This document shows, in pieces, positions 1-64,000 of a stretch of 64,000 bases of DNA. Source of the stretch: Candidatus Saccharimonadota bacterium. GTDB lineage: Bacteria; Patescibacteriota; Saccharimonadia; Saccharimonadales; JACOTW01. The DNA is taken from contig JACOTW010000002.1 in the NCBI GenBank assembly GCA_016178135.1, forward strand, positions 13,043-77,042. Direction: 5' to 3'. The position numbers were made by a program, and so were the translations under genes. The notes beneath the pieces are model-generated. The model ran no database searches and was not told where the DNA came from. It worked only from the letters and a program-made list of their open reading frames with translations. Numbering within the stretch: position 1 is the stretch's first letter; each line of letters opens with the position of its first letter.

Positions 1-137
1 GAACGAGTATTTTAGAACATCTTTTGTGGACAATCACATTGGGTGATTTTGTAAGCCTTTACCTGGCACTATTGAACGGTTTGAATCCAACACCAGTAGA
101 TTTGATAGAAAAACTAAAACTTGCCATGGATGAGTAA
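1..137 (+). CDS. C-terminal fragment of an upstream gene, possibly a SIS-type phosphoglucose/phosphomannose isomerase
   Basis: Frame 3 is open from the window edge to TAA at 135-137 (...LYLALLNGLNPTPVDLIEKLKLAMDE*). It overlaps the next start by 8 nt. The family call is from memory of the C-terminal consensus only. Confidence 0.35.
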   Translation, partial: TSILEHLLWTITLGDFVSLYLALLNGLNPTPVDLIEKLKLAMDE

Positions 138-876
138 GTCCAGCAAAGATATTACCAGGCTTGGAACGATATTATCTGTTTGGGCTCATCCAGACGACGA
201 GACTTTGAGTTGTGCCGGCATCATGATGGCCGCTATTGCTAATGATCAAAAAGTTATTTGCGTTACGGCAACAAGAGGTGAAGCTGGGGTTAGAGATGAA
301 TCGCGTTGGCCAGCAACAAACTTGGGCAAAATTCGTTCTAAAGAATTGGCGGCAGCACTCAAGATCATGGGCGTTACTGATCATCATTGGTTGGATTATC
401 CTGATGGAGGTTGCGACACGGCACAGGAGGAAAAAGCTGCTCAAAAAATCGCTCATTTAATCGAATACCATAATCCAGATACAATTTTAACGTTTGGACC
501 GGAGGGTTTGACCGGTCATTCAGATCACTGCACCGTTTCACGCTGGGTGGATCTGGCAGTACGATTAGTTGCTAATTCAAAAATTGGCGTATATCACGCT
601 ACAGAACTACGAGAAAGTTTTGAAGCAGGTCAGGAGATTTCTACAAAACATAACTTCTTCTTTAATATAGACAGGCCGCCAATTGTTGAAGCAGGAGAAT
701 GCGATATATTATTTAGACTACCAAAAGAGCTACTGGCAAAGAAGTACATGGCACTTCAGGCAATGCCATCACAGTATGAAGACATATTAAAGGAATCTGA
801 AAAAGATACCATGTACGGCATGATAGGAGCCGAAGCTTTTGTCAGGCACGTTAAATCGGTTGACTCTTTAATTTAA
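130..876 (+). CDS. PIG-L/LmbE family N-acetylglucosaminyl deacetylase
   Basis: The ORF is 121..876. It carries the AHPDDE motif near the N-terminus (ILSVWAHPDDETLSCAG) and a later HSDH motif. The ATG at 130 is preferred over the TTG at 121. Confidence 0.75.
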   Translation: MSKSSKDITRLGTILSVWAHPDDETLSCAGIMMAAIANDQKVICVTATRGEAGVRDESRWPATNLGKIRSKELAAALKIMGVTDHHWLDYPDGGCDTAQEEKAAQKIAHLIEYHNPDTILTFGPEGLTGHSDHCTVSRWVDLAVRLVANSKIGVYHATELRESFEAGQEISTKHNFFFNIDRPPIVEAGECDILFRLPKELLAKKYMALQAMPSQYEDILKESEKDTMYGMIGAEAFVRHVKSVDSLI

Positions 877-1390
877 GCCAATAGCCAATATAAGAAAAAA
901 ACAGATGTAGAGCAAAGTAGACGATAAAAACATAAATCACAAGCCCTATAGTTATATCAATCACAAATGCCACCGCTAATAATCCACCTATAATATAGTC
1001 TATTTGGTCAAACGGATACCAGCTTTTACCTGAATCAATTCCACGCCAACGCTTGAAAAAACTTTCCAGCGCGTCTCCGGCTAGAGCGCCAAAGCCCATA
1101 AGTGGCGCGATTAGCAACTCTGGCTGGCTAAGACCAAACTTCCAGGTAATGTGTTCAAACACCAAAGCCCTTAGAAGCCAACCAGTTATCAGTGCACTGA
1201 AAATCCCAAAAACTAGACCACGCCAGGTTTTGTTATCGCCAAGAATGCGTTTACCATGAAAACTAAAGCCAAAGTCCATTGGTGTACGCCACTTTTTTAG
1301 CAAGGGAATTTGAGTCGACAAAATAGGCATCATATTTGCCGCACCCGCTGGCAAGAAGAACCAGAAAGCTATCAACAAATTATCGATCAT
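851..1390 (-). CDS. CDP-archaeol synthase-like (CarS, DUF46 family) integral membrane cytidylyltransferase
   Basis: 179 aa and polytopic. The motifs GKRILGDNKTWRG, GALAGDALESFFKRW and DQIDY match the CarS signature blocks as I recall them from Archaeoglobus CarS. Confidence 0.65.
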   Translation of the reverse strand: MIDNLLIAFWFFLPAGAANMMPILSTQIPLLKKWRTPMDFGFSFHGKRILGDNKTWRGLVFGIFSALITGWLLRALVFEHITWKFGLSQPELLIAPLMGFGALAGDALESFFKRWRGIDSGKSWYPFDQIDYIIGGLLAVAFVIDITIGLVIYVFIVYFALHLFFSYIGYWLKLKSQPI

Positions 1391-2037
1391 GTTTTAAGCA
1401 ACCTTTTTCTAAGATGATGATATTTAGGGTAAAGAAGTGAGCGTAAATTGGGACGATTAGTAACGAGCGTACCAGACATAAACAGATCAAGTAAGGTATC
1501 ATGGGTTGGTATTTGCTTGACCACGGTATAGGTTTTACCAAGCCCCTGATAGCCATGAGCATCGCTACTGGCCGCACCAATAATATGATTTATGCGTGCC
1601 CAAGTAATTGCCTGCGTGCCACGATTTTGTAAAAATGCTCGTCCGTTACAGGTTTCAATAATGTCGACTTGATCAAGTATTTTTTCAATAGCTACCGGCA
1701 TCAAACCTTTTCGGATAGTTTCGAAAGGATGGGGTATGTAGACAATTCCGCCTTGTTTTTTGATTTGTTTGACTGTTTCTAGGGGTGATAAATTTGGCTC
1801 GACTAAATTATCCAGATAGAGCCCAATTATTTCACCGTCGGTGGTCATGATTTCTTCACCAATAATTATACGATTACCTAATTTTTTGTGCAGCTCAACG
1901 GCAAAATCTATGCGGTTATGATCTGTTACGGCTATCACGTCCAGTAATCCTGTGGCTAGGGCGTGGGCGTATTGCTCGACTTTTATGCCACCATCAGGCG
2001 AGGCGGATGAATGCGTGTGTAGATCAATCTTGTACAT
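1387..2037 (-). CDS. PHP-domain metal-dependent phosphoesterase
   Basis: N-terminal IDLHTHSSASPDG, VTDHN and a C-terminal SDAH are PHP histidine motifs. It overlaps both neighbouring genes (4 nt and 14 nt). Confidence 0.75.
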   Translation of the reverse strand: MYKIDLHTHSSASPDGGIKVEQYAHALATGLLDVIAVTDHNRIDFAVELHKKLGNRIIIGEEIMTTDGEIIGLYLDNLVEPNLSPLETVKQIKKQGGIVYIPHPFETIRKGLMPVAIEKILDQVDIIETCNGRAFLQNRGTQAITWARINHIIGAASSDAHGYQGLGKTYTVVKQIPTHDTLLDLFMSGTLVTNRPNLRSLLYPKYHHLRKRLLKT

Positions 2038-2701
2038 TTTTTAGCTTCTTGGTTATATGCATGAATCGCTGCAAGACTGTTATCGATCCAAACACAACTA
2101 TTATGTACAGAATTGTTGGTAATTTACCAGATACCAAGCCAATTATGATCAGTACTATTCTGGTATCAAAACCAAGCAGACCGCTTCTAAAAGTCTTATT
2201 AACTTTGTGATCTTTACTGGATTCACCCAAAGCGATTTTGCGTGAATCCAGTTTATGGTGGCTAAAGTTAGCTAATACAGCCTCTCCCCAGGCATTCAAA
2301 TAACTGGTGAGTATAGAAATACCCAGAGCCACGATCAAAATAACTATAGTTGTTTTGCTAGCTCCGGAATCTATCAGAAATATAGCCATACCACAGTACA
2401 GCATAATTTCTTTTATGCGATCAGTTGCCGAATCCAAAAACATACCAAGAGCCGAAGTTTTATTTTGCGACCTAGCAAGTTCGCCATCCAACGTGTCAAA
2501 TAACCCAAAAATTGCTAAAAATAGCGCCGCCCACAACGGATGCCGCATGGCAATCAACCAAGCAATCGGAATATGCATCAATAATCCAAAAATCGTAACA
2601 GCATTTGGTGAAAGCCTGTTTTTGGTAATTCTACTAAGCACGACAGCAACACGTTGCATATATTGACGAACAAGATTCCTGATAATATCTAATAGCTTCA
2701 C
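2024..2701 (-). CDS. CDP-alcohol phosphatidyltransferase family protein
   Basis: Carries the D-G-x2-A-R...G...D...D motif (FDTLDGELARSQNKTSALGMFLDSATDR) in a polytopic membrane protein. Confidence 0.8.
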   Translation of the reverse strand: MKLLDIIRNLVRQYMQRVAVVLSRITKNRLSPNAVTIFGLLMHIPIAWLIAMRHPLWAALFLAIFGLFDTLDGELARSQNKTSALGMFLDSATDRIKEIMLYCGMAIFLIDSGASKTTIVILIVALGISILTSYLNAWGEAVLANFSHHKLDSRKIALGESSKDHKVNKTFRSGLLGFDTRIVLIIIGLVSGKLPTILYIIVVFGSITVLQRFMHITKKLKNVQD

Positions 2702-2749
2702 TGGTTAACATTATACAAGATTAACTCGTCTCTGTTATTATAATCTAAG

Positions 2750-4435
2750 ATGAAACAAGAACTTGAATATGTGGTTTCTAAGGTTTGTATGGAATTGTTC
2801 AATGTTGATGTATCTGTGGAATTGACTCGACCAGATGAACAATTTGGTGATTATGCGACGAGCGTTGCTTTACAGCTCGGCCAGCAATTGAATAAAAATC
2901 CGCGCGAAATTGCTGAAAAAATAGCTAGCAAATTAAAACATAAAAAAATTGCTGGCACAGAAGTTGCAGGTCCGGGTTTTATCAATATTAAAATTCAAAG
3001 CAACTTGCTTGCAATGTGGTTATTTGAAGAGACAAAGTTAAGAGTATTCGGTAGAAGCGATTTAGGTCAGGGAAGGAAAGTTGTTTGCGAGTTCCCAAGT
3101 CCCAATATGGCTAAACCAGTTAGTGTTGGGCATCTCCGAGCTGCCGTTCAGGGGTGGACTATATATAAATTAATGACGCATCTTGGCTATGAAGTTGTTA
3201 CTGACAATCATATCGGTGATTATGGCACACCATTTGGGAAGTGGGTTGTTGGTTTTTTGTACTTTAGCTCTGATGAGAAACTCGCCAAAGATGGTATATA
3301 TGAACTCGCTCGTATTTATATAGAAATAACTGCCGCACTTAAGACAGAAAAAGAACAGGGTGATGATAAGCTTGCCGGAGAGGTTCAGGGGTGGCTTAAG
3401 AAGCTGGAAGCAAAGGACGTAGACGCGGTTGAGTATAGCAATCGTTTCAATAAAATATCGCTCGATCATTTACATAAAGTTATGGGGCGTCTGCGAATTT
3501 CTACTGACCATGAGCTTGGGGAAGCATTCTACGTACCGCGTGGTCAGGCATTAACTGATGAATTACTCAAAAAAGGTATAGCAAAAGAAAGCGATGGCGC
3601 CTTGGTTGTGCCACTTGATGATGCAGGAATTGATACTCCAATTATGCTAAGAAAAGCCAACGGGACAGCATTATATGCGACGACCGACCTAGCAACTATC
3701 GAATATCGGCAACAGCAATGGAACCCGGAAAAAGTTTTTATCCATACTGGTCAAGAGCAAACTTTTTACTTCCGTCAGCTAAAGGCACTTGCTAAAAAAG
3801 TTGGGTACAAAGATGTCATTGAGCACCTCTGGCATGGTCTGATTGACCAAAAGGACGAAGACGGTACACGTCAAAAAATGAGTTCTAGAAAAGGCGTGGT
3901 TTTGCTTGAAGAGCTACTTGACGTTGCCGAGAAAAAAGCTCGTAAACAGATGAAAGACGGTAACGAGGAAGATATCAAAGCCGTTGCGTTGGGTGCCATT
4001 AAGTTTGCTGATTTTACTGCTGATCGCAAGAAAGGCATGCTATTTGATTGGGAAAGTATGTTCAGTGTTCAGGGCTTTTCAGGACCGGCAGTGCAATATG
4101 CGGTAGTGCGTATAAAAAGTGTTCTCGCAAAAGCTACCGATTCAAAACCTAATGATATTTCAGATTACGATTGGCAGGCCGAACATGCACTTCTTTTGCT
4201 TGCGACTGATTTCCCCCAGCTCTTGGTAGAACTTGGTAAAAACTACGAAATGCATAAATTAGCCACCTACTTATATGGTCTAGCTCGGGAACTTAATCGA
4301 TATTACGAAGAGACTCAAATTCTGATCACCAAAGAACCAATCCGTGGGTATCGGCTCTGGTTCATAACGGTTATAAGAGACATATTAGTTGATGGCTTGG
4401 ATATATTAGGTATTCCAACTCCGGAGCGAATGTAA
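2750..4435 (+). CDS. argS: arginine--tRNA ligase
   Basis: 561 aa with the class I layout: the PSPNMAKPVSVGHLR HIGH-like region and a C-terminal DALR anticodon-binding end (...IPTPERM). Confidence 0.9.
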   Translation: MKQELEYVVSKVCMELFNVDVSVELTRPDEQFGDYATSVALQLGQQLNKNPREIAEKIASKLKHKKIAGTEVAGPGFINIKIQSNLLAMWLFEETKLRVFGRSDLGQGRKVVCEFPSPNMAKPVSVGHLRAAVQGWTIYKLMTHLGYEVVTDNHIGDYGTPFGKWVVGFLYFSSDEKLAKDGIYELARIYIEITAALKTEKEQGDDKLAGEVQGWLKKLEAKDVDAVEYSNRFNKISLDHLHKVMGRLRISTDHELGEAFYVPRGQALTDELLKKGIAKESDGALVVPLDDAGIDTPIMLRKANGTALYATTDLATIEYRQQQWNPEKVFIHTGQEQTFYFRQLKALAKKVGYKDVIEHLWHGLIDQKDEDGTRQKMSSRKGVVLLEELLDVAEKKARKQMKDGNEEDIKAVALGAIKFADFTADRKKGMLFDWESMFSVQGFSGPAVQYAVVRIKSVLAKATDSKPNDISDYDWQAEHALLLLATDFPQLLVELGKNYEMHKLATYLYGLARELNRYYEETQILITKEPIRGYRLWFITVIRDILVDGLDILGIPTPERM

Positions 4436-5064
4436 TGATTATTGTCTTTGATTTTGATGGCACCCTGGCTAATACTCGTGAATTAACTTTGTCTATTTAT
4501 AACGAAATAGCATCGGAACATGGCTTCAAGCGAATAACCACCAAGGATTATATTAGGCTCCGAAAACAAAGTTACTTATCGGTGTTAAGGTGGACGGGGA
4601 TACATCTATGGCAAATTCCCAAACTTATAAGTGAAGGTCATAAACTTTTTGCCAAACGTGGTTCGGAAATTAGGCTTTTCCCAGGTTGCCAAGAAGTTTT
4701 ATATGCTTTGAATGCGGCTGGACATGACTTGTACGTGCTTAGTTCGAACACACCAAGAACTATCAAAAAAGTTACCCGCGCACAGGGGCTGGAATTTATT
4801 CATGTTTTGCCGTCGGCTAATTTGTTTAGCAAGGCCGCCAAACTTAAAAATTTAAAGAAAAAATACCCCAACGAAAACATGGTGATGATAGGCGACGAGC
4901 TTCGCGATATCCAAGCTGCCAAACGTGCCGGAATAAAGGTTTTCGCTGTTACCTGGGGTTTTCAACCTAAAGAAATGTTAAAATCCGCTAATCCTGATAT
5001 TCTGATATCCAAGCCGTCCGAAATATTAGCGGCAGTTGAAAAACTATCTAATTCACTAACGTAA
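4435..5064 (+). CDS. HAD-superfamily hydrolase (phosphoglycolate phosphatase-like)
   Basis: Motif I is IVFDFDGTLANT, and a late GDELRDIQAAKRAG motif is present. The start overlaps the argS stop (ATGA). Confidence 0.8.
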   Translation: MIIVFDFDGTLANTRELTLSIYNEIASEHGFKRITTKDYIRLRKQSYLSVLRWTGIHLWQIPKLISEGHKLFAKRGSEIRLFPGCQEVLYALNAAGHDLYVLSSNTPRTIKKVTRAQGLEFIHVLPSANLFSKAAKLKNLKKKYPNENMVMIGDELRDIQAAKRAGIKVFAVTWGFQPKEMLKSANPDILISKPSEILAAVEKLSNSLT

Positions 5065-5086
5065 GGATGCGGAAAGAGAGAAATAC

Positions 5087-5494
5087 ATGCCAACCAATAA
5101 AACTAAATCCAAAGGTAAGATAATTACTAAAAGAGAGGTTGTAGTAAGCCTGCCGGTAGTTCATTCACCAAAATGGCTGGAAGGCTTTGTTGCTTTCATT
5201 CGTGAGCAGGGGGTGGTTGGACTGGCTGTTGGTTTAGTACTCGGCGTGGCCGCCAAAAGTGTTGTAGATTCACTCGTGAATAATATTTTTAATCCAATCG
5301 TCGGACTGATTGGTGGTGGCGGGGAGTTGGGTAATCGTTATGTGTGCCTAAAAGAGGTTGCTGGTCAGTGTACTAACAAACTGGGCTACGGATCGGTTGT
5401 TAATAGTATTGTTAGTTTTTTGGTGGTGGCCGCAATGGTTTACTTTTTGATTAAGGGACTTAAACTAGACAAGATCGACAAAAAGAAAACTTAA
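5087..5494 (+). CDS. mscL: large-conductance mechanosensitive channel
   Basis: FIREQGVVGLAVGLVLGVAAKSVVDSLVNNIFNPIVG matches the MscL TM1 consensus. A second TM segment and a basic tail are present. Confidence 0.85.
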   Translation: MPTNKTKSKGKIITKREVVVSLPVVHSPKWLEGFVAFIREQGVVGLAVGLVLGVAAKSVVDSLVNNIFNPIVGLIGGGGELGNRYVCLKEVAGQCTNKLGYGSVVNSIVSFLVVAAMVYFLIKGLKLDKIDKKKT

Positions 5495-5522
5495 ATAATT
5501 AATTTAAATTTGTCTAGAATAG

Positions 5523-6461
5523 CTATAGCCCCCGCAAAACAAATTCGTGGGTTTTTGAAGCAATGATCTTTGAGCCAAAAACTGACTTTTCCGAGAGAGA
5601 CATATCCTTAGATACGTTGAACGAGGAAAGGCGGTTTTGGGCCAAAGAGGGTGACTCGAAAAGTCGGGAATTTGTTTTGCGGGGACTATATAACTGTAAC
5701 CCAAAAAACTCCTCAAGTGTTTCAAGGTTGTTTCTATATATTTCGCGTGATAGCTCTGTTCCGACATAACGGAGATGCCATGGTTCATAAGAATAACCAG
5801 TAATTTGCTGCTTATTTTTGGTATAACGGATGATAAAACCGTATTCGTAGGCATTGGCTGTCAGCCATTTGCCTTCCGGTAGGTCCCCAAAACATGATTC
5901 TAATTGACATTTCCTATCCGAACGACCAAGGTCAACCGCTAGACCAGTTTGATGTTCGCTGTGTCCAGGTTGCGCACTATAAGTATCGGCCTTAATCTGA
6001 CCATCTTGCTTAACATAGCCATTATATACTGAAGATTGAGTCGTGTAGCTACGATATCCGCTGACCAACATGAGCGAATATCCTGATTGTTTGGCTCCTA
6101 CAACAAGCTTGGAAAGTGCGTCGTTCATAACGTTGCTGATATGCATGTTTTCGCTGTTGGTAACTTCGCTTAGTAGTATGTTTGGAGTAACAAGATTGGT
6201 TGGTATGTAGGTTCTAGGTAGTGGACGTTGTTTGTTGACGACTACCCAAGGGCTTGCCGGATCAGTCGTAGAATATTTTGCTTTATCAATAACAGGAACG
6301 GCTGATTGAACTTCTGGGTTATTGGCTTTTACTATGGTTTGGGTAGGTGACTTAGGGGCATTGTCGTGTAGCACTAACCAGTAAAAGCTGATTCCAAATA
6401 ATAAGATTGCCAGAACGATAATGACTAGTTTTTTATTCAGGAAAAAATTTCTTCTAAGCAT
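5523..6461 (-). CDS. VanY/M15B D-alanyl-D-alanine carboxypeptidase with an element-derived C-terminal extension
   Basis: SGYRSY...SEHQTGLAVDL...EPWHLRYVG are the zinc-peptidase motifs, and an N-terminal TM anchor is present. The last ~55 codons (5526-5690) are read out of a type A palindromic element. Confidence 0.8.
   Translation of the reverse strand: MLRRNFFLNKKLVIIVLAILLFGISFYWLVLHDNAPKSPTQTIVKANNPEVQSAVPVIDKAKYSTTDPASPWVVVNKQRPLPRTYIPTNLVTPNILLSEVTNSENMHISNVMNDALSKLVVGAKQSGYSLMLVSGYRSYTTQSSVYNGYVKQDGQIKADTYSAQPGHSEHQTGLAVDLGRSDRKCQLESCFGDLPEGKWLTANAYEYGFIIRYTKNKQQITGYSYEPWHLRYVGTELSREIYRNNLETLEEFFGLQLYSPRKTNSRLFESPSLAQNRLSSFNVSKDMSLSEKSVFGSKIIASKTHEFVLRGL
5524..5690. repeat. Type A palindromic element, copy 1 (termini TATAGCCCCCGCAAAACAAATTC / GAATTTGTTTTGCGGGGACTATA)
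   Basis: Terminal inverted repeats of about 23 bp. A second full copy lies at 44905-45071 and a solo right end at 63238-63262. Confidence 0.85.
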
Positions 6462-6495
6462 TTACAATAATCATACTACGGATTTTATCTCTGCA

Positions 6496-6668
6496 CGATT
6501 GATATATAGGACTTACGTACTTTCTCACCACACCAGACTTAACCTGTGTGGTTACAAACGGCCCATGTTCTCTCGGTGTAGCTATGGCTACCCCTCCAGA
6601 ACCTGAACCGTTTTCGCTCACCCAGCTACACTCTGGCATTGGTAAGAAAGTGCGTAAGTCCTATATAC
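6496..6668. repeat. Long hairpin element, variant with GGACTTACG termini
   Basis: TATATAGGACTTACGTACTTTCTCACC at 6496 pairs with GGTAAGAAAGTGCGTAAGTCCTATATA ending at 6667. It abuts the next type B copy. Confidence 0.6.
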
Positions 6669-6821
6669 TGAACCGATCGCAAAATCCCTCATCCCCATAA
6701 TGAATCAGCTCGAGCAAAAGCGGTTTTCTATGAAGAAGATGTATCCAGTAGAGAGGAAAAACTGTTTGTGGCCACGGTTAGTCGGTCTGGGGATGAGGGA
6801 TTTTGCGATCGGTCCAGTATA
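6666..6821 (+). repeat. Type B palindromic element, copy 1
   Basis: Runs TACTGAACCGATCGCAAAATCC...GGATTTTGCGATCGGTCCAGTAT. The internal sequence is shared with the copies at 52132, 53235 and 56671. It ends 10 nt before the orn ATG. Confidence 0.85.
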
Positions 6822-6831
6822 CTAACGGGTA

Positions 6832-7395
6832 ATGGACAAAAATCTAATTCCCAGTAAATTGCTCTGGGTTGACCTGGAAATGACCGGTCTTGATCCCACC
6901 AAGGATCTATTGCTGGAAGTAGCGGCTGAAATAACTGACTTTAATTTCAAAACTCTTGGCTCTTACGAGGCTCATATCAAGCAGCCTCGCGATAAGGTAG
7001 TGGCGCGCATGCAAGCTAATGTTTGGTGGCGTGATTATCCAGAAAACCGAGATACTTTTTTGGCTAAGTTAGACGAATCAAAATCGTTAGTAGAGGTTGA
7101 AAACGAATTAATAGGGTTAGTAAAAGAGCACTTTGGCGACGAGCCGGCAGTTTTGGCGGGTAATTCTATTCATAATGACCGAAACTTTTTAAAACATTGG
7201 ATGCCAAGTCTGGATTTGAAATTGCACTACCGAATGCTGGATGTTAGCGCCTGGAAAATATTGATGCAAGGTAAATACGGTGTGATCTTTGAAAAGAATT
7301 CTACTCATCGCGCTTTCGATGACATCCAGGCCTCCATAGCCGAGCTACAATATTATCTAGAATTCTTCGGACACGTACAGGGTATTGACAAATAG
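6832..7395 (+). CDS. orn: oligoribonuclease
   Basis: LLWVDLEMTGLDP is the DEDDh exo I motif, with the later HNDRNFL and HRAFDD motifs. 187 aa. Confidence 0.85.
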   Translation: MDKNLIPSKLLWVDLEMTGLDPTKDLLLEVAAEITDFNFKTLGSYEAHIKQPRDKVVARMQANVWWRDYPENRDTFLAKLDESKSLVEVENELIGLVKEHFGDEPAVLAGNSIHNDRNFLKHWMPSLDLKLHYRMLDVSAWKILMQGKYGVIFEKNSTHRAFDDIQASIAELQYYLEFFGHVQGIDK

Positions 7396-7420
7396 TATAT
7401 ATGTTGTAACATACTATATT

Positions 7421-7849
7421 ATGGAAGATATAGGTTCTCCTGAAAAATATAATAGAGTAGTGTTGACGCCGTATGAGACGTATATATTATGTGAAGCTTT
7501 AGAATATTCACCGAATTTTTATTTAGAATACCCAGACTACGAGTCTTATTTAGAGCAATTGCAAGAACTAGTCGAGTGCGGTAATAGTATAGATGTAAAT
7601 TTTAGTGGTGATGTGTCTGATGAGACAATAGGTTTTTTTGCATTAGCTCTAGAAAAATACCAATCAGCAGTGCAGGATTGTTACGATGAATCTATCGAAT
7701 ACCCTATTACTTTTCGAAAATGGTTACAGAGATTCGTTGAAAGGCGAACTATGACTAGAAGGTTGCCAGTTGTTAAAGGCTTGAAAGAATTGTTTATACG
7801 GGAACAAACAAAGCTTATGCTGGAAAGCATAGATCAACAAAATACCTAA
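7421..7849 (+). CDS. hypothetical protein (acidic)
   Basis: The ORF is 7385..7849. The ATG at 7421 is preferred because 7385-7390 reads TTGACA, like a -35 box. No family recognised. Confidence 0.45.
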   Translation: MEDIGSPEKYNRVVLTPYETYILCEALEYSPNFYLEYPDYESYLEQLQELVECGNSIDVNFSGDVSDETIGFFALALEKYQSAVQDCYDESIEYPITFRKWLQRFVERRTMTRRLPVVKGLKELFIREQTKLMLESIDQQNT

Positions 7850-8163
7850 TGAAGCATAAAATAGTTGAAAAATATGTGCTAAGTATGCCAAATGCTGGAC
7901 TGGATTATCCGTTTGGTGAAGGCGTAGCGGTTTATAAAGTCAAAGATAAAATGTTTGCCTTGATTGATGAAAATAAAATTCCTGTAAGAATTAGCTTAAA
8001 GTGCAATCCAGAGCTGGCAATAATCTTGCGCGATAAATACGAAACGGTACTGGCGGGCTATCATTTGAACAAAAAACACTGGAATACTATAATTTTAACA
8101 GGGCAACTGCCATGGGAAGAGGTTCAGGGGCTTATACGCCATAGTTACGACTTGGTATCATAG
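7849..8163 (+). CDS. MmcQ/YjbR family DNA-binding protein
   Basis: 104 aa. YPFGEGVAVYKVKDKMFAL...HLNKKHWNTI is typical of the YjbR fold family. Confidence 0.7.
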   Translation: MKHKIVEKYVLSMPNAGLDYPFGEGVAVYKVKDKMFALIDENKIPVRISLKCNPELAIILRDKYETVLAGYHLNKKHWNTIILTGQLPWEEVQGLIRHSYDLVS

Positions 8164-8185
8164 GATTTTCGCACTTTTGCGTTGA

Positions 8186-8788
8186 TTATAGCTGATCTGT
8201 TGCTGGCGGGAACAGAATCTTGGCTTGACTGTAGGCCTCGCTAATTGACTGTCTGGCTTTTTTGTTTGACGTTGTGTTAAGGGCTTTTTTGAGTGTCTTT
8301 TGATAATTAGCAATACCGGATTGAAGGGTTTTAAGGAATACGACATCAAATTGATTATTCTGATCAGCAGCCGTCAGTATTTTGTCGGTTTCGGCATTTT
8401 TACTAGCTGCTAGCTCTTTGGCATTAAGGCTATAGCCTTGATTTTTGATCATTTTCAGGAAAGGTTGCTGTTCGGCCATTAAGGTCATTTTGGTAGTTAT
8501 TGCCAGATTGAGTGCATCGCTACCACGAGCTTTTGTCAGGGCGATATCCGATATACGAATAAGCTCGGATTGTTGCTTGGCGGCTTTAACCAGATCATCA
8601 GTATTGCCACCACTCCCGCCAAAAATAAAAGAAAAAACAGTTATCAGTATGATGACAAGCAATATGCCACCGACGCCCACCATTAAAATACGTTGTTTTT
8701 TAGAGTTGCCAATACCTGGAAGCAGGCCTTTTTTTGGTAATTTCTGTGGGTTTGTAATGAAGTCGTATTGGTTTGGGGGCATAAGCAT
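8186..8788 (-). CDS. hypothetical single-pass membrane protein
   Basis: The start is taken at MLMPPNQYDF... (ATG complement at 8786-8788). A TM segment (ILMVGVGGILLVIILITVFSFIFGG) follows. The longer track ORF (to 9184) runs through a type B element and antisense into dnaG. Confidence 0.55.
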   Translation of the reverse strand: MLMPPNQYDFITNPQKLPKKGLLPGIGNSKKQRILMVGVGGILLVIILITVFSFIFGGSGGNTDDLVKAAKQQSELIRISDIALTKARGSDALNLAITTKMTLMAEQQPFLKMIKNQGYSLNAKELAASKNAETDKILTAADQNNQFDVVFLKTLQSGIANYQKTLKKALNTTSNKKARQSISEAYSQAKILFPPATDQL

Positions 8789-8802
8789 TATAATAAAGGT
8801 TC

Positions 8803-8915
8803 TACTGCACTTACGCAAAATCCCCTCATCCCCAGGCCGAATTCTATCGGCTACAAACTGTTTTCGCTCGAGCTGATTCGCTCTGAGAACGAGGGGTTTT
8901 GCGATAGGTCCAGTA
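8803..8915 (-). repeat. Type B palindromic element, copy 2 (short, centre deleted)
   Basis: Runs TACTGCACTTACGCAAAATCCCCTCATCCCCA...GGGGTTTTGCGATAGGTCCAGTA. Its right end supplies TATAAT 8 nt before the dnaG ATG. Confidence 0.8.
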
Positions 8916-8927
8916 TAATAGTCAAGT

Positions 8928-10694
8928 ATGGATGCTGTTGAGGAGATTAAGTCGCGTCTAAGTATTGAGGACGTTGTTGGTGAATATGTACAGTTAAAAC
9001 GGGCTGGGCGTAATTTTAAGGGCTTAAGTCCTTTTTCGAACGAAAAGACTGCTAGTTTTATGGTGAGTCCAGAAAAGCAAATCTGGCATGATTTTTCGTC
9101 TGCCAAAGGCGGAAATATGTTTAGTTTTGTGATGGAAATGGAAGGGCTAGACTTCAAGGAAACGCTGGAGTTGTTAGCCCGCAAAGCGGGTGTGGATCTA
9201 AGCCAGTATCAAAACAATCGGACGAGCAGTAATATAAAAGTAAAAGAACGTTTGTATGAAGCGTTGGAACTTGCCGCTAAATTTTATCAAATACACTTTA
9301 GTAAAAATAAAACAGCTCTTGACTATGTGCTTAAAAAACGAGCTTTTAGTAAAGACACGGCTTTATTATTCAGGCTTGGTTATGCTCCGGCGGACGGTAG
9401 TGCATTAACGGACTTTTTAAAGAAAAAAGGTTTTAGCGATAAAGAACTTCAGCAAGCTGGTCTTGCGGTTCGAGGTTATGATGCTATTCGTGATATGTTT
9501 CGAGGGCGATTGATGATTCCACTCCAAGATCCTCAAGGACGAATTATAGGTTTTACTGCTCGTATTTTGAATGATGAGCCAAACGCTCCTAAATATATCA
9601 ATACACCCCAAACGCTGCTGTATGATAAAGGACGCCACGTCTACGGTCTGCATTTGGCCAAAGAAGCTATCCGGACTCATAAATACAGTGTTGTGGTGGA
9701 GGGTAATTTGGATGTTATTGCCAGCCATCAAGCTAAAGTAACTCAAGTTGTAGCAACGGCTGGAACGGCCGTAACACAGATGCATTTAAAGGCACTTAGT
9801 CGTTTTTCTAGTGATATTAGGCTGGCATTTGACCAGGATTCGGCAGGTCAAGCCGCGGCCGAAAGGGCTATCCCTATTGCTAGTAAGGTTGGCGCGTCCT
9901 TAAGTATTATTGATATTCCATCTGGTAAGGATCCAGATGAGCTTATCAAAAAAGATCCGAAACTATGGGAGGCTGCCATTGACAAGCGACAATATGCCCT
10001 TGATTGGTTGATTGATCGTTATGTGGGTCAGCTTGATCTGAAAAGTGCCACCGGTAAACGGCAATTCAGCGACATTTTAATAGATGTCGTGAAACAACTG
10101 GATGATAGTGTCGAACAAGACCATTATTTACGGCGCATCGCAGGTACAATAGATGTTAGCATTGAGGTTATTCGTAGTAAATTCAAGCAGAACAAAACTG
10201 CTCCCAGAATGCTAAAAAGACATAAGGTAATCCCGAAAAGTGTCGATGAACGCCAGCTGGAGGCTATCAAGGCGCAGAACCAGATATTATCCATAGTATT
10301 GAAATATCCTAACCTTAGATCATATTTGGAGCGGCTTAATGCCGATATGCTGATAGAAGATGATGCCAAGAGTCTTTTTGTATTTCTACAGAAACATCCC
10401 GAATTTGCCGGAAACCCAATTACCGTCAAGCAGTTGGAGCCGATAGCTGATTATGTTAAAATGTTAATATTACAATATGAGGCATTCTATCAGGGCGTCG
10501 AGGCGGCGGAACTTTCTTACGAAACCGCTCACTTGCAGCAACGACTGATTGAATTGTATGTAAAGAGCAAAAAACTGATATTGAGCGAAGAATTACGCGA
10601 TACTAATGAAGTTCGCACCCAAACATTATTAAAAGAAGTAAAAGAACTAGATCAATTACTTAAACGCGCAGGAGACAGCCATGCCCAGCAATAA
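8928..10694 (+). CDS. dnaG: DNA primase
   Basis: The N-terminal zinc-ribbon region reads [39 protein letters not shown] core ([11 protein letters not shown]...DQDSAGQAA) is present. 588 aa. Confidence 0.9.
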
Positions 10695-11817
10695 GAAAGT
10701 AAAACCGACCCAAAACACAGTTGACCCAGCTTTAGAAATAGCTAAAAAAGAGTTGATAGAAAAGGCCAAGAAAGATGGTCGGATTGACCAGCATGATATT
10801 TTTGCTGTCATACCAGACCTACCTGCCAATAGCGATATCCTAGATGCTATTTATGTCGAACTGGCTGATGCCGATATAGAATTAGTAAGCACCAACGAAC
10901 CTCCTGCTAAAGAACTTGGCGACGCATGGGTAGCCGAAGAGAGCGAGGAAGAAATTGTCCTTAATGATCAAGTCTATTTAGACGATATTGCTGATGATTC
11001 GGTACGTTTGTATTTGCGTGAAATTGGTAAAATTCCGTTGTTGACCGCTGAAGAAGAACTGGCTTTGGCTAAGCGTGTCGTAGCCGGAGATAAAAAAGCT
11101 AAAGCCCAGATGGCCGAAGCCAATATGCGTTTGGTAGTTTCTATTGCCAAGCGGTATGTGGGTCGCGGGCTTGATTTGCTTGATCTTGTTCAGGAAGGTA
11201 ACACGGGTCTTTTACGTGCAGTTGAAAAGTTCGATCCAGATAAGGGCTTTAAATTTTCAACCTATGCGACTTGGTGGATTCGTCAGGCTATTACTCGTGC
11301 GATCGCTGACCAAGCTCGAACTATTCGTATTCCTGTACACATGGTAGAGACGATTAATAAATTGTTACGCACTCAACGTCGTTTGACCCAAGAGCTTAAT
11401 CGTGAGCCATCCAATGAAGAAATTGCTGAAGCTATGGAAATTGAAGTTGAAAAAGTCGAACACATAATGAAGATCAAGCAAGATATTTCCAGTCTGGATG
11501 CTAGCGTTCGTGATGATGAAGAAGATTCAGTACTCGGCGACTTTATAGAAGATGAGGATACTGTTTCACCAGAAGAATCAGCCACCGGACAATTATTAAA
11601 AGAACATGTTAATGACATGCTTGGGGCGTTAACTGAACGGGAACAAAAAATTCTTCGACTGCGTTTTGGGCTAGAAGATGGCAAAAGCCACACACTGGAA
11701 GAGGTAGGGCAGGAATTTAGTGTTACGCGTGAACGTATACGTCAAATAGAGGCTAAAGCTCTCACTAAACTTCGCAAACACAAAGATGCCAAAAAACTGC
11801 ACGAATATATAAAATAA
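10681..11817 (+). CDS. rpoD: RNA polymerase primary sigma factor (sigma-70 family)
   Basis: Region 2 reads [41 protein letters not shown]. Region 4 reads [24 protein letters not shown]. Confidence 0.92.
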
Positions 11818-11906
11818 TTTGCATAACAGATAGGAGTATGATAGTATTCCATGTAACGCTATCAATCTCTTCATATATTTTAAGTAATAAACCTAAAAGG
11901 AGCTAC

Positions 11907-12173
11907 ATGATTACAGCGGATAAGAAGCAGAAAATTATTGCTGACTTACAGAAAGACAAAAAAGACACTGGCTCAAGCGTGGTACAGGTTGGTATTTTGA
12001 CGGAAAGAATCAAAGAACTGACTGAACACCTCAAGGTCAACAAGAAGGATTTTATGACGCGTCGGGGGCTATTGCAGTCTGTTGGTAAACGCAAGCGTCA
12101 CTTAAAATATATTGCTGAAAAAGATAGCAAAACCTATTTAGAATTGATCAAGAAACTTGGCATCCGAAAGTAG
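11907..12173 (+). CDS. rpsO: 30S ribosomal protein S15
   Basis: 89 aa. GSSVVQVGILTERIKELTEHLKVNKKDFMTRRGLL is present, and an AAAAGGAG Shine-Dalgarno sits 6 nt upstream of the ATG at 11907. Confidence 0.9.
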   Translation: MITADKKQKIIADLQKDKKDTGSSVVQVGILTERIKELTEHLKVNKKDFMTRRGLLQSVGKRKRHLKYIAEKDSKTYLELIKKLGIRK

Positions 12174-12199
12174 AACCTTAATTTTAAGCATCAATTATC

Positions 12200-12259
12200 A
12201 TGTAGCAGAGATGTAACATGTGTCATGTAGCCAAAACAGCTACTTGTTACATGCTACAT
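12200..12259 (+). promoter_or_regulatory. Imperfect long hairpin in the rpsO-pnp intergenic region (candidate rpsO terminator or pnp leader processing hairpin)
   Basis: ATGTAGCA..TGTAACA...TGTTACA TGCTACAT arms with an inner GTAGC/GCTAC stem. The position matches the RNase III-processed pnp leader known from E. coli. Confidence 0.35.
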
Positions 12260-12380
12260 CTATGCAGCACTATACATGTGGCATTGGCGTAAGGATTATT
12301 AATAAACCGTGGGTGATGGAGCACAGCTTTCCCGAAAGTATTGGGATGGTTGAACCCTGTCACCTCAAGAAAGGACAGTA

Positions 12381-14525
12381 ATGTCAACAATAAACCCGTT
12401 CGGTAAAGAAATTATAAAAGTAGAAACAGATTTTTGCGGACGCAAATTATCGCTAGAAGTAGGCCGCGTGGGCTTTCGTTCAACCGCTTCGGTTATTGCT
12501 CGTTACGGTGAGACCGTCGTACTGGGAACAGCTATGGTTAATAATCAGCCGGCATCTGGTTTTGATTACTTTCCGTTATCTATTGACTATGAAGAGCGAT
12601 TTTATGCGGCTGGTAAGATTAGTGGTAGCCGTTTTGTTAAGCGTGAAGGTCGTCCTAGCGATGATGCGATCTTGATAGGTCGATTGATTGACCGACCCAT
12701 TCGTCCACTATGGCCAAAAGGCTACAAATATGAAGCCCAGGGAGTGGCAACCGTTTTGAGTATGGATCCAGAATTTCGTCCGGATATGATTGCTATGATT
12801 GCTATGAGTGCTGCTTTTATGCTGACGGGTGCGCCGTTTGATGGGCCGATTGCTGGTGTTCGTGTTGGTCTAGTGGATGGTAAGCCAAAGGCCTTTGCTA
12901 CTCCAGATGAACTTAATAATGGCGATCTAGATCTTGTTGTTGCCGGAACTAAAGAAGCTATTATGATGGTTGAGGCGGGAGCGAATGAAGTTACCGAGGA
13001 TCAAGTCGCCGAATCTCTAGAATTTGCCCACAAAGCTATTCAGCCGGCCATTGCCTTACAGCAAGAGCTTATTAAAAAAGTTGGTGTTACACCCCAGGAA
13101 TATGAGCTTTTAATGCCCGATGAGGATGTTCAAAAGCGCGTGGATACCTGGGTTGCTGGAAAATTAGGCACTGGTTTGAGGTCTCCATATCCAGAACGTA
13201 ATGATCTTGTCAAAAAAGTTCGCGAGGACATGTATGCACATTTTGAAAACGAGCTTGGTGAAAACTTCAAAGAATTAAAAACAGAATATGATGATGCCTT
13301 TACTATGGCGCTTCATAAAGATGTGCGCGAAGGAATCGTGCGGGAACAAGTTCGTCCAGATGGCAGGGCTTTGACTGAAATTCGTCCGCTTTCCAGTGAA
13401 GTTGGTATTTTGCCTCGAGCGCACGGGTCAAGTTTGTTCACCAGAGGCATGACCCAAGGTATGAATATTGTTACTCTAGCACCGCTTAGCTATGCTCAAA
13501 TGTTGGATACGATGGAGCACAATAGCAGCGAAAAGCGTTTCATGCATCACTACAATGCCCCTGGATATACGGTTGGAGAGATTAAACGTTTAGGATCGCC
13601 GGGTCGCCGTGAAATAGGCCACAGTGCTTTAGCGGAACGTGCCCTTCTGCCGGTTATTCCGGATGAAGTAACTTTTCCTTATGCTATTCGTTCAGTAACT
13701 GAAATCATGAGTCAGAACGGCAGTACTTCTATGGCTGCGACTTGTTCCAGCTGTTTGGCGCTCATGGATGCTGGCGTTCCACTCAAGAGTCCGGTTAGTG
13801 GAATCGCTATGGGTTTGATGTTGGATGGCGATAACGCTTATATTATGAGTGATATTGCCGATGCCGAGGATTTTGCCGGCGATATGGACTTCAAGGTTAC
13901 GGGTACTACTAAAGGCATAACGGCCCTACAAATGGATATGAAAGTCCACGGATTGGGGGCAGATATTCTTAAGCAAGCCTTGATGCAGAGTAAAGATGGG
14001 CGGGCTCAAATCTTGAAACACATGCTAACTATATTGCCTGAACCGCGCAAAGAAATGAGTCCTTATGCGCCACGAGTTGAATCTATCAAGATAAATCCGG
14101 ATAAAATTCGCGAAATTATTGGTAAGGGCGGTGAAACGATTCAGAAGATCACAGCCGAAACGGGTACAGAAATTGACATTAAAGATGACGGTATTGTCAT
14201 GATAGCCAGCCCCGATAAAGCCAAAATTGACGCGGCAATCCAGTGGATCAAAACTATTACTGAAGATCCAGAGATTGGTCAGATTTACACTGATCGGCCG
14301 GTAGTAAGTGTTATGGATTTTGGTGTGTTTGTGCAGATTATGCCAGGTAAAGATGGCTTGGTGCACGTTAGCGAAATGTCCGAGGAGCGTGTTGAGCGCC
14401 CTAGTGATGTAGTCAAAGAAGGTGATAGAGTTACCGTTAAACTTATAGCCATAGATGATCGCGGACGACTGCAATTGAGCATGAAAGCAGCAGCCCGGGA
14501 ATTAAAAGATTCAACCAAGGAGTAA
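12381..14525 (+). CDS. pnp: polyribonucleotide nucleotidyltransferase (PNPase)
   Basis: 714 aa with two RNase PH domains, a KH domain (IREIIGKGGETIQKI) and a C-terminal S1 domain (FGVFVQIMPGKDGLVHVSE). Confidence 0.93.
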   Translation: MSTINPFGKEIIKVETDFCGRKLSLEVGRVGFRSTASVIARYGETVVLGTAMVNNQPASGFDYFPLSIDYEERFYAAGKISGSRFVKREGRPSDDAILIGRLIDRPIRPLWPKGYKYEAQGVATVLSMDPEFRPDMIAMIAMSAAFMLTGAPFDGPIAGVRVGLVDGKPKAFATPDELNNGDLDLVVAGTKEAIMMVEAGANEVTEDQVAESLEFAHKAIQPAIALQQELIKKVGVTPQEYELLMPDEDVQKRVDTWVAGKLGTGLRSPYPERNDLVKKVREDMYAHFENELGENFKELKTEYDDAFTMALHKDVREGIVREQVRPDGRALTEIRPLSSEVGILPRAHGSSLFTRGMTQGMNIVTLAPLSYAQMLDTMEHNSSEKRFMHHYNAPGYTVGEIKRLGSPGRREIGHSALAERALLPVIPDEVTFPYAIRSVTEIMSQNGSTSMAATCSSCLALMDAGVPLKSPVSGIAMGLMLDGDNAYIMSDIADAEDFAGDMDFKVTGTTKGITALQMDMKVHGLGADILKQALMQSKDGRAQILKHMLTILPEPRKEMSPYAPRVESIKINPDKIREIIGKGGETIQKITAETGTEIDIKDDGIVMIASPDKAKIDAAIQWIKTITEDPEIGQIYTDRPVVSVMDFGVFVQIMPGKDGLVHVSEMSEERVERPSDVVKEGDRVTVKLIAIDDRGRLQLSMKAAARELKDSTKE

Positions 14526-14530
14526 AAACA

Positions 14531-14740
14531 TTGAAACAAGCCAAGGATTTTCTTAGCTGGAAGCTAACTCGAACGGGGTTGCTGATAAGTGGCACTATTG
14601 AGTTAATTTTAGCTTATATATTTGGGTCTCGGGCGCTTGATACTGGTAGCTACTGGCACTATCTTGGCGCGCTAGTGTTCTTTATAGGGACTATTAAATC
14701 ATACGTTCAAGCATTGAAAATAACTCATGGCAAAAACTAA
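14531..14740 (+). CDS. hypothetical small two-TM membrane protein
   Basis: 69 aa with a TTG start 5 nt after the pnp stop and an AAGGAG upstream. It overlaps the next gene by 14 nt. Confidence 0.4.
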   Translation: MKQAKDFLSWKLTRTGLLISGTIELILAYIFGSRALDTGSYWHYLGALVFFIGTIKSYVQALKITHGKN

Positions 14741-15293
14741 CCAACAACAATTAGACGAGATCGAGGCAAGAATCATTAAAGATGAGGTCTGCATAGACTT
14801 GGCCAGACAAGCTACGCAACTTGTTTTTGGTAACGGCAACCCAAACGCCAGTATTGTATTTGTAGGTGAAGCACCAGGTAAGAACGAGGATCTGAAAGGC
14901 GTACCATTTGTGGGGGCAGCCGGTAAGTTCCTAGACGAAATGCTAACCATGATAAATATGAAGAGAACAGATGTATATATTACCAATATAGTCAAATATC
15001 GCCCACCCAATAATCGCGATCCTTTACCAGAGGAGAAAACAGCCTTTTTGCCTTATTTACAGTCCCAGCTGGACGTAATTCAACCGAAGATTGTCGCCAC
15101 TCTAGGACGACACAGCATGAATTGCTTCCTGCCGGATCTACAAATATCTGCGGTACATGGCCAGCCCAAACGTTATCAGGGAAGGGTATTTTTACCGCTG
15201 TTTCACCCAGCCGCAGCCCTATATAATGGCAACATGAAACAGATAATTATAGATGATTTTGTTAAGATTCCAACAATATTAGAAAAAATTTAA
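14727..15293 (+). CDS. uracil-DNA glycosylase, family 4
   Basis: IVFVGEAPGKNEDLKGVPFVGAAGKFLD is the family 4 motif A, and HPAAALYN is motif B. Confidence 0.85.
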   Translation: MAKTNQQQLDEIEARIIKDEVCIDLARQATQLVFGNGNPNASIVFVGEAPGKNEDLKGVPFVGAAGKFLDEMLTMINMKRTDVYITNIVKYRPPNNRDPLPEEKTAFLPYLQSQLDVIQPKIVATLGRHSMNCFLPDLQISAVHGQPKRYQGRVFLPLFHPAAALYNGNMKQIIIDDFVKIPTILEKI

Positions 15294-15321
15294 TTCTTGA
15301 AATTTCAATAGAAAGGAAATT

Positions 15322-17340
15322 ATGAATCCAAAAAAGAACACACAAGACAAGTCCCACAATAATATTAAGCAAGTTTCTGGGCCGGTGCGTTCCACAAGTC
15401 GTGGCGCGGCCATTCGCGCTCAAAAACGCTCTCAAGATGATGCGCATCGTATTGCCAGCGAGCACAAAGATGCTGAAACCAATCAGCTAACCAAACGCGC
15501 CAATATAGTGGTAGAGGATTTTGATAAACTCCGAATCTCATTTTTGGGTGGTCTCTTTGACGTTGGCGAAAAAAATATGGCAGTTATCGAATATAAAAAT
15601 GATGCTATTATCCTGGATTGCGGTAATAATTTGGGTGTTGATTTGCCAGGGATAAATTATGCCATAGCTGATCCTTCGTACCTGGCATCGATCAAACATA
15701 AGATTAAAGGCTACATTATTACTCATGGTCATTTGGATCATATCGGTGGACTTAAACATATCGTTCCGCGCTACCCCGCGCCAATATATGGCTCGCGCTA
15801 CACTATTGGTATTGTAGGGCGTACGTTTGAGGAAGAGCTGCCTGGTAGTGACGGTTCGTTTGAGCTCAAAACCGTAATTATGAATATAGATAATCATGAA
15901 CGCTTGAAGATAGGTGATTTTATAGTGGAGCTTGTACGTGTTACTCATTCTATTCCTGATGCTAGTACGGCGGTAATTGAAACACCAGTTGGACGAATTG
16001 TGGCGACTGGCGATTTTAGACTTGACCCTGAACCACTTGATGATAAGCCTAGCGATACGGCGCGCCTGAAACAGCTTGGCGATCAAGGTGTTTTGGTTTT
16101 GTTAAGCGATAGTAGCTACGCGGACGTAGAAGGGCGTACTCCCACCGAACACACCTTGCAGCAGAGTTTTCACGACGTAATCGCTCAATCCCAAGGACGG
16201 ATTTTCGTGGCGTCTTTCTCCAGTAATATGAATCGTATTCAAATGGTCATCAATGCTGCGGTAAACGCCGGACGTAAAGTAGCTCTAGACGGTCGCAGTA
16301 TGATGGGTTACGCCGAAGTTGCCGTTCGGCAAGGTATTTTGAAAGTTCCCAAAGGGATGATTATGGCTATGCGGGATGCCACTGGTATTCCTGACGACAA
16401 GTTACTAGTTATGTGTACGGGTGGCCAAGGCGAGCCTAATGCCGCCTTGCAACGTATGAGCGAGGGTGATCATAAATATATAAAACTCAAGCCTGGCGAT
16501 ACCGTGGTGGTGAGTTCGTCGCCGATTCCTGGCAATGAAGTTCGCTATGATATGATTGGCAATAATTTGGCAAAATTAGGTGTGCATCTATTTCGTCATC
16601 CAACTCATGAGCTAGACGGTTGCGGGCCATTGCATGTATCTGGTCATGGACGCAGGGATGAACTGCGTGAAATGTTGCATTTGGTACGACCCAAGTTTTT
16701 CATTCCGGTTCATGCTGGCACCTTACGTCGCAGATATCACGGTGAGTTGGCTATTCAAGAAGGCTGGAAACGAGGTAATGTATTGTTGCCTGAAAATGGC
16801 GATAGCCTACTGTTTACGGATAATACTTGTGAAAATGCTGGGCAAATTCCGCACGGAAGTCTGTTGGTAGACCAAACTGGAGCTGTAGTAAATAACGTAG
16901 TCATCAAAGATCGAGTTATGCTATCCCAAGAAGGCTTAGTCGCCGTAGTGCTTACGGTTGATAAAAAGAACGGTAATTTGTTAACCAGCCCAGATATCAT
17001 TAGCCGAGGTTTCATATATATGCGTGATAATGAAGACATTATGAACGGCTTGCGTCAAGAATTGCGTCGTGCTTCTTCGCAACGGTTTAAGCGTATTGAT
17101 CTGGATCGTTTCAAGCAAGAGATCAAAGAACATGTAACTCACTATCTGTTCGATCAAACTGGTCGCAGTCCAATAGTTATTCCGGTGGTAAATATTATTG
17201 GCGGTAAGGGTGAGCCGAAATCGGCCACCAGTAATGGTACCGTCGTCAGTAAAACGTCCGAAGAAATAGCAACAGAACAGCAAAAGCGTTTCCAGGAATT
17301 ACGAGAACGTCTGTTGTCACAAGACGTCCGCACAGACTAG
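15322..17340 (+). CDS. rnj: ribonuclease J
   Basis: The metallo-beta-lactamase HGHLDHIGG motif, a beta-CASP region and a C-terminal domain are present. 672 aa with a basic N-terminal extension. Confidence 0.88.
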   Translation: MNPKKNTQDKSHNNIKQVSGPVRSTSRGAAIRAQKRSQDDAHRIASEHKDAETNQLTKRANIVVEDFDKLRISFLGGLFDVGEKNMAVIEYKNDAIILDCGNNLGVDLPGINYAIADPSYLASIKHKIKGYIITHGHLDHIGGLKHIVPRYPAPIYGSRYTIGIVGRTFEEELPGSDGSFELKTVIMNIDNHERLKIGDFIVELVRVTHSIPDASTAVIETPVGRIVATGDFRLDPEPLDDKPSDTARLKQLGDQGVLVLLSDSSYADVEGRTPTEHTLQQSFHDVIAQSQGRIFVASFSSNMNRIQMVINAAVNAGRKVALDGRSMMGYAEVAVRQGILKVPKGMIMAMRDATGIPDDKLLVMCTGGQGEPNAALQRMSEGDHKYIKLKPGDTVVVSSSPIPGNEVRYDMIGNNLAKLGVHLFRHPTHELDGCGPLHVSGHGRRDELREMLHLVRPKFFIPVHAGTLRRRYHGELAIQEGWKRGNVLLPENGDSLLFTDNTCENAGQIPHGSLLVDQTGAVVNNVVIKDRVMLSQEGLVAVVLTVDKKNGNLLTSPDIISRGFIYMRDNEDIMNGLRQELRRASSQRFKRIDLDRFKQEIKEHVTHYLFDQTGRSPIVIPVVNIIGGKGEPKSATSNGTVVSKTSEEIATEQQKRFQELRERLLSQDVRTD

Positions 17341-17506
17341 ACTTTTCCTGTAAGCTTGACTGCTCCCAAGTTGCATATGCCGATTTCGTAACACCGTCAT
17401 ATCCAGTTAACCCCACATACAAATCAAATGGCAGTGTAAAATTAGCGGATGGCAGTATGGTGTTGCTCCCGAACGACTTTAGACTCCTCTCCAGCCATGA
17501 ATTTGT

Positions 17507-17540
17507 TCTATAGAGGACAGTCCACTATAGTCCTCTAGAA
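17507..17540. terminator. Hairpin between convergent rnj and glycosyltransferase genes
   Basis: TAGAGGAC-11 nt-GTCCTCTA is an 8-bp stem. It shares the CTATAGAGGAC motif with 18247 and 18895. Confidence 0.3.
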
Positions 17541-18200
17541 TCCCATCTCTATTCGTGCGTATGTCAAGTAGGATGCGCTATAGGTTTTTGCATATTCCGA
17601 AAGTGCTTTGTGCAAGCTATCGCTTTTTTCACGCTTGCCCACGTGCGATACTCCTTCAAGTGCAACCCTGGCAATCGTGCGATGCAGGCCATGCTTGCGT
17701 ACTCGAGCGTTCAAAGCTGCTTCAATATTCCAACCATGCTTATCCTTTTCACTTAAAAAATCCCATACTTCTGTTCTGATAGCTCGTTGCCCACTCAAAG
17801 CACCCCATCTATCCAAAACCACCTTCTTAACAACTGTCTTACGCAGCCCGAGATAGCCAATGCTCATCCATGAACCGTACTCAAGTGGCTCAAGAAGCTG
17901 ATTTATATGACCTGGGTCAATGCCAAGTAAATCAGCGTCTAAAAAAACAGCACTGTTACAACCAACACCTCGCGCATATTGCATGCCAGTGTCCAGCGCT
18001 TCTCCCTTGCCACGGTTCGTAGTATGAGTAAGCACTTTTATGCCATCCTGAGAGGCCAACAAATCAGCAGTACCATCTGTCGAGCCGTCATCCACAACAA
18101 TCACCTCGCCAACGCCCACCGCCCCACAGGCGGCCTCAATAACTGGGAGGACACGCTCACCTTCGTTAAAGTCTGGGATAATTACCGCCACTTTCATCAC
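17535..18200 (-). CDS. family 2 glycosyltransferase
   Basis: VAVIIPDFNEGERV...VIVVDDGSTDGT...FLDADL is the GT-A DxD layout. Confidence 0.75.
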   Translation of the reverse strand: MMKVAVIIPDFNEGERVLPVIEAACGAVGVGEVIVVDDGSTDGTADLLASQDGIKVLTHTTNRGKGEALDTGMQYARGVGCNSAVFLDADLLGIDPGHINQLLEPLEYGSWMSIGYLGLRKTVVKKVVLDRWGALSGQRAIRTEVWDFLSEKDKHGWNIEAALNARVRKHGLHRTIARVALEGVSHVGKREKSDSLHKALSEYAKTYSASYLTYARIEMGF

Positions 18201-18326
18201 ACAATTCTATCAGTTATCACATACATATTCAGCTACCAGCCATCAGCCTATAGAGGACGGACTGCTAGGACCACAAGAAAACTGCGCTGAAACCCACACG
18301 CCAGTCACTATTTATGCCACCGTGTA

Positions 18327-18746
18327 CTAGTTATATTTTTCTTGCATTGCTGCGTGGGATTTTTTGATGATTTTTTCTAAAACAACCAGATTGACATCAG
18401 CCAGCTTATTAATATACAGACAGCTTACGCTTGTTTTATGTTTGCCTAAAGTCTTTAGTAAATCGCTATAATCCGCAAACCCAGGCATGATATAAATCGT
18501 CAAGTTTTGTTTGCGTGGAGAAAAGCCTGTCAGCGGCCAATCGCCTTCTTGTTTGCTTCTTTCGGATTTGTAATGGTACTGTCCGAACCCAATTATGCTG
18601 GTACCCCACATCTTGGGCTTTTCCCCTGTGATTTTTGAGAACATCGCCAGCAAAGTAAAACTGTCAGTTCTTTTTACTTCATCTGGCACTTTGTTTATAA
18701 AATCTTCTACGCTAGCGTCATTGGCAAGTGTTTTGAGCGTGCTCAT
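18327..18746 (-). CDS. DUF1801 (YdhG-like) domain protein
   Basis: VEDFINKVPDEVKRTDSFTLLAMFSKITGEKPKMWGTSIIGFGQYHYK resembles the DUF1801 family. The ATG at 18746 is preferred over the TTG at 18764. Confidence 0.6.
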   Translation of the reverse strand: MSTLKTLANDASVEDFINKVPDEVKRTDSFTLLAMFSKITGEKPKMWGTSIIGFGQYHYKSERSKQEGDWPLTGFSPRKQNLTIYIMPGFADYSDLLKTLGKHKTSVSCLYINKLADVNLVVLEKIIKKSHAAMQEKYN

Positions 18747-19015
18747 AATTATGTATTCTAGCAAACTCTATCTGGAATTAAACTTTTCCTGAGTGCATCC
18801 ACATCAAATTTACTTCTTTCAGAATAGTTCGAATCCCTTCTGCCCACAAATCGTTTCAAAATGCCCAAACCGCATTCTTAGCCATATAAAAACACCTATA
18901 GAGGACGGACTCCTAGAATATACTGGACTTATTGCTTCTGGGGTGGAAGATAGGCAGACTATTTCGATCAATTTTGATGGTAAAAATCACAGAACAGGGG
19001 TAGAATAGTCGTAAT

Positions 19016-19660
19016 ATGGTGAAGATTCACAAATTAGATAAGCAGGATCGCCCTAGAGAAAAATTAATTTCAAACGGTGAAAAAAATTTATCTGATATTG
19101 AGTTACTTCAAATAATCATCGGTAGTGGCGTGCAGGGTGCGGACGTTACTAAAATATCCAGGCAGATAAAAAAGTTATTGGATTTCACTAGTTATAAACC
19201 TACTCTTTCACAATTGTCTGAAATCAAGGGCGTTAGCGACGCCACTGCAACTAAGTTGGTTGCACTTTTTGAGCTTGCAGGCCGCAATAATATTACTGAT
19301 ATTACTGTCAGGACTCCCGAGGATATAGTCGCTCAGGTTCCAGAGCTAAGAACGGCTAAACAAGAACATTTGGTTGTACTCACTCTGGACGGCGCAAATA
19401 GACTTATTGAGAAGCGGATAATTAGTATTGGAACACTTAATTCAAGCTTAGTTCACCCGCGCGAAGTTTTTGCTGACGCGATAACAGACCGTGCGGCAAG
19501 CATTATAGTAATACACAATCATCCAAGCGGAACATTAGAACCCAGCGATGCCGACACTGAAATTACCAAAAGACTGCAACAATCAGGTAAATTACTAGGA
19601 ATAAACCTACTAGATCATATTGTTATAACTAAAAATGATTATACATCGATATTGCAATAA
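19016..19660 (+). CDS. radC: RadC-like JAB/MPN domain protein
   Basis: The C-terminal JAMM motif reads IIVIHNHPSGTLEPSDADTEITKRL, and an N-terminal helix-hairpin-helix-like region (LSDIELLQIIIGSG) is present. Confidence 0.85.
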   Translation: MVKIHKLDKQDRPREKLISNGEKNLSDIELLQIIIGSGVQGADVTKISRQIKKLLDFTSYKPTLSQLSEIKGVSDATATKLVALFELAGRNNITDITVRTPEDIVAQVPELRTAKQEHLVVLTLDGANRLIEKRIISIGTLNSSLVHPREVFADAITDRAASIIVIHNHPSGTLEPSDADTEITKRLQQSGKLLGINLLDHIVITKNDYTSILQ

Positions 19661-19686
19661 TTGTAGTACAAGTTTACAATTATTGT

Positions 19687-20433
19687 ATGGACAAAGGGAC
19701 AGGGCCAAAACCAAGAATAAATCTTTTCGGTTATCTGGATGAGACAGGTCTTCTTCATTCCCCAGCAACAGATAAAGTTTTTGGACTCGGCCTGACTATT
19801 TGTCATAATCCCAAAAAACTCCATCGTGATATTATAAACTTTCGTAACAGGCGAAAATACTATAAAGAATTCAAATCGACCGATATCCGCACACAGAACC
19901 TACCTATATACAAAGAGCTTCTTGATATTTTCTTTGATTCCCATAGTGTCAGCTTTTCGGGTCTTCTTTTCGATAAAAAACAGTTAGATCTAAACAAGTA
20001 TTTCAAAGGCGACTACGAGCGGGCATATGGTGTTTATGTAGCAAAACTTATATCGGATGCTTTGGAGGCTGAATCTAGCAAAGGCAGCAATTATATTGTT
20101 GTGCTTGCGGACGATGTTTCAACGAGCAAAGACGATCATTTCGAAAAGGTAGTTAAAGAAAAAGTAAAGATGCGACTTAGGCGTAACGCAGTGTTTGGGG
20201 TGGCAAGACTTGAGTCACATGCCATAACAGAGATTCAGATGACTGATGTGTTGCTTGGTATAGTCGCGTATTCTTTTAAAGTAAAGTTTGGCATGGTAAA
20301 GGGTAAAGGTGCAAAACTAGAGATGGTTAAATATATGCAAAAGAAGTTGGGAGTGTCCAAACTCTCACAAACGCAGAAAATAAAAAAGCGCGGTGGACTG
20401 CGCTTTTTCATCGAGGAATTTCATGCAAAATAA
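19687..20433 (+). CDS. DUF3800 domain protein
   Basis: N-terminal FGYLDETGLL followed by a ...VVLADDVS... layout is typical of DUF3800. The family call is from memory. Confidence 0.55.
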   Translation: MDKGTGPKPRINLFGYLDETGLLHSPATDKVFGLGLTICHNPKKLHRDIINFRNRRKYYKEFKSTDIRTQNLPIYKELLDIFFDSHSVSFSGLLFDKKQLDLNKYFKGDYERAYGVYVAKLISDALEAESSKGSNYIVVLADDVSTSKDDHFEKVVKEKVKMRLRRNAVFGVARLESHAITEIQMTDVLLGIVAYSFKVKFGMVKGKGAKLEMVKYMQKKLGVSKLSQTQKIKKRGGLRFFIEEFHAK

Positions 20434-20698
20434 TAAATACAAAATAAAAATAGATGGCGCTTTGGGTACAATGGTCATCGAAGACCAACCCACGCATTCC
20501 ATCTACAAGTCAAATTTTAACATATGTAAATACTTTCTGTCAATATTTTTTACAACACTTACTAAAGTTGCAAAAGCACTCGATAAAAAAATATAGCAAA
20601 AAAGAACAAAGAGGTTACGTTAAGTAATTAGTAGCAGTAGAAGCCCGTGTGCACACAAAACTATTGCAAAATCTAACAAACTCGTATATTATCGTAGT

Positions 20699-21268
20699 AT
20701 GAGCAAAACAATAAAGCTTGGTGAAGTGGCAGAAATCCAGAGTGGTTATAGCTTTCGTGGCGCTGTTGGCGATGACGGTGCTGGCACTATGGTTGTCCAA
20801 GCACGGGATATAAGTGCCCTTATAATCGGTGTTGATCACTTACCCCGGTTACAACAGGACTTCCCTAAGACAAAGTTGCTTCAAAAAGGTGACTTGCTTT
20901 TGACCTCACGTGGTTCTTTTCGAGCTGGCGTTGCTCGCTTTGACGCTCCTGCCGTGGCTTCATCGTCTTTATTTACGTTGCACCTACGAAACAAAACATA
21001 CCTGCCGGAGTTTGTAGCGCTATTCCTAAATTCTGGCCAAGCTCAGAGTTATATGACGCAGAATGCAAAAGGTGCAACGATTCAAAGCTTGAGCATTAGT
21101 GACCTAGCTGAACTGTCGCTACCGGTCGTTCCGATCGAACGGCAGAAGTTGCTAGTTGGCCTTCAGCAGAATGTCGAGACGCAGACAGCGCTACTGCGGT
21201 CAAAGCTAGATGTCGTGAATGAAATTTATATCGGTGCAATCAGTAAAAGTCTAAAAGGAGTCGCATAA
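20699..21268 (+). CDS. hsdS: type I restriction-modification specificity subunit, half-size (single target recognition domain)
   Basis: 189 aa. IKLGEVAEIQSGYSFRG opens the TRD, and a C-terminal coiled conserved region (IERQKLLVGLQQNVETQTALLRSKL) follows. The stop overlaps the hsdM start. Confidence 0.8.
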   Translation: MSKTIKLGEVAEIQSGYSFRGAVGDDGAGTMVVQARDISALIIGVDHLPRLQQDFPKTKLLQKGDLLLTSRGSFRAGVARFDAPAVASSSLFTLHLRNKTYLPEFVALFLNSGQAQSYMTQNAKGATIQSLSISDLAELSLPVVPIERQKLLVGLQQNVETQTALLRSKLDVVNEIYIGAISKSLKGVA

Positions 21269-22779
21269 TGGTAGCCAAGAAATACAGCCAAACAGAACTT
21301 AACAATATTTTATGGGATGCTGCCGACTCTAGCCGCACCAGCGTGGATGCGGGTATATATAAGGACTACGCACTTACGATGTTGTTCTTTAAGTACCTTA
21401 GTGATAAATCCCAAAAGCAACATGCCGAATACGCCGAGCGCTACGGTGCAGATGAAGACCGCATCGCGTCAAAGATGAAGCAAGATCGCTTCTATCTACC
21501 GCCTGACACCGATTTTGATTACATTTACGCTAAAAAGGAAGAAGACAACATCGGGGAAGAGCTCAATAAGGTCCTGCATCGCATAGAAGAAACCAATAAA
21601 GCCAAGCTAGAAGGCGTCTTCAGTGTAGACTTCAACTCCGAGTCTATTCTGGGCAAACAAGCACAGCGCAACAAGATGCTCCGTCACCTAATCGACGACT
21701 TTTATAAAATTGACCTCAGTGACGCCGACGAAGATATTATCGGTAATTCCTACATGTATCTTATTGAACGATTCGGTGCTGACGCCGGTAAAAAGGCTGG
21801 TGAGTTCTTTACCGTAAAGTCGGTTGCAAAGCTAGTTGCCATGCTTGCACAGCCAAAGCCCGGCGATCGTATAGCTGACCCAGCGATGGGCAGTGGTGGT
21901 CTTCTCTTGTTGGCTGGCGAAGAAGTTGAAAAACAAGGCTCCAACAACTACGCGCTGTATGGTCAGGAGTCAACCGGCAGTACTTTCCAGTTAGCCCGCA
22001 TGAATATGTTCCTTCATGGCAAAGACTCGGCCTATCTGGAATGGGGCGATACACTCAATAACCCTCAACTGGTAGAAAACGACAAACTGATGAAGTTTGA
22101 TGTTTGTGTCGCTAATCCACCATTTTCTCTCAAGAAATGGGGTGCCGAAAATGCCGATAGCGATAAATATAACCGCTTCTGGCGTGGTGTACCGCCAAAG
22201 GATAAGGGTGACTATGCCTTTATTACCCACATGGTTGAAACTGCCAAGCCAAAAAATGGCCGTGTGTCAGTTATTGTGCCGCACGGCGTACTGTTCCGCA
22301 GTGGTGCTGAGGGTAAAATCCGCGAAGCACTACTCAGAGAAAATATTGTAGACGCAGTCATTGGTTTACCGGCTGGCCTATTCCAAACTACCGGTATTCC
22401 TGTGGCAATTCTAATACTCGACCGTTCCCGCGAAGAGGGTGGCAAGAACGCCAACAAGCAAGACGTGTTATTTATCGAAGCGTCGAAAGAATTCAAACCT
22501 GGCAAAGCCCAGAATACGCTGACCCAGGAAAACATCGACAAAATCTATGACACCTACGTTCAGCGTAAAGACGTAGACAAATTTGCCCACGTTGCCAGCT
22601 TAGACGAAATTATTGAAAACGATTTCAACCTTAATATCACGCGGTACGTTGACACTTTCGTAGAAGAGGCAGAAATAGATATTGCGGCTAACCTAGCGGA
22701 ACTAGAAAAGCTTAACCCAGAACTTCAAAAACTTGAGGCCCAGATGAATGATTATCTAAGGCAGCTAGGGATCAATTAA
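21268..22779 (+). CDS. hsdM: type I restriction-modification DNA methyltransferase (N6-adenine)
   Basis: An HsdM N-terminal domain, the AdoMet motif DPAMGSGGLL and the catalytic VANPPFSLKKW are present. Confidence 0.92.
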   Translation: MVAKKYSQTELNNILWDAADSSRTSVDAGIYKDYALTMLFFKYLSDKSQKQHAEYAERYGADEDRIASKMKQDRFYLPPDTDFDYIYAKKEEDNIGEELNKVLHRIEETNKAKLEGVFSVDFNSESILGKQAQRNKMLRHLIDDFYKIDLSDADEDIIGNSYMYLIERFGADAGKKAGEFFTVKSVAKLVAMLAQPKPGDRIADPAMGSGGLLLLAGEEVEKQGSNNYALYGQESTGSTFQLARMNMFLHGKDSAYLEWGDTLNNPQLVENDKLMKFDVCVANPPFSLKKWGAENADSDKYNRFWRGVPPKDKGDYAFITHMVETAKPKNGRVSVIVPHGVLFRSGAEGKIREALLRENIVDAVIGLPAGLFQTTGIPVAILILDRSREEGGKNANKQDVLFIEASKEFKPGKAQNTLTQENIDKIYDTYVQRKDVDKFAHVASLDEIIENDFNLNITRYVDTFVEEAEIDIAANLAELEKLNPELQKLEAQMNDYLRQLGIN

Positions 22780-22780
22780 G

Positions 22781-23839
22781 ATGCCACAGCTAGCAACTCG
22801 ATCTACCTCAAGCGAGACGATGGACGTTGACCCTATTGTTTTAAGGGAAACTACGACTACCAGGTTGATATTTTGCCCTAGTTGGGTTAGCACTTCGGAT
22901 AACCCACTAAGGGGTGGTTTTGTCTTCCAGAGGAAAAGTCGAAGTACCACTTGGGAAAATTTTGAGTCTATTTCACTTGCAAATATGCACATGAACGAAG
23001 AGTACAAGTTGAATCTAGGCGGTGATGAAGTTAGCATGCTGTTAAATTCACTGGACGATATTAACAAACTGCTTATCGAGCACGGCCATTCATATGGTCA
23101 GCGAGTTTTTGAACTTAAAGAGAATAATGCTGGTGGAATCTTCGTACAAATAGGTCAGATAGAAAATCGACAATGGATTGTTGATGAGCTTAAAAAACTG
23201 GAAGCAAACAATTTCGAAAACTTGGGAACTGCTCTAGGCCGTGCGCGTATAGAATTAGCGATTGAAGAGATAGAAAGCAACATGTCTAACGACAGTGAGT
23301 CTTTTTGGCAGGCATTTTTCTCACGCAATACGTGGGTATTACAACAGGTATTTGCTTACCCAGTTTTTTACCTTAACGGAGAAACATATCTAGGTGGTAA
23401 AAATTCAAGCGGCAGAAATGGAGCTGGCGGTACGGCTACAGACTTTCTGTTGAAGCATGGATCAACCGGTAGCTTTGCCGTTATAGAAATTAAAACGCCT
23501 ATGAGTGATCTCATCGGCACCGAGTATAGAGGCACTGATGCAGGGCTTGAAAACCAAATATTTAGTATGCACAAAGAACTGTCGGGTGGAATTGTGCAAA
23601 TGGAGAATCAAATACGTATTGCAGTAGAGGAGTTTGGTGGGCCGCTTACGCGGGATTACCCTGGCTTGAATTACCTTAATCCCTGTGGTGTTTTAATTAT
23701 CGGTAAATATGATGGTCTATCCGATGAGCAAAAGCGCTCCTTCTTCTTATTCAGAAAATCTCTAGGCAAAAATCTTGTTTATACCTATGACGAACTACTT
23801 GAGAAAATCAAGTTACTAAGAGGTGTCTATGAATCATAG
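22781..23839 (+). CDS. Shedu-like DUF4263 PD-(D/E)xK nuclease domain protein embedded in the hsd operon
   Basis: The C-terminal half reads ESFWQAFFSRNTWVLQQVF...ATDFLLKHGSTGSFAVIEIKTP...GVLIIGKYDGLSDEQKRSFFLFRKSLGKNLVYTYDELL, which matches the DUF4263/SduA pattern as I recall it. It starts 2 nt after the hsdM stop and overlaps hsdS by 17 nt. Confidence 0.6.
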   Translation: MPQLATRSTSSETMDVDPIVLRETTTTRLIFCPSWVSTSDNPLRGGFVFQRKSRSTTWENFESISLANMHMNEEYKLNLGGDEVSMLLNSLDDINKLLIEHGHSYGQRVFELKENNAGGIFVQIGQIENRQWIVDELKKLEANNFENLGTALGRARIELAIEEIESNMSNDSESFWQAFFSRNTWVLQQVFAYPVFYLNGETYLGGKNSSGRNGAGGTATDFLLKHGSTGSFAVIEIKTPMSDLIGTEYRGTDAGLENQIFSMHKELSGGIVQMENQIRIAVEEFGGPLTRDYPGLNYLNPCGVLIIGKYDGLSDEQKRSFFLFRKSLGKNLVYTYDELLEKIKLLRGVYES

Positions 23840-25088
23840 TCAAATACCCGATGGTTGGCATGTCAAGAAACTTAAACAGACTGGTGAGGCAATAATCGGT
23901 CTAACGTATTCCCCGAAGGATGTGGTTGACTCTGGTGGAATCGAAGTCTTACGATCGTCTAATGTTCAACACGGTAGGATTGTACTGGATGATCTAGTAA
24001 GGGTTAATGCAAAAATTCCCGAAAAGATTATTCTTCAAGATGGAGATATTCTAGTATGCGCTAGAAACGGTAGCCGTAGACTAATTGGTAAAAATGCTCG
24101 AATTAATAGACACAATATAGGCAAAACATTTGGTGCTTTTATGTGTGTGTATCGATCAGACAATCCGAACTATATGTATTGGGTATTCCAAACTGAGTCT
24201 TTTAGAAAACAGATTGCACGCGACTTAGGCCCAACGATTAATCAAGTAACGACCGGCAATCTTAATTCGTTTAAGTTTGCATTTCCGAGTGAAGACGAAC
24301 AAGCGAGAATTGTCACGGTTTTAGAAGTTTGGGATGAGTATGTTGAAAAATTAGACAAAAAAATTGAACTCAAAAAGAATATTAAAAAAGGTTTAATGCA
24401 GGATTTACTAACTGGCGAGATTCAAATTCCTGGTTTTAATGGAGAGTGGCAAGAAGTCAAATTGGGCGAAAATGGTGAAACGTACGCAGGCCTGTCGGGT
24501 AAAACAAAAGAAGATTTTGGCCAAGGCAAGCCGTATATTACCTACATGAATATATACTCAAATCCAACAGTTGACCAAAACAACTACGAACTTGTTAAAT
24601 TAGACCATGAAGAATCTCAAAATAAAGTCAAATACGGCGACATTCTATTCACGACCTCTTCTGAAACGCCTGAAGAAGTAGGTATTGCTTCTGTTTATCT
24701 AGGAAATGACAGCGAGCTTTATCTAAACAGCTTCTGTTTTGGGTTTAGATTGAAACAACCGGCTAAGCTTTCTCCAAAATTTGCTCGCCATTATTTCAGA
24801 GGTCAGCAGTTTAGGAAAACAATGACACGCATAGCTCAAGGTGCAAGTCGCTATAATCTTTCGAAAAGATACTTCATGGAGACAAAGATCAGGATACCTG
24901 TAGACATTGCGGAGCAAGAGCGCATTGCCGAACTATTAGACAACATAAGTTTTGATATAAAGCTACTGCACGATAAAAGACAACTTGTCCTTAATCAGAA
25001 AAAGTATTTGGTTAATAATCTTATAAGGGGTGATCTACGAACACCGGAAGACTTACGGATATCTATAAAGGAGATGCAGCATGCTTGA
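23823..25088 (+). CDS. hsdS: type I restriction-modification specificity subunit, full-length (two target recognition domains)
   Basis: 421 aa with two TRDs separated by a central conserved helix (EDEQARIVTVLEVWDEYVEKLDKKIELKK). The C-terminal repeat reads IAEQERIAELLDNISFDIKLL. Confidence 0.88.
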   Translation: MSMNHSQIPDGWHVKKLKQTGEAIIGLTYSPKDVVDSGGIEVLRSSNVQHGRIVLDDLVRVNAKIPEKIILQDGDILVCARNGSRRLIGKNARINRHNIGKTFGAFMCVYRSDNPNYMYWVFQTESFRKQIARDLGPTINQVTTGNLNSFKFAFPSEDEQARIVTVLEVWDEYVEKLDKKIELKKNIKKGLMQDLLTGEIQIPGFNGEWQEVKLGENGETYAGLSGKTKEDFGQGKPYITYMNIYSNPTVDQNNYELVKLDHEESQNKVKYGDILFTTSSETPEEVGIASVYLGNDSELYLNSFCFGFRLKQPAKLSPKFARHYFRGQQFRKTMTRIAQGASRYNLSKRYFMETKIRIPVDIAEQERIAELLDNISFDIKLLHDKRQLVLNQKKYLVNNLIRGDLRTPEDLRISIKEMQHA

Positions 25089-28000
25089 GAATGTTAACTT
25101 TGATGAGGCCAGACAGTCGCAACTTACATTTGTTGAGATGCTTATAAATATGGGTTATGCGTATTTGCCGACAGCGGAGCTTATGCGTCAGCGTAGTGGT
25201 GACACTTCGTACTATCTACTAAAAGAAGTTGCTGCAGAATCTTTGATGCGAATCAATGATTACGAGCACCACGGCCAGACGTACAAGTTTACGGAGAAGG
25301 ACGTTGCCGAGACCATTGATGAGCTAGAAAGCCTCCAGCACGAAGGGTTGATAGATACATCCAAAGCCGTTTACAACACCATAATGCCGCTCAAAGGTGG
25401 TAAAACAATCCGTGTTTTCCATGATGGTAAATATGAGTCTAAAAGTTTCCGTTTTATCGACTTTGAACACCCAGAGAATAACCAATTTCATGTAGCTGTG
25501 GAAGTTGAAATCAGCGCCAAGAGCGGTACCCGCCGTCCTGATATCGTTTGTTACATTAACGGTATTCCGTTTGTCGTGATTGAAAATAAGAAATCGAGTA
25601 CCAATGTATCCGATGCCATAAACCAAATGATTCGCAACCAGGGTCCCGACTATAGCCCTAAGTTTTTTATCTATCCACAACTATTGATAGCTACTAACGG
25701 TAAAGACTTACGCTACGGAACTACCGGAACTCCAGCTGAGTTCTACGTTAACTGGCGGGAAAAAGACCACAGCGCCGAAGAAGTTGACGAAAAAGTACGT
25801 AATCTTATCTCCACCAAAATTGATGATGAACAATACACTCAGTTACTGCAAGATCTAAATGGAAATACTCATGGTCACACTCAGCGCCTTGACCGCAAGC
25901 CAACCGAGCAAGACCGTTCCATAATTGCTCTACTCGATAAAAAACGACTGCTAGATATTACTAAGAATTACATCCTATACGATGGCGTTCAAAAAAAAGT
26001 TATGCGCTACCAGCAATTTTTTGCAATCAACCGTGCATTGAAACGTATTGAAGAGAAAGAACCAACCAGCCACGGTGAACGTCGTAAGGGCGGTATCATC
26101 TGGCATACGCAGGGCTCCGGCAAGTCATTGACGATGGTAATGTTCGTTCGCGCTCTAATTGAAGACCCCCGCATAATAAACCCACGCATATTAATTGTTA
26201 CCGACCGTAAAGACTTGGATAGGCAAATTCTTGGGACTTTCCAAAACGCCGGACTCAAGAAAAAAGTGAAGCAAGCCCGCAGTGGTGAGCACTTGCTTGA
26301 ACTCATAAAGTCTAAAGACACAAGCGTTGTCACGACATTAATCCATAAGTTCCAGTCGGCGTCCCGCCGTCGGGCAGACTTTATAGACAACGACCAAAAC
26401 ATTTTTGTACTTATTGACGAGGCGCACCGCTCGCAGCAGGGTGATGCCAATATAGAGATGAATCGTACTATCCCGAACGCCTGCTACATTGCCTTCACTG
26501 GCACCCCACTTCTTAAACGTGAGCAATCACAAAACAAGTTCGGTAGCTTCATTGATAAATACACAATTGATGATGCTCTCGAAGACAATATAGTTCTGCC
26601 ACTCATTTACGAAGGTCGCTACGTAGACCTGCATCAGGATAAAAAAGAGATTGATCGCCAAGCAGACCGTGTCATGGAAGATATGCCTGAATATATTCGA
26701 AAGAAGTTACAAGAATCGGTACAAAAAAGTATCATACAAGATAGTCCAAAACGTATTAATGAAATTGCATATGATATAGAAAAACATTATATTAGTCGCT
26801 TCCAAGGGTATGGACTGAAGGCGCAGATAGTGGCACCGTCCAAATTCTCAGCCATGCTGTTCCAAAAATACTTTAATGATAGTGGCAAGATAAATACAGC
26901 CCTTGTTATATCTGACGAAAATGGCATCATTGACGACAAAGACGAGCACAAAAAAGAAGTCGAAGGCTACCTAAAAGATATTAAGGATAAATACCAAAGC
27001 CTACTTAGCTACGAAAAGGAAGTCATCGATAGCTTCAAGTACAACGACGAAGGTGTAGAAATCCTGATTGTTGTCGACAAACTCCTCACGGGCTTCGATG
27101 CACCGCGTAATACGGTACTTTACCTCGCCAAAGAGCTGAGAGACCATAACTTGCTCCAGGCAATCGCTCGTGTTAACCGCCTGTATGACAACCCAGCTTT
27201 ACCAAAAACAGCGGGTTTCATTATCGACTATTCTGAAAATGCCCAGAACATCCATACTGCTATGCAGCTGTTTGGTAATTACGACGAGACTGACGTTAAA
27301 GGTGCGCTGATTGATGTCAACGAAAAGATACAAGACCTTGAAACCAGCTACGGTGCCTTACACGACATATTCAACGGTATTCAAAGCGACGACGAAGCCT
27401 ACCTACAGCACCTTAACGATGATCCAACTCGCAAAGAATTCTATGCCGCACTTAATAAGTTCGTGCAGGAATTTAGCGAGTGTATGGTATTGCAAGACTT
27501 TGCTCATGAGTTTGAAGACCTTGATATTTATCGTCTAGAACTAAAGAAGTTCATGGAACTTCGAAAAACTGCCACTTTGATGCACGAAGAGCGGGTTGAT
27601 TTTTCGAAGTACAAGAATGCGCTAGTGAAAATAATGGACGACAACATAAAAGCAGACGAAGCTGAGTTATTGACCGAAGAAATTAACATTACTGACAAGG
27701 AATTGTTTGATAAGGCAATTGAAGAAATTGGCTCCGACAAATCCAAGGCCGAAGCTATTGCCGCACAAACCAAACGAACAATTACCGAGAAGTTTAACAC
27801 TGACCCCGAATTTTACGGCAAGTTTTCGAAGAAGATTAGCGAAATCCTTGACGCTATGCGAGCAAAGAAGCTTGCCGACATTGAAGCTCTAAAACAACTT
27901 AAGCTCATAACAGATGAGGTATTAAATAAAAAGGACGATACGTTGCCTTCGGTAGTCGCTGAAACGCCCGGGGTTGATATTCTATATCGCAACCTCCGCG

Positions 28001-28254
28001 CTCATCTTGATTTGGAAGAAATTACTTATATAAAAACCGTACTTGATATATACCAAGTACTAAGCAAAAATGCTCGAGTAGATTGGTGGAAGAATCACGA
28101 AATGAAACGAATCATGCGGAGCAGTATTGACGATTACCTATACGATGAAGTGAAAGTGAAGCTTGGCGTCAACCTTACTGTCGATCAAATTGATTCAATT
28201 GTAGATGACGTCATGAAACTGGCAGAAAATAACTACGAGATATTTGTTAAATGA
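25081..28254 (+). CDS. hsdR: type I restriction enzyme R subunit (helicase-nuclease)
   Basis: The nuclease motif reads RRPDIVCYINGIPFVVIENK. SF2 motifs HTQGSGKS and IDEAHRSQ are present. 1057 aa. Confidence 0.92.
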   Translation: MLENVNFDEARQSQLTFVEMLINMGYAYLPTAELMRQRSGDTSYYLLKEVAAESLMRINDYEHHGQTYKFTEKDVAETIDELESLQHEGLIDTSKAVYNTIMPLKGGKTIRVFHDGKYESKSFRFIDFEHPENNQFHVAVEVEISAKSGTRRPDIVCYINGIPFVVIENKKSSTNVSDAINQMIRNQGPDYSPKFFIYPQLLIATNGKDLRYGTTGTPAEFYVNWREKDHSAEEVDEKVRNLISTKIDDEQYTQLLQDLNGNTHGHTQRLDRKPTEQDRSIIALLDKKRLLDITKNYILYDGVQKKVMRYQQFFAINRALKRIEEKEPTSHGERRKGGIIWHTQGSGKSLTMVMFVRALIEDPRIINPRILIVTDRKDLDRQILGTFQNAGLKKKVKQARSGEHLLELIKSKDTSVVTTLIHKFQSASRRRADFIDNDQNIFVLIDEAHRSQQGDANIEMNRTIPNACYIAFTGTPLLKREQSQNKFGSFIDKYTIDDALEDNIVLPLIYEGRYVDLHQDKKEIDRQADRVMEDMPEYIRKKLQESVQKSIIQDSPKRINEIAYDIEKHYISRFQGYGLKAQIVAPSKFSAMLFQKYFNDSGKINTALVISDENGIIDDKDEHKKEVEGYLKDIKDKYQSLLSYEKEVIDSFKYNDEGVEILIVVDKLLTGFDAPRNTVLYLAKELRDHNLLQAIARVNRLYDNPALPKTAGFIIDYSENAQNIHTAMQLFGNYDETDVKGALIDVNEKIQDLETSYGALHDIFNGIQSDDEAYLQHLNDDPTRKEFYAALNKFVQEFSECMVLQDFAHEFEDLDIYRLELKKFMELRKTATLMHEERVDFSKYKNALVKIMDDNIKADEAELLTEEINITDKELFDKAIEEIGSDKSKAEAIAAQTKRTITEKFNTDPEFYGKFSKKISEILDAMRAKKLADIEALKQLKLITDEVLNKKDDTLPSVVAETPGVDILYRNLRAHLDLEEITYIKTVLDIYQVLSKNARVDWWKNHEMKRIMRSSIDDYLYDEVKVKLGVNLTVDQIDSIVDDVMKLAENNYEIFVK

Positions 28255-28955
28255 CCACCCGAACCTTTGAATATGGCACACATAGTTACATTTATGGGTT
28301 AGTTCGTCAGGACAGAAAAACTTTGAGCCTCACGGTTGAACCTTGTCTAGATATTATCCTGAAAGTTCCGGAAGATGTCGACAATGAGCGAATTGAAAAG
28401 TTTCTGCGTAAGAAATGGATGTGGCTCAATAAACAGCTGACCTTTTTCGAGAAATATCGCAAGAAGTATTACCAGAAAGAATATGTCTCGGGCGAGAGTT
28501 TTTATTACCTAGGCCGGCAATACAAATTGATCGTAGTTAATGGCGATAAAAACTCGGTTGCGCTGAGTAAGGGCAAGCTTACAATTACGACGGGTAAAAA
28601 TACTTCTGACGGTAAATATAACCGGACATTGCTCGAGCGATGGTATAAGCAACGTAGACACGCTGTATTTACTGAACGTTACGCTGAAGTCCTGACACAT
28701 TTTGATTACAAATTCACTCCGGAGTTAACCGTACGCGTAATGGCACGACGCTGGGGTAGCTATATCAAGGGCGAGCGCATCATATTGAATCCGCTACTAA
28801 TTCAGGCTCCCAAAGAAGCCATAGACTACGTAATTACCCACGAACTTTGCCACATGAAGTATAAAAACCACGACCCGCGGTTCTTTCAGCTTATGGATAC
28901 TAAATATACAGGTTGGCGCAAGACTAAGGAAAAGCTGGAGCTACTAGTCGCATGA
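28251..28955 (+). CDS. YgjP-like (DUF45/M48-related) zinc metallohydrolase
   Basis: Carries HELCHM(x)...H near the C-terminus. ATGA overlap with hsdR. This family is commonly linked to type I R-M loci. Confidence 0.75.
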   Translation: MTTRTFEYGTHSYIYGLVRQDRKTLSLTVEPCLDIILKVPEDVDNERIEKFLRKKWMWLNKQLTFFEKYRKKYYQKEYVSGESFYYLGRQYKLIVVNGDKNSVALSKGKLTITTGKNTSDGKYNRTLLERWYKQRRHAVFTERYAEVLTHFDYKFTPELTVRVMARRWGSYIKGERIILNPLLIQAPKEAIDYVITHELCHMKYKNHDPRFFQLMDTKYTGWRKTKEKLELLVA

Positions 28956-28982
28956 TTGAATGTAAAAACAGGGAGAAAACTA

Positions 28983-29216
28983 ATGAGTGAATGTATTTGT
29001 TCTGTCTGCGGGCACGACGAATCAAAATGTAGTCCCGACGAAACGTATCGTCGGGCAAAAGAACTGATCGGGTTTAAGAAAAAGGCATCTGCCGCACTAT
29101 TACAGCGCGACCTTAAAATAAGCTACGCTAAATCCGCAGATATATTGGATGAACTAGAGGCGGAAGGCCTGGTTGGTCCGGCCGATGACGCACAGCCTAG
29201 ACAAGTTTTACTATAG
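28983..29216 (+). CDS. stand-alone FtsK-gamma-like winged-helix protein with an N-terminal Cys cluster
   Basis: ASAALLQRDLKISYAKSADILDELEAEGLVGPADDAQPRQVLL parallels the gamma domain of the adjacent FtsK ([43 protein letters not shown]). The N-terminus is CICSVCGHDESKC. A GGGAG sequence lies upstream of the ATG at 28983. Confidence 0.65.
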   Translation: MSECICSVCGHDESKCSPDETYRRAKELIGFKKKASAALLQRDLKISYAKSADILDELEAEGLVGPADDAQPRQVLL

Positions 29217-29381
29217 TGCAAAGTTCTACAGAAAAATTAATGGAGACCTCGCACTCAAGAATATAATCGCTGATAAAATTTTTGAAGAAATGTACGCACA
29301 AAAACACCAATAAGAAAGGATGTAAATGAGCAGAAACCGTTTGTGATGGTTTTTGGCATACGTTATTCCTTCCGGGTTCCG

Positions 29382-29410
29382 TTGACAAGTGTTGTAAAAT
29401 TGGCTATAAT
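29382..29410 (+). promoter_or_regulatory. Consensus sigma-70-type promoter upstream of ftsK
   Basis: TTGACA at 29382-29387, a 17-nt spacer, then TATAAT at 29405-29410. Confidence 0.55.
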
Positions 29411-29490
29411 AGGGCTTACGTACTTTTTCGTGGCAATAGACTGGACCTGCCGCACCCGTTATCTACGAAAAAATGTGTAAATCCTATATA
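29409..29490 (+). repeat. Short hairpin element with GGCTTACG-type termini in the ftsK 5' leader
   Basis: AGGGCTTACGTACTTTTTCGT pairs with ACGAAAAAATGTGTAAATCCT, and most mismatches are G-U compatible on the + strand. The termini resemble the type B ends. Confidence 0.45.
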
Positions 29491-29502
29491 ATAAGATCAG
29501 CA

Positions 29503-31707
29503 ATGGCTAAAAAGAAAAAACAATCACGTAAAAAATCTCAACCCCAGGCAAGCGAACGTTCTGCCTTTTGGCCGTTAGCTGGTTCAATACTCATGTTCGT
29601 ATTTGCCATGTTTTTGTTATTGGGCGCGTTCGGTACGGGTGGTAAATTGCCAAAAGAACTTTACCACGGCGCTTATTGGACTTTAGGCTGGGCGGCCCTA
29701 TTTACTCCGGTTGCTTTGATATTTTTCGGTGTCCATAAATTTACCAGTGAAGATCGACAAATTCCACTCGACAAATTTATTAGTATGTTGGGTTTTTTGG
29801 CCTTAACTTCGGCATGGTTGCATGTTGGGTTTGTTCAAAAAGATAATTTTAATGGTGAGTTTGTGAATGGGCACGGTGGTGAGGTGGGGGGAGTTATTGG
29901 CAATGCCGCGCTTAATGCTCTTGATAAAATGCCGGCCAGTATTTTATTTTTTGTCTTGGCTTTACTGGCTTTTTTTCTGACCTTTAGTATTTCGCCCAAA
30001 ATAATTCTTAAATTGAATGGTGTGTTCAAGCGATCAGATGAAGATACTGATCTGGCAACTTTAAAAACTAATGTCAGAGAACACGAATTTGAGCTTAATG
30101 AAGGAGTACCAGTCGAGCATCATACGGATCGTGCAGATCGTGATTCCACTCGTCTCACTACTTTAAAAAATACTGCCCAAAAACTGGCGCCAGCCCAGAA
30201 CCATGAAGCCCTAACAACGGCCAGTGATCCAGATTGGCAATTCCCTAGTATTAATTTATTGAATCAGAAACAAGACAAGGCTAATGCCGGGGATGTTGAA
30301 GGCAATGCCGAAGCCATTAAAGAAACCTTCGATAATTTTAACATTGTAGTTGATATGGAGGGGGCAAACATTGGTCCACGAGTAACGCAGTACACTCTGA
30401 AGCCACCAACAGGCGTAAAATTAACAAAAATAACTGCACTTGAAAATAATCTGTCGCTTGATTTAGCCGCGCATTCTATTCGTATAGAAGCGCCCATCCC
30501 TGGTAAACGGCTCGTTGGAATAGAGGTTCCGAACATTAAGCCGGCTATGGTGCGGATTAGTAGCTTGTTATTATCACGAGAATGGCAAGAAATGAGCAGT
30601 CCACTTGGATTCGTGATAGGTAAAGATATTGCTGGCGTTCCGATAGTTGCCGATCTTGCCAAGATGCCACATTTATTGGTAGCTGGTCAGACTGGCTCTG
30701 GTAAGTCGGTTATGATCAACACTATTTTGACCAGTTTGCTGTATAGAAACAGCCCTAGCGATCTTAAGCTCATTTTAGTGGACCCAAAACAAGTAGAACT
30801 TAAACCCTACGATGACATACCACATCTTTTAACTCCTGTAATTACGGAGCCTGAAAAATGTATTAGTGCCCTTAAGTGGACTGTTGCCGAAATGGAGCGT
30901 CGCTATCGTGCTCTTAGCGAAGTACATCGTCGCAATATCGTGGAATATAATAATCTTAAAAAAGAAGAAGGGATGCCCTATATTGTTTTGGTGATTGATG
31001 AGTTGGCCGATCTAATGATGATGGCAGCCAGAGATGTTGAGGCACTGATTGTACGCATTGCCCAAAAAGCTCGTGCCGTAGGCATTCATTTGGTGTTGGC
31101 TACTCAACGTCCATCAGTCGATGTTATTACTGGCTTGATTAAGGCCAACGTACCGGCTCGGATTGCTTTTACTACCGTTAGTCAGGTTGATTCACGGACT
31201 ATTATTGATGGTATTGGAGCTGAAAAACTACTAGGACAGGGCGATATGCTTCTGACAACCGCCGATATGCCTAAGCCAAAACGCGTTCAAGGAGCATTTA
31301 TTGACGATCATGAAACTCTCAAAGTTACTGATTTTATTAGGATGCAGCGTCCAGCACAATATGATGACGAAGTTGTTAGTCAGCCAGTTCAACTAAATGG
31401 ACGAGGTGGGGTTGTTGCTGACTACGGAGCAAATGATGCGAATGATGATATGTGGCAGGATGCGGTACGAGTAGTTATTGAAGGCCACAAGGCAAGTACT
31501 AGTTTGCTGCAGCGTCGTTTGCGGGTTGGTTATGCCAGAGCTGCCCGACTTATTGAAACCATGGAAGAGCAGGGCATTGTTGGGCCAGCTGATGGCGCTC
31601 GATCAAGAGAAGTGTTGGTGAGCTCCATGGATGAAGTGTTTGGCGGCACATCAGCAGTCGAACCTGACATGTATGACGAGAATTTTCCAGACGACCAAGT
31701 CAAATAA
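29503..31707 (+). CDS. ftsK: DNA translocase FtsK/SpoIIIE
   Basis: N-terminal TM segments, Walker A GQTGSGKS, Walker B VLVIDELADL and a C-terminal gamma domain are present. The ATG at 29503 (MAKKKKQSRKK) is preferred. Confidence 0.92.
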   Translation: MAKKKKQSRKKSQPQASERSAFWPLAGSILMFVFAMFLLLGAFGTGGKLPKELYHGAYWTLGWAALFTPVALIFFGVHKFTSEDRQIPLDKFISMLGFLALTSAWLHVGFVQKDNFNGEFVNGHGGEVGGVIGNAALNALDKMPASILFFVLALLAFFLTFSISPKIILKLNGVFKRSDEDTDLATLKTNVREHEFELNEGVPVEHHTDRADRDSTRLTTLKNTAQKLAPAQNHEALTTASDPDWQFPSINLLNQKQDKANAGDVEGNAEAIKETFDNFNIVVDMEGANIGPRVTQYTLKPPTGVKLTKITALENNLSLDLAAHSIRIEAPIPGKRLVGIEVPNIKPAMVRISSLLLSREWQEMSSPLGFVIGKDIAGVPIVADLAKMPHLLVAGQTGSGKSVMINTILTSLLYRNSPSDLKLILVDPKQVELKPYDDIPHLLTPVITEPEKCISALKWTVAEMERRYRALSEVHRRNIVEYNNLKKEEGMPYIVLVIDELADLMMMAARDVEALIVRIAQKARAVGIHLVLATQRPSVDVITGLIKANVPARIAFTTVSQVDSRTIIDGIGAEKLLGQGDMLLTTADMPKPKRVQGAFIDDHETLKVTDFIRMQRPAQYDDEVVSQPVQLNGRGGVVADYGANDANDDMWQDAVRVVIEGHKASTSLLQRRLRVGYARAARLIETMEEQGIVGPADGARSREVLVSSMDEVFGGTSAVEPDMYDENFPDDQVK

Positions 31708-31877
31708 TCCACAGAAAATACAGGGGTAGGCTGAATAGATGCTTGCATATATCAACCATATTATTTAGTATTGGCTTAAAACAAACATGGGAACGAGGGC
31801 CCGTATGGTCTACAGACAAAGATGACCAGGGCTCTCTTCTATGGAAATACTCTTATGTGGAAATTGGACGTATTGGA

Positions 31878-31906
31878 TTGACTAACAGATATAGATAGGT
31901 TAGAAT
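31878..31906 (+). promoter_or_regulatory. Candidate promoter of the rpsF operon
   Basis: TTGACT, a 17-nt spacer, then TAGAAT. Confidence 0.45.
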
Positions 31907-31924
31907 AAGCAAGTTATTAACTCT

Positions 31925-31951
31925 GCCTACAACCATAATGTGTGTGTAGGC
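31925..31951 (+). promoter_or_regulatory. Hairpin in the rpsF 5' leader (candidate S6:S18 autoregulatory leader)
   Basis: GCCTACA-13 nt-TGTAGGC sits directly upstream of the AAGGAG Shine-Dalgarno and the TTG start. Structured rpsF leaders that bind S6:S18 are known in bacteria. Confidence 0.3.
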
Positions 31952-31971
31952 TTTAACCAAAGGAGACTCTA

Positions 31972-32361
31972 TTGAACCAGTATGAAATTGCTGTATTGTA
32001 TCATCCTGATCTAGAAATTGATCTGGATAAAGCAACACATAAAATAGAAAAAATCATCAAAGACAATGATGGCAAGATTACTCATGTAGATAATTGGGGC
32101 AAGCGTAAGCTAGCTTATAAAATTAAAAATCAAGAACACGCCGTCTATGTTTTTTATACGATAGAAATAGCTGGTGCGAACGTCAAAAAAGTTGAAACGA
32201 TTCTAAATATTACTGATGAAGTGATTCGTTTTTTGATAGTGCGTCCAGACCTGAAAGCAATTGCCAAGGCAGAAGCTGCCAAGGTTGAAAAAGCCAAAAA
32301 AGCAGCCGAGCGCGGTGATCGTGATGACAATGACGAAGACGACGAGAAGGACGAAGAATAA
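31972..32361 (+). CDS. rpsF: 30S ribosomal protein S6
   Basis: YEIAVLYHPDLE...NWGKRKLAYKI is present, along with an acidic C-terminal tail. TTG start with an AAGGAG Shine-Dalgarno. Confidence 0.88.
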   Translation: MNQYEIAVLYHPDLEIDLDKATHKIEKIIKDNDGKITHVDNWGKRKLAYKIKNQEHAVYVFYTIEIAGANVKKVETILNITDEVIRFLIVRPDLKAIAKAEAAKVEKAKKAAERGDRDDNDEDDEKDEE

Positions 32362-32364
32362 ATC

Positions 32365-32646
32365 ATGCCACCCAAACTAGATGCAGATTTTGCTAGAAGT
32401 GTTGAGCTTTCAATAAACCCGTTAACACGCCATCATCAGGTGGATAAATTACTGCATGATCCTGAAATTGTAGGCAACGATATAAATTTTTTATTCAATC
32501 CAGATAGTCTGGTAACCACTAATCCAGAGACTGTAGTCGCATTGGACAGGAGTGTACTATTGTACCCCTGGCTTGGGAGGAATGCCTTGAAGCAGGCTGC
32601 ACTATGGATTCAATATTTAACATCGGAAGGATTAATTCATGGCTAA
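32365..32646 (+). CDS. hypothetical protein between rpsF and rpsR
   Basis: 93 aa. It starts 3 nt after the rpsF stop and overlaps the rpsR start by 8 nt. No family recognised. Confidence 0.35.
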   Translation: MPPKLDADFARSVELSINPLTRHHQVDKLLHDPEIVGNDINFLFNPDSLVTTNPETVVALDRSVLLYPWLGRNALKQAALWIQYLTSEGLIHG

Positions 32647-32842
32647 AATTTTTAAGAACAGAACGGACGTAGCCTTTTTTGACTACAAAGATTTTAAGAC
32701 CCTGCAGCGTTACGTAAATGGGTTTGGGCAAATTGAGAGTCGCAAGAAAACTGGCCTCAAAGAGCACGAACAGCGTCGTTTGGCAATTGCTATCAAGCGT
32801 GCCCGTCACATCGCTTTGTTGCCGTTCGTAGTATCCAATTAG
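32639..32842 (+). CDS. rpsR: 30S ribosomal protein S18
   Basis: FFDYKDFKTLQRYVNGFGQIESRKKTGLKEHEQRRLAIAIKRARHIALLPF is present. Confidence 0.9.
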   Translation: MAKIFKNRTDVAFFDYKDFKTLQRYVNGFGQIESRKKTGLKEHEQRRLAIAIKRARHIALLPFVVSN

Positions 32843-32930
32843 AGTTGTAACTTGACAGTAGTCAGGTTGTGGGGGTACGGTAAGAGTACAATTTAATGGC
32901 ACATAGTCTGCCAACAAGGAGGAATGCCAT

Positions 32931-33404
32931 ATGGCACGTAGTTTTAATCAAGTAATCTTAATGGGTAACCTGACTAGAGATCCAGAGCTTAGACAAACGC
33001 CAGGCGGTCAGAATGTCTGTAGTTTTAGCTTGGCACTCAATCGTAGTTATAAAGGTGCTGATGGTAATTGGCAAGAAGTTACTGACTTTATTGATATTGT
33101 TGCCTGGGGGCCACTCGGAGAACGAGTTGCTCAATACCTAACCAAAGGTAGCCAAGCGCTTGTTAATGGACGGCTACAATATCGTAGTTGGGAACAAGAC
33201 GGTCAGAAGCGTAGCAAAGTTGAAGTTAATGCTCAAGATGTGACTTTTTTGGGTGGAGGCGGTAAGTCGCAGGACTCATTTCCGGATAGTTCTTCTGTCG
33301 GAACAGTTTCGGCAACCAAATCAAACAAAACTACCAAAAAAGATGATATTATCATCGAAGACATAGGTGACGAGCCTATCAACCTAGACGACATCCCTTT
33401 TTAA
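32931..33404 (+). CDS. ssb: single-stranded DNA-binding protein
   Basis: The OB fold begins FNQVILMGNLTRDPELRQTPGG. A Gly-rich linker and an acidic tip ending DDIPF follow. Confidence 0.92.
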   Translation: MARSFNQVILMGNLTRDPELRQTPGGQNVCSFSLALNRSYKGADGNWQEVTDFIDIVAWGPLGERVAQYLTKGSQALVNGRLQYRSWEQDGQKRSKVEVNAQDVTFLGGGGKSQDSFPDSSSVGTVSATKSNKTTKKDDIIIEDIGDEPINLDDIPF

Positions 33405-33433
33405 CAAATTATCGACTGCACTAATCAAAATCC

Positions 33434-33506
33434 GACACGAATTTCGGACTTAGCCATTGATGTCAGGTGTCATCTGGGGCGATGGAAAAGTCCGAAATTC
33501 GTGTCT
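33434..33506. repeat. Perfect 18-bp inverted repeat with a 36-nt spacer between ssb and efp
   Basis: GACACGAATTTCGGACTT at 33434-33451 is the exact reverse complement of AAGTCCGAAATTCGTGTC at 33488-33505. Each arm can also self-fold (TCCGA/TCGGA). Confidence 0.7.
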
Positions 33507-33544
33507 GTTAAAAACAAGCAAAGAATAAGGAGAAAGTAGATTAT

Positions 33545-34108
33545 ATGGCATTTGGACCAACTGATCTTAAAAAAGGGCAGGTGTTTCAGTTGGATAATAT
33601 TCCGTATCGAGTGGTTGAGTACGGTCAAAAGGTGATGGGTCGTGGGGGCTCAATTGTAAACGTCAAAATAAAGAGTCTACTGAATGGTAAAGTTCTGGAT
33701 AAAACTTTCAAGGGAAATGAATCCATTGAACCCGCTGATGTAACTAATAAAAATGTGCAATATCTCTACAGCGATGCCAATTCATTTTTCTTTATGGATG
33801 AACAAACTTACGAGCAATTTGAACTACCAGTTACTGATATGTTAGATCAAACAGGTTACCTGAAAGAAGGTGATCGTGTTTTGGTTCAGCTGTTTAATGA
33901 TAGGGTTATAAATATTGAATTACCCAAAAATGTTCCCCTCAAGGTAACTTATGCTGAAACCGCGGTCAAAGGCGACACAAGCTCAGCAATAACAAAAGAC
34001 GCGACCGTAGAGACGGGCATTATTGTCAAAGTACCTGCGTTTGTAAAAGTTGGCGATATTATTTCGGTTGATACCGCGACTGGGACGTACCGTGAGCGTG
34101 TCAAATAA
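33545..34108 (+). CDS. efp: elongation factor P
   Basis: 187 aa. DLKKGQVFQLDNIPYRVVEY...GRGGSIVNVKIKSLLNGK is present, with an AAGGAG Shine-Dalgarno upstream. Confidence 0.9.
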   Translation: MAFGPTDLKKGQVFQLDNIPYRVVEYGQKVMGRGGSIVNVKIKSLLNGKVLDKTFKGNESIEPADVTNKNVQYLYSDANSFFFMDEQTYEQFELPVTDMLDQTGYLKEGDRVLVQLFNDRVINIELPKNVPLKVTYAETAVKGDTSSAITKDATVETGIIVKVPAFVKVGDIISVDTATGTYRERVK

Positions 34109-34988
34109 GTATCGCCTAGACAAAGAATTACTGCGTCGAGGATTAGTTGTATCTAGGTCGCAAGCTGAGGATATTATTCGCAGGGGTTTTGTAAGCGTAG
34201 CTGGTATAAGCGTTACCAAACCCGGCTTGTTGGTATCAGAAAATGTACAAATCGTCATAAAATCACGTGTTAGTTTTGTATCACGAGCGGGCGAAAAACT
34301 TCATTCAGTCTTAGATATCCTTCAACTGGATTTGTCGGACAAAGTTGTGTTGGATGTCGGTTCGTCAACTGGCGGTTTTACCGAACTGGCTTTACGCATG
34401 GGGGCAAAAAAAGTTATTGCGGTAGATGTTGGAACCAATCAAATGCATCCCAGCTTGCGTAATGATCCCCGAATTGAACTTCACGAAAAAACCGACATCC
34501 GCAATTATGTGAAAGGATCGACCACTCACATAGACGTTGTTCTGATTGATGTTAGTTTTATATCATTGCGTCAAATATTACCGTACTGCGCTACACTGAT
34601 TGATCGCAATTCGGTGATCGTGGCTATGGCAAAACCGCAGTTTGAGGCTAGACTGGACTTACCCAAAGCTCCCCCATCCCCAGACCAACTAATCTCAAGC
34701 GGTAGCGGTCTGCCTTCTATCAATGTAGCTAAGGCTACCTCTCCTTCAGTCAAACCACTATCAACTCGAGCTGATTTGCCCTGGGAACGGGCGATTTTGC
34801 GTAAGTCCAGTAGAGACATAGTTAAACACAAGGGAGTAATAAAGAACGATAAAATGCGTAGGGAGATACTAAAACACCTTGAAGATAGCATACAAAATTT
34901 GTTCATTATTATCGACAAGGCTGATTCTGGAGTTGCCGGCGCTCGCGGCAATAGGGAGCGCTTTTATTTGTTACGAAAAGCCGGGTAG
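34098..34988 (+). CDS. tlyA: TlyA-like S4-domain rRNA 2'-O-methyltransferase carrying an in-frame type B element
   Basis: The S4 domain reads RLDKELLRRGLVVSRSQAEDIIRRGFVSV. The FtsJ-like AdoMet motif is VLDVGSSTGGFTE, followed by KPQFEA. The GTG start overlaps the efp stop. About 54 codons (34652-34812) are element-derived. Confidence 0.8.
   Translation: MSNKYRLDKELLRRGLVVSRSQAEDIIRRGFVSVAGISVTKPGLLVSENVQIVIKSRVSFVSRAGEKLHSVLDILQLDLSDKVVLDVGSSTGGFTELALRMGAKKVIAVDVGTNQMHPSLRNDPRIELHEKTDIRNYVKGSTTHIDVVLIDVSFISLRQILPYCATLIDRNSVIVAMAKPQFEARLDLPKAPPSPDQLISSGSGLPSINVAKATSPSVKPLSTRADLPWERAILRKSSRDIVKHKGVIKNDKMRREILKHLEDSIQNLFIIIDKADSGVAGARGNRERFYLLRKAG
34652..34812 (-). repeat. Type B palindromic element, copy 3 (inside tlyA, in frame)
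   Basis: Runs ACTGGACTTACCCAAAGCTCCCCCATCCCCAGACC...GGGCGATTTTGCGTAAGTCCAGTA. It translates as LDLPKAPPSPDQ...WERAILRKSS without a stop. Confidence 0.9.
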
Positions 34989-35029
34989 AGATTCGACGAC
35001 TAAGTGCGAAACTCGTGTAGAATACAACT

Positions 35030-35689
35030 ATGTATTTTAGAAACAGAGCCGAAGCCGGTCGTTTACTCGCTAAGAAGTTGATTAAATATAAAGGACAGCC
35101 AGTAACTATAATGGCCTTGAGCCCGGGGGCTGTTATCGTTGGCGCCCAAATCGCCATGCATCTTCACGCTTCTATGGCGATGCTTCTAACAGAAGGGGTT
35201 TATTTACCAGGTGAGTTTGATGCTCTTGCTGGTCTTTCATCAGAAGGAACCTATACATATAACAATATGCTCACAGCGGGTCAGATAGAGGAAATGGTCG
35301 GTGAGTATAATCAATATATTGAACAGCAGAGAATTGAAAAGAGGCATCGCTTAAACTTATTGCTCGGGAGAAATGGTGAAATTAATCGTGATACATTACG
35401 ACGACACGCTGTTGTTGTGGTATCCGATGGTTTGCCGAATGGCTTTTCTATTGATGTAGCATCGGACTTTTTAGACACTATTGCTATCGGCAAGCTTATT
35501 ATTGCCTGTCCAATTGCTAGTGTTCCCTCGGTTGATAGGATGCATTTATTGGCTGATGAAATATGTTGTTTATCGGTCATTGATAATTATATCGAAACGA
35601 ATCATTATTATGACGAAAACACTATTCCAGATATTTCTGGAGCGTTAAAAGTTATGAATAATATTGTACAGAATTGGCACAAGAGTTAG
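35030..35689 (+). CDS. phosphoribosyltransferase-family protein
   Basis: The N-terminal FRNRAEAGRLLAKKL and the VVVVSDGLPNG motif resemble the putative-PRTase family. Confidence 0.6.
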   Translation: MYFRNRAEAGRLLAKKLIKYKGQPVTIMALSPGAVIVGAQIAMHLHASMAMLLTEGVYLPGEFDALAGLSSEGTYTYNNMLTAGQIEEMVGEYNQYIEQQRIEKRHRLNLLLGRNGEINRDTLRRHAVVVVSDGLPNGFSIDVASDFLDTIAIGKLIIACPIASVPSVDRMHLLADEICCLSVIDNYIETNHYYDENTIPDISGALKVMNNIVQNWHKS

Positions 35690-35704
35690 CGCATCAATAA
35701 CCTG

Positions 35705-36370
35705 TTAGGCAAGGACTTTTTTAAGACCCTTTATATCTTGGAGTTTGATTAAATGTTGACTGTTACTGATAAGCCCTCTACGCTCTAAAATCGCTAATTC
35801 TCGGCCAGTTGTTTCCCGAGTAGCATTTATAGAACTGGCAATATCTTGATGGCGAAGCGGAACGTTTATGATTATGCCACTATCAGTTTTTTCACCAAAT
35901 CGTTGAGACATGGTGAGCAGAAAAGATACTAGTCGCTCTCGTACCGAACGATATGCTAGGTTAATAATGCGTTCGGAATGGATTCTATACATCTCCATGG
36001 TCATATCGAGTAATGGAGATAGGGGAGTGCCAGGTTTCTGGATATAGGACATGAATTCATCACGGCCAATACGCCACACTATACAGTCGCTTAGAGTTTG
36101 ATAGATTACATGTCGTTCTTGACCTGTAACGGCCCAGATCAGCGGAAAAATCTCATGCTCTTTGCGAATGATCAGAAGATTTTCTTCGCCATATTTAGAA
36201 ATATTATAAGCCTTTACCAGGCCTGTCTCTATATAGAAAACACTCTGCGGATGTTCTCCTGGCCGAATGATAAACTCGCCTTTTTTATAGGTTAGTTTTG
36301 TTCCTTTATGGAATAAATCCACCAAAACTTTAGTCTGTTCTTCAGTGGCCAACATAAACCAATTATGCAT
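35705..36370 (-). CDS. Crp/Fnr family transcriptional regulator
   Basis: A cNMP-binding beta-roll (KKGEFIIRPGEHPQSVFYIETGLVKAY) is present. The C-terminal HTH reads RHQDIASSINATRETTGRELAILERRGLI. Confidence 0.82.
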   Translation of the reverse strand: MHNWFMLATEEQTKVLVDLFHKGTKLTYKKGEFIIRPGEHPQSVFYIETGLVKAYNISKYGEENLLIIRKEHEIFPLIWAVTGQERHVIYQTLSDCIVWRIGRDEFMSYIQKPGTPLSPLLDMTMEMYRIHSERIINLAYRSVRERLVSFLLTMSQRFGEKTDSGIIINVPLRHQDIASSINATRETTGRELAILERRGLISNSQHLIKLQDIKGLKKVLA

Positions 36371-36487
36371 TGCTTACGGCAAAATACCAAACATGCGTGA
36401 TAAAAATCGCATTGGCGACGTGAGGCAATTAACATACATGAAACTGAAAAAGACGTAAGCTATAAGTACTAAAAGGAGGTGCATTTG

Positions 36488-37090
36488 ATGGTAACTCTAC
36501 AAGAAATTGAGGAGCAGCTAAAACAAATAGGGGCATCTTTTAGGTATTGGGGTAGAGCAGAGGTACTGGAGTTACGTCATGTGCTTGTTCCGGATGAACA
36601 GATTAAGGCTTGCATGAATGGCAGATGGGAAGGTGGATTTGCTATGCTCTGCGCGACTGATCGGCGAATTTTACTTATAGATAAAAAACCAATGTATCTA
36701 ACTATAGAAGATGTACGATATGATATGGTTTCAGAAGTGGACTACAGTTATCGTCTGCTGGTTTCTACCACTAGAATATGTACGCCCAATCAAGTCTTGG
36801 TATTTATGGGCTGGAATCATAGCAAATCACGCACGCTGACCAATTATGTGCAACAGCGGGTTATGGAGGTGCGTCAACAGCATCTGTTCCAGCAAAACTT
36901 ACAAACAATTCAGCCATTGCAATCTGTTCCGGCAATCCCATCACGACAAGTGGCTACTGACGGCGGTGTTAATTTTGCGACTTTTCCAACTCCCACAACA
37001 GTCCAGCTACCATATTTTCAGCCGATGAACCCATATACTCAGAGTACCCTTATGACACGTCGTCGTTTCGCCGGAAAATTTAAACGTTAA
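36488..37090 (+). CDS. hypothetical protein with a bacterial PH-like (YokE-type) N-terminal domain
   Basis: VPDEQIKACMNGRWEGGFAMLCATDRRILLIDKKP is present, followed by a Q/P-rich tail. An AAAGGAGG Shine-Dalgarno precedes the ATG at 36488. Confidence 0.5.
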   Translation: MVTLQEIEEQLKQIGASFRYWGRAEVLELRHVLVPDEQIKACMNGRWEGGFAMLCATDRRILLIDKKPMYLTIEDVRYDMVSEVDYSYRLLVSTTRICTPNQVLVFMGWNHSKSRTLTNYVQQRVMEVRQQHLFQQNLQTIQPLQSVPAIPSRQVATDGGVNFATFPTPTTVQLPYFQPMNPYTQSTLMTRRRFAGKFKR

Positions 37091-38159
37091 AGCGGAATTC
37101 TACTATATCACCCGGGCGCATAACATATGTTTTGCCTTCAGTGCGCATTTTGCCAGCCGCCTTGGCAGCCTGCTCTGAGCCAGCCGCCATTAGATCATCG
37201 TAATCAATCACTTGGGCAGCTATAAAGCCTTTTTCAAAATCCCCATGTATAACACCAGCCGCTTGGGGGGCGGTGTCACCCTTGTGAATTGTCCAGGCCC
37301 GGACTTCTTTTTCGCCAGCAGTTAGGTAGCTTTGTAGCCCAAGCATATCGTAAGCTGCATGAATAACCTGGTCTAGCCCCGATGTCGCTTGCCCATAGCT
37401 AGCTAACATTTCTGCCCGGTCTGGCTCGTCCAAACTCCTTAATTCGTCTTCTAACTTAGCGCAAACAAATAACGCTGTGGCAGGCTTGACCATTTGACTC
37501 AATTTTTCTTTAAATTCAGTATCGCCAAGCTTGTCGTCGTCGATATTAAATAGATATAGAATTGGTTTGGCTGTCATAAGCTGGAGGTCTGCCAACTGAG
37601 CATTTAGTGTCGAGTATTCAGCACTCTCAAAAATTGCTTTACCAGAATCTAATAAATCCTTAGCTATTATTAGTGCGTCTAATTGTGGCTTAAGTTTAGG
37701 GTCACTTTTGGCTAATTTTTCTGTCTTGGGTAGGCGGTTTGTAACCGTTTGCAAATCAGCTAGTATGAGTTCAGTTTTAATGACAGATATATCGTGTTCG
37801 GGGTCACGAGAACTATCGCTGCGCAAAACCCCACCTTGGTCAAAGGCTCGAACAACCTGAAGTATGGCGCTACAGGTGCGGATGTGTGCTAAAAACTGGT
37901 TGCCTAGGCCCTCTCCCTTGCTTGCGCCGGCTACAAGGCCAGCAATATCTATAAACTTAACATTTGCTGGCAACACCTTTTGGCTATTGTAAAGTTCGGC
38001 TAGGTTTTGCAGGCGTTCATCCGGTACGGCCACCGTACCTGTGTTGGGCTCAATAGTGGCAAAAGGGTAGTTAGCCGCCAAAATCTCATTATCGGTCAGT
38101 GCGTTAAACAGTGTTGACTTACCGACATTCGGCAACCCAACAATACCAATGCTTAGCAT
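37080..38159 (-). CDS. ychF: redox-regulated ATPase YchF
   Basis: GIVGLPNVGKSTLFNALT is the P-loop, and a C-terminal TGS-like domain (RAWTIHKGDTAPQAAGVIHGDFEKGFI) is present. Confidence 0.92.
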   Translation of the reverse strand: MLSIGIVGLPNVGKSTLFNALTDNEILAANYPFATIEPNTGTVAVPDERLQNLAELYNSQKVLPANVKFIDIAGLVAGASKGEGLGNQFLAHIRTCSAILQVVRAFDQGGVLRSDSSRDPEHDISVIKTELILADLQTVTNRLPKTEKLAKSDPKLKPQLDALIIAKDLLDSGKAIFESAEYSTLNAQLADLQLMTAKPILYLFNIDDDKLGDTEFKEKLSQMVKPATALFVCAKLEDELRSLDEPDRAEMLASYGQATSGLDQVIHAAYDMLGLQSYLTAGEKEVRAWTIHKGDTAPQAAGVIHGDFEKGFIAAQVIDYDDLMAAGSEQAAKAAGKMRTEGKTYVMRPGDIVEFRFNV

Positions 38160-38203
38160 TTAACCCCATCTTTCTTTTCCATATGTTAATTCTAACAGTA
38201 ATA

Positions 38204-38366
38204 TACTGGACTTACGCAAAACTCCCCCATCCCCAGACCAACTAATCCCAAGCGGTAGCGGTCTGTCTTCTCTCGATGTAGCTAAGGCTACCTCTCCTTC
38301 AGTCAAACCACTCCCAACTCGAGCTGATTTAGCCTGGGAACGGGCAATTTTGCGACAGGTCCAGTA
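38204..38366 (-). repeat. Type B palindromic element, copy 4
   Basis: Runs TACTGGACTTACGCAAAACTCCCCCATCCCCAGACC...GGGCAATTTTGCGACAGGTCCAGTA. Confidence 0.9.
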
Positions 38367-38385
38367 GCAGTTACTAGGGGCTGGG

Positions 38386-38414
38386 TTGCGGATATTAGGG
38401 AATTATGCTATAAT
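38386..38414 (+). promoter_or_regulatory. Candidate extended -10 promoter
   Basis: TTGCGG, a 17-nt spacer, then TGcTATAAT. The ATG at 38424 is 9 nt downstream, so the leader would be very short or absent. Confidence 0.4.
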
Positions 38415-38423
38415 TTGGCTATT

Positions 38424-39446
38424 ATGGATCATCCAGATTTATCCCCAGATTACATTACCGACAGACTTCATGAAACTGGAGTTGTAGATGTAGATGTTAC
38501 ACCGTTCATATCAGAGCAGCATGACGAGCCTAGTAACTTGCCAAACCCAGAGATTATTGATACCGAAACACCAGCAACGCCAAAGAATGACGGCATGTCC
38601 CGCCGTGGTTTTTTAAGGCTTGCTGGTATTGCCGCTACGACATTGTTGGCGGGTAGTTCGGGTAATAATATTTATAGCGGTACTAACGAACACCCCAGCC
38701 TGATCAGTGAACAACATCACAAACTACCTAACACCGAAGTCATAAAATCAGTCGCGGAAACAATGCCAAAACCCCCCGAATTTTCCGAACTTAGTCTTAG
38801 AATAAATAGTCCGGAAACTCCAGACGGGGCATTTATGGGAGCAATGACAGTCAGATATGCCGATAACCCAGATCGTAGCCTGCAATCTGAAGAAGGCTTA
38901 ATTGATAAATACTGGCAATCAAAAGGTTTACCACGACCAGCCGTCAATAACCCATCAGTGCACCGTTTAAGGGTAGGAGGATCTATCACCAGCGAAAATG
39001 TCAAGGCGTTTGACCCGCTATTGGATGAAGCCGCGGTTGTCCACAAAGGTACGGATAGCGGGTTGATTTTGATAGCCCAACACAATATCACACAAGTTAA
39101 AGGGCCTGTTGAGCTCGATGGTGCTATTTACGACCACTTGCAGATGGGTATTAATGAATACGTTATGCCTGGCGATACATTAGAAATAGTTTTGTCGAAT
39201 CAACAACAGCCAGGTTTTTTGGATGTGTTTAGGTTTGTTGCCACTGGCTCCAGGGTTGTAGCTTATCCTGAAGATTTAGAAACAGTGTATGAATACAATC
39301 CAGAAGAGGGCAAAGAACAAGCAGGGGATTTAGCTGTTCTGAAAACCTATATTTGTTGGCCGCCAGGGCAGAAAAGGTACAGATTGGTTGTTGAATGGGA
39401 GCCTCAAAATACCGCGATTGTGCACGGAACAGTTAATCCGGTATAA
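38424..39446 (+). CDS. secreted sortase-like protein (tentative) with a twin-arginine-like signal
   Basis: An internal MSRRGFLRLAGIAATTLLAGS gives an alternative start at 38595. LIAQHN...GDTLEIVL...LKTYICWPPGQKRYRLVVEW resembles the sortase H...GD...(L)xTC...R pattern. Confidence 0.4.
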   Translation: MDHPDLSPDYITDRLHETGVVDVDVTPFISEQHDEPSNLPNPEIIDTETPATPKNDGMSRRGFLRLAGIAATTLLAGSSGNNIYSGTNEHPSLISEQHHKLPNTEVIKSVAETMPKPPEFSELSLRINSPETPDGAFMGAMTVRYADNPDRSLQSEEGLIDKYWQSKGLPRPAVNNPSVHRLRVGGSITSENVKAFDPLLDEAAVVHKGTDSGLILIAQHNITQVKGPVELDGAIYDHLQMGINEYVMPGDTLEIVLSNQQQPGFLDVFRFVATGSRVVAYPEDLETVYEYNPEEGKEQAGDLAVLKTYICWPPGQKRYRLVVEWEPQNTAIVHGTVNPV

Positions 39447-39472
39447 TTTTTGAGCAGTTATGGGGTGGGTTA

Positions 39473-39501
39473 TTGACAATAATCCTAATATGATGTACAA
39501 T
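39473..39501 (+). promoter_or_regulatory. Near-consensus sigma-70 promoter with a leader of about 200 nt
   Basis: TTGACA at 39473-39478, a 17-nt spacer, then TACAAT at 39496-39501. The first plausible start codon downstream is at 39710. Confidence 0.5.
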
Positions 39502-39709
39502 ATATCATAGTCGACAGTTATTTGAGGAGGAGCTGGCAGTTTTTGCCGCGCCGGAACTTGTGCTGTTGACGTACATTGACATGTCAGACTGGAATATATA
39601 GCGATTTTGGGGTCGCCTAGTGTGTTTGAAACTTGTTTGAAGTATCGAACATAACAGGCGGCCCTAAATGGGGAAGCTGGCGGTAACGCCACAAGACAGA
39701 AAGGTAACA

Positions 39710-40291
39710 ATGAAAAAAATTATTGTTATCGCAATCTTGTTGATGGCATTACTTGCCATCAACTCAACTCTTCCCTCCGCTTCTGCGGAAGGAAGCCAAA
39801 GCAGCGTTACCCTTTCGGGGGCAACGCTTTGTGGTGAGGCCGTGACGATGTCCGTCATGGCTTCTGGATTGGAGCCCAGTGTGGGCTTCAGTTTGGAAGA
39901 CCTCGACGACCAATGGGCGTCTTGGGGTATAGGAGGAGTCGGTTTTGACACCGACTCAGAAGGGGGTTTCACCGGTTCGGTGAAGCTTGTAGACGTTGGC
40001 GGGATCGTCCCAACACCAACACGGTTGGTGTTGTCAGTTTTTACCGACGATCCAGATGCTAACGATCCGTGGGTGTCGGAAGACATTACAGTTAGCGTTG
40101 CTAACTGTAATGCGCCACCGACCACACAGCCACCAACAACGGAGCCACCGACCACACAGCCACCAACAACGGAGCCACCGACCACACAGCCACCAACAAC
40201 GGAGCCACCGACCACACAGCCACCAACAACGGAGCCACCGACCATCAAGAAATCATCGAAGCCAAAAACGGCCTTGATGACGACCTTGTGA
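39710..40291 (+). CDS. secreted repeat protein (signal peptide plus PTTQPPTTE repeats)
   Basis: The signal peptide is MKKIIVIAILLMALLAINSTLPSASAEG. C-terminal (PPTTQPPTTE)x4 repeats and a basic tail follow. The gene is visibly more GC-rich than its surroundings. Confidence 0.65.
   Translation: MKKIIVIAILLMALLAINSTLPSASAEGSQSSVTLSGATLCGEAVTMSVMASGLEPSVGFSLEDLDDQWASWGIGGVGFDTDSEGGFTGSVKLVDVGGIVPTPTRLVLSVFTDDPDANDPWVSEDITVSVANCNAPPTTQPPTTEPPTTQPPTTEPPTTQPPTTEPPTTQPPTTEPPTIKKSSKPKTALMTTL
40114..40244 (+). repeat. Perfect 30-bp tandem repeat, about 4.4 copies
   Basis: The unit GCCACCGACCACACAGCCACCAACAACGGA is repeated head-to-tail without a mismatch inside the CDS. Confidence 0.95.
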
Positions 40292-40487
40292 GGTTCGGGG
40301 GAGAGAGCACATACGCGCTCTTATCATGATGGCTTGCCATCGTGTATGTTCTCATTACGAGACACTCCCCCCGACTTCACCCCCCCCGCGACAATTGCCT
40401 ACCGGCAATACCCCCAGTCTGACATGTCGCAATCCCCCTTATTTTTTTTGCTTGTGTTTTAAAAGTGTCATATAATGAATAGTGATT

Positions 40488-41075
40488 ATGTTTAGCATGA
40501 ATAAGCTCAAATCAATATTCCGTGGCACTTTAACAGTTACTCATAGAGTCTTTAAAAAGCATTGGTTTAAAAACAAGCGCAATATAGTCATATTGGTGGC
40601 TATAGTTGGGCTGGTGGGTTTTTTGGGCTGGTGGTATTTTTCAAAACCCCAGACCGCGTATAGTCCAGTACCTAAATCACCGCTAGAAAAATACACTAGC
40701 GTTACACCGGTTCAAAAAGCCGACACGCTGGCATTTTATGGCGATTACCAGGGTAGCCAGAAGTTGCTGGATGATGAAATTGCCAAAACCAAGGACGATG
40801 CCAGTAAAAGCAAATTATATAACGCCAAATGCCTGATAGCCTTTAATCATAAACATTACGATGACTCTCTGACTTTTGCCCAGGCTGCAGAAAAACTGGC
40901 CCCAAGTCGCATTACGGCGTTGTATATAGCCAAGAGTAGCGAGGCTCTACATAACAAAAAACTGGCTCTGGAGTATTATAAAAAAGTGATTGAACGTACT
41001 CCGCAACAAATGAAAGACCTAGATGAAACCATCAACGTCGATAATGAAGCCAAGATAAAAGAGTTAAGCAAATGA
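40488..41075 (+). CDS. membrane-anchored TPR-like protein
   Basis: One TM segment (IVILVAIVGLVGFLGWWYF) is followed by helical repeats (AKCLIAFNHKHYDDSLTFAQAAEKLAP...ALEYYKKVIE). TATAAT at 40471-40476 lies just upstream. Confidence 0.5.
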   Translation: MFSMNKLKSIFRGTLTVTHRVFKKHWFKNKRNIVILVAIVGLVGFLGWWYFSKPQTAYSPVPKSPLEKYTSVTPVQKADTLAFYGDYQGSQKLLDDEIAKTKDDASKSKLYNAKCLIAFNHKHYDDSLTFAQAAEKLAPSRITALYIAKSSEALHNKKLALEYYKKVIERTPQQMKDLDETINVDNEAKIKELSK

Positions 41076-43660
41076 GCCAGGAGAAATCGTTACATGCCCT
41101 ATCATCTGGCTCAAAAGCGGGTAATTTTGCCATGAAGCGAAGATTCTGGATGAGTTCTAAAAAATTTGTATTGCTGGGTATAGCGGGGTTTATTAGTCTG
41201 GCGGTTGTCGGCTTGTTGATGCCAGTCAAGGTACAAGCTGATCCGTTTGGGATACCTTGGGGGACTGGTTATTTTACTGGCGCCGGACCAATGTCTGGTG
41301 GTTTGGGCTCGGTTATAGCCGGGGGCATCGCCAGTACTACGGACAAAGCTACCTTTATTCAAAATATTAAAGACGAACTGGGCAATCCTTCTTCTGCTCC
41401 GAAACGAACTGGCGCGGCCTTTATTATTCAGACAATGCGCGGCGCCCCTAGTGGTGTACCCAATCCGCCAAGCGCCGCAGAGATAGCCGATTGGGAAGCG
41501 CGAGTCAATAGTGCAGCCATAACACTAAGCGTTGAGGACTTCTATTTTGATTACAATTCCGGCTACATGAAAGGTGTTGCCGACGACGACGCTTTCTATC
41601 AATCATCAGATACGAGAGTATCCATAGTTTTTCGGCATAACGGCACGGTGGTGTATGCCATAAAGATAGATTGTGGCAATGTTGTCGGGGATCTTCCTGG
41701 TCTGCCACCAATTGATGTGGGTGGCGGCGGCGGCGGTGGCGGCGGTGGCGGTGGTGGCGGCACACAGCTACCCGTCGGCTTTTTAGATGTTGCCAATTGC
41801 AGCACCATAGAGGGCTGGGCTCAAGACCCGGATGATCTGACGGTCAGCATACAGGTACACATTTATATTGGTGGTCCGGCTGGCACGGCGGGTATTACGC
41901 CCTATGCCGCTAATGCTAATATATATCGTGCAGACGTTGGAAATCATGGCTTTGTCTTTACTACACCACCTGGTGTATCTGGGGACGTCTACGTTTACGG
42001 CATCGATATACAAGGCGTGGGTAACCCTGTGCTTACAAATTCCCCAATCAATATAGGTGTTTGCCCTGCACGGGGCCCTACGCCGATAGTTACGACAAAC
42101 TCAACATCGGCGTTTTGTAATGCTGCTACGGGTTTTGGGGTAGCGAATGTTAGCTGGCCGGCCGGTACTTTGACCGGAAGCCTAGGTATTTATATTGACG
42201 TTTCCACCGATCCTGGCTTCGGTAGTTTCTATAAACACGGTCCGCTTTCCGGTACAACTGATGTTATCCCCAACGGCTATGTAGATAGTGTTTCTGGCGC
42301 GCCTATGCCGTCTTTGCCAGGGGGGGTTACCTATTTTGTTCGGCTTTTCAGCGATGCTTATAGCCCGGTTCATTCTAATTTGACTTCATTTGTCGCTCCG
42401 GTTTGTCCGCCCTCCACCCCGACAGCTAGTGCTTCCTGTATCGGTAGCGCTTCCGGCGCTGCTATTACATGGTCCGGTAGCCCCGATGCTATTGGTCCTA
42501 GCGGAGCAGTCGGCTTTTATGTGGATCTGTCTACGGATTCAGCCTTCGGCAGTTTTTATACCAAGTGGGCCGGTAATGTTAACTCTACGCAAGGGCCAAG
42601 TGGATTTGTTTTGAATGGATCAGGGACGCCCATGCCTTCTATGGTGGCTGGTACTTGGTATACTCGTGTTAATAATGGTCAGTTTTCCAGCGTAACATCC
42701 TTTACGACATTGGATTGTCGTGCTCCTTATATAAGAGCTTATGGTGGTGATGTCAGAGCTGGCGATAGTTTTCCTGATAGTAGTGGCGTATGTAGCCCTG
42801 TGGCCAGTGCCGACATAAAAGCATTCAATGACTCGGCAAATAATTATGCCGGATCTGGTAGTCAGTCTGCCGTATTTGCTACTGGCAGTATCACGGAATT
42901 TGTATCATCCGCCATGAGTTTGAGTACATCTATAGCACAGGTACCCAAAGGGCTAACCTTTGCTAACAGTTCTGGGATATATGGTGGTAATTTTGGCAGC
43001 AATGAATGTTTGCCAGACTTTTTTGCCAATGCCCAAAAAGTTCCTTCTCCCACTAGTGGCCCTAGAACTATTGATATTGGTTTAATAGAGGGCGCTTCTC
43101 CTGCTGGTCCCAAAGAGGGTAAATTTTATGTAAAGGGACCAGGTTTAACAACCGTCATCGGTCAATCCGGCCCTATATTTAACAGAACCAGAATAACAGT
43201 TTACGCAGATGGTGACGTAGTTATAAGAGATAAGAACATTATATATTCCGGCGGGTATAATGCGCCAAGAGATATACCGGCTATATATGTTATCGCGAAA
43301 GGCAATATCTATATCGATAAATCAATAACCCAGCTGGATGGTGTGTATGTGTCACAAATGGGAACAATCTATACTTGCTCAAACGGACCTGCCATACCAG
43401 GAGATCCCTGGCTGGTGGCTAATTGTAATTCAAAACTTGTCGTAAACGGATCTTTGATGGCACCAAACATTAAATTTTTACGACTGGCGAACAACTTGAG
43501 TAATGCCAGCCATGGCGAGGACGCTTATTCCAATAATGCCGCCGAAACATTTAACTTTACTCCTGAATTTTGGATAACGCATTTTCCGGTATGGGGCAGT
43601 AATTCGGGTGGTTCTTCGGGGTCATACGACATGATCACTAATCTGCCACCAGTTTTATAG
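41072..43660 (+). CDS. large secreted/surface protein with a poly-glycine linker
   Basis: 862 aa with an N-terminal TM/signal (FVLLGIAGFISLAVVGLLMPV) and a G13 run encoded by a GGN repeat at about 41718-41760. Two similar domains repeat the pattern (G/S)xxIxWxG..xxG...G(I/F)Y(I/V)D(V/L)STD(P/S)(G/A)FGSFY. No family recognised. Confidence 0.6.
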   Translation: MSQEKSLHALSSGSKAGNFAMKRRFWMSSKKFVLLGIAGFISLAVVGLLMPVKVQADPFGIPWGTGYFTGAGPMSGGLGSVIAGGIASTTDKATFIQNIKDELGNPSSAPKRTGAAFIIQTMRGAPSGVPNPPSAAEIADWEARVNSAAITLSVEDFYFDYNSGYMKGVADDDAFYQSSDTRVSIVFRHNGTVVYAIKIDCGNVVGDLPGLPPIDVGGGGGGGGGGGGGGTQLPVGFLDVANCSTIEGWAQDPDDLTVSIQVHIYIGGPAGTAGITPYAANANIYRADVGNHGFVFTTPPGVSGDVYVYGIDIQGVGNPVLTNSPINIGVCPARGPTPIVTTNSTSAFCNAATGFGVANVSWPAGTLTGSLGIYIDVSTDPGFGSFYKHGPLSGTTDVIPNGYVDSVSGAPMPSLPGGVTYFVRLFSDAYSPVHSNLTSFVAPVCPPSTPTASASCIGSASGAAITWSGSPDAIGPSGAVGFYVDLSTDSAFGSFYTKWAGNVNSTQGPSGFVLNGSGTPMPSMVAGTWYTRVNNGQFSSVTSFTTLDCRAPYIRAYGGDVRAGDSFPDSSGVCSPVASADIKAFNDSANNYAGSGSQSAVFATGSITEFVSSAMSLSTSIAQVPKGLTFANSSGIYGGNFGSNECLPDFFANAQKVPSPTSGPRTIDIGLIEGASPAGPKEGKFYVKGPGLTTVIGQSGPIFNRTRITVYADGDVVIRDKNIIYSGGYNAPRDIPAIYVIAKGNIYIDKSITQLDGVYVSQMGTIYTCSNGPAIPGDPWLVANCNSKLVVNGSLMAPNIKFLRLANNLSNASHGEDAYSNNAAETFNFTPEFWITHFPVWGSNSGGSSGSYDMITNLPPVL

Positions 43661-43672
43661 ACAAAAAGGGTA

Positions 43673-43703
43673 TTGTCATAAATGGTAATGGTTATGCTAT
43701 AAT
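43673..43703 (+). promoter_or_regulatory. Candidate extended -10 promoter of the pil operon
   Basis: TTGTCA, a 19-nt spacer, then TGcTATAAT at 43695-43703. Confidence 0.35.
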
Positions 43704-43816
43704 TTGTCTAAGTAGTAGTCTGGCCAAATGGCAGATTTACTCATACGAAGAATGGATTACATAAACTATGAAAATTACCAAAAAGAACAAAAGAACAGCA
43801 AAGGTGTTTTAGCGGA

Positions 43817-44857
43817 ATGAGTATATTGAGTGGGGTATCTGAATTTTTCGGTCTAGATATGGGGACTACAGCTATTCGCTTGGTAGAACTTAGGGGTAGC
43901 GGGCCAGTTAAAGCTCTAGCTAAATACGCCTATGTGCCCGTTGACAGCAAGCTTGCTTTGAGCGATTCCAAGGCCGATCAATTACGCCTAGTGAAAATTA
44001 TTAATGATCTTATCACCGAAGCACGGGTATTGACCAAAAATGTGGCCGTTGGTATTCCGTCGCAACGAGTGTTTACTACGGTTGTAGATATTGAGCGCTT
44101 GTCGCCTGCCGAGCTGGCTAAAAGTCTGAAATACCAAGCCGACGCCTTGATTCCGACGCCATTGTCAGAATCTAAGCTTGACTGGTCACTACTAGGGGAT
44201 TCACCTAAGGATAAAACAAAGATGGAAGTCCTGCTCTCTAGTGTTACTAATGAATTTGTAGAAAATCGTCTGGATTTGCTGGAATCGATTGGTCTCAATG
44301 TTATTGCGTTCGAGCCGGATAATTTGGCACTTAGCCGCGCATTGATCGCTCCAGACGCAGTTATGCCACAAATGGTGCTTGATATTGGTAGCAAGAGCAC
44401 CGATCTGGTTATTGTTATGAATGGAGCGCCAAGATTGACTAGATCTATTCCGACAGGGTCAGAAGCTATCATTAAAGCCGCAGTACAGAACCTGAATATT
44501 GACGAAAAACAGGCCGGAGAATTTGTTTTTAAATTCGGTCTTTCTAAGGACAAATTAGAAGGGCAAATTGCCCAGGCTATCTTAAGTACGGTTGATTTGC
44601 TAGTGTTAGAAATCGATAAATCCATAAAGTTCTTCCAGGCGCGCTATCCGGAAACCAAGGTTGATCGCATTATCGTAACTGGTGGTGCTTCGGCTTTACC
44701 GGAGTTTCCATTGTATATTGCTAATAAGTTTGGCATAAGCGTTGAGATTGGTAATGCTTGGCGTAACATATCTTTTGCTGCTGATCGTCAGAACGAACTA
44801 CTGGCCGTTTCCAGCCATTTTGGTGTGGCGGCGGGGTTAGCGGAGAGGCAAGAATGA
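43817..44857 (+). CDS. pilM: type IV pilus assembly protein PilM (actin-like ATPase fold)
   Basis: The N-terminus is FGLDMGTTAIRLVEL. 346 aa, followed by pilN and pilO. Confidence 0.85.
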   Translation: MSILSGVSEFFGLDMGTTAIRLVELRGSGPVKALAKYAYVPVDSKLALSDSKADQLRLVKIINDLITEARVLTKNVAVGIPSQRVFTTVVDIERLSPAELAKSLKYQADALIPTPLSESKLDWSLLGDSPKDKTKMEVLLSSVTNEFVENRLDLLESIGLNVIAFEPDNLALSRALIAPDAVMPQMVLDIGSKSTDLVIVMNGAPRLTRSIPTGSEAIIKAAVQNLNIDEKQAGEFVFKFGLSKDKLEGQIAQAILSTVDLLVLEIDKSIKFFQARYPETKVDRIIVTGGASALPEFPLYIANKFGISVEIGNAWRNISFAADRQNELLAVSSHFGVAAGLAERQE

Positions 44858-44904
44858 AAAAACGCATAACGACAAAATCTAAATACGCCCAAATGACCGC
44901 TATG

Positions 44905-45071
44905 TATAGCCCCCGCAAAACAAATTCGGGGGTTTTGGAGCCGATGATCTTCGAGTCAAAAATTGGCTTTTCCGAGGGAAGCATATCATTAGATAAGGTG
45001 AGTGAGGAAAGACAGCTTTTGACCGGAGAGGGCGGTTCAAAAAGCCGTGAATTTGTTTTGCGGGGGCTATA
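44905..45071. repeat. Type A palindromic element, copy 2
   Basis: Runs TATAGCCCCCGCAAAACAAATTCGGG...CGTGAATTTGTTTTGCGGGGGCTATA and aligns along its full length with 5524-5690. Confidence 0.9.
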
Positions 45072-45085
45072 TTATGCTGGTACTG

Positions 45086-45247
45086 TACTGGACTTACGCA
45101 AAGCTCCCCCATCCCCAGACCAATTCATCTTGGCTGGTAGCGGTCTGTCTTCTCTCGATGTAGCTAAGGCTACCTCTCCTTCAGATAAAACAGTTTTCGC
45201 TCGAGATAATTCACTCTGGGAACGGACGATTTTGCATAAGTCCAGTG
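45086..45247 (-). repeat. Type B palindromic element, copy 5 (mosaic of subfamilies)
   Basis: Runs TACTGGACTTACGCAAAGCTCCCCCATCCCCAGACC...GGACGATTTTGCATAAGTCCAGTG. It lies 14 bp from the type A copy. Confidence 0.9.
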
Positions 45248-45272
45248 TACTACTGTCATCAGAGGTTATGTC

Positions 45273-45986
45273 ATGATTCAGTTTAACCTCTTACCTGACG
45301 TAAAGCTTGATTATATTAAAGCTAAGCGAATCAAACGCTTTGTAATATTGATTTCTATTACTATTGCCGGAGCACTTCTGGCAATTATGGTATTGCTGTT
45401 TTTGGCTGTCAACGTCTTTCAGAAAGGTCACCTGGATGACTTGAACGTTGATATCAAAAAGTATAGTACAGAACTAAAGAGTACGCAGGATCTAAGCAAA
45501 ATATTAACTATTCAAAATCAACTTAATAAATTGAATAAACACGATAATACGCCTGGACTACATGATAAAAAACCGGTTGCCTCCCGCTTATTTCCGTATT
45601 TGTCGCAGATGCTTCCTGATAAGCTTAGCATTGCAAACCTTGATGTTGACTTTGAAGTACAAACCATGTCTTTCACCGGTGGTGCTGACAGCTTGAGTAC
45701 TATTAATAAATTTGTTGATACCCTTAAGTTTACAACCTACAAAATTGACAAGGAGCCCAATGAGATAAAAGCTTTCTCAAGCGTAGTGTTAACTAATTTT
45801 GGGCGTGATGACGCTGCTGCCACCTATCAGATAGATCTTAAATTCGACCTTCTTATCTTTGATTCATCGAAAGAAATAAGTATCCTGGTACCTAAAATCA
45901 TCACTACTCGTTCTGAAACCGAAAAGCCAGTTGATCTATTTCAGTCGACAGGTAGCGAACAAATTAATAAACAGGTTAACGAGTAA
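45273..45986 (+). CDS. pilN: type IV pilus assembly protein PilN-like
   Basis: IQFNLLPDVK at the N-terminus and a single TM segment are present. Its position after pilM supports the call. Confidence 0.75.
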   Translation: MIQFNLLPDVKLDYIKAKRIKRFVILISITIAGALLAIMVLLFLAVNVFQKGHLDDLNVDIKKYSTELKSTQDLSKILTIQNQLNKLNKHDNTPGLHDKKPVASRLFPYLSQMLPDKLSIANLDVDFEVQTMSFTGGADSLSTINKFVDTLKFTTYKIDKEPNEIKAFSSVVLTNFGRDDAAATYQIDLKFDLLIFDSSKEISILVPKIITTRSETEKPVDLFQSTGSEQINKQVNE

Positions 45987-45989
45987 ATT

Positions 45990-46664
45990 ATGGTTAAACT
46001 TGCTTTTTCTACAAAAAGACTTCAGATCGATAAGGCAAACTCGGCGGTTGTTATAGCAACGGCTGTTGCCGTATTCATTGCTGTGTTTTCGTTGTTCGCA
46101 TCGAAGGCATTGCTTAGTAAACGTTCCTACCAGGGGCGCGTTATAGACGGTAAAGAAAAAGCAGTCAAGCAGTTAAAAGATAATTTAGTTGCTCGTGATG
46201 GCTTGGTGAGTGCCTATAAGCAGTTTGTTGAAGCGCCAACCAACATACTGGGAGGTAACCCTAACGGCACAGGCGAAAAAGATGGCGATAATGCCCGCCT
46301 GATTCTAGATGCCTTGCCAAGTAAGTATGACTATCCAGCTCTAGCCAGTAGTTTAGAAAAAATACTGACTGATAAAAGCTTTGTGTTTAAATCTATTACG
46401 GGTAGCGATGATGAAATTGTTCAACAAAAAAACCCCAGTAGTCCTGAACCTGAAGTAGTTGATATGCCGTTTGAGATAACTGTTGGCAGTACATATAATG
46501 CCGCACCTAGCTTGATATTACTTTTTGAGAACTCCATACGGCCATTTCAGATTCAAAAACTTTCTCTTAGTGGCACCAACGCTGATTTAGCAACCGTTAT
46601 TAAGGCCAAGACTTTCTATCTTCCTGAAAAAAATCTAAACATAGGGACAAAGGTAGTTAAATGA
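45990..46664 (+). CDS. pilO: type IV pilus assembly protein PilO-like
   Basis: A single N-terminal TM segment and a coiled region are present. Position in the pilMNO series supports the call, and there is an ATGA overlap with the next ORF. Confidence 0.6.
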   Translation: MVKLAFSTKRLQIDKANSAVVIATAVAVFIAVFSLFASKALLSKRSYQGRVIDGKEKAVKQLKDNLVARDGLVSAYKQFVEAPTNILGGNPNGTGEKDGDNARLILDALPSKYDYPALASSLEKILTDKSFVFKSITGSDDEIVQQKNPSSPEPEVVDMPFEITVGSTYNAAPSLILLFENSIRPFQIQKLSLSGTNADLATVIKAKTFYLPEKNLNIGTKVVK

Positions 46665-46918
46665 AACAAAAAGACATTATTGTAATCATTGTCGTTACTT
46701 TTATTAGTGTGGTTATTTCTCTGTTATTGTCCACTAAGCTGTTTGATCCGCCTAAAAATCGTACGACGGAAGTCGAGGTTGTTCAGTCAATAACTTCTGA
46801 CTTCTTAACTCCTGACAAAAAATACTTCAATGATAAATCTTTGAACCCAACCAAACTAATCCAAATCGGTGATAGCTCCAACTCACAACCATTTAATAAT
46901 AATCAGACACAGCAGTAG
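46661..46918 (+). CDS. small single-TM pilus-cluster protein
   Basis: 85 aa, with the TM segment IIVIIVVTFISVVISLLLS. It appears translationally coupled to pilO. Confidence 0.45.
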   Translation: MKQKDIIVIIVVTFISVVISLLLSTKLFDPPKNRTTEVEVVQSITSDFLTPDKKYFNDKSLNPTKLIQIGDSSNSQPFNNNQTQQ

Positions 46919-46932
46919 ATTGAAGCGGCGAT

Positions 46933-48741
46933 ATGAGCATCTTATCGGCTGCTATCCAGAAACAGGTTGAAGAAAAGCTTATTAATGACGGTTTGATTAC
47001 CAAGGCCAAATTTAATGACCTTAAAGCCAAAGCGGATGCTGATCATGTACCCGTACTGGGCCTCCTGATTAAGGATGGACAAGTATCTAACGAAGTGCTG
47101 ACTAAAACAGTATCACACATTACCAAAGTACCTTACGTGAATCTGTCTAATGCCAAGATTGACCAAAATATTCTGCAACTTTTGCCACAAGCTCTAGCCG
47201 AGCGTTATATGTCCGTGCCACTCGGGGAAATGCATAATCGTTTAGTGGTAGCCATGCTGGATGCCGGTAATGTTCAGGCTGTGGATTTTCTGTCCAATAA
47301 GATTGGTCGTCCGCTCAAGGTTTATGCTGCCAGCGAAGAAGGCATCAGAAATGTTATAAAACAATATAACTTTTCACTAGACAAGGGAATACCAGGCTCC
47401 TTGACTAAACAGGCAGATACCGAAGCGCAAGCTCTGGAATTAGAAAAATCTAATCTTAAGCCGACTGATAAAACCCAAAATATTAAAGATATTGTTCAGG
47501 ATTCTCCGATTAGTAAGGCTTTGACGACTATTCTTGAGTATTCTGCCAATAACCGAGCTAGTGATATTCATATTGAACCGCTGGAAAAAGAATTGAGAAT
47601 TCGTTGCCGTATCGATGGAGTGCTGCGTGAAATTATGAAGTTACCCAAAAGCACTGAACCGGCTTTGATATCTCGCATCAAGATTCTATCTAATTTAAAA
47701 ATTGACGAACACCGCATTCCTCAAGATGGTACTTTTACCGTTCAGGTGGGAGAAAAGAGCATTGATCTGCGTATAGCGATTTCTCCGGTAGTGTGGGGTG
47801 AGCAGGTAGTTATAAGATTGCTTGATAAGTCTGGGACCAGTCTCAAGCTCGAGGATATGGGATATGCTGGACGAGCATTACATACTATCCGTAAAGGGTT
47901 AAAAGAGTCTAATGGTTTGATTTTGACTTCTGGGCCGACTGGTTCCGGCAAATCTACCTCTATGTACGCGCTTATTCAGGAGATAAAAAACGACAGCATT
48001 AATATTGTTACGCTGGAAGATCCGGTTGAGTATAAGGTAGATGGGGTTAATCAGATACAGGTTAACAGCGATGTTGGTCTGACATTTGCCGCGGGTTTGC
48101 GCTCTATACTGCGTCAAGACCCTAATGTTGTCATGGTCGGGGAAATTCGTGATAAAGAAACTGCTACTCTGGCTGTCCAAGCGGCCCTTACTGGGCACTT
48201 GGTGTTTTCAACCCTGCATACCAATTCAGCTGCTGGTATTTTGCCACGTTTGCTGGATATGGGCATTGAGCCATTCTTGATTGCTAGCACAGTCCATACG
48301 GTTATTGGTCAGCGTTTAGTCCGGCGTATTGCCGGAGAAGACAAAGAAACTCGCCAATCTGACAAGCCGGAAACAGAAGCCATTCGCCAAACAGTCGATC
48401 ATATATTACCGGAAAAATCAGGAGACGTTAAGGCGGTGGCCATAGATCTTGGCTACGAGGACTTGCCGTTGAGGGGGCAAAACGCTTATACTTTATATCA
48501 GGGCAAAGATAGTCCCGATACGCCCGGCGGTTATAAGGGAAGAATGGGGCTGTATGAGGTCTTTGAGATAACGGACACGATTCAAGATCTGATTCTCAAA
48601 CGATCTACCAGTAGTGAGATCCAAAAAGCCGCCCAAGCCCAGGGTATGGTAACTATGCGGGAAGATGGATACCTCAAGGCTCTTGTCGGTCAAACGACAA
48701 TTGCCGAAGTTAATCGGGTGGCTTCTGTCGATAGCGCGTAA
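46933..48741 (+). CDS. pilB: type IV pilus assembly ATPase PilB (GspE family)
   Basis: An N-terminal T2SE_N-type domain is present. Walker A is GPTGSGKST, with an Asp box, Walker B (VVMVGEIRD) and a His box (TGHLVFSTLHTN). Confidence 0.9.
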   Translation: MSILSAAIQKQVEEKLINDGLITKAKFNDLKAKADADHVPVLGLLIKDGQVSNEVLTKTVSHITKVPYVNLSNAKIDQNILQLLPQALAERYMSVPLGEMHNRLVVAMLDAGNVQAVDFLSNKIGRPLKVYAASEEGIRNVIKQYNFSLDKGIPGSLTKQADTEAQALELEKSNLKPTDKTQNIKDIVQDSPISKALTTILEYSANNRASDIHIEPLEKELRIRCRIDGVLREIMKLPKSTEPALISRIKILSNLKIDEHRIPQDGTFTVQVGEKSIDLRIAISPVVWGEQVVIRLLDKSGTSLKLEDMGYAGRALHTIRKGLKESNGLILTSGPTGSGKSTSMYALIQEIKNDSINIVTLEDPVEYKVDGVNQIQVNSDVGLTFAAGLRSILRQDPNVVMVGEIRDKETATLAVQAALTGHLVFSTLHTNSAAGILPRLLDMGIEPFLIASTVHTVIGQRLVRRIAGEDKETRQSDKPETEAIRQTVDHILPEKSGDVKAVAIDLGYEDLPLRGQNAYTLYQGKDSPDTPGGYKGRMGLYEVFEITDTIQDLILKRSTSSEIQKAAQAQGMVTMREDGYLKALVGQTTIAEVNRVASVDSA

Positions 48742-48764
48742 AACTAATAAGGATGGGAAATTAT

Positions 48765-49832
48765 ATGCAGGGACAACCAAGAATCGAAGTACTACTGGAA
48801 GAAGTCATCAAGCGTAAGGCTTCTGATTTGCACTTGCAAGTTGGATTGCCGCCTATGTTGCGCGTTGATGGGGCTTTAATAGCGGTAACTGGATCAGATG
48901 TATTAGATGAAGAAGGGGTTGAATTATTAATTTTTGCCGTACTGGATGAAGACCAGAAACAGATTCTATTGAAAGATAAAGAGTTTGATTTTAGTTTTGC
49001 TTTTGGTGATCTTGGTCGTTTTCGAGTAAACGCCTTCCATGAACGCGGCAATCTTGCGGCCGCCTTGCGCCTTATTCCGAATGAAATTTTAACTATCGAA
49101 CAACTTGGGCTACCACCAGTTGTCAATAAGTTTGCTGATTATCCGCGTGGCTTGGTGCTGATTACTGGGCCGACCGGTTCCGGCAAATCTACCACACTGG
49201 CCGCCTTAATACACAAGATTAATACAGAGCGAGCCGCGCATATTATCACCATTGAAGACCCAATTGAGTTTACCCATAAATATAGTAAATCCGTGATCGT
49301 ACAAAGAGAAGTGCACTATGATACCTATTCTTTTTCTGCCGCTTTGAGGAGTAGTTTGCGCGAAGATCCGGATGTTGTGATGATTGGTGAAATGCGCGAT
49401 CTAGAAACTATAGCCGCGGCTATTACGATTGCCGAAACTGGACATCTGGTCTTTGCCACTTTGCACACCAACTCTGCCGCTCAAAGCATTGACCGTATGA
49501 TTGACGTTTTTCCACCACATCAACAGCCCCAGATTCGTGCCCAATTGTCTAATATTCTGATGGTTATCTGTTCACAGCGTCTAGTGCCAGCCATAGGTGG
49601 TGGTCGATTAGCGGCTGCCGAAATTCTTATTGCTACTCCGGCTGTGCGTAATATTATTCGAGAAGGCAAGAGCCATCAACTTGAGGCAGTGATCCAAACC
49701 GGCGCGGAACACGGCATGCAATCCATGGACAAGACGCTGGCCAACATGATTCATAATGGTAGCATTAGTTATGAAGAAGCTCGCATGGTTGCTGTAGACT
49801 TAAAAGAACTTGATCGTTTAATGAGGGGCTAA
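48765..49832 (+). CDS. pilT: twitching motility ATPase PilT
   Basis: ASDLHLQVGLPPMLRVDG, GPTGSGKSTT and ETGHLVFATLHTNSA are present. About 355 aa. Confidence 0.9.
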   Translation: MQGQPRIEVLLEEVIKRKASDLHLQVGLPPMLRVDGALIAVTGSDVLDEEGVELLIFAVLDEDQKQILLKDKEFDFSFAFGDLGRFRVNAFHERGNLAAALRLIPNEILTIEQLGLPPVVNKFADYPRGLVLITGPTGSGKSTTLAALIHKINTERAAHIITIEDPIEFTHKYSKSVIVQREVHYDTYSFSAALRSSLREDPDVVMIGEMRDLETIAAAITIAETGHLVFATLHTNSAAQSIDRMIDVFPPHQQPQIRAQLSNILMVICSQRLVPAIGGGRLAAAEILIATPAVRNIIREGKSHQLEAVIQTGAEHGMQSMDKTLANMIHNGSISYEEARMVAVDLKELDRLMRG

Positions 49833-49842
49833 AAAATGAGTA

Positions 49843-50040
49843 TACTGGACTTACGCAAAATCACCCGTTCCCAGGCTAAACTGGACTTACGCAAAATCGT
49901 CCGTTCCCAGAGTGAATTATTTCGAGCGAAAACTGTTTTATCTGAAGGAGAGGTAGCCTTAGCTACATCGAAAGAAGGCAGACCGCTACCAGCCGAGATG
50001 AATTGGTCTTGGGATGGGGGAGCTTTGCGTAAGTCCAGTA
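49843..50040 (+). repeat. Type B palindromic element, copy 6 (duplicated left terminus, mosaic)
   Basis: TACTGGACTTACGCAAAATCACCCGTTCCCAGGCTAAAC is followed at once by a second TGGACTTACGCAAAATCGTCCGTTCCCAG..., and the copy ends ...GAGCTTTGCGTAAGTCCAGTA. Confidence 0.9.
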
Positions 50041-50086
50041 TACAATTAGTACAATCCATGATTAGCCGGCATATTGGAGCTTCGGT

Positions 50087-51307
50087 ATGTTGACCTACAA
50101 ATATATCGCTAAAGATATGACTAGTGGCCAGAAGATCAAGGCCCAGGTTCAGGCTGATAGTGAGCAAGAAGCAGCTAAATTGATTCATGCTCAAGGCTTT
50201 ACTCCACTCAATATTACTTTGGAGGGTGCTGGTGTTGGGAGCATATTTAAGCGTTTTGGTAATCATGTAAAAACCAAAGACAAGGTTTTGTTTTCGCGTC
50301 AATTATCTACGCTTATCAATGCTGGATTGCCAATAATTCAAAGTTTGCGCAGTGTTTTAAGCCAAACACAGAGTAAGCCATTAAAAGCAGTAATTAATCA
50401 AGTAATAACTGATGTAGAAGGCGGTTCGGCGCTTTCCGTGTCTTTAGGGCGGCATCCGGCTGTTTTTAACGATGTTTTCACTAGTCTGATTGCTGCCGGC
50501 GAGGTTTCTGGTACGCTGGATGCCGCGTTGGATCGGCTTGCTATTCAGCAAGAAAAAGACGCTGAAGTAATCAGTAAAGTTCGTGGCGCCATGATTTATC
50601 CAATCATTGTCGTTATTGTTATGATGGGCGTTGTTGGTTTTATGGTTGTTACGGTCTTGCCGCAAGTGGAGATTTTATATGACGGCTTACCGGGCTCTAA
50701 ATTGCCGTTTGTTACGGTGGCTCTCTTGGCGCTGTCGCATTTTGTCATAAAATTTTGGTGGCTTGTTCTCGTGTCGTTGGTTGTATTCGTACTTTTCACG
50801 ACGCGCTGGGCCAGGACATTGGCGGGTAAGCGAGTATTTGATAAGCTCAAAATGAAAAGCTGGCCAATCGGCCCATTGTTCATGAAACTTTATATGGCGC
50901 GTTTTGCCCGAACCGGCACTACACTGGTATCCAGTGGCGTACCACTGATACAAATGCTGGAAATAACATCTGACGCTATAGACAACGTTCATATTGCAGA
51001 ATCAATCAAGGCGGCCATAGAAAAGGTCAAGGGCGGTAAAGCGCTATCGACTGCTCTTGAAAATGATCCTAACTTTTTAGAACTGGTACCGAATATGTTA
51101 AAAATTGGTGAACAATCAGGTTCTATAGAGCAAATGCTAGCCAAAACAGCCGACTATTACGAAAAAGAGGTAGACAACCAAATCAAAGCCATATCAACCA
51201 TTATCGAACCAGTCATGATGGTATTGATAGGTGGTATGGCGTTTATCATTGTAGCGGCCGTATTGTTGCCAATTTATGGCCTGGCTGGCCAAAATATCAT
51301 CAAATAG
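50087..51307 (+). CDS. pilC: type IV pilus platform protein PilC (GspF family)
   Basis: 406 aa with two GspF repeats (FSRQLSTLINAGLPIIQSL / FARTGTTLVSSGVPLIQML) and three TM regions. Confidence 0.9.
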   Translation: MLTYKYIAKDMTSGQKIKAQVQADSEQEAAKLIHAQGFTPLNITLEGAGVGSIFKRFGNHVKTKDKVLFSRQLSTLINAGLPIIQSLRSVLSQTQSKPLKAVINQVITDVEGGSALSVSLGRHPAVFNDVFTSLIAAGEVSGTLDAALDRLAIQQEKDAEVISKVRGAMIYPIIVVIVMMGVVGFMVVTVLPQVEILYDGLPGSKLPFVTVALLALSHFVIKFWWLVLVSLVVFVLFTTRWARTLAGKRVFDKLKMKSWPIGPLFMKLYMARFARTGTTLVSSGVPLIQMLEITSDAIDNVHIAESIKAAIEKVKGGKALSTALENDPNFLELVPNMLKIGEQSGSIEQMLAKTADYYEKEVDNQIKAISTIIEPVMMVLIGGMAFIIVAAVLLPIYGLAGQNIIK

Positions 51308-51490
51308 ACCTCTTTTGTAATCATCAGCTCACTTCTGAAACTCGCGATATTTTTTAACTACCCGGAGAGTTATTCACAGGTTCTTAGGTGTTTTAGCTAT
51401 AAAGTTAGAAAAATGCTTGTGCTTTTTGAAAAAAGTTCGTAAAATTAGGCTAGTAATATTAATAATCATATTCTAAGGGGGCATTTGTTT

Positions 51491-51955
51491 ATGTATACAA
51501 AACTAAAACAACGAGAAGAAGGCTTTTCTATCATAGAAGTCTTGATAGTACTGGCTATTGCTGGACTTATCATGTTGATTGTGTTCTTGGCCGTTCCGGC
51601 CCTGCAACGTAACAGTCGAAACACTCAAAGGCGTAGTCAGGTAGCCGGTTATCTGGGCGCGACTACCGAGTTCATGTCAAACAACAATGGCGCATTGCCA
51701 ACTACGGTTGCTCATGCAACAACCATTAATGGTCTTGCTGCTGACAGTATCATGACAGAGCCTACCGTCGCTCCAGCTGTTGGTGCTCAAGCTGGCGTTA
51801 TCTCTAACAATGGTCCATTTCAACTGGTTACTGCCGCAAAGTGCGATACAGCAACTATAGGTAACACTATAGCTGGTCCAGCCAGAGCTGTTGCTCTTCG
51901 CTTCGCAACCGAAAACTCCACTGGTGGTAACGTACCACAGTGCCAAGAAGGTTAA
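51491..51955 (+). CDS. pilA: type IV pilin (major pilin candidate)
   Basis: The prepilin leader and cleavage/methylation motif is KQREEG|FSIIEVLIVLAIAGLIMLIVF, with Glu at +5. A strong terminator follows. Confidence 0.85.
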   Translation: MYTKLKQREEGFSIIEVLIVLAIAGLIMLIVFLAVPALQRNSRNTQRRSQVAGYLGATTEFMSNNNGALPTTVAHATTINGLAADSIMTEPTVAPAVGAQAGVISNNGPFQLVTAAKCDTATIGNTIAGPARAVALRFATENSTGGNVPQCQEG

Positions 51956-51977
51956 ATCTTAGCCCGCGATAATATAA

Positions 51978-52010
51978 ATAGCGACTCCGAAAGGAGTCGC
52001 TATTTATTAT
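51978..52010 (+). terminator. Rho-independent terminator after pilA
   Basis: ATAGCGACTCC-GAAA-GGAGTCGCTAT is followed by TTATTATT. Confidence 0.8.
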
Positions 52011-52052
52011 TGCCTAAACCGTACATATAAATATATGTTAATATAACTTCTA

Positions 52053-53042
52053 ATGATTAACGGTATAATTATAGTTTTTGTTGGATTGGTTTTGGGTAGT
52101 TTTGTCAACGCGTTGGTTTGGCGGCTACATCTACTGGCCTTACGCAAAGCTCCCTCATCCCCAGACCGACTAACCTCGGCTACAAACAGTTTTTCCTCTC
52201 TCGATGTACCTTCAGGTACCTCTCCTTCGGATAAAACTGTTTTCGCTCGAGCTGATTCGCTCTGGGAACGAGGGATTTTGCGTAAATCCAGCCTACAATC
52301 CACCAAACATCCAAAAAAACCTGATAATAAAAAATATTCGATTGTTAGTGGGCGTAGCATGTGTCCAGATTGCCGACACCAGTTGGCCTGGTATGATTTG
52401 ATCCCAGTCATTAGTTGGCTAGGTCTTCGGGGGCGCTGTCGCTATTGCCATAGACCAATAAGTTGGCAGTATCCATTAGTGGAAATACTAACTGCTGTAA
52501 CTTTTATCACATCGTATGTTTATTGGCCTTACTCTTGGTCTGCTATTGGTATTACGTTATTTATTGTTTGGATCGTGTCGCTTATCAGTTTCATGGCGCT
52601 TGCCGTCTATGATTTGCGTTGGTTTATTTTGCCGGATAAAATTGTATTTCCTTTAGTCGGACTTGCGGCCATCCAGATCATCATGCGGACTGTATTATAT
52701 GGCGAAATAAGTCCTATACTAGGTGGTCTAATAGGTGTTGTTACGCTTGCTGGTTTATTTTATGCACTGTTCCAATTCTCAAAAGGACAGTGGATTGGTG
52801 GAGGAGATGTAAAGCTGGCAGTAGCTCTAGGTATGTTGGCAGGCGGAGCGGCCGAGAGCGTGTTACTGCTATTTTTAGCATCGTTAATTGGTACTTTGGT
52901 GAGTTTACCACTTCTGTTAAGTAAGAAACTAAAAAAGAATAGCCGGATTCCATTCGGCCCCTTACTTCTTATGGCTACCTTTATCGTCTATATTTTTGGG
53001 TCTGACATCATTAATTGGCTTAAGCTGTATTATTTTTATTAG
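52053..53042 (+). CDS. pilD: prepilin peptidase (A24 family) carrying an in-frame type B element
   Basis: LGSFVNALVWRL...CPDCRHQLAWYDLIPVISWL...CRYC forms a zinc-finger-like region. GGGDVKL is an active-site Asp motif. About 53 codons (52132-52291) are element-derived. Confidence 0.85.
   Translation: MINGIIIVFVGLVLGSFVNALVWRLHLLALRKAPSSPDRLTSATNSFSSLDVPSGTSPSDKTVFARADSLWERGILRKSSLQSTKHPKKPDNKKYSIVSGRSMCPDCRHQLAWYDLIPVISWLGLRGRCRYCHRPISWQYPLVEILTAVTFITSYVYWPYSWSAIGITLFIVWIVSLISFMALAVYDLRWFILPDKIVFPLVGLAAIQIIMRTVLYGEISPILGGLIGVVTLAGLFYALFQFSKGQWIGGGDVKLAVALGMLAGGAAESVLLLFLASLIGTLVSLPLLLSKKLKKNSRIPFGPLLLMATFIVYIFGSDIINWLKLYYFY
52132..52291 (-). repeat. Type B palindromic element, copy 7 (inside pilD, in frame)
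   Basis: Runs TACTGGCCTTACGCAAAGCTCCCTCATCCCCAGACC...GAGGGATTTTGCGTAAATCCAG. It translates as LLALRKAPSSPDRL...WERGILRKSS. Confidence 0.9.
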
Positions 53043-53047
53043 ATAGA

Positions 53048-53140
53048 ATTTTCGCACTTTTTCATCACCCCAGATCATACTTGAACGGCCATAAACATTA
53101 CTCAAAATTTGGTCATTTTGTTTTGGGATGGCTATACATA
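53048..53140 (+). repeat. Family C repeat, immediately 3' of the pilD stop
   Basis: Runs TTTTCGCACTTTTTCATCACCCCAGATCATACTTGAACGGCCATAAAC...TTTGGTCATTTTGTTTTGGGATGGCTATACA. Related copies lie at 8165, 60471 and 61651. Confidence 0.7.
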
Positions 53141-53179
53141 GTCCTTATGTTATAATTCGAGTGGACATGGATATCTATT

Positions 53180-54289
53180 ATGGACAGTCATAAACAGCCA
53201 CAAGCATCCCATAGATCTTATAGTCAGGGCAGTTTACTCGACTCACCCAAAATCGCCCGTTCCCGGAGTGAATTATCTCGAGCGAAAACTGTTTTATCTG
53301 AAAGAGGGGTACCTGAAGGTACATCGAGAGAGGAAAAACTGTTTGTAGCCGAGGTTAGTCGATCTGGCGATGGAGGAGTTTTGGGTAAGTCGAGTATAGG
53401 CTATACGATTGTTGAAGTTATGATTTTTCTGGCTATTTCCAGTGCCATACTTGTTAGTGCTTTATTGTTGGTAGGTGGGCAACAACAAAAAACGCAGTTC
53501 ACCCAATCTTTAAGAGATATTGATTCTCATATTCGTGACGTAATGAATGACGTGTCAGCTGGTATTTATAGTAATACTGGCAATTTTCAGTGCCTGGCAG
53601 ATAATGCCGGCAGTGCTCCAGTTATATCGGCTGGTGCCGATAAACAAGGAGCAAATGTCAGCTGTATTTACATCGGTAAGGTTTTACAGTTTGGACCGGC
53701 TTCCAGTCCAGAGGATTTCAATGTGTTTAGTGTTGCCGGCCGTCAATTTCGAGGCGCGCCAATTGCCTCAAAGTTAGTTTCAGATATAACAGAGTCTAAG
53801 CCAGTGCCAATAGCGCCGAATATCGCTCATCTTGCCATGATTGGTCCAGGATTAGATGCTACAGATTACAATAAACTCGATTACGGACTTACTATAAAAG
53901 ACAATAGTGATGGGGCTCATCCGGGCTTAAGTTATGATAATGGTAGTGGCCCGCAGGCCATAGGGGCATTTGGCTTTTTTTCTAACTTTGTTACTTATCC
54001 TGACGGTAGTGCAAGTCCTGAATCAGGTCGACAGTTTACCGATATTTGGGTGATCCCTGCCAGTGCTTATGGCGATGATGCGCGAAATGTTGCCGACGAC
54101 ATCATTGATATTGGTGGTTTAAGCAGTTCAGCTGCTACCTCGTTTAAAAATCCGGCTAAAGGTATTACTTTATGTTTTTTGAGTAGCGGAACAGATCAAT
54201 ATGGCAAAATAACTATCGGTGATAATAATCAAAGACTTGCTACTACGTTGTCAGTAGGTTACAGAGGAGATGGGAGTATTTGTACATGA
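53180..54289 (+). CDS. pilin-like protein (prepilin-type N-terminal domain) with an element-derived leader
   Basis: The mature N-terminus would be G|YTIVEVMIFLAISSAILV. The 72 codons before it are mostly type B element. An alternative TTG start at 53381 is preceded by GGAGGA and would give the leader MGKSSIG. Confidence 0.7.
   Translation: MDSHKQPQASHRSYSQGSLLDSPKIARSRSELSRAKTVLSERGVPEGTSREEKLFVAEVSRSGDGGVLGKSSIGYTIVEVMIFLAISSAILVSALLLVGGQQQKTQFTQSLRDIDSHIRDVMNDVSAGIYSNTGNFQCLADNAGSAPVISAGADKQGANVSCIYIGKVLQFGPASSPEDFNVFSVAGRQFRGAPIASKLVSDITESKPVPIAPNIAHLAMIGPGLDATDYNKLDYGLTIKDNSDGAHPGLSYDNGSGPQAIGAFGFFSNFVTYPDGSASPESGRQFTDIWVIPASAYGDDARNVADDIIDIGGLSSSAATSFKNPAKGITLCFLSSGTDQYGKITIGDNNQRLATTLSVGYRGDGSICT
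53235..53396 (+). repeat. Type B palindromic element, copy 8 (in the 5' part of the pilin-like gene)
   Basis: Runs TACTCGACTCACCCAAAATCGCCCGTTCCCGGAGTG...GATGGAGGAGTTTTGGGTAAGTCGAGTA. Confidence 0.9.
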
Positions 54290-54813
54290 AACTAGCGATG
54301 CGCGGAGATACGATTGTTGAGGTATTGATTGCAATCACTATTATAGGCATTGTTTTAAGTGGTGCTTATGTGGCGGTTAATAGCAGTCTAAATGCCTCAC
54401 AGGACTCTCTAGAAAGAAGTTCGGGTACAAAACTTGCCGAAAGCCAGTTAGAACGCCTAAAAAGCGTATCTGACGACGAGATAACCGCTGCGATCTTTGA
54501 TACTAGCAAGCACCGAGTATTTTGTATGGATACCTCAAACACAAGACAGGACTTTACTACCAAGGCTGTCGGTGATGCTATGCCACCTCCTGACTCTGAT
54601 ATTTTAAGCTCTCCTCCAGGAGGTGATTATCCAGCCAGTTGTATTATAGATAATGCTAACGATGAATATAATGCCGGAAGTCGAGGTATTCAATATTATG
54701 TATCCATTGAACGCGATGAAACTGATCACCACAAATGGATCGCTCGAGCACGTTGGCAGGGTACGGGTATTAAGGGTGTGCAAGAAGCTTCTGTAGCTTA
54801 TAGGGTGTATTGA
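54280..54813 (+). CDS. minor pilin-like protein
   Basis: Leader MYMKLAMRG|DTIVEVLIAITIIGIVLSG with Glu at +5. It overlaps the upstream gene by 10 nt. Confidence 0.7.
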   Translation: MYMKLAMRGDTIVEVLIAITIIGIVLSGAYVAVNSSLNASQDSLERSSGTKLAESQLERLKSVSDDEITAAIFDTSKHRVFCMDTSNTRQDFTTKAVGDAMPPPDSDILSSPPGGDYPASCIIDNANDEYNAGSRGIQYYVSIERDETDHHKWIARARWQGTGIKGVQEASVAYRVY

Positions 54814-54814
54814 T

Positions 54815-55444
54815 ATGAAAAACAAACAAACTGGATTCACGATTATTGAACTACTAATAGCAACACTTGTATTTTCTGTAATATTACTTTTGGCCACAAG
54901 CGGGCTTTTACAGATTGGTCGTTTGTATAATAAGGGAGTTATTAATAGTAGAACCCAAGAAGTGGCCAGAACAATTATGGAAGACATATCCCAGTCCATT
55001 CAGTTTAATGGCGGTAACGTAACTCCTGCTATTATGTCCAGTGGCGTAGCTCCGAATACCTCTACGGGTTTTTGCATTGGCCAACGCCGTTACAGTATGA
55101 TATTAGGCAAGGAGATGGCCGATACTTCTACGAGTCATGGTTTGGTCGCGGACACTATTACTAGTTCATGTACCACAAGTGTAGCCGCTCTGGATCTTTC
55201 ACAGACAAGTCCACCAGGAGCCAATAACCCAAGAGAGTTTCTGGCGCCATTTATGCGTATTGCTTACCTCGATGTTACCTCGTATGGTAATAATCTGTAT
55301 AGAATTAGTCTTAGGCTTGCATATGGTGACGACGATTTGTTAACTAGCTTAACTGGATACACTGCTCAATGTAAAGATGAGGATGGTACTCAATTCTGCT
55401 CAACGGCGGAATTGAGTACAATTATTCAGAAACGTGTAAAATAA
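54815..55444 (+). CDS. minor pilin-like protein
   Basis: MKNKQTG|FTIIELLIATLVFSVILLLA is a canonical prepilin cleavage/methylation motif. Confidence 0.8.
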   Translation: MKNKQTGFTIIELLIATLVFSVILLLATSGLLQIGRLYNKGVINSRTQEVARTIMEDISQSIQFNGGNVTPAIMSSGVAPNTSTGFCIGQRRYSMILGKEMADTSTSHGLVADTITSSCTTSVAALDLSQTSPPGANNPREFLAPFMRIAYLDVTSYGNNLYRISLRLAYGDDDLLTSLTGYTAQCKDEDGTQFCSTAELSTIIQKRVK

Positions 55445-55463
55445 AGGAAGTAGCACTAGCATT

Positions 55464-56666
55464 ATGAAAAAAATCATTACACTGGACTTACGCAAAATCG
55501 CCCGTTCCCAGGCTAAATCAGCTCGAGTTGGGAGTGGTTTAGCTGAAGGAGAGGTAGCCATAGCTACATCGAGAGAAGACAGACTGCTACCAGCCGAGAT
55601 GAATTGGTCTGGGAATGGGGGAGCTTTGCGTAAGTCCAGTACACTCAAAAAAAACCAGTCTGGTCTAGTTTCTATAATAGTAACCTTGATAATCATGTTG
55701 GTTATGAGCTTAATTGTTATTGGCTTTGCTAAGCTGGTACGGCGTGATCAACGCCAAACGCTTGATAAGCAACTTAATGCCCAGGCGTTTTATGCTGCCG
55801 AAGCAGGCATTAATGACGCTAGGCAAGATATTAGGGTCGCCCTTAATGCTGGAACACCAATTCCAGAGAAATCTACCTGTGCCCCAAACAGTAGTCCGCC
55901 TTTTGATAAGTCAAATATAGTTGATAGCGCACGTAACATTTCTTATACCTGTCTTCTTGTCGATCCGACGCCTGAAAGTCTGGAATACAGCAATATTGAC
56001 ACCAGCACCTCGACAGTTGTGCCGGTAACACTTAAAGATACGACCGACCACATTACGTCAATAACTGTAAGCTGGCAAGCTAAAGATGGAAATACGAATT
56101 TTGCTTGTCCGGGTAGCGGTGTTTATCCGGCTCTGCCCGCGTCTTCTCTATGGGGATGTGGTATAGGTATTATGCGACTAGATCTTGTCCCGACTGATGG
56201 ACATAAGACAAGGGCTGATTATACGAATACGACTTTCAGTAGATTCCTGTATCCTTTACCGGGGTCGCCAGGAGTTAATTCTGTTGGATATGTAGGTAGT
56301 CAAGGTGATTTTGTGCCAGTACAGTGCAGTGCTACGGCTGTACCAAAATACTGTACGTTAACCATAACGGGTTTAAGCACCACCAATTTATATATCCGTC
56401 TGAAGTCAATATATATTGCTTCAAACGCTACGATTACTTGTACGACTGCCTCGGGTGCGGCATGTGAAATGGGCGGGACGCAGATATTGGTTGATTCTAC
56501 AGGGAAAGCCAATGACGTTTTACGTCGTATACAGGTGAGGGTTCCTGATGTAATATCAGGTATATTGCCGGAAGGAGCGCTTGATACCAGTAGCAATATC
56601 TGTAAACGTTACGTTATTGTTAATAACTCTTCTTTGAGCGATCCTGATTCATGCGGTACCAATTAA
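55464..56666 (+). CDS. PilX-like pilus-associated protein with a type B element in frame after codon 6
   Basis: MKKIIT + [LDLRK...LRKSS] + TLKKNQSGLVSIIVTLIIMLVMSLIVIGF. A basic leader followed by QSG and a hydrophobic helix is the PilX-type pseudopilin pattern. Confidence 0.65.
   Translation: MKKIITLDLRKIARSQAKSARVGSGLAEGEVAIATSREDRLLPAEMNWSGNGGALRKSSTLKKNQSGLVSIIVTLIIMLVMSLIVIGFAKLVRRDQRQTLDKQLNAQAFYAAEAGINDARQDIRVALNAGTPIPEKSTCAPNSSPPFDKSNIVDSARNISYTCLLVDPTPESLEYSNIDTSTSTVVPVTLKDTTDHITSITVSWQAKDGNTNFACPGSGVYPALPASSLWGCGIGIMRLDLVPTDGHKTRADYTNTTFSRFLYPLPGSPGVNSVGYVGSQGDFVPVQCSATAVPKYCTLTITGLSTTNLYIRLKSIYIASNATITCTTASGAACEMGGTQILVDSTGKANDVLRRIQVRVPDVISGILPEGALDTSSNICKRYVIVNNSSLSDPDSCGTN
55481..55641 (+). 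repeat. Type B palindromic element, copy 9 (in the PilX-like gene, in frame)
   Basis: Runs ACTGGACTTACGCAAAATCGCCCGTTCCCAGGCTAAATCAGCTCGAG...GGGGGAGCTTTGCGTAAGTCCAGTA. Confidence 0.9.
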
Positions 56667-56670
56667 TCTT

Positions 56671-56831
56671 TACTGGACTTACGCAAAATCCCTTGTTCCC
56701 AGGGTGAATCAGCTCGAGCGAAAACAGTTTTGTCTGAAGGAGAGGTACCCAGGAGGTACATCGAGAGAAGAAAAACTGTTTGTAGCCGAGGTTAGTCGGT
56801 CTGGGAACGAGGGATTTTGCGTAAGTCCAGT
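56671..56831 (+). repeat. Type B palindromic element, copy 10
   Basis: Runs TACTGGACTTACGCAAAATCCCTTGTTCCCAGGGTGAATCAGCTCGAGCG...GAGGGATTTTGCGTAAGTCCAGT. Confidence 0.9.
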
Positions 56832-56854
56832 TTAGGAATTAGTTTATAAGACTT

Positions 56855-59038
56855 CTAGGACTTACGTGAATGAAATTTCTCATGTATAGCTTTTAAGTGT
56901 GGATCGGTAACATGAGTGTATATTTGGGTTGTAGATATATTACTATGACCAAGCATTGCCTGAACTGACCTCAAATCTGCACCGTTCATTAATAAATCTG
57001 TTGCAAATGAATTATGTGAGACGAAGCCATCTGCAATTAAATTTTCGGTTTCTTCTACTGTGAAGTCGTATACAGTTATATCTGTTTTGATTCTATCGGT
57101 CTTATGAACTTTGAGCCATTTTATCTGGTTATTACTACTCGCTAGTCTACGGAGTAGGTTCATTCTGGGGTCTAATATACCAGCACGTTTGAATCGCACA
57201 TAAAAACGCATTGCTGTTTCTTTGGTCGGGAGGACTTGGCCGCTTAAGTATCTAGAGTGGTCCTTTAGTGTTCTTTGATCTTTACGGCGAGTATACAGAC
57301 TTTTACCGGATTCTTTGACTAGTTTGTTTAGGTTAACTAGCATTTCAGTAATTGGTAGTTTTTCACCTACAAAATCCGGACTGATGTTTATCTTTTTGAG
57401 CGTAGGAATTTTGGTGACAAATTTTTGCTGATCTGGCTGGTATAGTATCTGAAGATTGTAGATTGTGAAGGGTTGTTTGACCGTATCTGCAGATTTATGG
57501 GGTAAACGAACCATACGGTTACGTGTATAGAAATGGGCATCAATTCCAAGTCTAAGTAATAACATCTGGATGTCTTTTATAAATTCTTTGTTGGCGCTGA
57601 AGAATTTGGCGTCGCCCTCGTTGCCGTCTGCGTCGTAGAGACCGGCCAAGAAATGGGCAACGGCACTTTCTGATGACCTGAATAATTTGTCTGGTACACG
57701 TAGGCCATGGGTTGTGGTTGCGAGCCCTAGTTTCTTTAGTAGTTTTACAAGAGGCATATGGTAGCAAGTGACATTAAAACTGTTGGAATTAGATGCTGGC
57801 TTGATTTCGACTTTTTTGTTGAATAATTTTTCTATTAAGTCAACGTAGAGGCTCAAGAAAACTTTGTTTTTGTCGTGTAGTATTACGCCGTGCCGACGTT
57901 CGCTGACAGTTCCGTCACCACATATGTAGCCAATAAGTCGCCACATGTCGTTCGACAAATACTGTTTGCTTTGTTGGGATATTTTCTTGACCCCCATAAC
58001 GTAATCACCAGATTTTAGGTCACTTGCTTGGATTTGAGCAAATCCGTCTTTGTCTAGAGTAAATAAACGGTGTTCTGGGGTACACACAAGCTCGTAACCA
58101 CCGGCAGTTAGCTGAATCATTTCTGTAGATTTGTGGGTGCTTGAATGACTAATGGCTTGCGATGTCTGTGTACCTTTATTGAGATGGAGCGACTTTACGC
58201 TGTGTTTGGTTGAATTATAAAGATATTCTGCACTTACTATTCTACGGGGAAGGCTGATTCTAGTATTTGGGTGTAGACAATGGCGGAGCGTGTGGGGGGA
58301 TACGTGTTTGGTGATGCCAGCAAGGACTGCGTAGCGGGCGACTAATCTTTGTACGCTGCGGGCGGTAAGGCGGTAATAATTGCCGCTGACAGTTGATTTT
58401 TTGCTGCCGCTGTATCTGATAAATAGGGGTAGGGAATTGTCTTGGCGTTTGTCCATATATTGTGTAATCCACCAAGCCGATGTATCGCTAATGAATATTG
58501 GGCGGTCTTTTTGGCCTTTGCCCCGAACCATAAACTCGCGTCGTTTGAGATTGATATGATCCTTGTCTAGCCCTACAAGCTCCGAGACGCGCAGTCCCGA
58601 AGAAAATAATAGTTCTAAAATAGCCCGATCTCTTAGTCCTGGTAAGTTATCAATATTTGGTTGAGAAAATAATCGTTCAAGTTCCTCGGGTGCTAAAAAG
58701 GTAACTTGTTTTCTGACAGTTCGAGCCAGTTCAATCTTGTCAGCAGAGATAGCTGGGATATTGCGTTTGGCGCAATACTTCAAGAAGCCTCTTAGCGCTA
58801 TGAGGTGATAATTCTGGGTATTTTTTTGTAATTCATCACTTGTATTTGTGCCCAGTCGATTCAGCCACAATCTCCATTTCCGTATCATTTCCGTATCAAT
58901 ACCAGATATTTTAATATCACCGGTGAAATCTATTAAGCGCGTTAGGTAGTGGTCATAGTTACGGATAGTTTTTTGTGATCTATTTTGTTCGATTTCTAGG
59001 TATTCCAGGAAATCAGTTTTGGCTTTAGAAAATAACAT
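56855..59038 (-). CDS. XerC/XerD-family tyrosine recombinase interrupted by an intein
   Basis: The exteins total 304 aa. The N-terminal SAM-like domain reads [33 protein letters not shown]-type box I ([19 protein letters not shown]) and HVSPHTLRH are present. After the 423-aa insert come [34 protein letters not shown], which include the catalytic Tyr. Confidence 0.88.
57011..58279 (-). mobile_element. Class 1 intein with a LAGLIDADG homing endonuclease (423 aa) inside the recombinase
   Basis: It begins with Cys (CLHPNTRI, block A). Block B is TPEH, and the LAGLIDADG motifs are [11 protein letters not shown] and [11 protein letters not shown]. Blocks F/G are [21 protein letters not shown], followed by the +1 Ser. 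Codon checks: TGT at 58279-58277, AAT at 57013-57011, TCA at 57010-57008. Confidence 0.88.
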
Positions 59039-59122
59039 AACCTTATTGTACGATATATTTCCACTTGACCAGTATGTATGACCCTCCGGACCGTTCCATG
59101 CAACAGAGATAATAATCGTGTA

Positions 59123-59235
59123 TACTGGACCTGTCGCAAAATCGTCCGTTCCCAGGACGAATCAGCCCGAACGGAAACTGTTTGTAGTCGAGATTATTTA
59201 GTCCGGGATACAGGAGAGCTTTGCGTGAGTCCAGC
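59123..59235 (+). repeat. Type B palindromic element, copy 11 (short)
   Basis: Runs TACTGGACCTGTCGCAAAATCGTCCGTTCCCAGG...GAGAGCTTTGCGTGAGTCCAGCA. It lies in the divergent xer/ndk intergenic region. Confidence 0.8.
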
Positions 59236-59272
59236 ATAGATACATCAAAATTAACAATAAATAAGGACATCA

Positions 59273-59785
59273 ATGGAACGAACATTAATTATTCTAAAGC
59301 CTGATGCGGTAAAGCGCGGTATTGTCGGCGAAGTTTTAACTAGATTTGAACGTGTTGGTCTAAAAGTTGTGGGCTGTAAAATGCTCCAGCCGGACTACAA
59401 TCATTACCACCATCATTACGAAAAAATTGGCCAGATGATTACCAGGCGTGGCGAAGAAATATTTGAAGTAACTCTGGAAATGATGAAAGAAGGTCCGGTA
59501 ATAGCACTTGTTTTGGAAGGTATAGAGGCGGTTTCTTTGGTGCGTAAAATGGTGGGTGAGACTGAACCAAAATCAGCAGCTCCGGGTACGATCAGGGGTG
59601 ATTATTCTCATATTAGCTTTAATTATGCCGACAAGGAAAAAATTGCTATCCCAAATATTATTCATGCCTCTGGCGACCCTAAAGAAGCTAAACAGGAAAT
59701 AGGCCATTGGTTTAGTGACAGCGAGTTGTTTGAGTATAATACCACCCATGAGACTTACACTCAGGCTCACCCCCGCAAGCAATAG
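59273..59785 (+). CDS. ndk: nucleoside-diphosphate kinase
   Basis: MERTLIILKPDAVKRGIVGEVLTRFERVGLKVVGCKM is present, with the active-site region NIIHASG. Confidence 0.88.
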   Translation: MERTLIILKPDAVKRGIVGEVLTRFERVGLKVVGCKMLQPDYNHYHHHYEKIGQMITRRGEEIFEVTLEMMKEGPVIALVLEGIEAVSLVRKMVGETEPKSAAPGTIRGDYSHISFNYADKEKIAIPNIIHASGDPKEAKQEIGHWFSDSELFEYNTTHETYTQAHPRKQ

Positions 59786-59814
59786 AATAGAGCCAATGCC
59801 GGCTGGCTCACTAG

Positions 59815-59889
59815 GTCCCCGTAGTTCAATGGATAGAATAACTCCGTCCTAAGGAGCAGATCTGCGTTCGAGTCGCGGCGGGGATACCA
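59815..59889 (+). tRNA. tRNA-Arg (anticodon CCT)
   Basis: A manual cloverleaf fits: acceptor GTCCCCG/CGGGGAT, anticodon loop GTCCTAA, T-loop TTCGAGT, and an encoded CCA. 75 nt. Confidence 0.8.
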
Positions 59890-59926
59890 AATATTAAGTG
59901 CAATTAGTGTAAAATAGTTAATCAGG

Positions 59927-60460
59927 ATGTCAGATAAATACTTTGAAGATCAGATGGATGATGAAGAGGTTATGTTTGTGTTCCGCAAACATCCTATTGT
60001 TATGCGTAAGGGGTTGGTATTTGGTATGCTTGGGATTTTGCTCGGCACGTTACCTGGCTACATAAAGCCAGAATATAGCTATTTTTTTGGAGGTCTCGCC
60101 GCAGGTTTTATTCTTGGAGTTGTGGTCTTCTTTCCATCTTGGATGGCTTGGTATTTCAGTGTCTTTATAGTTACAGATCAGCGTTTTATTCAGATCACCC
60201 AAAAAGGATTATTTCACAGAAGCGTTGTAGATATAGGACTGAATCAAATACAAATGGTTAATTATGAGATAGCCGGTATGCAGGAAACTATGCTGGGATT
60301 TGGTACAATAATGATGCAAACATATTTGGGGGATCTTGTTATTCACGATGTTCATCATCCGGCTAAAATCCAGAAAAAACTACTTGGTATTCTACGCCAA
60401 GAAGGCATAATTGCTACCGCTATACCAGCCCAACAAAATCAGGTATCCAATGAATCTTGA
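59927..60460 (+). CDS. membrane protein with a bacterial PH (bPH_2/YdbT-like) domain
   Basis: DEEVMFVFRKHPIVMRKG is followed by two TM helices and then FIVTDQRFIQIT. Confidence 0.6.
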   Translation: MSDKYFEDQMDDEEVMFVFRKHPIVMRKGLVFGMLGILLGTLPGYIKPEYSYFFGGLAAGFILGVVVFFPSWMAWYFSVFIVTDQRFIQITQKGLFHRSVVDIGLNQIQMVNYEIAGMQETMLGFGTIMMQTYLGDLVIHDVHHPAKIQKKLLGILRQEGIIATAIPAQQNQVSNES

Positions 60461-60470
60461 ACTAATCAGG

Positions 60471-60565
60471 AGTTTCGCACTTTGCCATTTCCCCAGCTCA
60501 TACCTGAATGGCTACAAACTCCCACTCCTCCATCAATATAACTACTTTGGGATGGATTTGACGAA
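60471..60565 (+). repeat. Family C repeat, 3' of the PH-domain gene stop
   Basis: Runs GTTTCGCACTTTGCCATTTCCCCAGCTCATACCTGAATGGCTACAAACT...TTTGGGATGG. Confidence 0.7.
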
Positions 60566-60580
60566 TATGGGCTTAAAAAC

Positions 60581-61645
60581 ATGAAGCATAAACTAAGCCA
60601 TATTGTTCGACGAAAAAAAGTACAGTCGGCAGTTAAGTCTGACGCGTCTCAGCAAGAGTTAGCACCACGTATTACTAATGAAACGATAGCTACTCATCGC
60701 GAAGAAGTTATAGGTAGCGCTAGAAAATATATATACAGAGGGCGTCATACAAAGCATCAAATTGTAGTTATATCTACAACATTATTCATCACTACTTTGG
60801 TTTTGTTATTTAGTTATTGTACTCTTGCGCTTTATAGATTTCAGTCGTCGTCTGCTTTTCTGTATCATGTTACTCAAGTTTTTCCATTTCCAATCGCTCG
60901 TGCTGGATCGAACTTCGTGGCCTATGAAAATTATTTATTTGAGCTTAGGCACTACACGCATTACTATGAGGTTCAGCAGAAACTAGACTTTAACAATGAA
61001 TCGGGCAAGCAACAGCTTGCCGAATTTAGGAAACGTGCCCTGGATAAGGTTATTAATGACGCTTATGTAAAACAACTTGCCTCAAAATATAAAGTAAGTG
61101 TTAGCAACAAAGAGATTAATTATCAGATTGATATTGTACGAGATCAGAATAGGTTAGGTAGTAGCGATAAGGTTTTTGAAGACGTTTTGAAAGATTATTG
61201 GGGGTGGTCTGTAGACGATTTCAAGAGGAGCCTACGCCAACAACTTCTAGCTCAAAAAGTTGTAGCCGTGCTGGATACTACTACTCGAACAAAAGCCGAA
61301 ACAGCTCTAAATGAATTAAAATCAGGGGTAGATTTTGTGGCAGTCGCCAAGAAGTATTCCGACGATGAAGCGACCAAAGCTAATGGTGGTGATTTGGGCT
61401 TTTTGATAGATAAGACTAACCACGATTTACCGGCACAGACCACCGGTGCGCTGTTTAAATTACAACCCGGACAGTATTCAGATATAGTCAATATTGGCTA
61501 TGCGCTTGTGATTGTTAAAAATAATGAGTTTAGTGGCGATAAGGTTCGAGGTTCGCATATTTTGTTCACTTTCAAGGATATTAACTCCTACATCAACGAT
61601 CTCAAAGACAAACAAAAAGCCCGTACCTACATATCGGTCAATTAA
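60581..61645 (+). CDS. membrane-anchored PpiC-type peptidyl-prolyl isomerase (PrsA/SurA-like)
   Basis: An N-terminal TM segment is present. The parvulin domain reads FVAVAKKYSDDEATKANGGDLGFL...GYALVIVKN. Confidence 0.75.
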   Translation: MKHKLSHIVRRKKVQSAVKSDASQQELAPRITNETIATHREEVIGSARKYIYRGRHTKHQIVVISTTLFITTLVLLFSYCTLALYRFQSSSAFLYHVTQVFPFPIARAGSNFVAYENYLFELRHYTHYYEVQQKLDFNNESGKQQLAEFRKRALDKVINDAYVKQLASKYKVSVSNKEINYQIDIVRDQNRLGSSDKVFEDVLKDYWGWSVDDFKRSLRQQLLAQKVVAVLDTTTRTKAETALNELKSGVDFVAVAKKYSDDEATKANGGDLGFLIDKTNHDLPAQTTGALFKLQPGQYSDIVNIGYALVIVKNNEFSGDKVRGSHILFTFKDINSYINDLKDKQKARTYISVN

Positions 61646-61650
61646 TCACG

Positions 61651-61705
61651 CATTTCGCCCTTTGTCGTTGCCCCAGCTCACACCTGAACGACTACAAACT
61701 TCTAC
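61651..61705 (+). repeat. Family C repeat (partial), 3' of the PPIase stop
   Basis: CATTTCGCCCTTTGTCGTTGCCCCAGCTCACACCTGAACGACTACAAACT is followed by the 13-nt palindrome TACTGGACCAGTA. Confidence 0.65.
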
Positions 61706-61724
61706 TGGACCAGTAGTTCAGTAT

Positions 61725-61886
61725 AAACTCGACTTACGCAAAATCGTCCATTCTCAGACCAACTAACCTCGGCTGATAGCGGTCTGCCTTCTTTCGATGC
61801 AGCTAAGGCTACCTCTCCTTCAGTCAAACCACTATAAACTCGAGCTGATTTGCCCTGGGAACGGGCGATTTTGCATAAGTCCAGTG
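61725..61886 (-). repeat. Type B palindromic element, copy 12
   Basis: Runs AAACTCGACTTACGCAAAATCGTCCATTCTCAGACC...GGGCGATTTTGCATAAGTCCAGTG. Confidence 0.9.
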
Positions 61887-61959
61887 TAGACCCGGCGATT
61901 AACATTTTTGCCTTTGGCAAATCTGCATCGCCTATTCAAATCGCTGGAACCAACCAATG

Positions 61960-61990
61960 AAAACACCCCAGACCAGCTGGGGCATTTTCA
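61960..61990. terminator. Bidirectional-looking terminator hairpin
   Basis: CCCCAG-ACCAG-CTGGGG is flanked by an A-run upstream and CATTTTC downstream. It lies just 3' of the minus-strand ORF that ends at 62027. Confidence 0.55.
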
Positions 61991-62026
61991 TTGGCGGGGC
62001 CATAACCTTTGGGGTGTGGAACTATT

Positions 62027-62440
62027 TTATTGAGTCGGAGGAAGTGTTTCAGGATTTTTAGCCTTTGCTGCCAGCTCTGCCGCTTCGTTGACCACAGCTC
62101 CCGCCAATCTTGTATATCCTGTTTCAAATCTCTGATCAAGAGGCAGTAAACCCGCGTTTCGTACAGCAGTTAGCCCAAGCTCATAGTGTTCTTTATATTT
62201 ATTAGGGTCGCCTGGTAAGAGGTTTCCATCTGCATCATATTCGTGAGGTAGGGTCTCGGTTACCTTAAATGCGGCGCGAACACCACGAAAGTCCATTGAA
62301 TCAGTGTCAAGCCCACTGGGAGCAATATGCCGGTTGTGGTGGGGCTTACGCCATCTACGCGCACCATCTTCAAAAAACCTTCGAGCATCGTTAGGGTTAA
62401 TCACGTCAGGCATTTTCTGTTCTGATTCTGGGGAACTCAT
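62027..62440 (-). CDS. hypothetical protein
   Basis: The start is taken at MSSPESEQKMPDV (ATG complement at 62438-62440). No family recognised. The ORF is visibly more GC-rich than its neighbours. Confidence 0.4.
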   Translation of the reverse strand: MSSPESEQKMPDVINPNDARRFFEDGARRWRKPHHNRHIAPSGLDTDSMDFRGVRAAFKVTETLPHEYDADGNLLPGDPNKYKEHYELGLTAVRNAGLLPLDQRFETGYTRLAGAVVNEAAELAAKAKNPETLPPTQ

Positions 62441-62610
62441 ACAATCATTTTGACATAGATAGCATAGTTTGTCAATGCTCAGGGGGGTGGGCTCGACCGG
62501 TTTCGCCTTGATCGTAGCACAAAGTGCGCTGCTTAGTCGACTCCAACTTCCTTTGGTCGTTCTAAGGCAAGCTGTGGGGTACGCCACTGGCATATCCATT
62601 CGATTATACC

Positions 62611-62643
62611 AATAGAAAAAGTCCCAGACTTTGGCCTGGGACT
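62611..62643 (-). terminator. Rho-independent terminator downstream of tRNA-Asp (minus strand)
   Basis: On the minus strand, AGTCCCAG-GCCAAAGT-CTGGGACT is followed by TTTTTCTATT. Confidence 0.6.
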
Positions 62644-62650
62644 CTTTCTA

Positions 62651-62686
62651 TGGCGGGCTCGATCGGATTAGCGGACTTCGTCCTTT
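62651..62686 (-). other. Degenerate duplicate of the 3' end of tRNA-Asp
   Basis: TGGCGGGCTCGATCGGATTA matches TGGCGGGCTCGACCGGATTT (the tRNA-Asp 3' end at 62829) at 18 of 20 positions, with weaker similarity for about 15 nt more. The two copies are 178 bp apart as direct repeats. Confidence 0.6.
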
Positions 62687-62828
62687 TCCGCTCAACCATG
62701 CTCTAAGCAAGCTTTTGTGCGTGGTTTCGCTCCACGACCCGGCGCCCTACGGGCTATGCCGGTTCAACTCGCAAGTCAAAGACTTGCCCAAAGTAAAAGC
62801 CCAGCCCCGAAGGACTGGACTCTTACTT

Positions 62829-62904
62829 TGGCGGGCTCGACCGGATTTGAACCGGCGATCTCCTCCGTGACAGGGAGGCGTGATAACCACTTCACTACGA
62901 GCCC
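62829..62904 (-). tRNA. tRNA-Asp (anticodon GTC)
   Basis: The reverse complement is GGGCTCGTAGTGAAGTGGTTATCACGCCTCCCTGTCACGGAGGAGATCGCCGGTTCAAATCCGGTCGAGCCCGCCA. A cloverleaf fits, with anticodon loop CTGTCAC and an encoded CCA. Confidence 0.88.
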
Positions 62905-63008
62905 ATAAGTAGCGTTAGTTATAACCAGATGATATTATCAAGAACAGAGGTAAAACGCAACATATATGTATGATTATCTGGTATAATTTGTCGGAATGAA
63001 CAGGTTTT

Positions 63009-63085
63009 GCCACCTTAGCTCAGTTGGCTAGAGCACCACTTTCGTAAAGTGGGGGTCCGGGGTTCGAATCCCCGAGGTGGCTCCA
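63009..63085 (+). tRNA. tRNA-Thr (anticodon CGT)
   Basis: GCCACCTTAGCTCAGTTGGCTAGAGCACCACTTTCGTAAAGTGGGGGTCCGGGGTTCGAATCCCCGAGGTGGCTCCA has anticodon loop TTCGTAA and acceptor GCCACCT/AGGTGGC. Confidence 0.88.
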
Positions 63086-63117
63086 TTTTTGGCGTGAAGC
63101 TATGCAGGGCAGGGCAG

Positions 63118-63192
63118 GCGGGTGTCGTATAACGGCTAATATGTAACCTTCCCAAGGTTGAGACGAGGGTTCGACTCCCTCCACCCGCACCA
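63118..63192 (+). tRNA. tRNA-Gly (anticodon CCC)
   Basis: GCGGGTGTCGTATAACGGCTAATATGTAACCTTCCCAAGGTTGAGACGAGGGTTCGACTCCCTCCACCCGCACCA has anticodon loop TTCCCAA and acceptor GCGGGTG/CACCCGC. Confidence 0.85.
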
Positions 63193-63237
63193 TTGTGATC
63201 CCAGGATCCCAGGGGGTGCCCCTGGAATGAAATTTTG

Positions 63238-63262
63238 GTCATTTTGTTTTGCGGGGACTATA
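63238..63262. repeat. Solo right terminus shared by the type A and family C elements
   Basis: GGTCATTTTGTTTTGCGGGGACTATATA matches the right ends at 5668-5690 and 53112-53139. Confidence 0.6.
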
Positions 63263-63342
63263 TATGGCCACCTCCCTTTCAGAGAAAACTGTTTTCATTC
63301 TGAAGTAACCAAAAGCCTCCGGCAAAGTGCTAAATTCATGTA

Positions 63343-63506
63343 TACTGGACCTGTCGCAAAATCGCCCGTTCCCAGGCTAAATCAGCTCGAGTTGGGAGTG
63401 GTTTGGCTGAAGGAGAGGTAGCCGTAGCTACATCGAGAGAAGACAGACCGCTACCAGCCGAGATGAATTGGTCTGGGGATGGGGGAGCTTTGCGACAGGT
63501 CCAGTA
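63343..63506 (+). repeat. Type B palindromic element, copy 13
   Basis: Runs TACTGGACCTGTCGCAAAATCGCCCGTTCCCAGGCTAAATCAGCTCGAG...GGGGGAGCTTTGCGACAGGTCCAGTA. Confidence 0.9.
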
Positions 63507-63522
63507 TAATTGGAGTGATCTT

Positions 63523-63879
63523 ATGCCTATTGCTAAAAACTATTTTCACGATCGTCTAGTATTACTATTGCTTAGTGTCAATATATTCCTAACGCTTCTA
63601 GGTGCACTTTTGATTGTTCTTAGATTTAGTGGTAATAATAGTGAAAGCCACATTGTACAATATCGCTCCCACCTTGGACTTGATGCATTTACAAAGGGTG
63701 GATCTGCTCCAATTTTTAGTTTTATATTGTTTTCTGTCTTGATCATGGTATTTCATACTGTGCTTGGCATGCGGATTTATCATCTAAGACGGCAGTTTTC
63801 TGTTACCGTGCTTGGAACTGGCACGCTTTTGTTGATTATCGCAATCATAGTTAGTAATGCTCTCTTGGTATATCGTTAA
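63523..63879 (+). CDS. hypothetical polytopic membrane protein
   Basis: The ATG at 63523 follows a GGAG sequence just after the element. Three predicted TM helices are present. The track ORF start at 63403 lies inside the element. Confidence 0.5.
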   Translation: MPIAKNYFHDRLVLLLLSVNIFLTLLGALLIVLRFSGNNSESHIVQYRSHLGLDAFTKGGSAPIFSFILFSVLIMVFHTVLGMRIYHLRRQFSVTVLGTGTLLLIIAIIVSNALLVYR

Positions 63880-63892
63880 TCATGCCTAATCG

Positions 63893-64000
63893 ATTGGACT
63901 TACGCAAAATCGTCCGTTCCCAGGCTAAATCAGCTCGAGTTGGGAGTGGTTTGGCTACATCGAGAGAAGACAGACCGCTACCAGCCGAGATTAGTTGGTC
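63893..64000 (+). repeat. Type B palindromic element, copy 14 (centre deleted, truncated by the window edge)
   Basis: Runs ATTGGACTTACGCAAAATCGTCCGTTCCCAGGCTAAATCAGCTCGAGTTGGGAGTGGTTTGGCTACATCGAGAGAAGACAGACCGC... Confidence 0.85.

What the first reader, a model, noticed from the sequence alone, without database searches (positions are those of the whole stretch)
57011..58279. LAGLIDADG intein splitting the catalytic box II of a XerC/D-type tyrosine recombinase
The 727-aa ORF reads ...HVSPHTLRH | CLHPNTRI...(423 aa)...ADGFVSHN | [34 protein letters not shown].

- Removing the insert restores the contiguous Xer motif HxLRHSFATxLL and gives a 304-aa protein of normal Xer size.
- The insert has every hallmark of a class 1 intein: Cys1, TxxH (TPEH), two LAGLIDADG motifs, a terminal HN and a +1 Ser.
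- The insertion point is one residue after the catalytic Arg of the HxxR box, so the precursor should be inactive until it splices.

Inteins are typically found in replication and repair proteins such as DnaB, DnaE, RecA, RNR and GyrB. I am not aware of a characterised intein in a Xer-type site-specific recombinase, so both the host protein and the insertion site deserve a look.
Basis: partly seen in the sequence, partly recalled or inferred. Interest (0 to 1): 0.75.

Follow-up and report, generated by a model that had tools for sequence, protein, structure and literature searches.

The report
Homing intein inside a Xer recombinase
The chromosome-resolving Xer recombinase gene of this Saccharibacteria (CPR) bacterium is interrupted at its active site by a self-splicing, endonuclease-carrying intein; this undescribed but mechanistically ordinary selfish element recurs at the same codon in hundreds of CPR bacteria and in some DPANN archaea.

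Summary
ORF 56855-59038 (-) encodes 727 aa, and residues 254-676 (window 57011-58279) form a 423-aa insert between ...HTLRH and SFATDLL... Hint and LAGLIDADG HMMs hit the insert. The spliced 304-aa extein aligns end to end with XerC, XerD and XerA models. An AlphaFold model matches endonuclease-bearing inteins (TliVMA, PI-PfuI, PI-SceI), with XerA/XerD for the flanks.

It is not a one-off. More than 120 protein clusters carry the same intein at the same site, with Cys1, TxxH, HN and +1 Ser/Cys essentially invariant and both LAGLIDADG acidic residues conserved. Intein-free alleles at 82-88% extein identity are abundant in Saccharibacteria, one of them with the same pilin-gene neighbours. Intein and extein divergence are uncoupled. 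The intein also sits in DPANN archaeal XerA-like genes, where inteins are 41% identical and exteins 32%.

The best reading is a mobile class 1 homing intein cycling through Xer/XerA genes of ultrasmall prokaryotes. Splicing and endonuclease activity are inferred, not shown.

Eight literature searches found no description, although JGI auto-annotation already labels such proteins "XerD/intein/homing endonuclease". I rate it a new member of a known kind, of moderate interest.

The parts
56855..59038 (-). Precursor gene: intein-containing Xer-family tyrosine recombinase, 727 aa plus stop
   Evidence: ORF list. It is 100% identical to NCBI protein P0001, 'tyrosine-type recombinase/integrase [Candidatus Saccharibacteria bacterium]'.
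58280..59038 (-). N-extein, aa 1-253. It holds the SAM-like N-terminal domain and the first part of the catalytic domain, with R150, K174, H249 and R252.
   Evidence: Pfam Phage_int_SAM_1 at 9-92 and Phage_integrase at 114-254. R150, K174, H249, R252 and H253 are invariant in 63 homologs.
57953..58279 (-). Intein N-terminal splicing (Hint) region, aa 254-362: block A Cys254 and block B T320-P-E-H323
   Evidence: NCBIfam intein_Nterm at 254-327. Cys1 is present in 115 of 115 homologs, block B T/S and H in 115 of 115. The AF2 model is all-beta here with pLDDT above 85.
57404..57952 (-). LAGLIDADG homing-endonuclease domain, aa 363-545. Motif 1 is aa 368-376 (57911-57937, catalytic D375). Motif 2 is aa 464-472 (57623-57649, catalytic D471).
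   Evidence: Pfam LAGLIDADG_3 1e-15 in two stretches. D375 is conserved in 111 of 115 homologs and D/E471 in 115 of 115. Against L002, pN is 0.041 and pS 0.728. Foldseek matches I-DmoI and I-Tsp061I with target TM 0.6-0.7.
57119..57403 (-). Helical region between the endonuclease and the C-terminal Hint strands, aa 546-640. It is the least conserved part (31% mean pairwise identity). It is possibly an extra DNA-binding module like those of PI-PfuI or PI-TkoII.
   Evidence: Region-wise identity. Helices 564-576, 606-618 and 624-633 in the AF2 model. The function is inferred only.
57011..57118 (-). Intein C-terminal splicing region, aa 641-676: block [15 protein letters not shown] and block G DGFVSHN ending in H675-N676
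   Evidence: NCBIfam intein_Cterm at 656-677. D658, F659, G671, H675 and N676 are invariant. Asn is present in 115 of 115 homologs and the penultimate His in 114 of 115.
56858..57010 (-). C-extein, aa 677-727: +1 Ser677, SFATDLL, H698 and the Tyr nucleophile Y707
   Evidence: The +1 residue is Ser in 111 and Cys in 4 of 115 homologs. H698 and Y707 are invariant. In the joined extein this segment aligns to the end of the Xer models.

Best explanation
This is a canonical class 1 intein carrying a two-motif LAGLIDADG homing endonuclease. It is inserted in frame in the chromosomal Xer-family (XerA-like) tyrosine recombinase gene of a Saccharibacteria bacterium, between H253 and S677 of the box II motif HxLRH|SFAT.

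Inferred mechanism:
- The 727-aa precursor is translated.
- Cys254 performs the N-S acyl shift.
- Ser677 attacks the thioester.
- Asn676 cyclises, assisted by His675 and the block B His323.
- A 304-aa recombinase with a restored active site and a free 423-aa intein are released.

The free intein, or the precursor, should act as a site-specific endonuclease. It would cut intein-free xer alleles at the highly conserved DNA that encodes PHTLRH|SFATDLL, and repair from an intein-bearing copy would spread the element (homing).

The element is an established lineage that cycles by gain and loss through Xer/XerA genes of CPR bacteria and DPANN archaea. It persists as a selfish element because it targets an indispensable, invariant active-site motif.

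What is shown:
- the anatomy;
- family-wide conservation of all splicing and endonuclease residues;
- purifying selection on the endonuclease domain;
- presence/absence polymorphism;
- intein and host trees that do not match.

What is inferred: actual splicing, actual DNA cleavage and its target, and inactivity of the precursor.
For: - **Domain calls:**. The joined extein aligns in a single stretch, full length, to XerC (250 bits), XerD (248 bits) and XerA (226 bits, above its cut-off of 220).
- **Structure:** in the AF2 model the intein part has pLDDT mostly 86-97. The top PDB fold matches are the TliVMA intein 7qss (E 3e-22, target TM 0.70), PI-PfuI 1dq3, PI-TkoII 2cw7 and PI-SceI. The exteins match XerA 4a8e/5hxy and XerD 1a0p.
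- **Same site everywhere:** all 120 listed homologs carry the insert at the same site.
- **Conserved residues in the 115 full-length ones:**
  - Cys1 in 115 of 115.
  - Block B T/S and H in 115 of 115.
  - HN in 114 and 115 of 115.
  - +1 Ser or Cys in 115 of 115.
  - LAGLIDADG acidic residues in 111 and 115 of 115.
- **Selection:** for the endonuclease domain against the closest relative L002, pN is 0.041 and pS 0.728.
- **Intein-free alleles:** alleles of 304-310 aa at 82-88% identity to the extein are abundant. One of them (L001) has the same convergent pilin-gene neighbours, and 77 of 90 nt around the empty site are identical.
- **Uncoupled divergence:** extein and intein pairwise identities correlate poorly (Spearman 0.31). 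P0061/P0097 have exteins at 51% and inteins at 75%. P0088/P0115 have exteins at 77% and inteins at 37%.
- **Archaeal hosts:** L015 is flanked by archaeal-type uS9 and uL13. Archaeal-host inteins are as close to CPR inteins (41%) as CPR inteins are to each other (40%), while the exteins drop from 51% to 32%.
- **A decayed copy:** one archaeal-looking host (P0275) carries a shortened 294-aa version in which both LAGLIDADG acidic residues are lost, the decay stage expected in a homing cycle.
- **Chromosomal context:** the window also encodes ArgRS, DnaG, PNPase, RNase J and an FtsK with a gamma domain.
Against: - No experiment shows splicing or cleavage.
- Synonymous sites are saturated even against the closest relative, so dN/dS is only qualitative.
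- The equal intein identity of about 40% within and between domains could partly reflect a saturation plateau rather than recent transfer.
- The NJ tree has no support values.
- Nearly all sampled copies keep an intact endonuclease, with only one decayed copy seen. That is more uniform than a simple homing-cycle model predicts. However, the searches ranked full-length matches first, so decayed copies are under-sampled.
- Whether this is the only xer gene of the genome could not be checked. Only 64 kb was available, and it holds one xer gene.
Confidence: 0.85

Rival explanations
1. Domesticated or regulatory intein. The element is kept because splicing is conditional, triggered for example by redox state, temperature, DNA or a partner protein. 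It would then gate Xer activity, giving post-translational control of chromosome-dimer resolution in organisms with minimal regulatory repertoires.
For: - The insertion splits the catalytic pocket: R-K-H-R lies in the N-extein, His and Tyr in the C-extein. Splicing is therefore plausibly an obligatory activation step.
- The intein lineage is old and widespread across many CPR phyla, with invariant splicing residues.
- Conditional splicing is established for other recombination-protein inteins such as RadA (own knowledge). RadA/Rad51 inteins are the nearest sequence relatives outside recombinases.
Against: - Close relatives do perfectly well without it. Intein-free alleles at 82-88% identity dominate in Saccharibacteria.
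- The endonuclease residues are conserved and under purifying selection. That points to mobility, not to a splicing-only switch.
- There is no extra Cys near the junction that would suggest a disulfide trap. The -3 to -1 residues are L-R-H.
Confidence: 0.08
2. Ancient, strictly vertically inherited intein that is no longer mobile. On this view it was fixed in an ancestor of CPR and later lost many times, and the endonuclease domain is conserved for a structural or other reason.
For: - The identical insertion site and similar length (410-430 aa) in all copies.
- The deep divergence among inteins, about 40% identity.
Against: - Intein and extein distances are poorly correlated, with strongly discordant pairs in both directions.
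- Archaeal inteins nest among CPR inteins although the hosts are only 32% identical.
- Against L002 the intein is at least as conserved as the extein (86% against 84%; pS 0.73 against 0.84), whereas against L004 and L005 it is much less conserved (58% and 55% against 81% and 79%).
- The catalytic acidic residues are retained.
Confidence: 0.05
3. Not a functional intein. The insert would be a non-splicing Hint/BIL-like insertion, a pseudogene or an assembly chimera, so the gene yields no active recombinase.
For: Nothing specific. The C-extein is poorly modelled in the AF2 precursor (pLDDT 33-53), which is expected for a precursor.
Against: - The frame is intact over 727 codons.
- The same architecture occurs in more than 120 independent clusters from NCBI, JGI, ENA and Logan assemblies and in 74 genome loci.
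- All class 1 splicing residues are invariant.
- BIL domains lack the +1 nucleophile and the endonuclease (own knowledge).
- GC and GC3 of the intein equal those of the extein (0.41 against 0.42, and 0.39 against 0.39).
Confidence: 0.02

Closest known systems
Archaeal LAGLIDADG-bearing class 1 inteins with solved structures: TliVMA/PhoVMA inteins (7qss, 7qsu, 7qst), PI-PfuI (1dq3), PI-TkoII (2cw7) and PI-SceI (1vde, 1lws)
   Same: - A Hint splicing domain split by a two-motif LAGLIDADG endonuclease, followed by an extra helical region.
- Cys1, TxxH, HN and a +1 nucleophile.
- Best fold matches: E 3e-22 to 7e-15, target TM 0.52-0.74.
- Best sequence match in the PDB is PI-PfuI at 3.5e-10.
   Different: - The host protein is a tyrosine recombinase, not V-ATPase, RNR or DNA polymerase.
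- Sequence identity is only 12-21% in the structural alignments.
- The hosts are CPR bacteria and DPANN archaea rather than Thermococcales or yeast.
RadA/Rad51 inteins (e.g. the Pho RadA intein, 2lqm/4e2t)
   Same: - They are the nearest non-recombinase-hosted relatives in the exhaustive intein-only search. P0264 and P0269 are Rad51/RadA hosts at 30% identity or less.
- They are also inserted in a DNA-recombination enzyme at a catalytic motif.
   Different: - The host family and insertion site differ.
- The solved Pho RadA intein is a mini-intein without an endonuclease.
Xer-family chromosome-dimer resolvases: archaeal XerA (P. abyssi 4a8e, T. acidophilum 5hxy) and bacterial XerD (1a0p) and XerC
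   Same: - The spliced extein has the full R-K-H-R-H-Y catalytic set and aligns over the full length.
- It passes the NCBIfam XerA cut-off (226 against 220).
- The fold matches XerA and XerD.
- An FtsK with a gamma domain is encoded in the same window.
   Different: - It scores below the XerC and XerD equivalog cut-offs (250 against 335, and 248 against 330).
- No dif site was identified.
- None of the characterised Xer proteins carries an intein.
LAGLIDADG homing endonucleases in rRNA-gene insertion sequences or introns of CPR bacteria (PMC11270868)
   Same: The same endonuclease superfamily acts as a selfish invader of highly conserved genes in the same group of organisms.
   Different: - Those elements are spliced at the RNA level from rRNA genes.
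- The element here is spliced at the protein level from a protein-coding gene.
- That paper mentions inteins only twice and not in Xer.

Membership tests
Class 1 intein (Hint superfamily) | Nucleophilic Cys/Ser as first intein residue (block A) | tested here: met
   Cys254. Cys is present in 115 of 115 homologs.
Class 1 intein (Hint superfamily) | Block B TxxH motif | tested here: met
   T320-P-E-H323. T/S is present in 115 of 115 and H in 115 of 115 homologs.
Class 1 intein (Hint superfamily) | C-terminal His-Asn followed by a +1 Ser/Thr/Cys on the C-extein (blocks F and G) | tested here: met
   VYDF...DGFVSH675-N676|S677. Asn is present in 115 of 115 homologs, His in 114 of 115, and +1 is Ser in 111 and Cys in 4. 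TIGR01443 scores 32.9 bits against a cut-off of 15.6.
Class 1 intein (Hint superfamily) | Hint fold recognised by profile and structure | tested here: met
   PF14890 at 2.8e-19 and TIGR01445 at 31.4 bits against a cut-off of 24.5. Foldseek matches solved inteins at E 3e-22.
Class 1 intein (Hint superfamily) | Removal of the insert restores a contiguous, full-length host protein | tested here: met
   The 304-aa extein aligns in a single stretch, residues 9-303, against 2-293 of 295 positions of XerC. Natural intein-free alleles of 304-310 aa exist at 82-88% identity.
Class 1 intein (Hint superfamily) | Protein splicing demonstrated | not testable with these tools
   This needs expression of the precursor followed by SDS-PAGE or mass spectrometry.
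LAGLIDADG homing endonuclease (two-motif, monomeric) | Two LAGLIDADG motifs, each ending in a catalytic acidic residue | tested here: met
   LIGYICGD375G and LAGLYDAD471G. D is present in 111 of 115 homologs and D/E in 115 of 115.
LAGLIDADG homing endonuclease (two-motif, monomeric) | Pseudo-dimeric alpha-beta-beta-alpha-beta-beta-alpha fold | tested here: met
   The AF2 secondary structure over 363-545 has pLDDT above 90. Foldseek matches I-DmoI and I-Tsp061I with target TM 0.6-0.7. PF14528 hits in two stretches.
LAGLIDADG homing endonuclease (two-motif, monomeric) | Site-specific cleavage of the intein-free allele | not testable with these tools
   Only indirect evidence is available: purifying selection (pN 0.041 against pS 0.728) and horizontal distribution.
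Xer-type tyrosine recombinase (XerC/XerD/XerA) | Catalytic R-K-H-R-H/W-Y residues | tested here: met
   R150, K174, H249, R252, H698 and Y707 are invariant in 63 aligned homologs.
Xer-type tyrosine recombinase (XerC/XerD/XerA) | Score above the curated equivalog cut-off for bacterial XerC or XerD | tested here: not met
   The spliced extein scores 250 against a cut-off of 335.15 for XerC, and 248 against 329.6 for XerD.
Xer-type tyrosine recombinase (XerC/XerD/XerA) | Score above the curated cut-off for archaeal-type XerA (NF040815) | tested here: met
   226.3 bits against a cut-off of 220. NCBI names intein-free homologs 'site-specific tyrosine recombinase/integron integrase'.
Xer-type tyrosine recombinase (XerC/XerD/XerA) | Acts at a chromosomal dif site, with FtsK in bacteria | tested here: inconclusive
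   An FtsK with a gamma domain lies at 29473-31707. No dif-like inverted repeat lies next to the gene. The rest of the genome was not available.

The most novel reading that the evidence does not exclude
The Xer intein is more than a parasite. In some CPR and DPANN lineages, splicing might be conditional and act as a post-translational switch, licensing chromosome-dimer resolution only in a particular cellular state.

A separate and more probable reading (about 0.6) is that the same element has crossed the Bacteria-Archaea boundary between CPR and DPANN cells. That would make it a marker of direct gene flow between the two groups of ultrasmall symbionts.
Probability: 0.1. Interest if true: 0.8.

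Novelty: new member of a known kind. Interest (0 to 1): 0.5.

Why it matters
- **A new host family:** it adds tyrosine site-specific recombinases, and specifically the box II HxxRH|S active-site motif, to the list of intein hosts and insertion sites. Eight full-text searches found no paper describing one. The 2016 survey of intein-containing proteins (PMC4760082) does not mention integrase, Xer or tyrosine recombinase in its main text.
- **An active element in minimal genomes:** CPR bacteria have tiny genomes, yet they sustain an apparently active homing intein lineage in a core chromosome-maintenance gene.
- **Possible cross-domain gene flow:** the same lineage occurs in DPANN archaeal XerA-like genes, with intein similarity exceeding host similarity. 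That is a candidate case of inter-domain transfer between two groups that share habitats.
- **Practical uses:** the family offers a set of natural inteins with a Ser +1 junction in a recombinase. It also offers new LAGLIDADG enzymes whose predicted target is a universally conserved recombinase-coding sequence.
- **Mechanism:** nothing in the evidence departs from a textbook intein.

Tried and rejected
- **Second xer gene or second related intein in the window:** phmmer of the intein and the extein against all six-frame ORFs of at least 70 aa found only the gene itself.
- **dif site next to the gene:** the flanking intergenic regions hold no dif-like inverted repeat. The only hit is a 9-nt pair that belongs to a dispersed hairpin repeat.
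- **Phages as carriers:** no cultured phage in INPHARED has this intein. The best hits are 23-26% identical inteins in Bacillus phage helicase and RNR genes. In IMG/VR, only one of 80 loci (L076) carries the Xer intein; the others are inteins at 41% identity or less, mostly partial matches, whose host genes I did not examine.
- **dN/dS:** synonymous sites are saturated in all four comparisons, so only pN against pS for L002 is usable.
- **Promoter and terminator scan around the gene:** counts are no higher than in shuffled sequence.
- **Rfam at gathering threshold:** only four tRNAs in the window.
- **Literature:** eight searches combined intein with tyrosine recombinase, XerD, XerC/XerA, CPR, Patescibacteria, Saccharibacteria, DPANN and integrase. 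The co-occurrences I opened were coincidental, and the titles and abstracts of the rest showed nothing relevant. The supplements of PMC4760082 are not held.
- **Assembly artefact, pseudogene or BIL domain:** rejected, as set out under the rival explanations.
Full report
**1. The observation**

The 727-aa ORF is at 56855..59038 on the minus strand. 'CLHPNTRI' begins at residue 254 and 'SFATDLL' at residue 677. The insert is therefore 423 aa and maps to window 57011..58279, exactly the coordinates given. Deleting it leaves a 304-aa protein that reads ...HVSPHTLRH|[10 protein letters not shown]... The named motifs are all present:
- Cys254;
- T320-P-E-H323;
- LIGYICGD375G;
- LAGLYDAD471G;
- H675-N676;
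- Ser677.

**2. Domain identity**

Pfam finds the following:

| Family | E-value | Position |
|---|---|---|
| Phage_integrase | 9.7e-37 | split into two stretches |
| Intein_splicing | 2.8e-19 | 272-676 |
| LAGLIDADG_3 | 1e-15 | two stretches |
| N-terminal SAM-like integrase domain | 7.5e-12 (Phage_int_SAM_1) | 9-92 |

NCBIfam places intein_Nterm at 254-327 and intein_Cterm at 656-677, both above their curated cut-offs. It also gives weaker hits to many intein-containing equivalogs such as DnaB, RNR, IF-2, RFC and RtcB.

With the insert removed, the extein aligns as a single uninterrupted stretch over the entire XerC (250 bits), XerD (248 bits) and XerA (226 bits) models. It passes only the archaeal-type XerA cut-off of 220. 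The XerC and XerD equivalog cut-offs (335 and 330) are not reached. The host is therefore best called a Xer-family, XerA-like recombinase.

R150, K174, H249, R252, H698 and Y707 are invariant across 63 aligned homologs. The intein sits one residue after the box II Arg and separates R-K-H-R from the second His and the Tyr nucleophile.

**3. Structure**

An AlphaFold2 model of the precursor, built from 63 sequences, has mean pLDDT 82.9. Ten-residue block means in the intein are mostly 86-97, with short dips to 64-71. The C-extein is poorly placed, with pLDDT 33-53, as expected for an unspliced precursor.

Foldseek against the PDB returns endonuclease-bearing inteins first:
- TliVMA intein 7qss, E 3e-22, target TM 0.70;
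- PI-PfuI 1dq3;
- PhoVMA intein 7qst;
- PI-TkoII 2cw7;
- PI-SceI.

XerA (4a8e, 5hxy) and XerD (1a0p) follow for the exteins, and I-DmoI and I-Tsp061I for the endonuclease core. By sequence alone, the best solved relative is PI-PfuI at 3.5e-10.

**4. It is a family, not a singleton**

A search with the whole protein finds a 100% identical NCBI entry from 'Candidatus Saccharibacteria bacterium' on a 146-kb contig. It also lists 120 clusters at 41-87% identity. The 115 full-length ones are 705-777 aa, and the other five are shorter or partial (572-674 aa). They come from Saccharibacteria, Berkelbacteria, Azambacteria, Kazan, Yanofskybacteria and unclassified Patescibacteria. JGI's pipeline already names several of them 'site-specific recombinase XerD/intein/homing endonuclease'.

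Every one has the insert at the same place, HxxRH|C...HN|S/C. In the 115 full-length members:

| Residue | Conservation |
|---|---|
| Cys1 | 115 of 115 |
| Block B T/S | 115 of 115 |
| Block B His | 115 of 115 |
| Penultimate His | 114 of 115 |
| Terminal Asn | 115 of 115 |
| +1 residue | Ser 111, Cys 4 |
| LAGLIDADG motif 1 acidic residue (D) | 111 of 115 |
| LAGLIDADG motif 2 acidic residue (D/E) | 115 of 115 |

Mean pairwise identity is 55% for the exteins, 49% for the endonuclease domain, 41% for the N-terminal and 56% for the C-terminal Hint parts, and 31% for the helical region at 546-640.

**5. Specificity of the intein lineage**

An exhaustive HMMER search with the intein alone, against 1.84 billion cluster representatives, gives 29 representatives at E of 1e-30 or better. 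Nearly all of them are tyrosine recombinases carrying the intein at the same HxxRH|C site. They include more divergent Phage_integrase-family hosts whose C-exteins differ (HN|SRVTHLV, HN|SFAINWI, HN|SYVMRGI and others).

The next relatives, at 30% identity or less, are inteins in RadA/Rad51 and in large replication proteins. This is therefore a distinct intein allele dedicated to box II of tyrosine recombinases.

**6. Mobility**

- **Intein-free alleles.** Searching with the extein alone returns only intein-free proteins of 303-348 aa (mostly 304-310) among the best 120. They are 82-88% identical to the extein and many are labelled Saccharibacteria. They are as close as, or closer than, the nearest intein-bearing relative, whose extein is 84% identical (L002). 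One intein-free allele (L001) has the same convergent pilin-like neighbours as the window, and 77 of 90 nt around the empty site are identical.
- **Uncoupled divergence.** Extein and intein divergence correlate weakly (Spearman 0.31) and show strongly discordant pairs in both directions.
- **Purifying selection.** Against L002, the endonuclease domain has pN 0.041 against pS 0.728, and the whole intein has pN 0.082. The extein has pN 0.131 and pS 0.84. The endonuclease is therefore under strong purifying selection. In this pair the intein is at least as conserved as its host gene. Against L004 and L005 the opposite holds, with extein 81% and 79% against intein 58% and 55%.
- **A decayed copy.** One archaeal-looking host (P0275) carries a 294-aa version in which both LAGLIDADG acidic positions are lost. 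This is the decay stage of a homing cycle.
- **Composition.** GC and GC3 of the intein equal those of the extein, so the element is long resident in this kind of genome.

**7. Taxonomic spread**

A scan of one genome per GTDB species, using a junction-spanning alignment, found 74 loci.

- **CPR bacteria.** Most loci are from CPR lineages: Saccharibacteria, Zambryskiibacteria, Nomurabacteria, Brennerbacteria, Azambacteria, Kazan, Peregrinibacteria, Taylorbacteria, Kaiserbacteria, Woesebacteria, Gottesmanbacteria, Microgenomates, Nealsonbacteria, Paceibacteria and others.
- **DPANN archaea.** Six loci are labelled Woesearchaeota, Nanoarchaeota, Pacearchaeota or simply 'archaeon'. For L015 the label is verified: its neighbours are archaeal-type uS9 (144 bits against 78 for the bacterial model) and uL13 (113 against 39). 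The other five labels were not checked. L009 has a RadC neighbour, which is uninformative.
- **Unverified labels.** A few contigs are labelled Gammaproteobacteria, Pseudomonadales, Nevskiaceae or Chloroflexi. All but the Chloroflexi-labelled one (L013, SYATHLLE) have CPR-like exteins (SFATDLL or SFATTLL, 47-61% identical to ours). I treat all these labels as unverified.

| Comparison | Extein identity | Intein identity |
|---|---|---|
| Archaeal against bacterial hosts | 31.7% | 40.9% |
| Bacterial against bacterial hosts | 51.1% | 40.3% |

In an unbootstrapped NJ tree, the archaeal inteins form two groups nested among CPR groups. In close pairs the intein evolves faster than the host. An intein more similar than its host across domains therefore argues for inter-domain transfer. 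The caveat is a possible identity plateau near 40%.

**8. Possible vectors**

No cultured phage carries the intein. One IMG/VR contig of 93.9 kb (L076) encodes an intein-bearing Xer-like recombinase. Its neighbours are an HNH endonuclease, a DnaB/RecA-like ATPase, a replication initiator and a DNA methyltransferase. At least one copy therefore sits in a virus-like or mobile element.

**9. Genomic context**

The window is ordinary chromosome. It encodes:
- ArgRS, DnaG, PNPase and RNase J;
- a type I restriction R subunit;
- FtsK with alpha, motor and gamma domains (29473-31707);
- type IV pilus genes PilB, PilT and PilC, followed by pilin-like genes that run up to the xer gene;
- ndk (my reading of the 59273-59785 translation, not profile-tested) and four tRNAs.

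The presence of FtsK-gamma fits a bacterial Xer/FtsK dimer-resolution system. No dif site was found beside the gene.

**10. Comparison with what is known**

Mechanistically this is a textbook class 1 intein with a LAGLIDADG homing endonuclease. All sequence and fold criteria for membership are met. Only the biochemical criteria, splicing and cleavage, are untestable here.

The new elements are the host family and the insertion site. Eight full-text searches found no paper describing a natural intein in a Xer or other tyrosine recombinase. The hits were engineered split-intein recombinases or, where I opened or read them, coincidental co-occurrences. The main text of the 2016 cross-domain intein survey has no mention of integrase, Xer or tyrosine recombinase, and its supplements were not available. 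Reviews of archaeal tyrosine recombinases and of Xer systems in the library contain no occurrence of 'intein'. Automated annotation in public databases already recognises both domains, however, so the sequences themselves are not new.

**11. Verdict**

- Best explanation, at confidence 0.85: an active, mobile homing intein that must splice to yield a functional Xer recombinase. It belongs to a lineage that circulates among Xer/XerA genes of CPR bacteria and DPANN archaea.
- Novelty: a new member of a known kind, meaning a new intein host and insertion site.
- Interest: moderate, at 0.5. The undescribed host family, the breadth across CPR and the likely inter-domain sharing raise it. The fully canonical mechanism lowers it.

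Noticed in passing
window 34652-34811, 45087-45246, 49880-50039, 52133-52292, 53236-53395, 55481-55640, 56672-56831, 61727-61885; solo ends near 2235, 8804, 38205, 49844, 63893: A dispersed near-palindromic repeat of about 165 nt occurs in at least 8 full copies within 64 kb. Its end motif ACTGGACTTACGCAAAAT gives 21 matches against 0.04 expected. The copy at 56669-56836 folds into a single long hairpin (-94.9 kcal/mol, z = -12.8) and fills the gap between the convergent pilin-like gene and the xer stop codon. It has no Rfam family. It could be a MITE/REP-like element or a bidirectional terminator.
   Followed up: partly
window 53180-53400 and 55464-55645: The mechanical ORFs 53180..54289 and 55464..56666 begin inside copies of the hairpin repeat. 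Their similar N-terminal 'peptides' (…SREEKLFVAEVSRSGDGG… and …SREDRLLPAEMNWSGNGG…) are probably untranslated repeat DNA. The true pilin-like starts are likely further downstream, near the hydrophobic N-methyl-type segment.
   Followed up: no
window 29473-31707 (+): FtsK/SpoIIIE translocase with 4TM, alpha, motor and gamma domains (gamma 95 bits). It is the usual activator of bacterial Xer recombination, encoded 25 kb from the intein-bearing xer gene.
   Followed up: partly
window 21268-28254 (+): A type I restriction-modification R subunit (HSDR_N, SWI2_SNF2, T1R_D3) lies at 25081-28254. It is preceded by three co-oriented ORFs (21268-25088) that are probably the M and S subunits; these were not checked.
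   Followed up: no
window 41072-43660 (+): An 862-aa ORF has no Pfam family at E of 1e-5 or better.
   Followed up: no
window 46933-56666: A type IV pilus block: PilB-like and PilT-like ATPases and a PilC-like platform protein, followed by several pilin-like ORFs that run up to xer. The pilin-xer adjacency is conserved in the intein-free locus L001.
   Followed up: partly
L076 (IMGVR_UViG_3300025015_000021, 93.9 kb), gene at 4302-6461: This is the only viral-collection contig carrying the Xer intein. The recombinase sits among an HNH endonuclease, a DnaB/RecA-like ATPase, a DnaD/replication-initiator-like protein and a DNA methyltransferase. It may be a phage or mobile-element vector for the intein.
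   Followed up: partly
P0275 (586 aa): An Arg/Glu/Leu-rich, XerA-like recombinase carries a shortened 294-aa intein at the same site. Both LAGLIDADG acidic residues are replaced (…LAGLCVGAGS…, …FLEGIFDSLG…). It is an apparently decaying endonuclease in the same intein lineage.
   Followed up: partly
L011, L013, L018, L020, L021, L022, L041, L055: These intein-bearing xer loci are on MAG contigs labelled Gammaproteobacteria, Pseudomonadales, Nevskiaceae or Chloroflexi. Most have CPR-like exteins (SFATDLL, 47-61% identical to ours). Either the labels are wrong or the intein reaches beyond CPR and DPANN.
   Followed up: no
L015 4135-4554 and L009/L015 upstream ORFs: In two DPANN-labelled loci (L009, L015) the intein-bearing recombinase is preceded by a double-zinc-ribbon protein. 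In L015 it is followed by a fragment with a serine-recombinase 'Recombinase' domain. This hints that some archaeal copies sit in integrated elements rather than at the housekeeping xerA locus.
   Followed up: no
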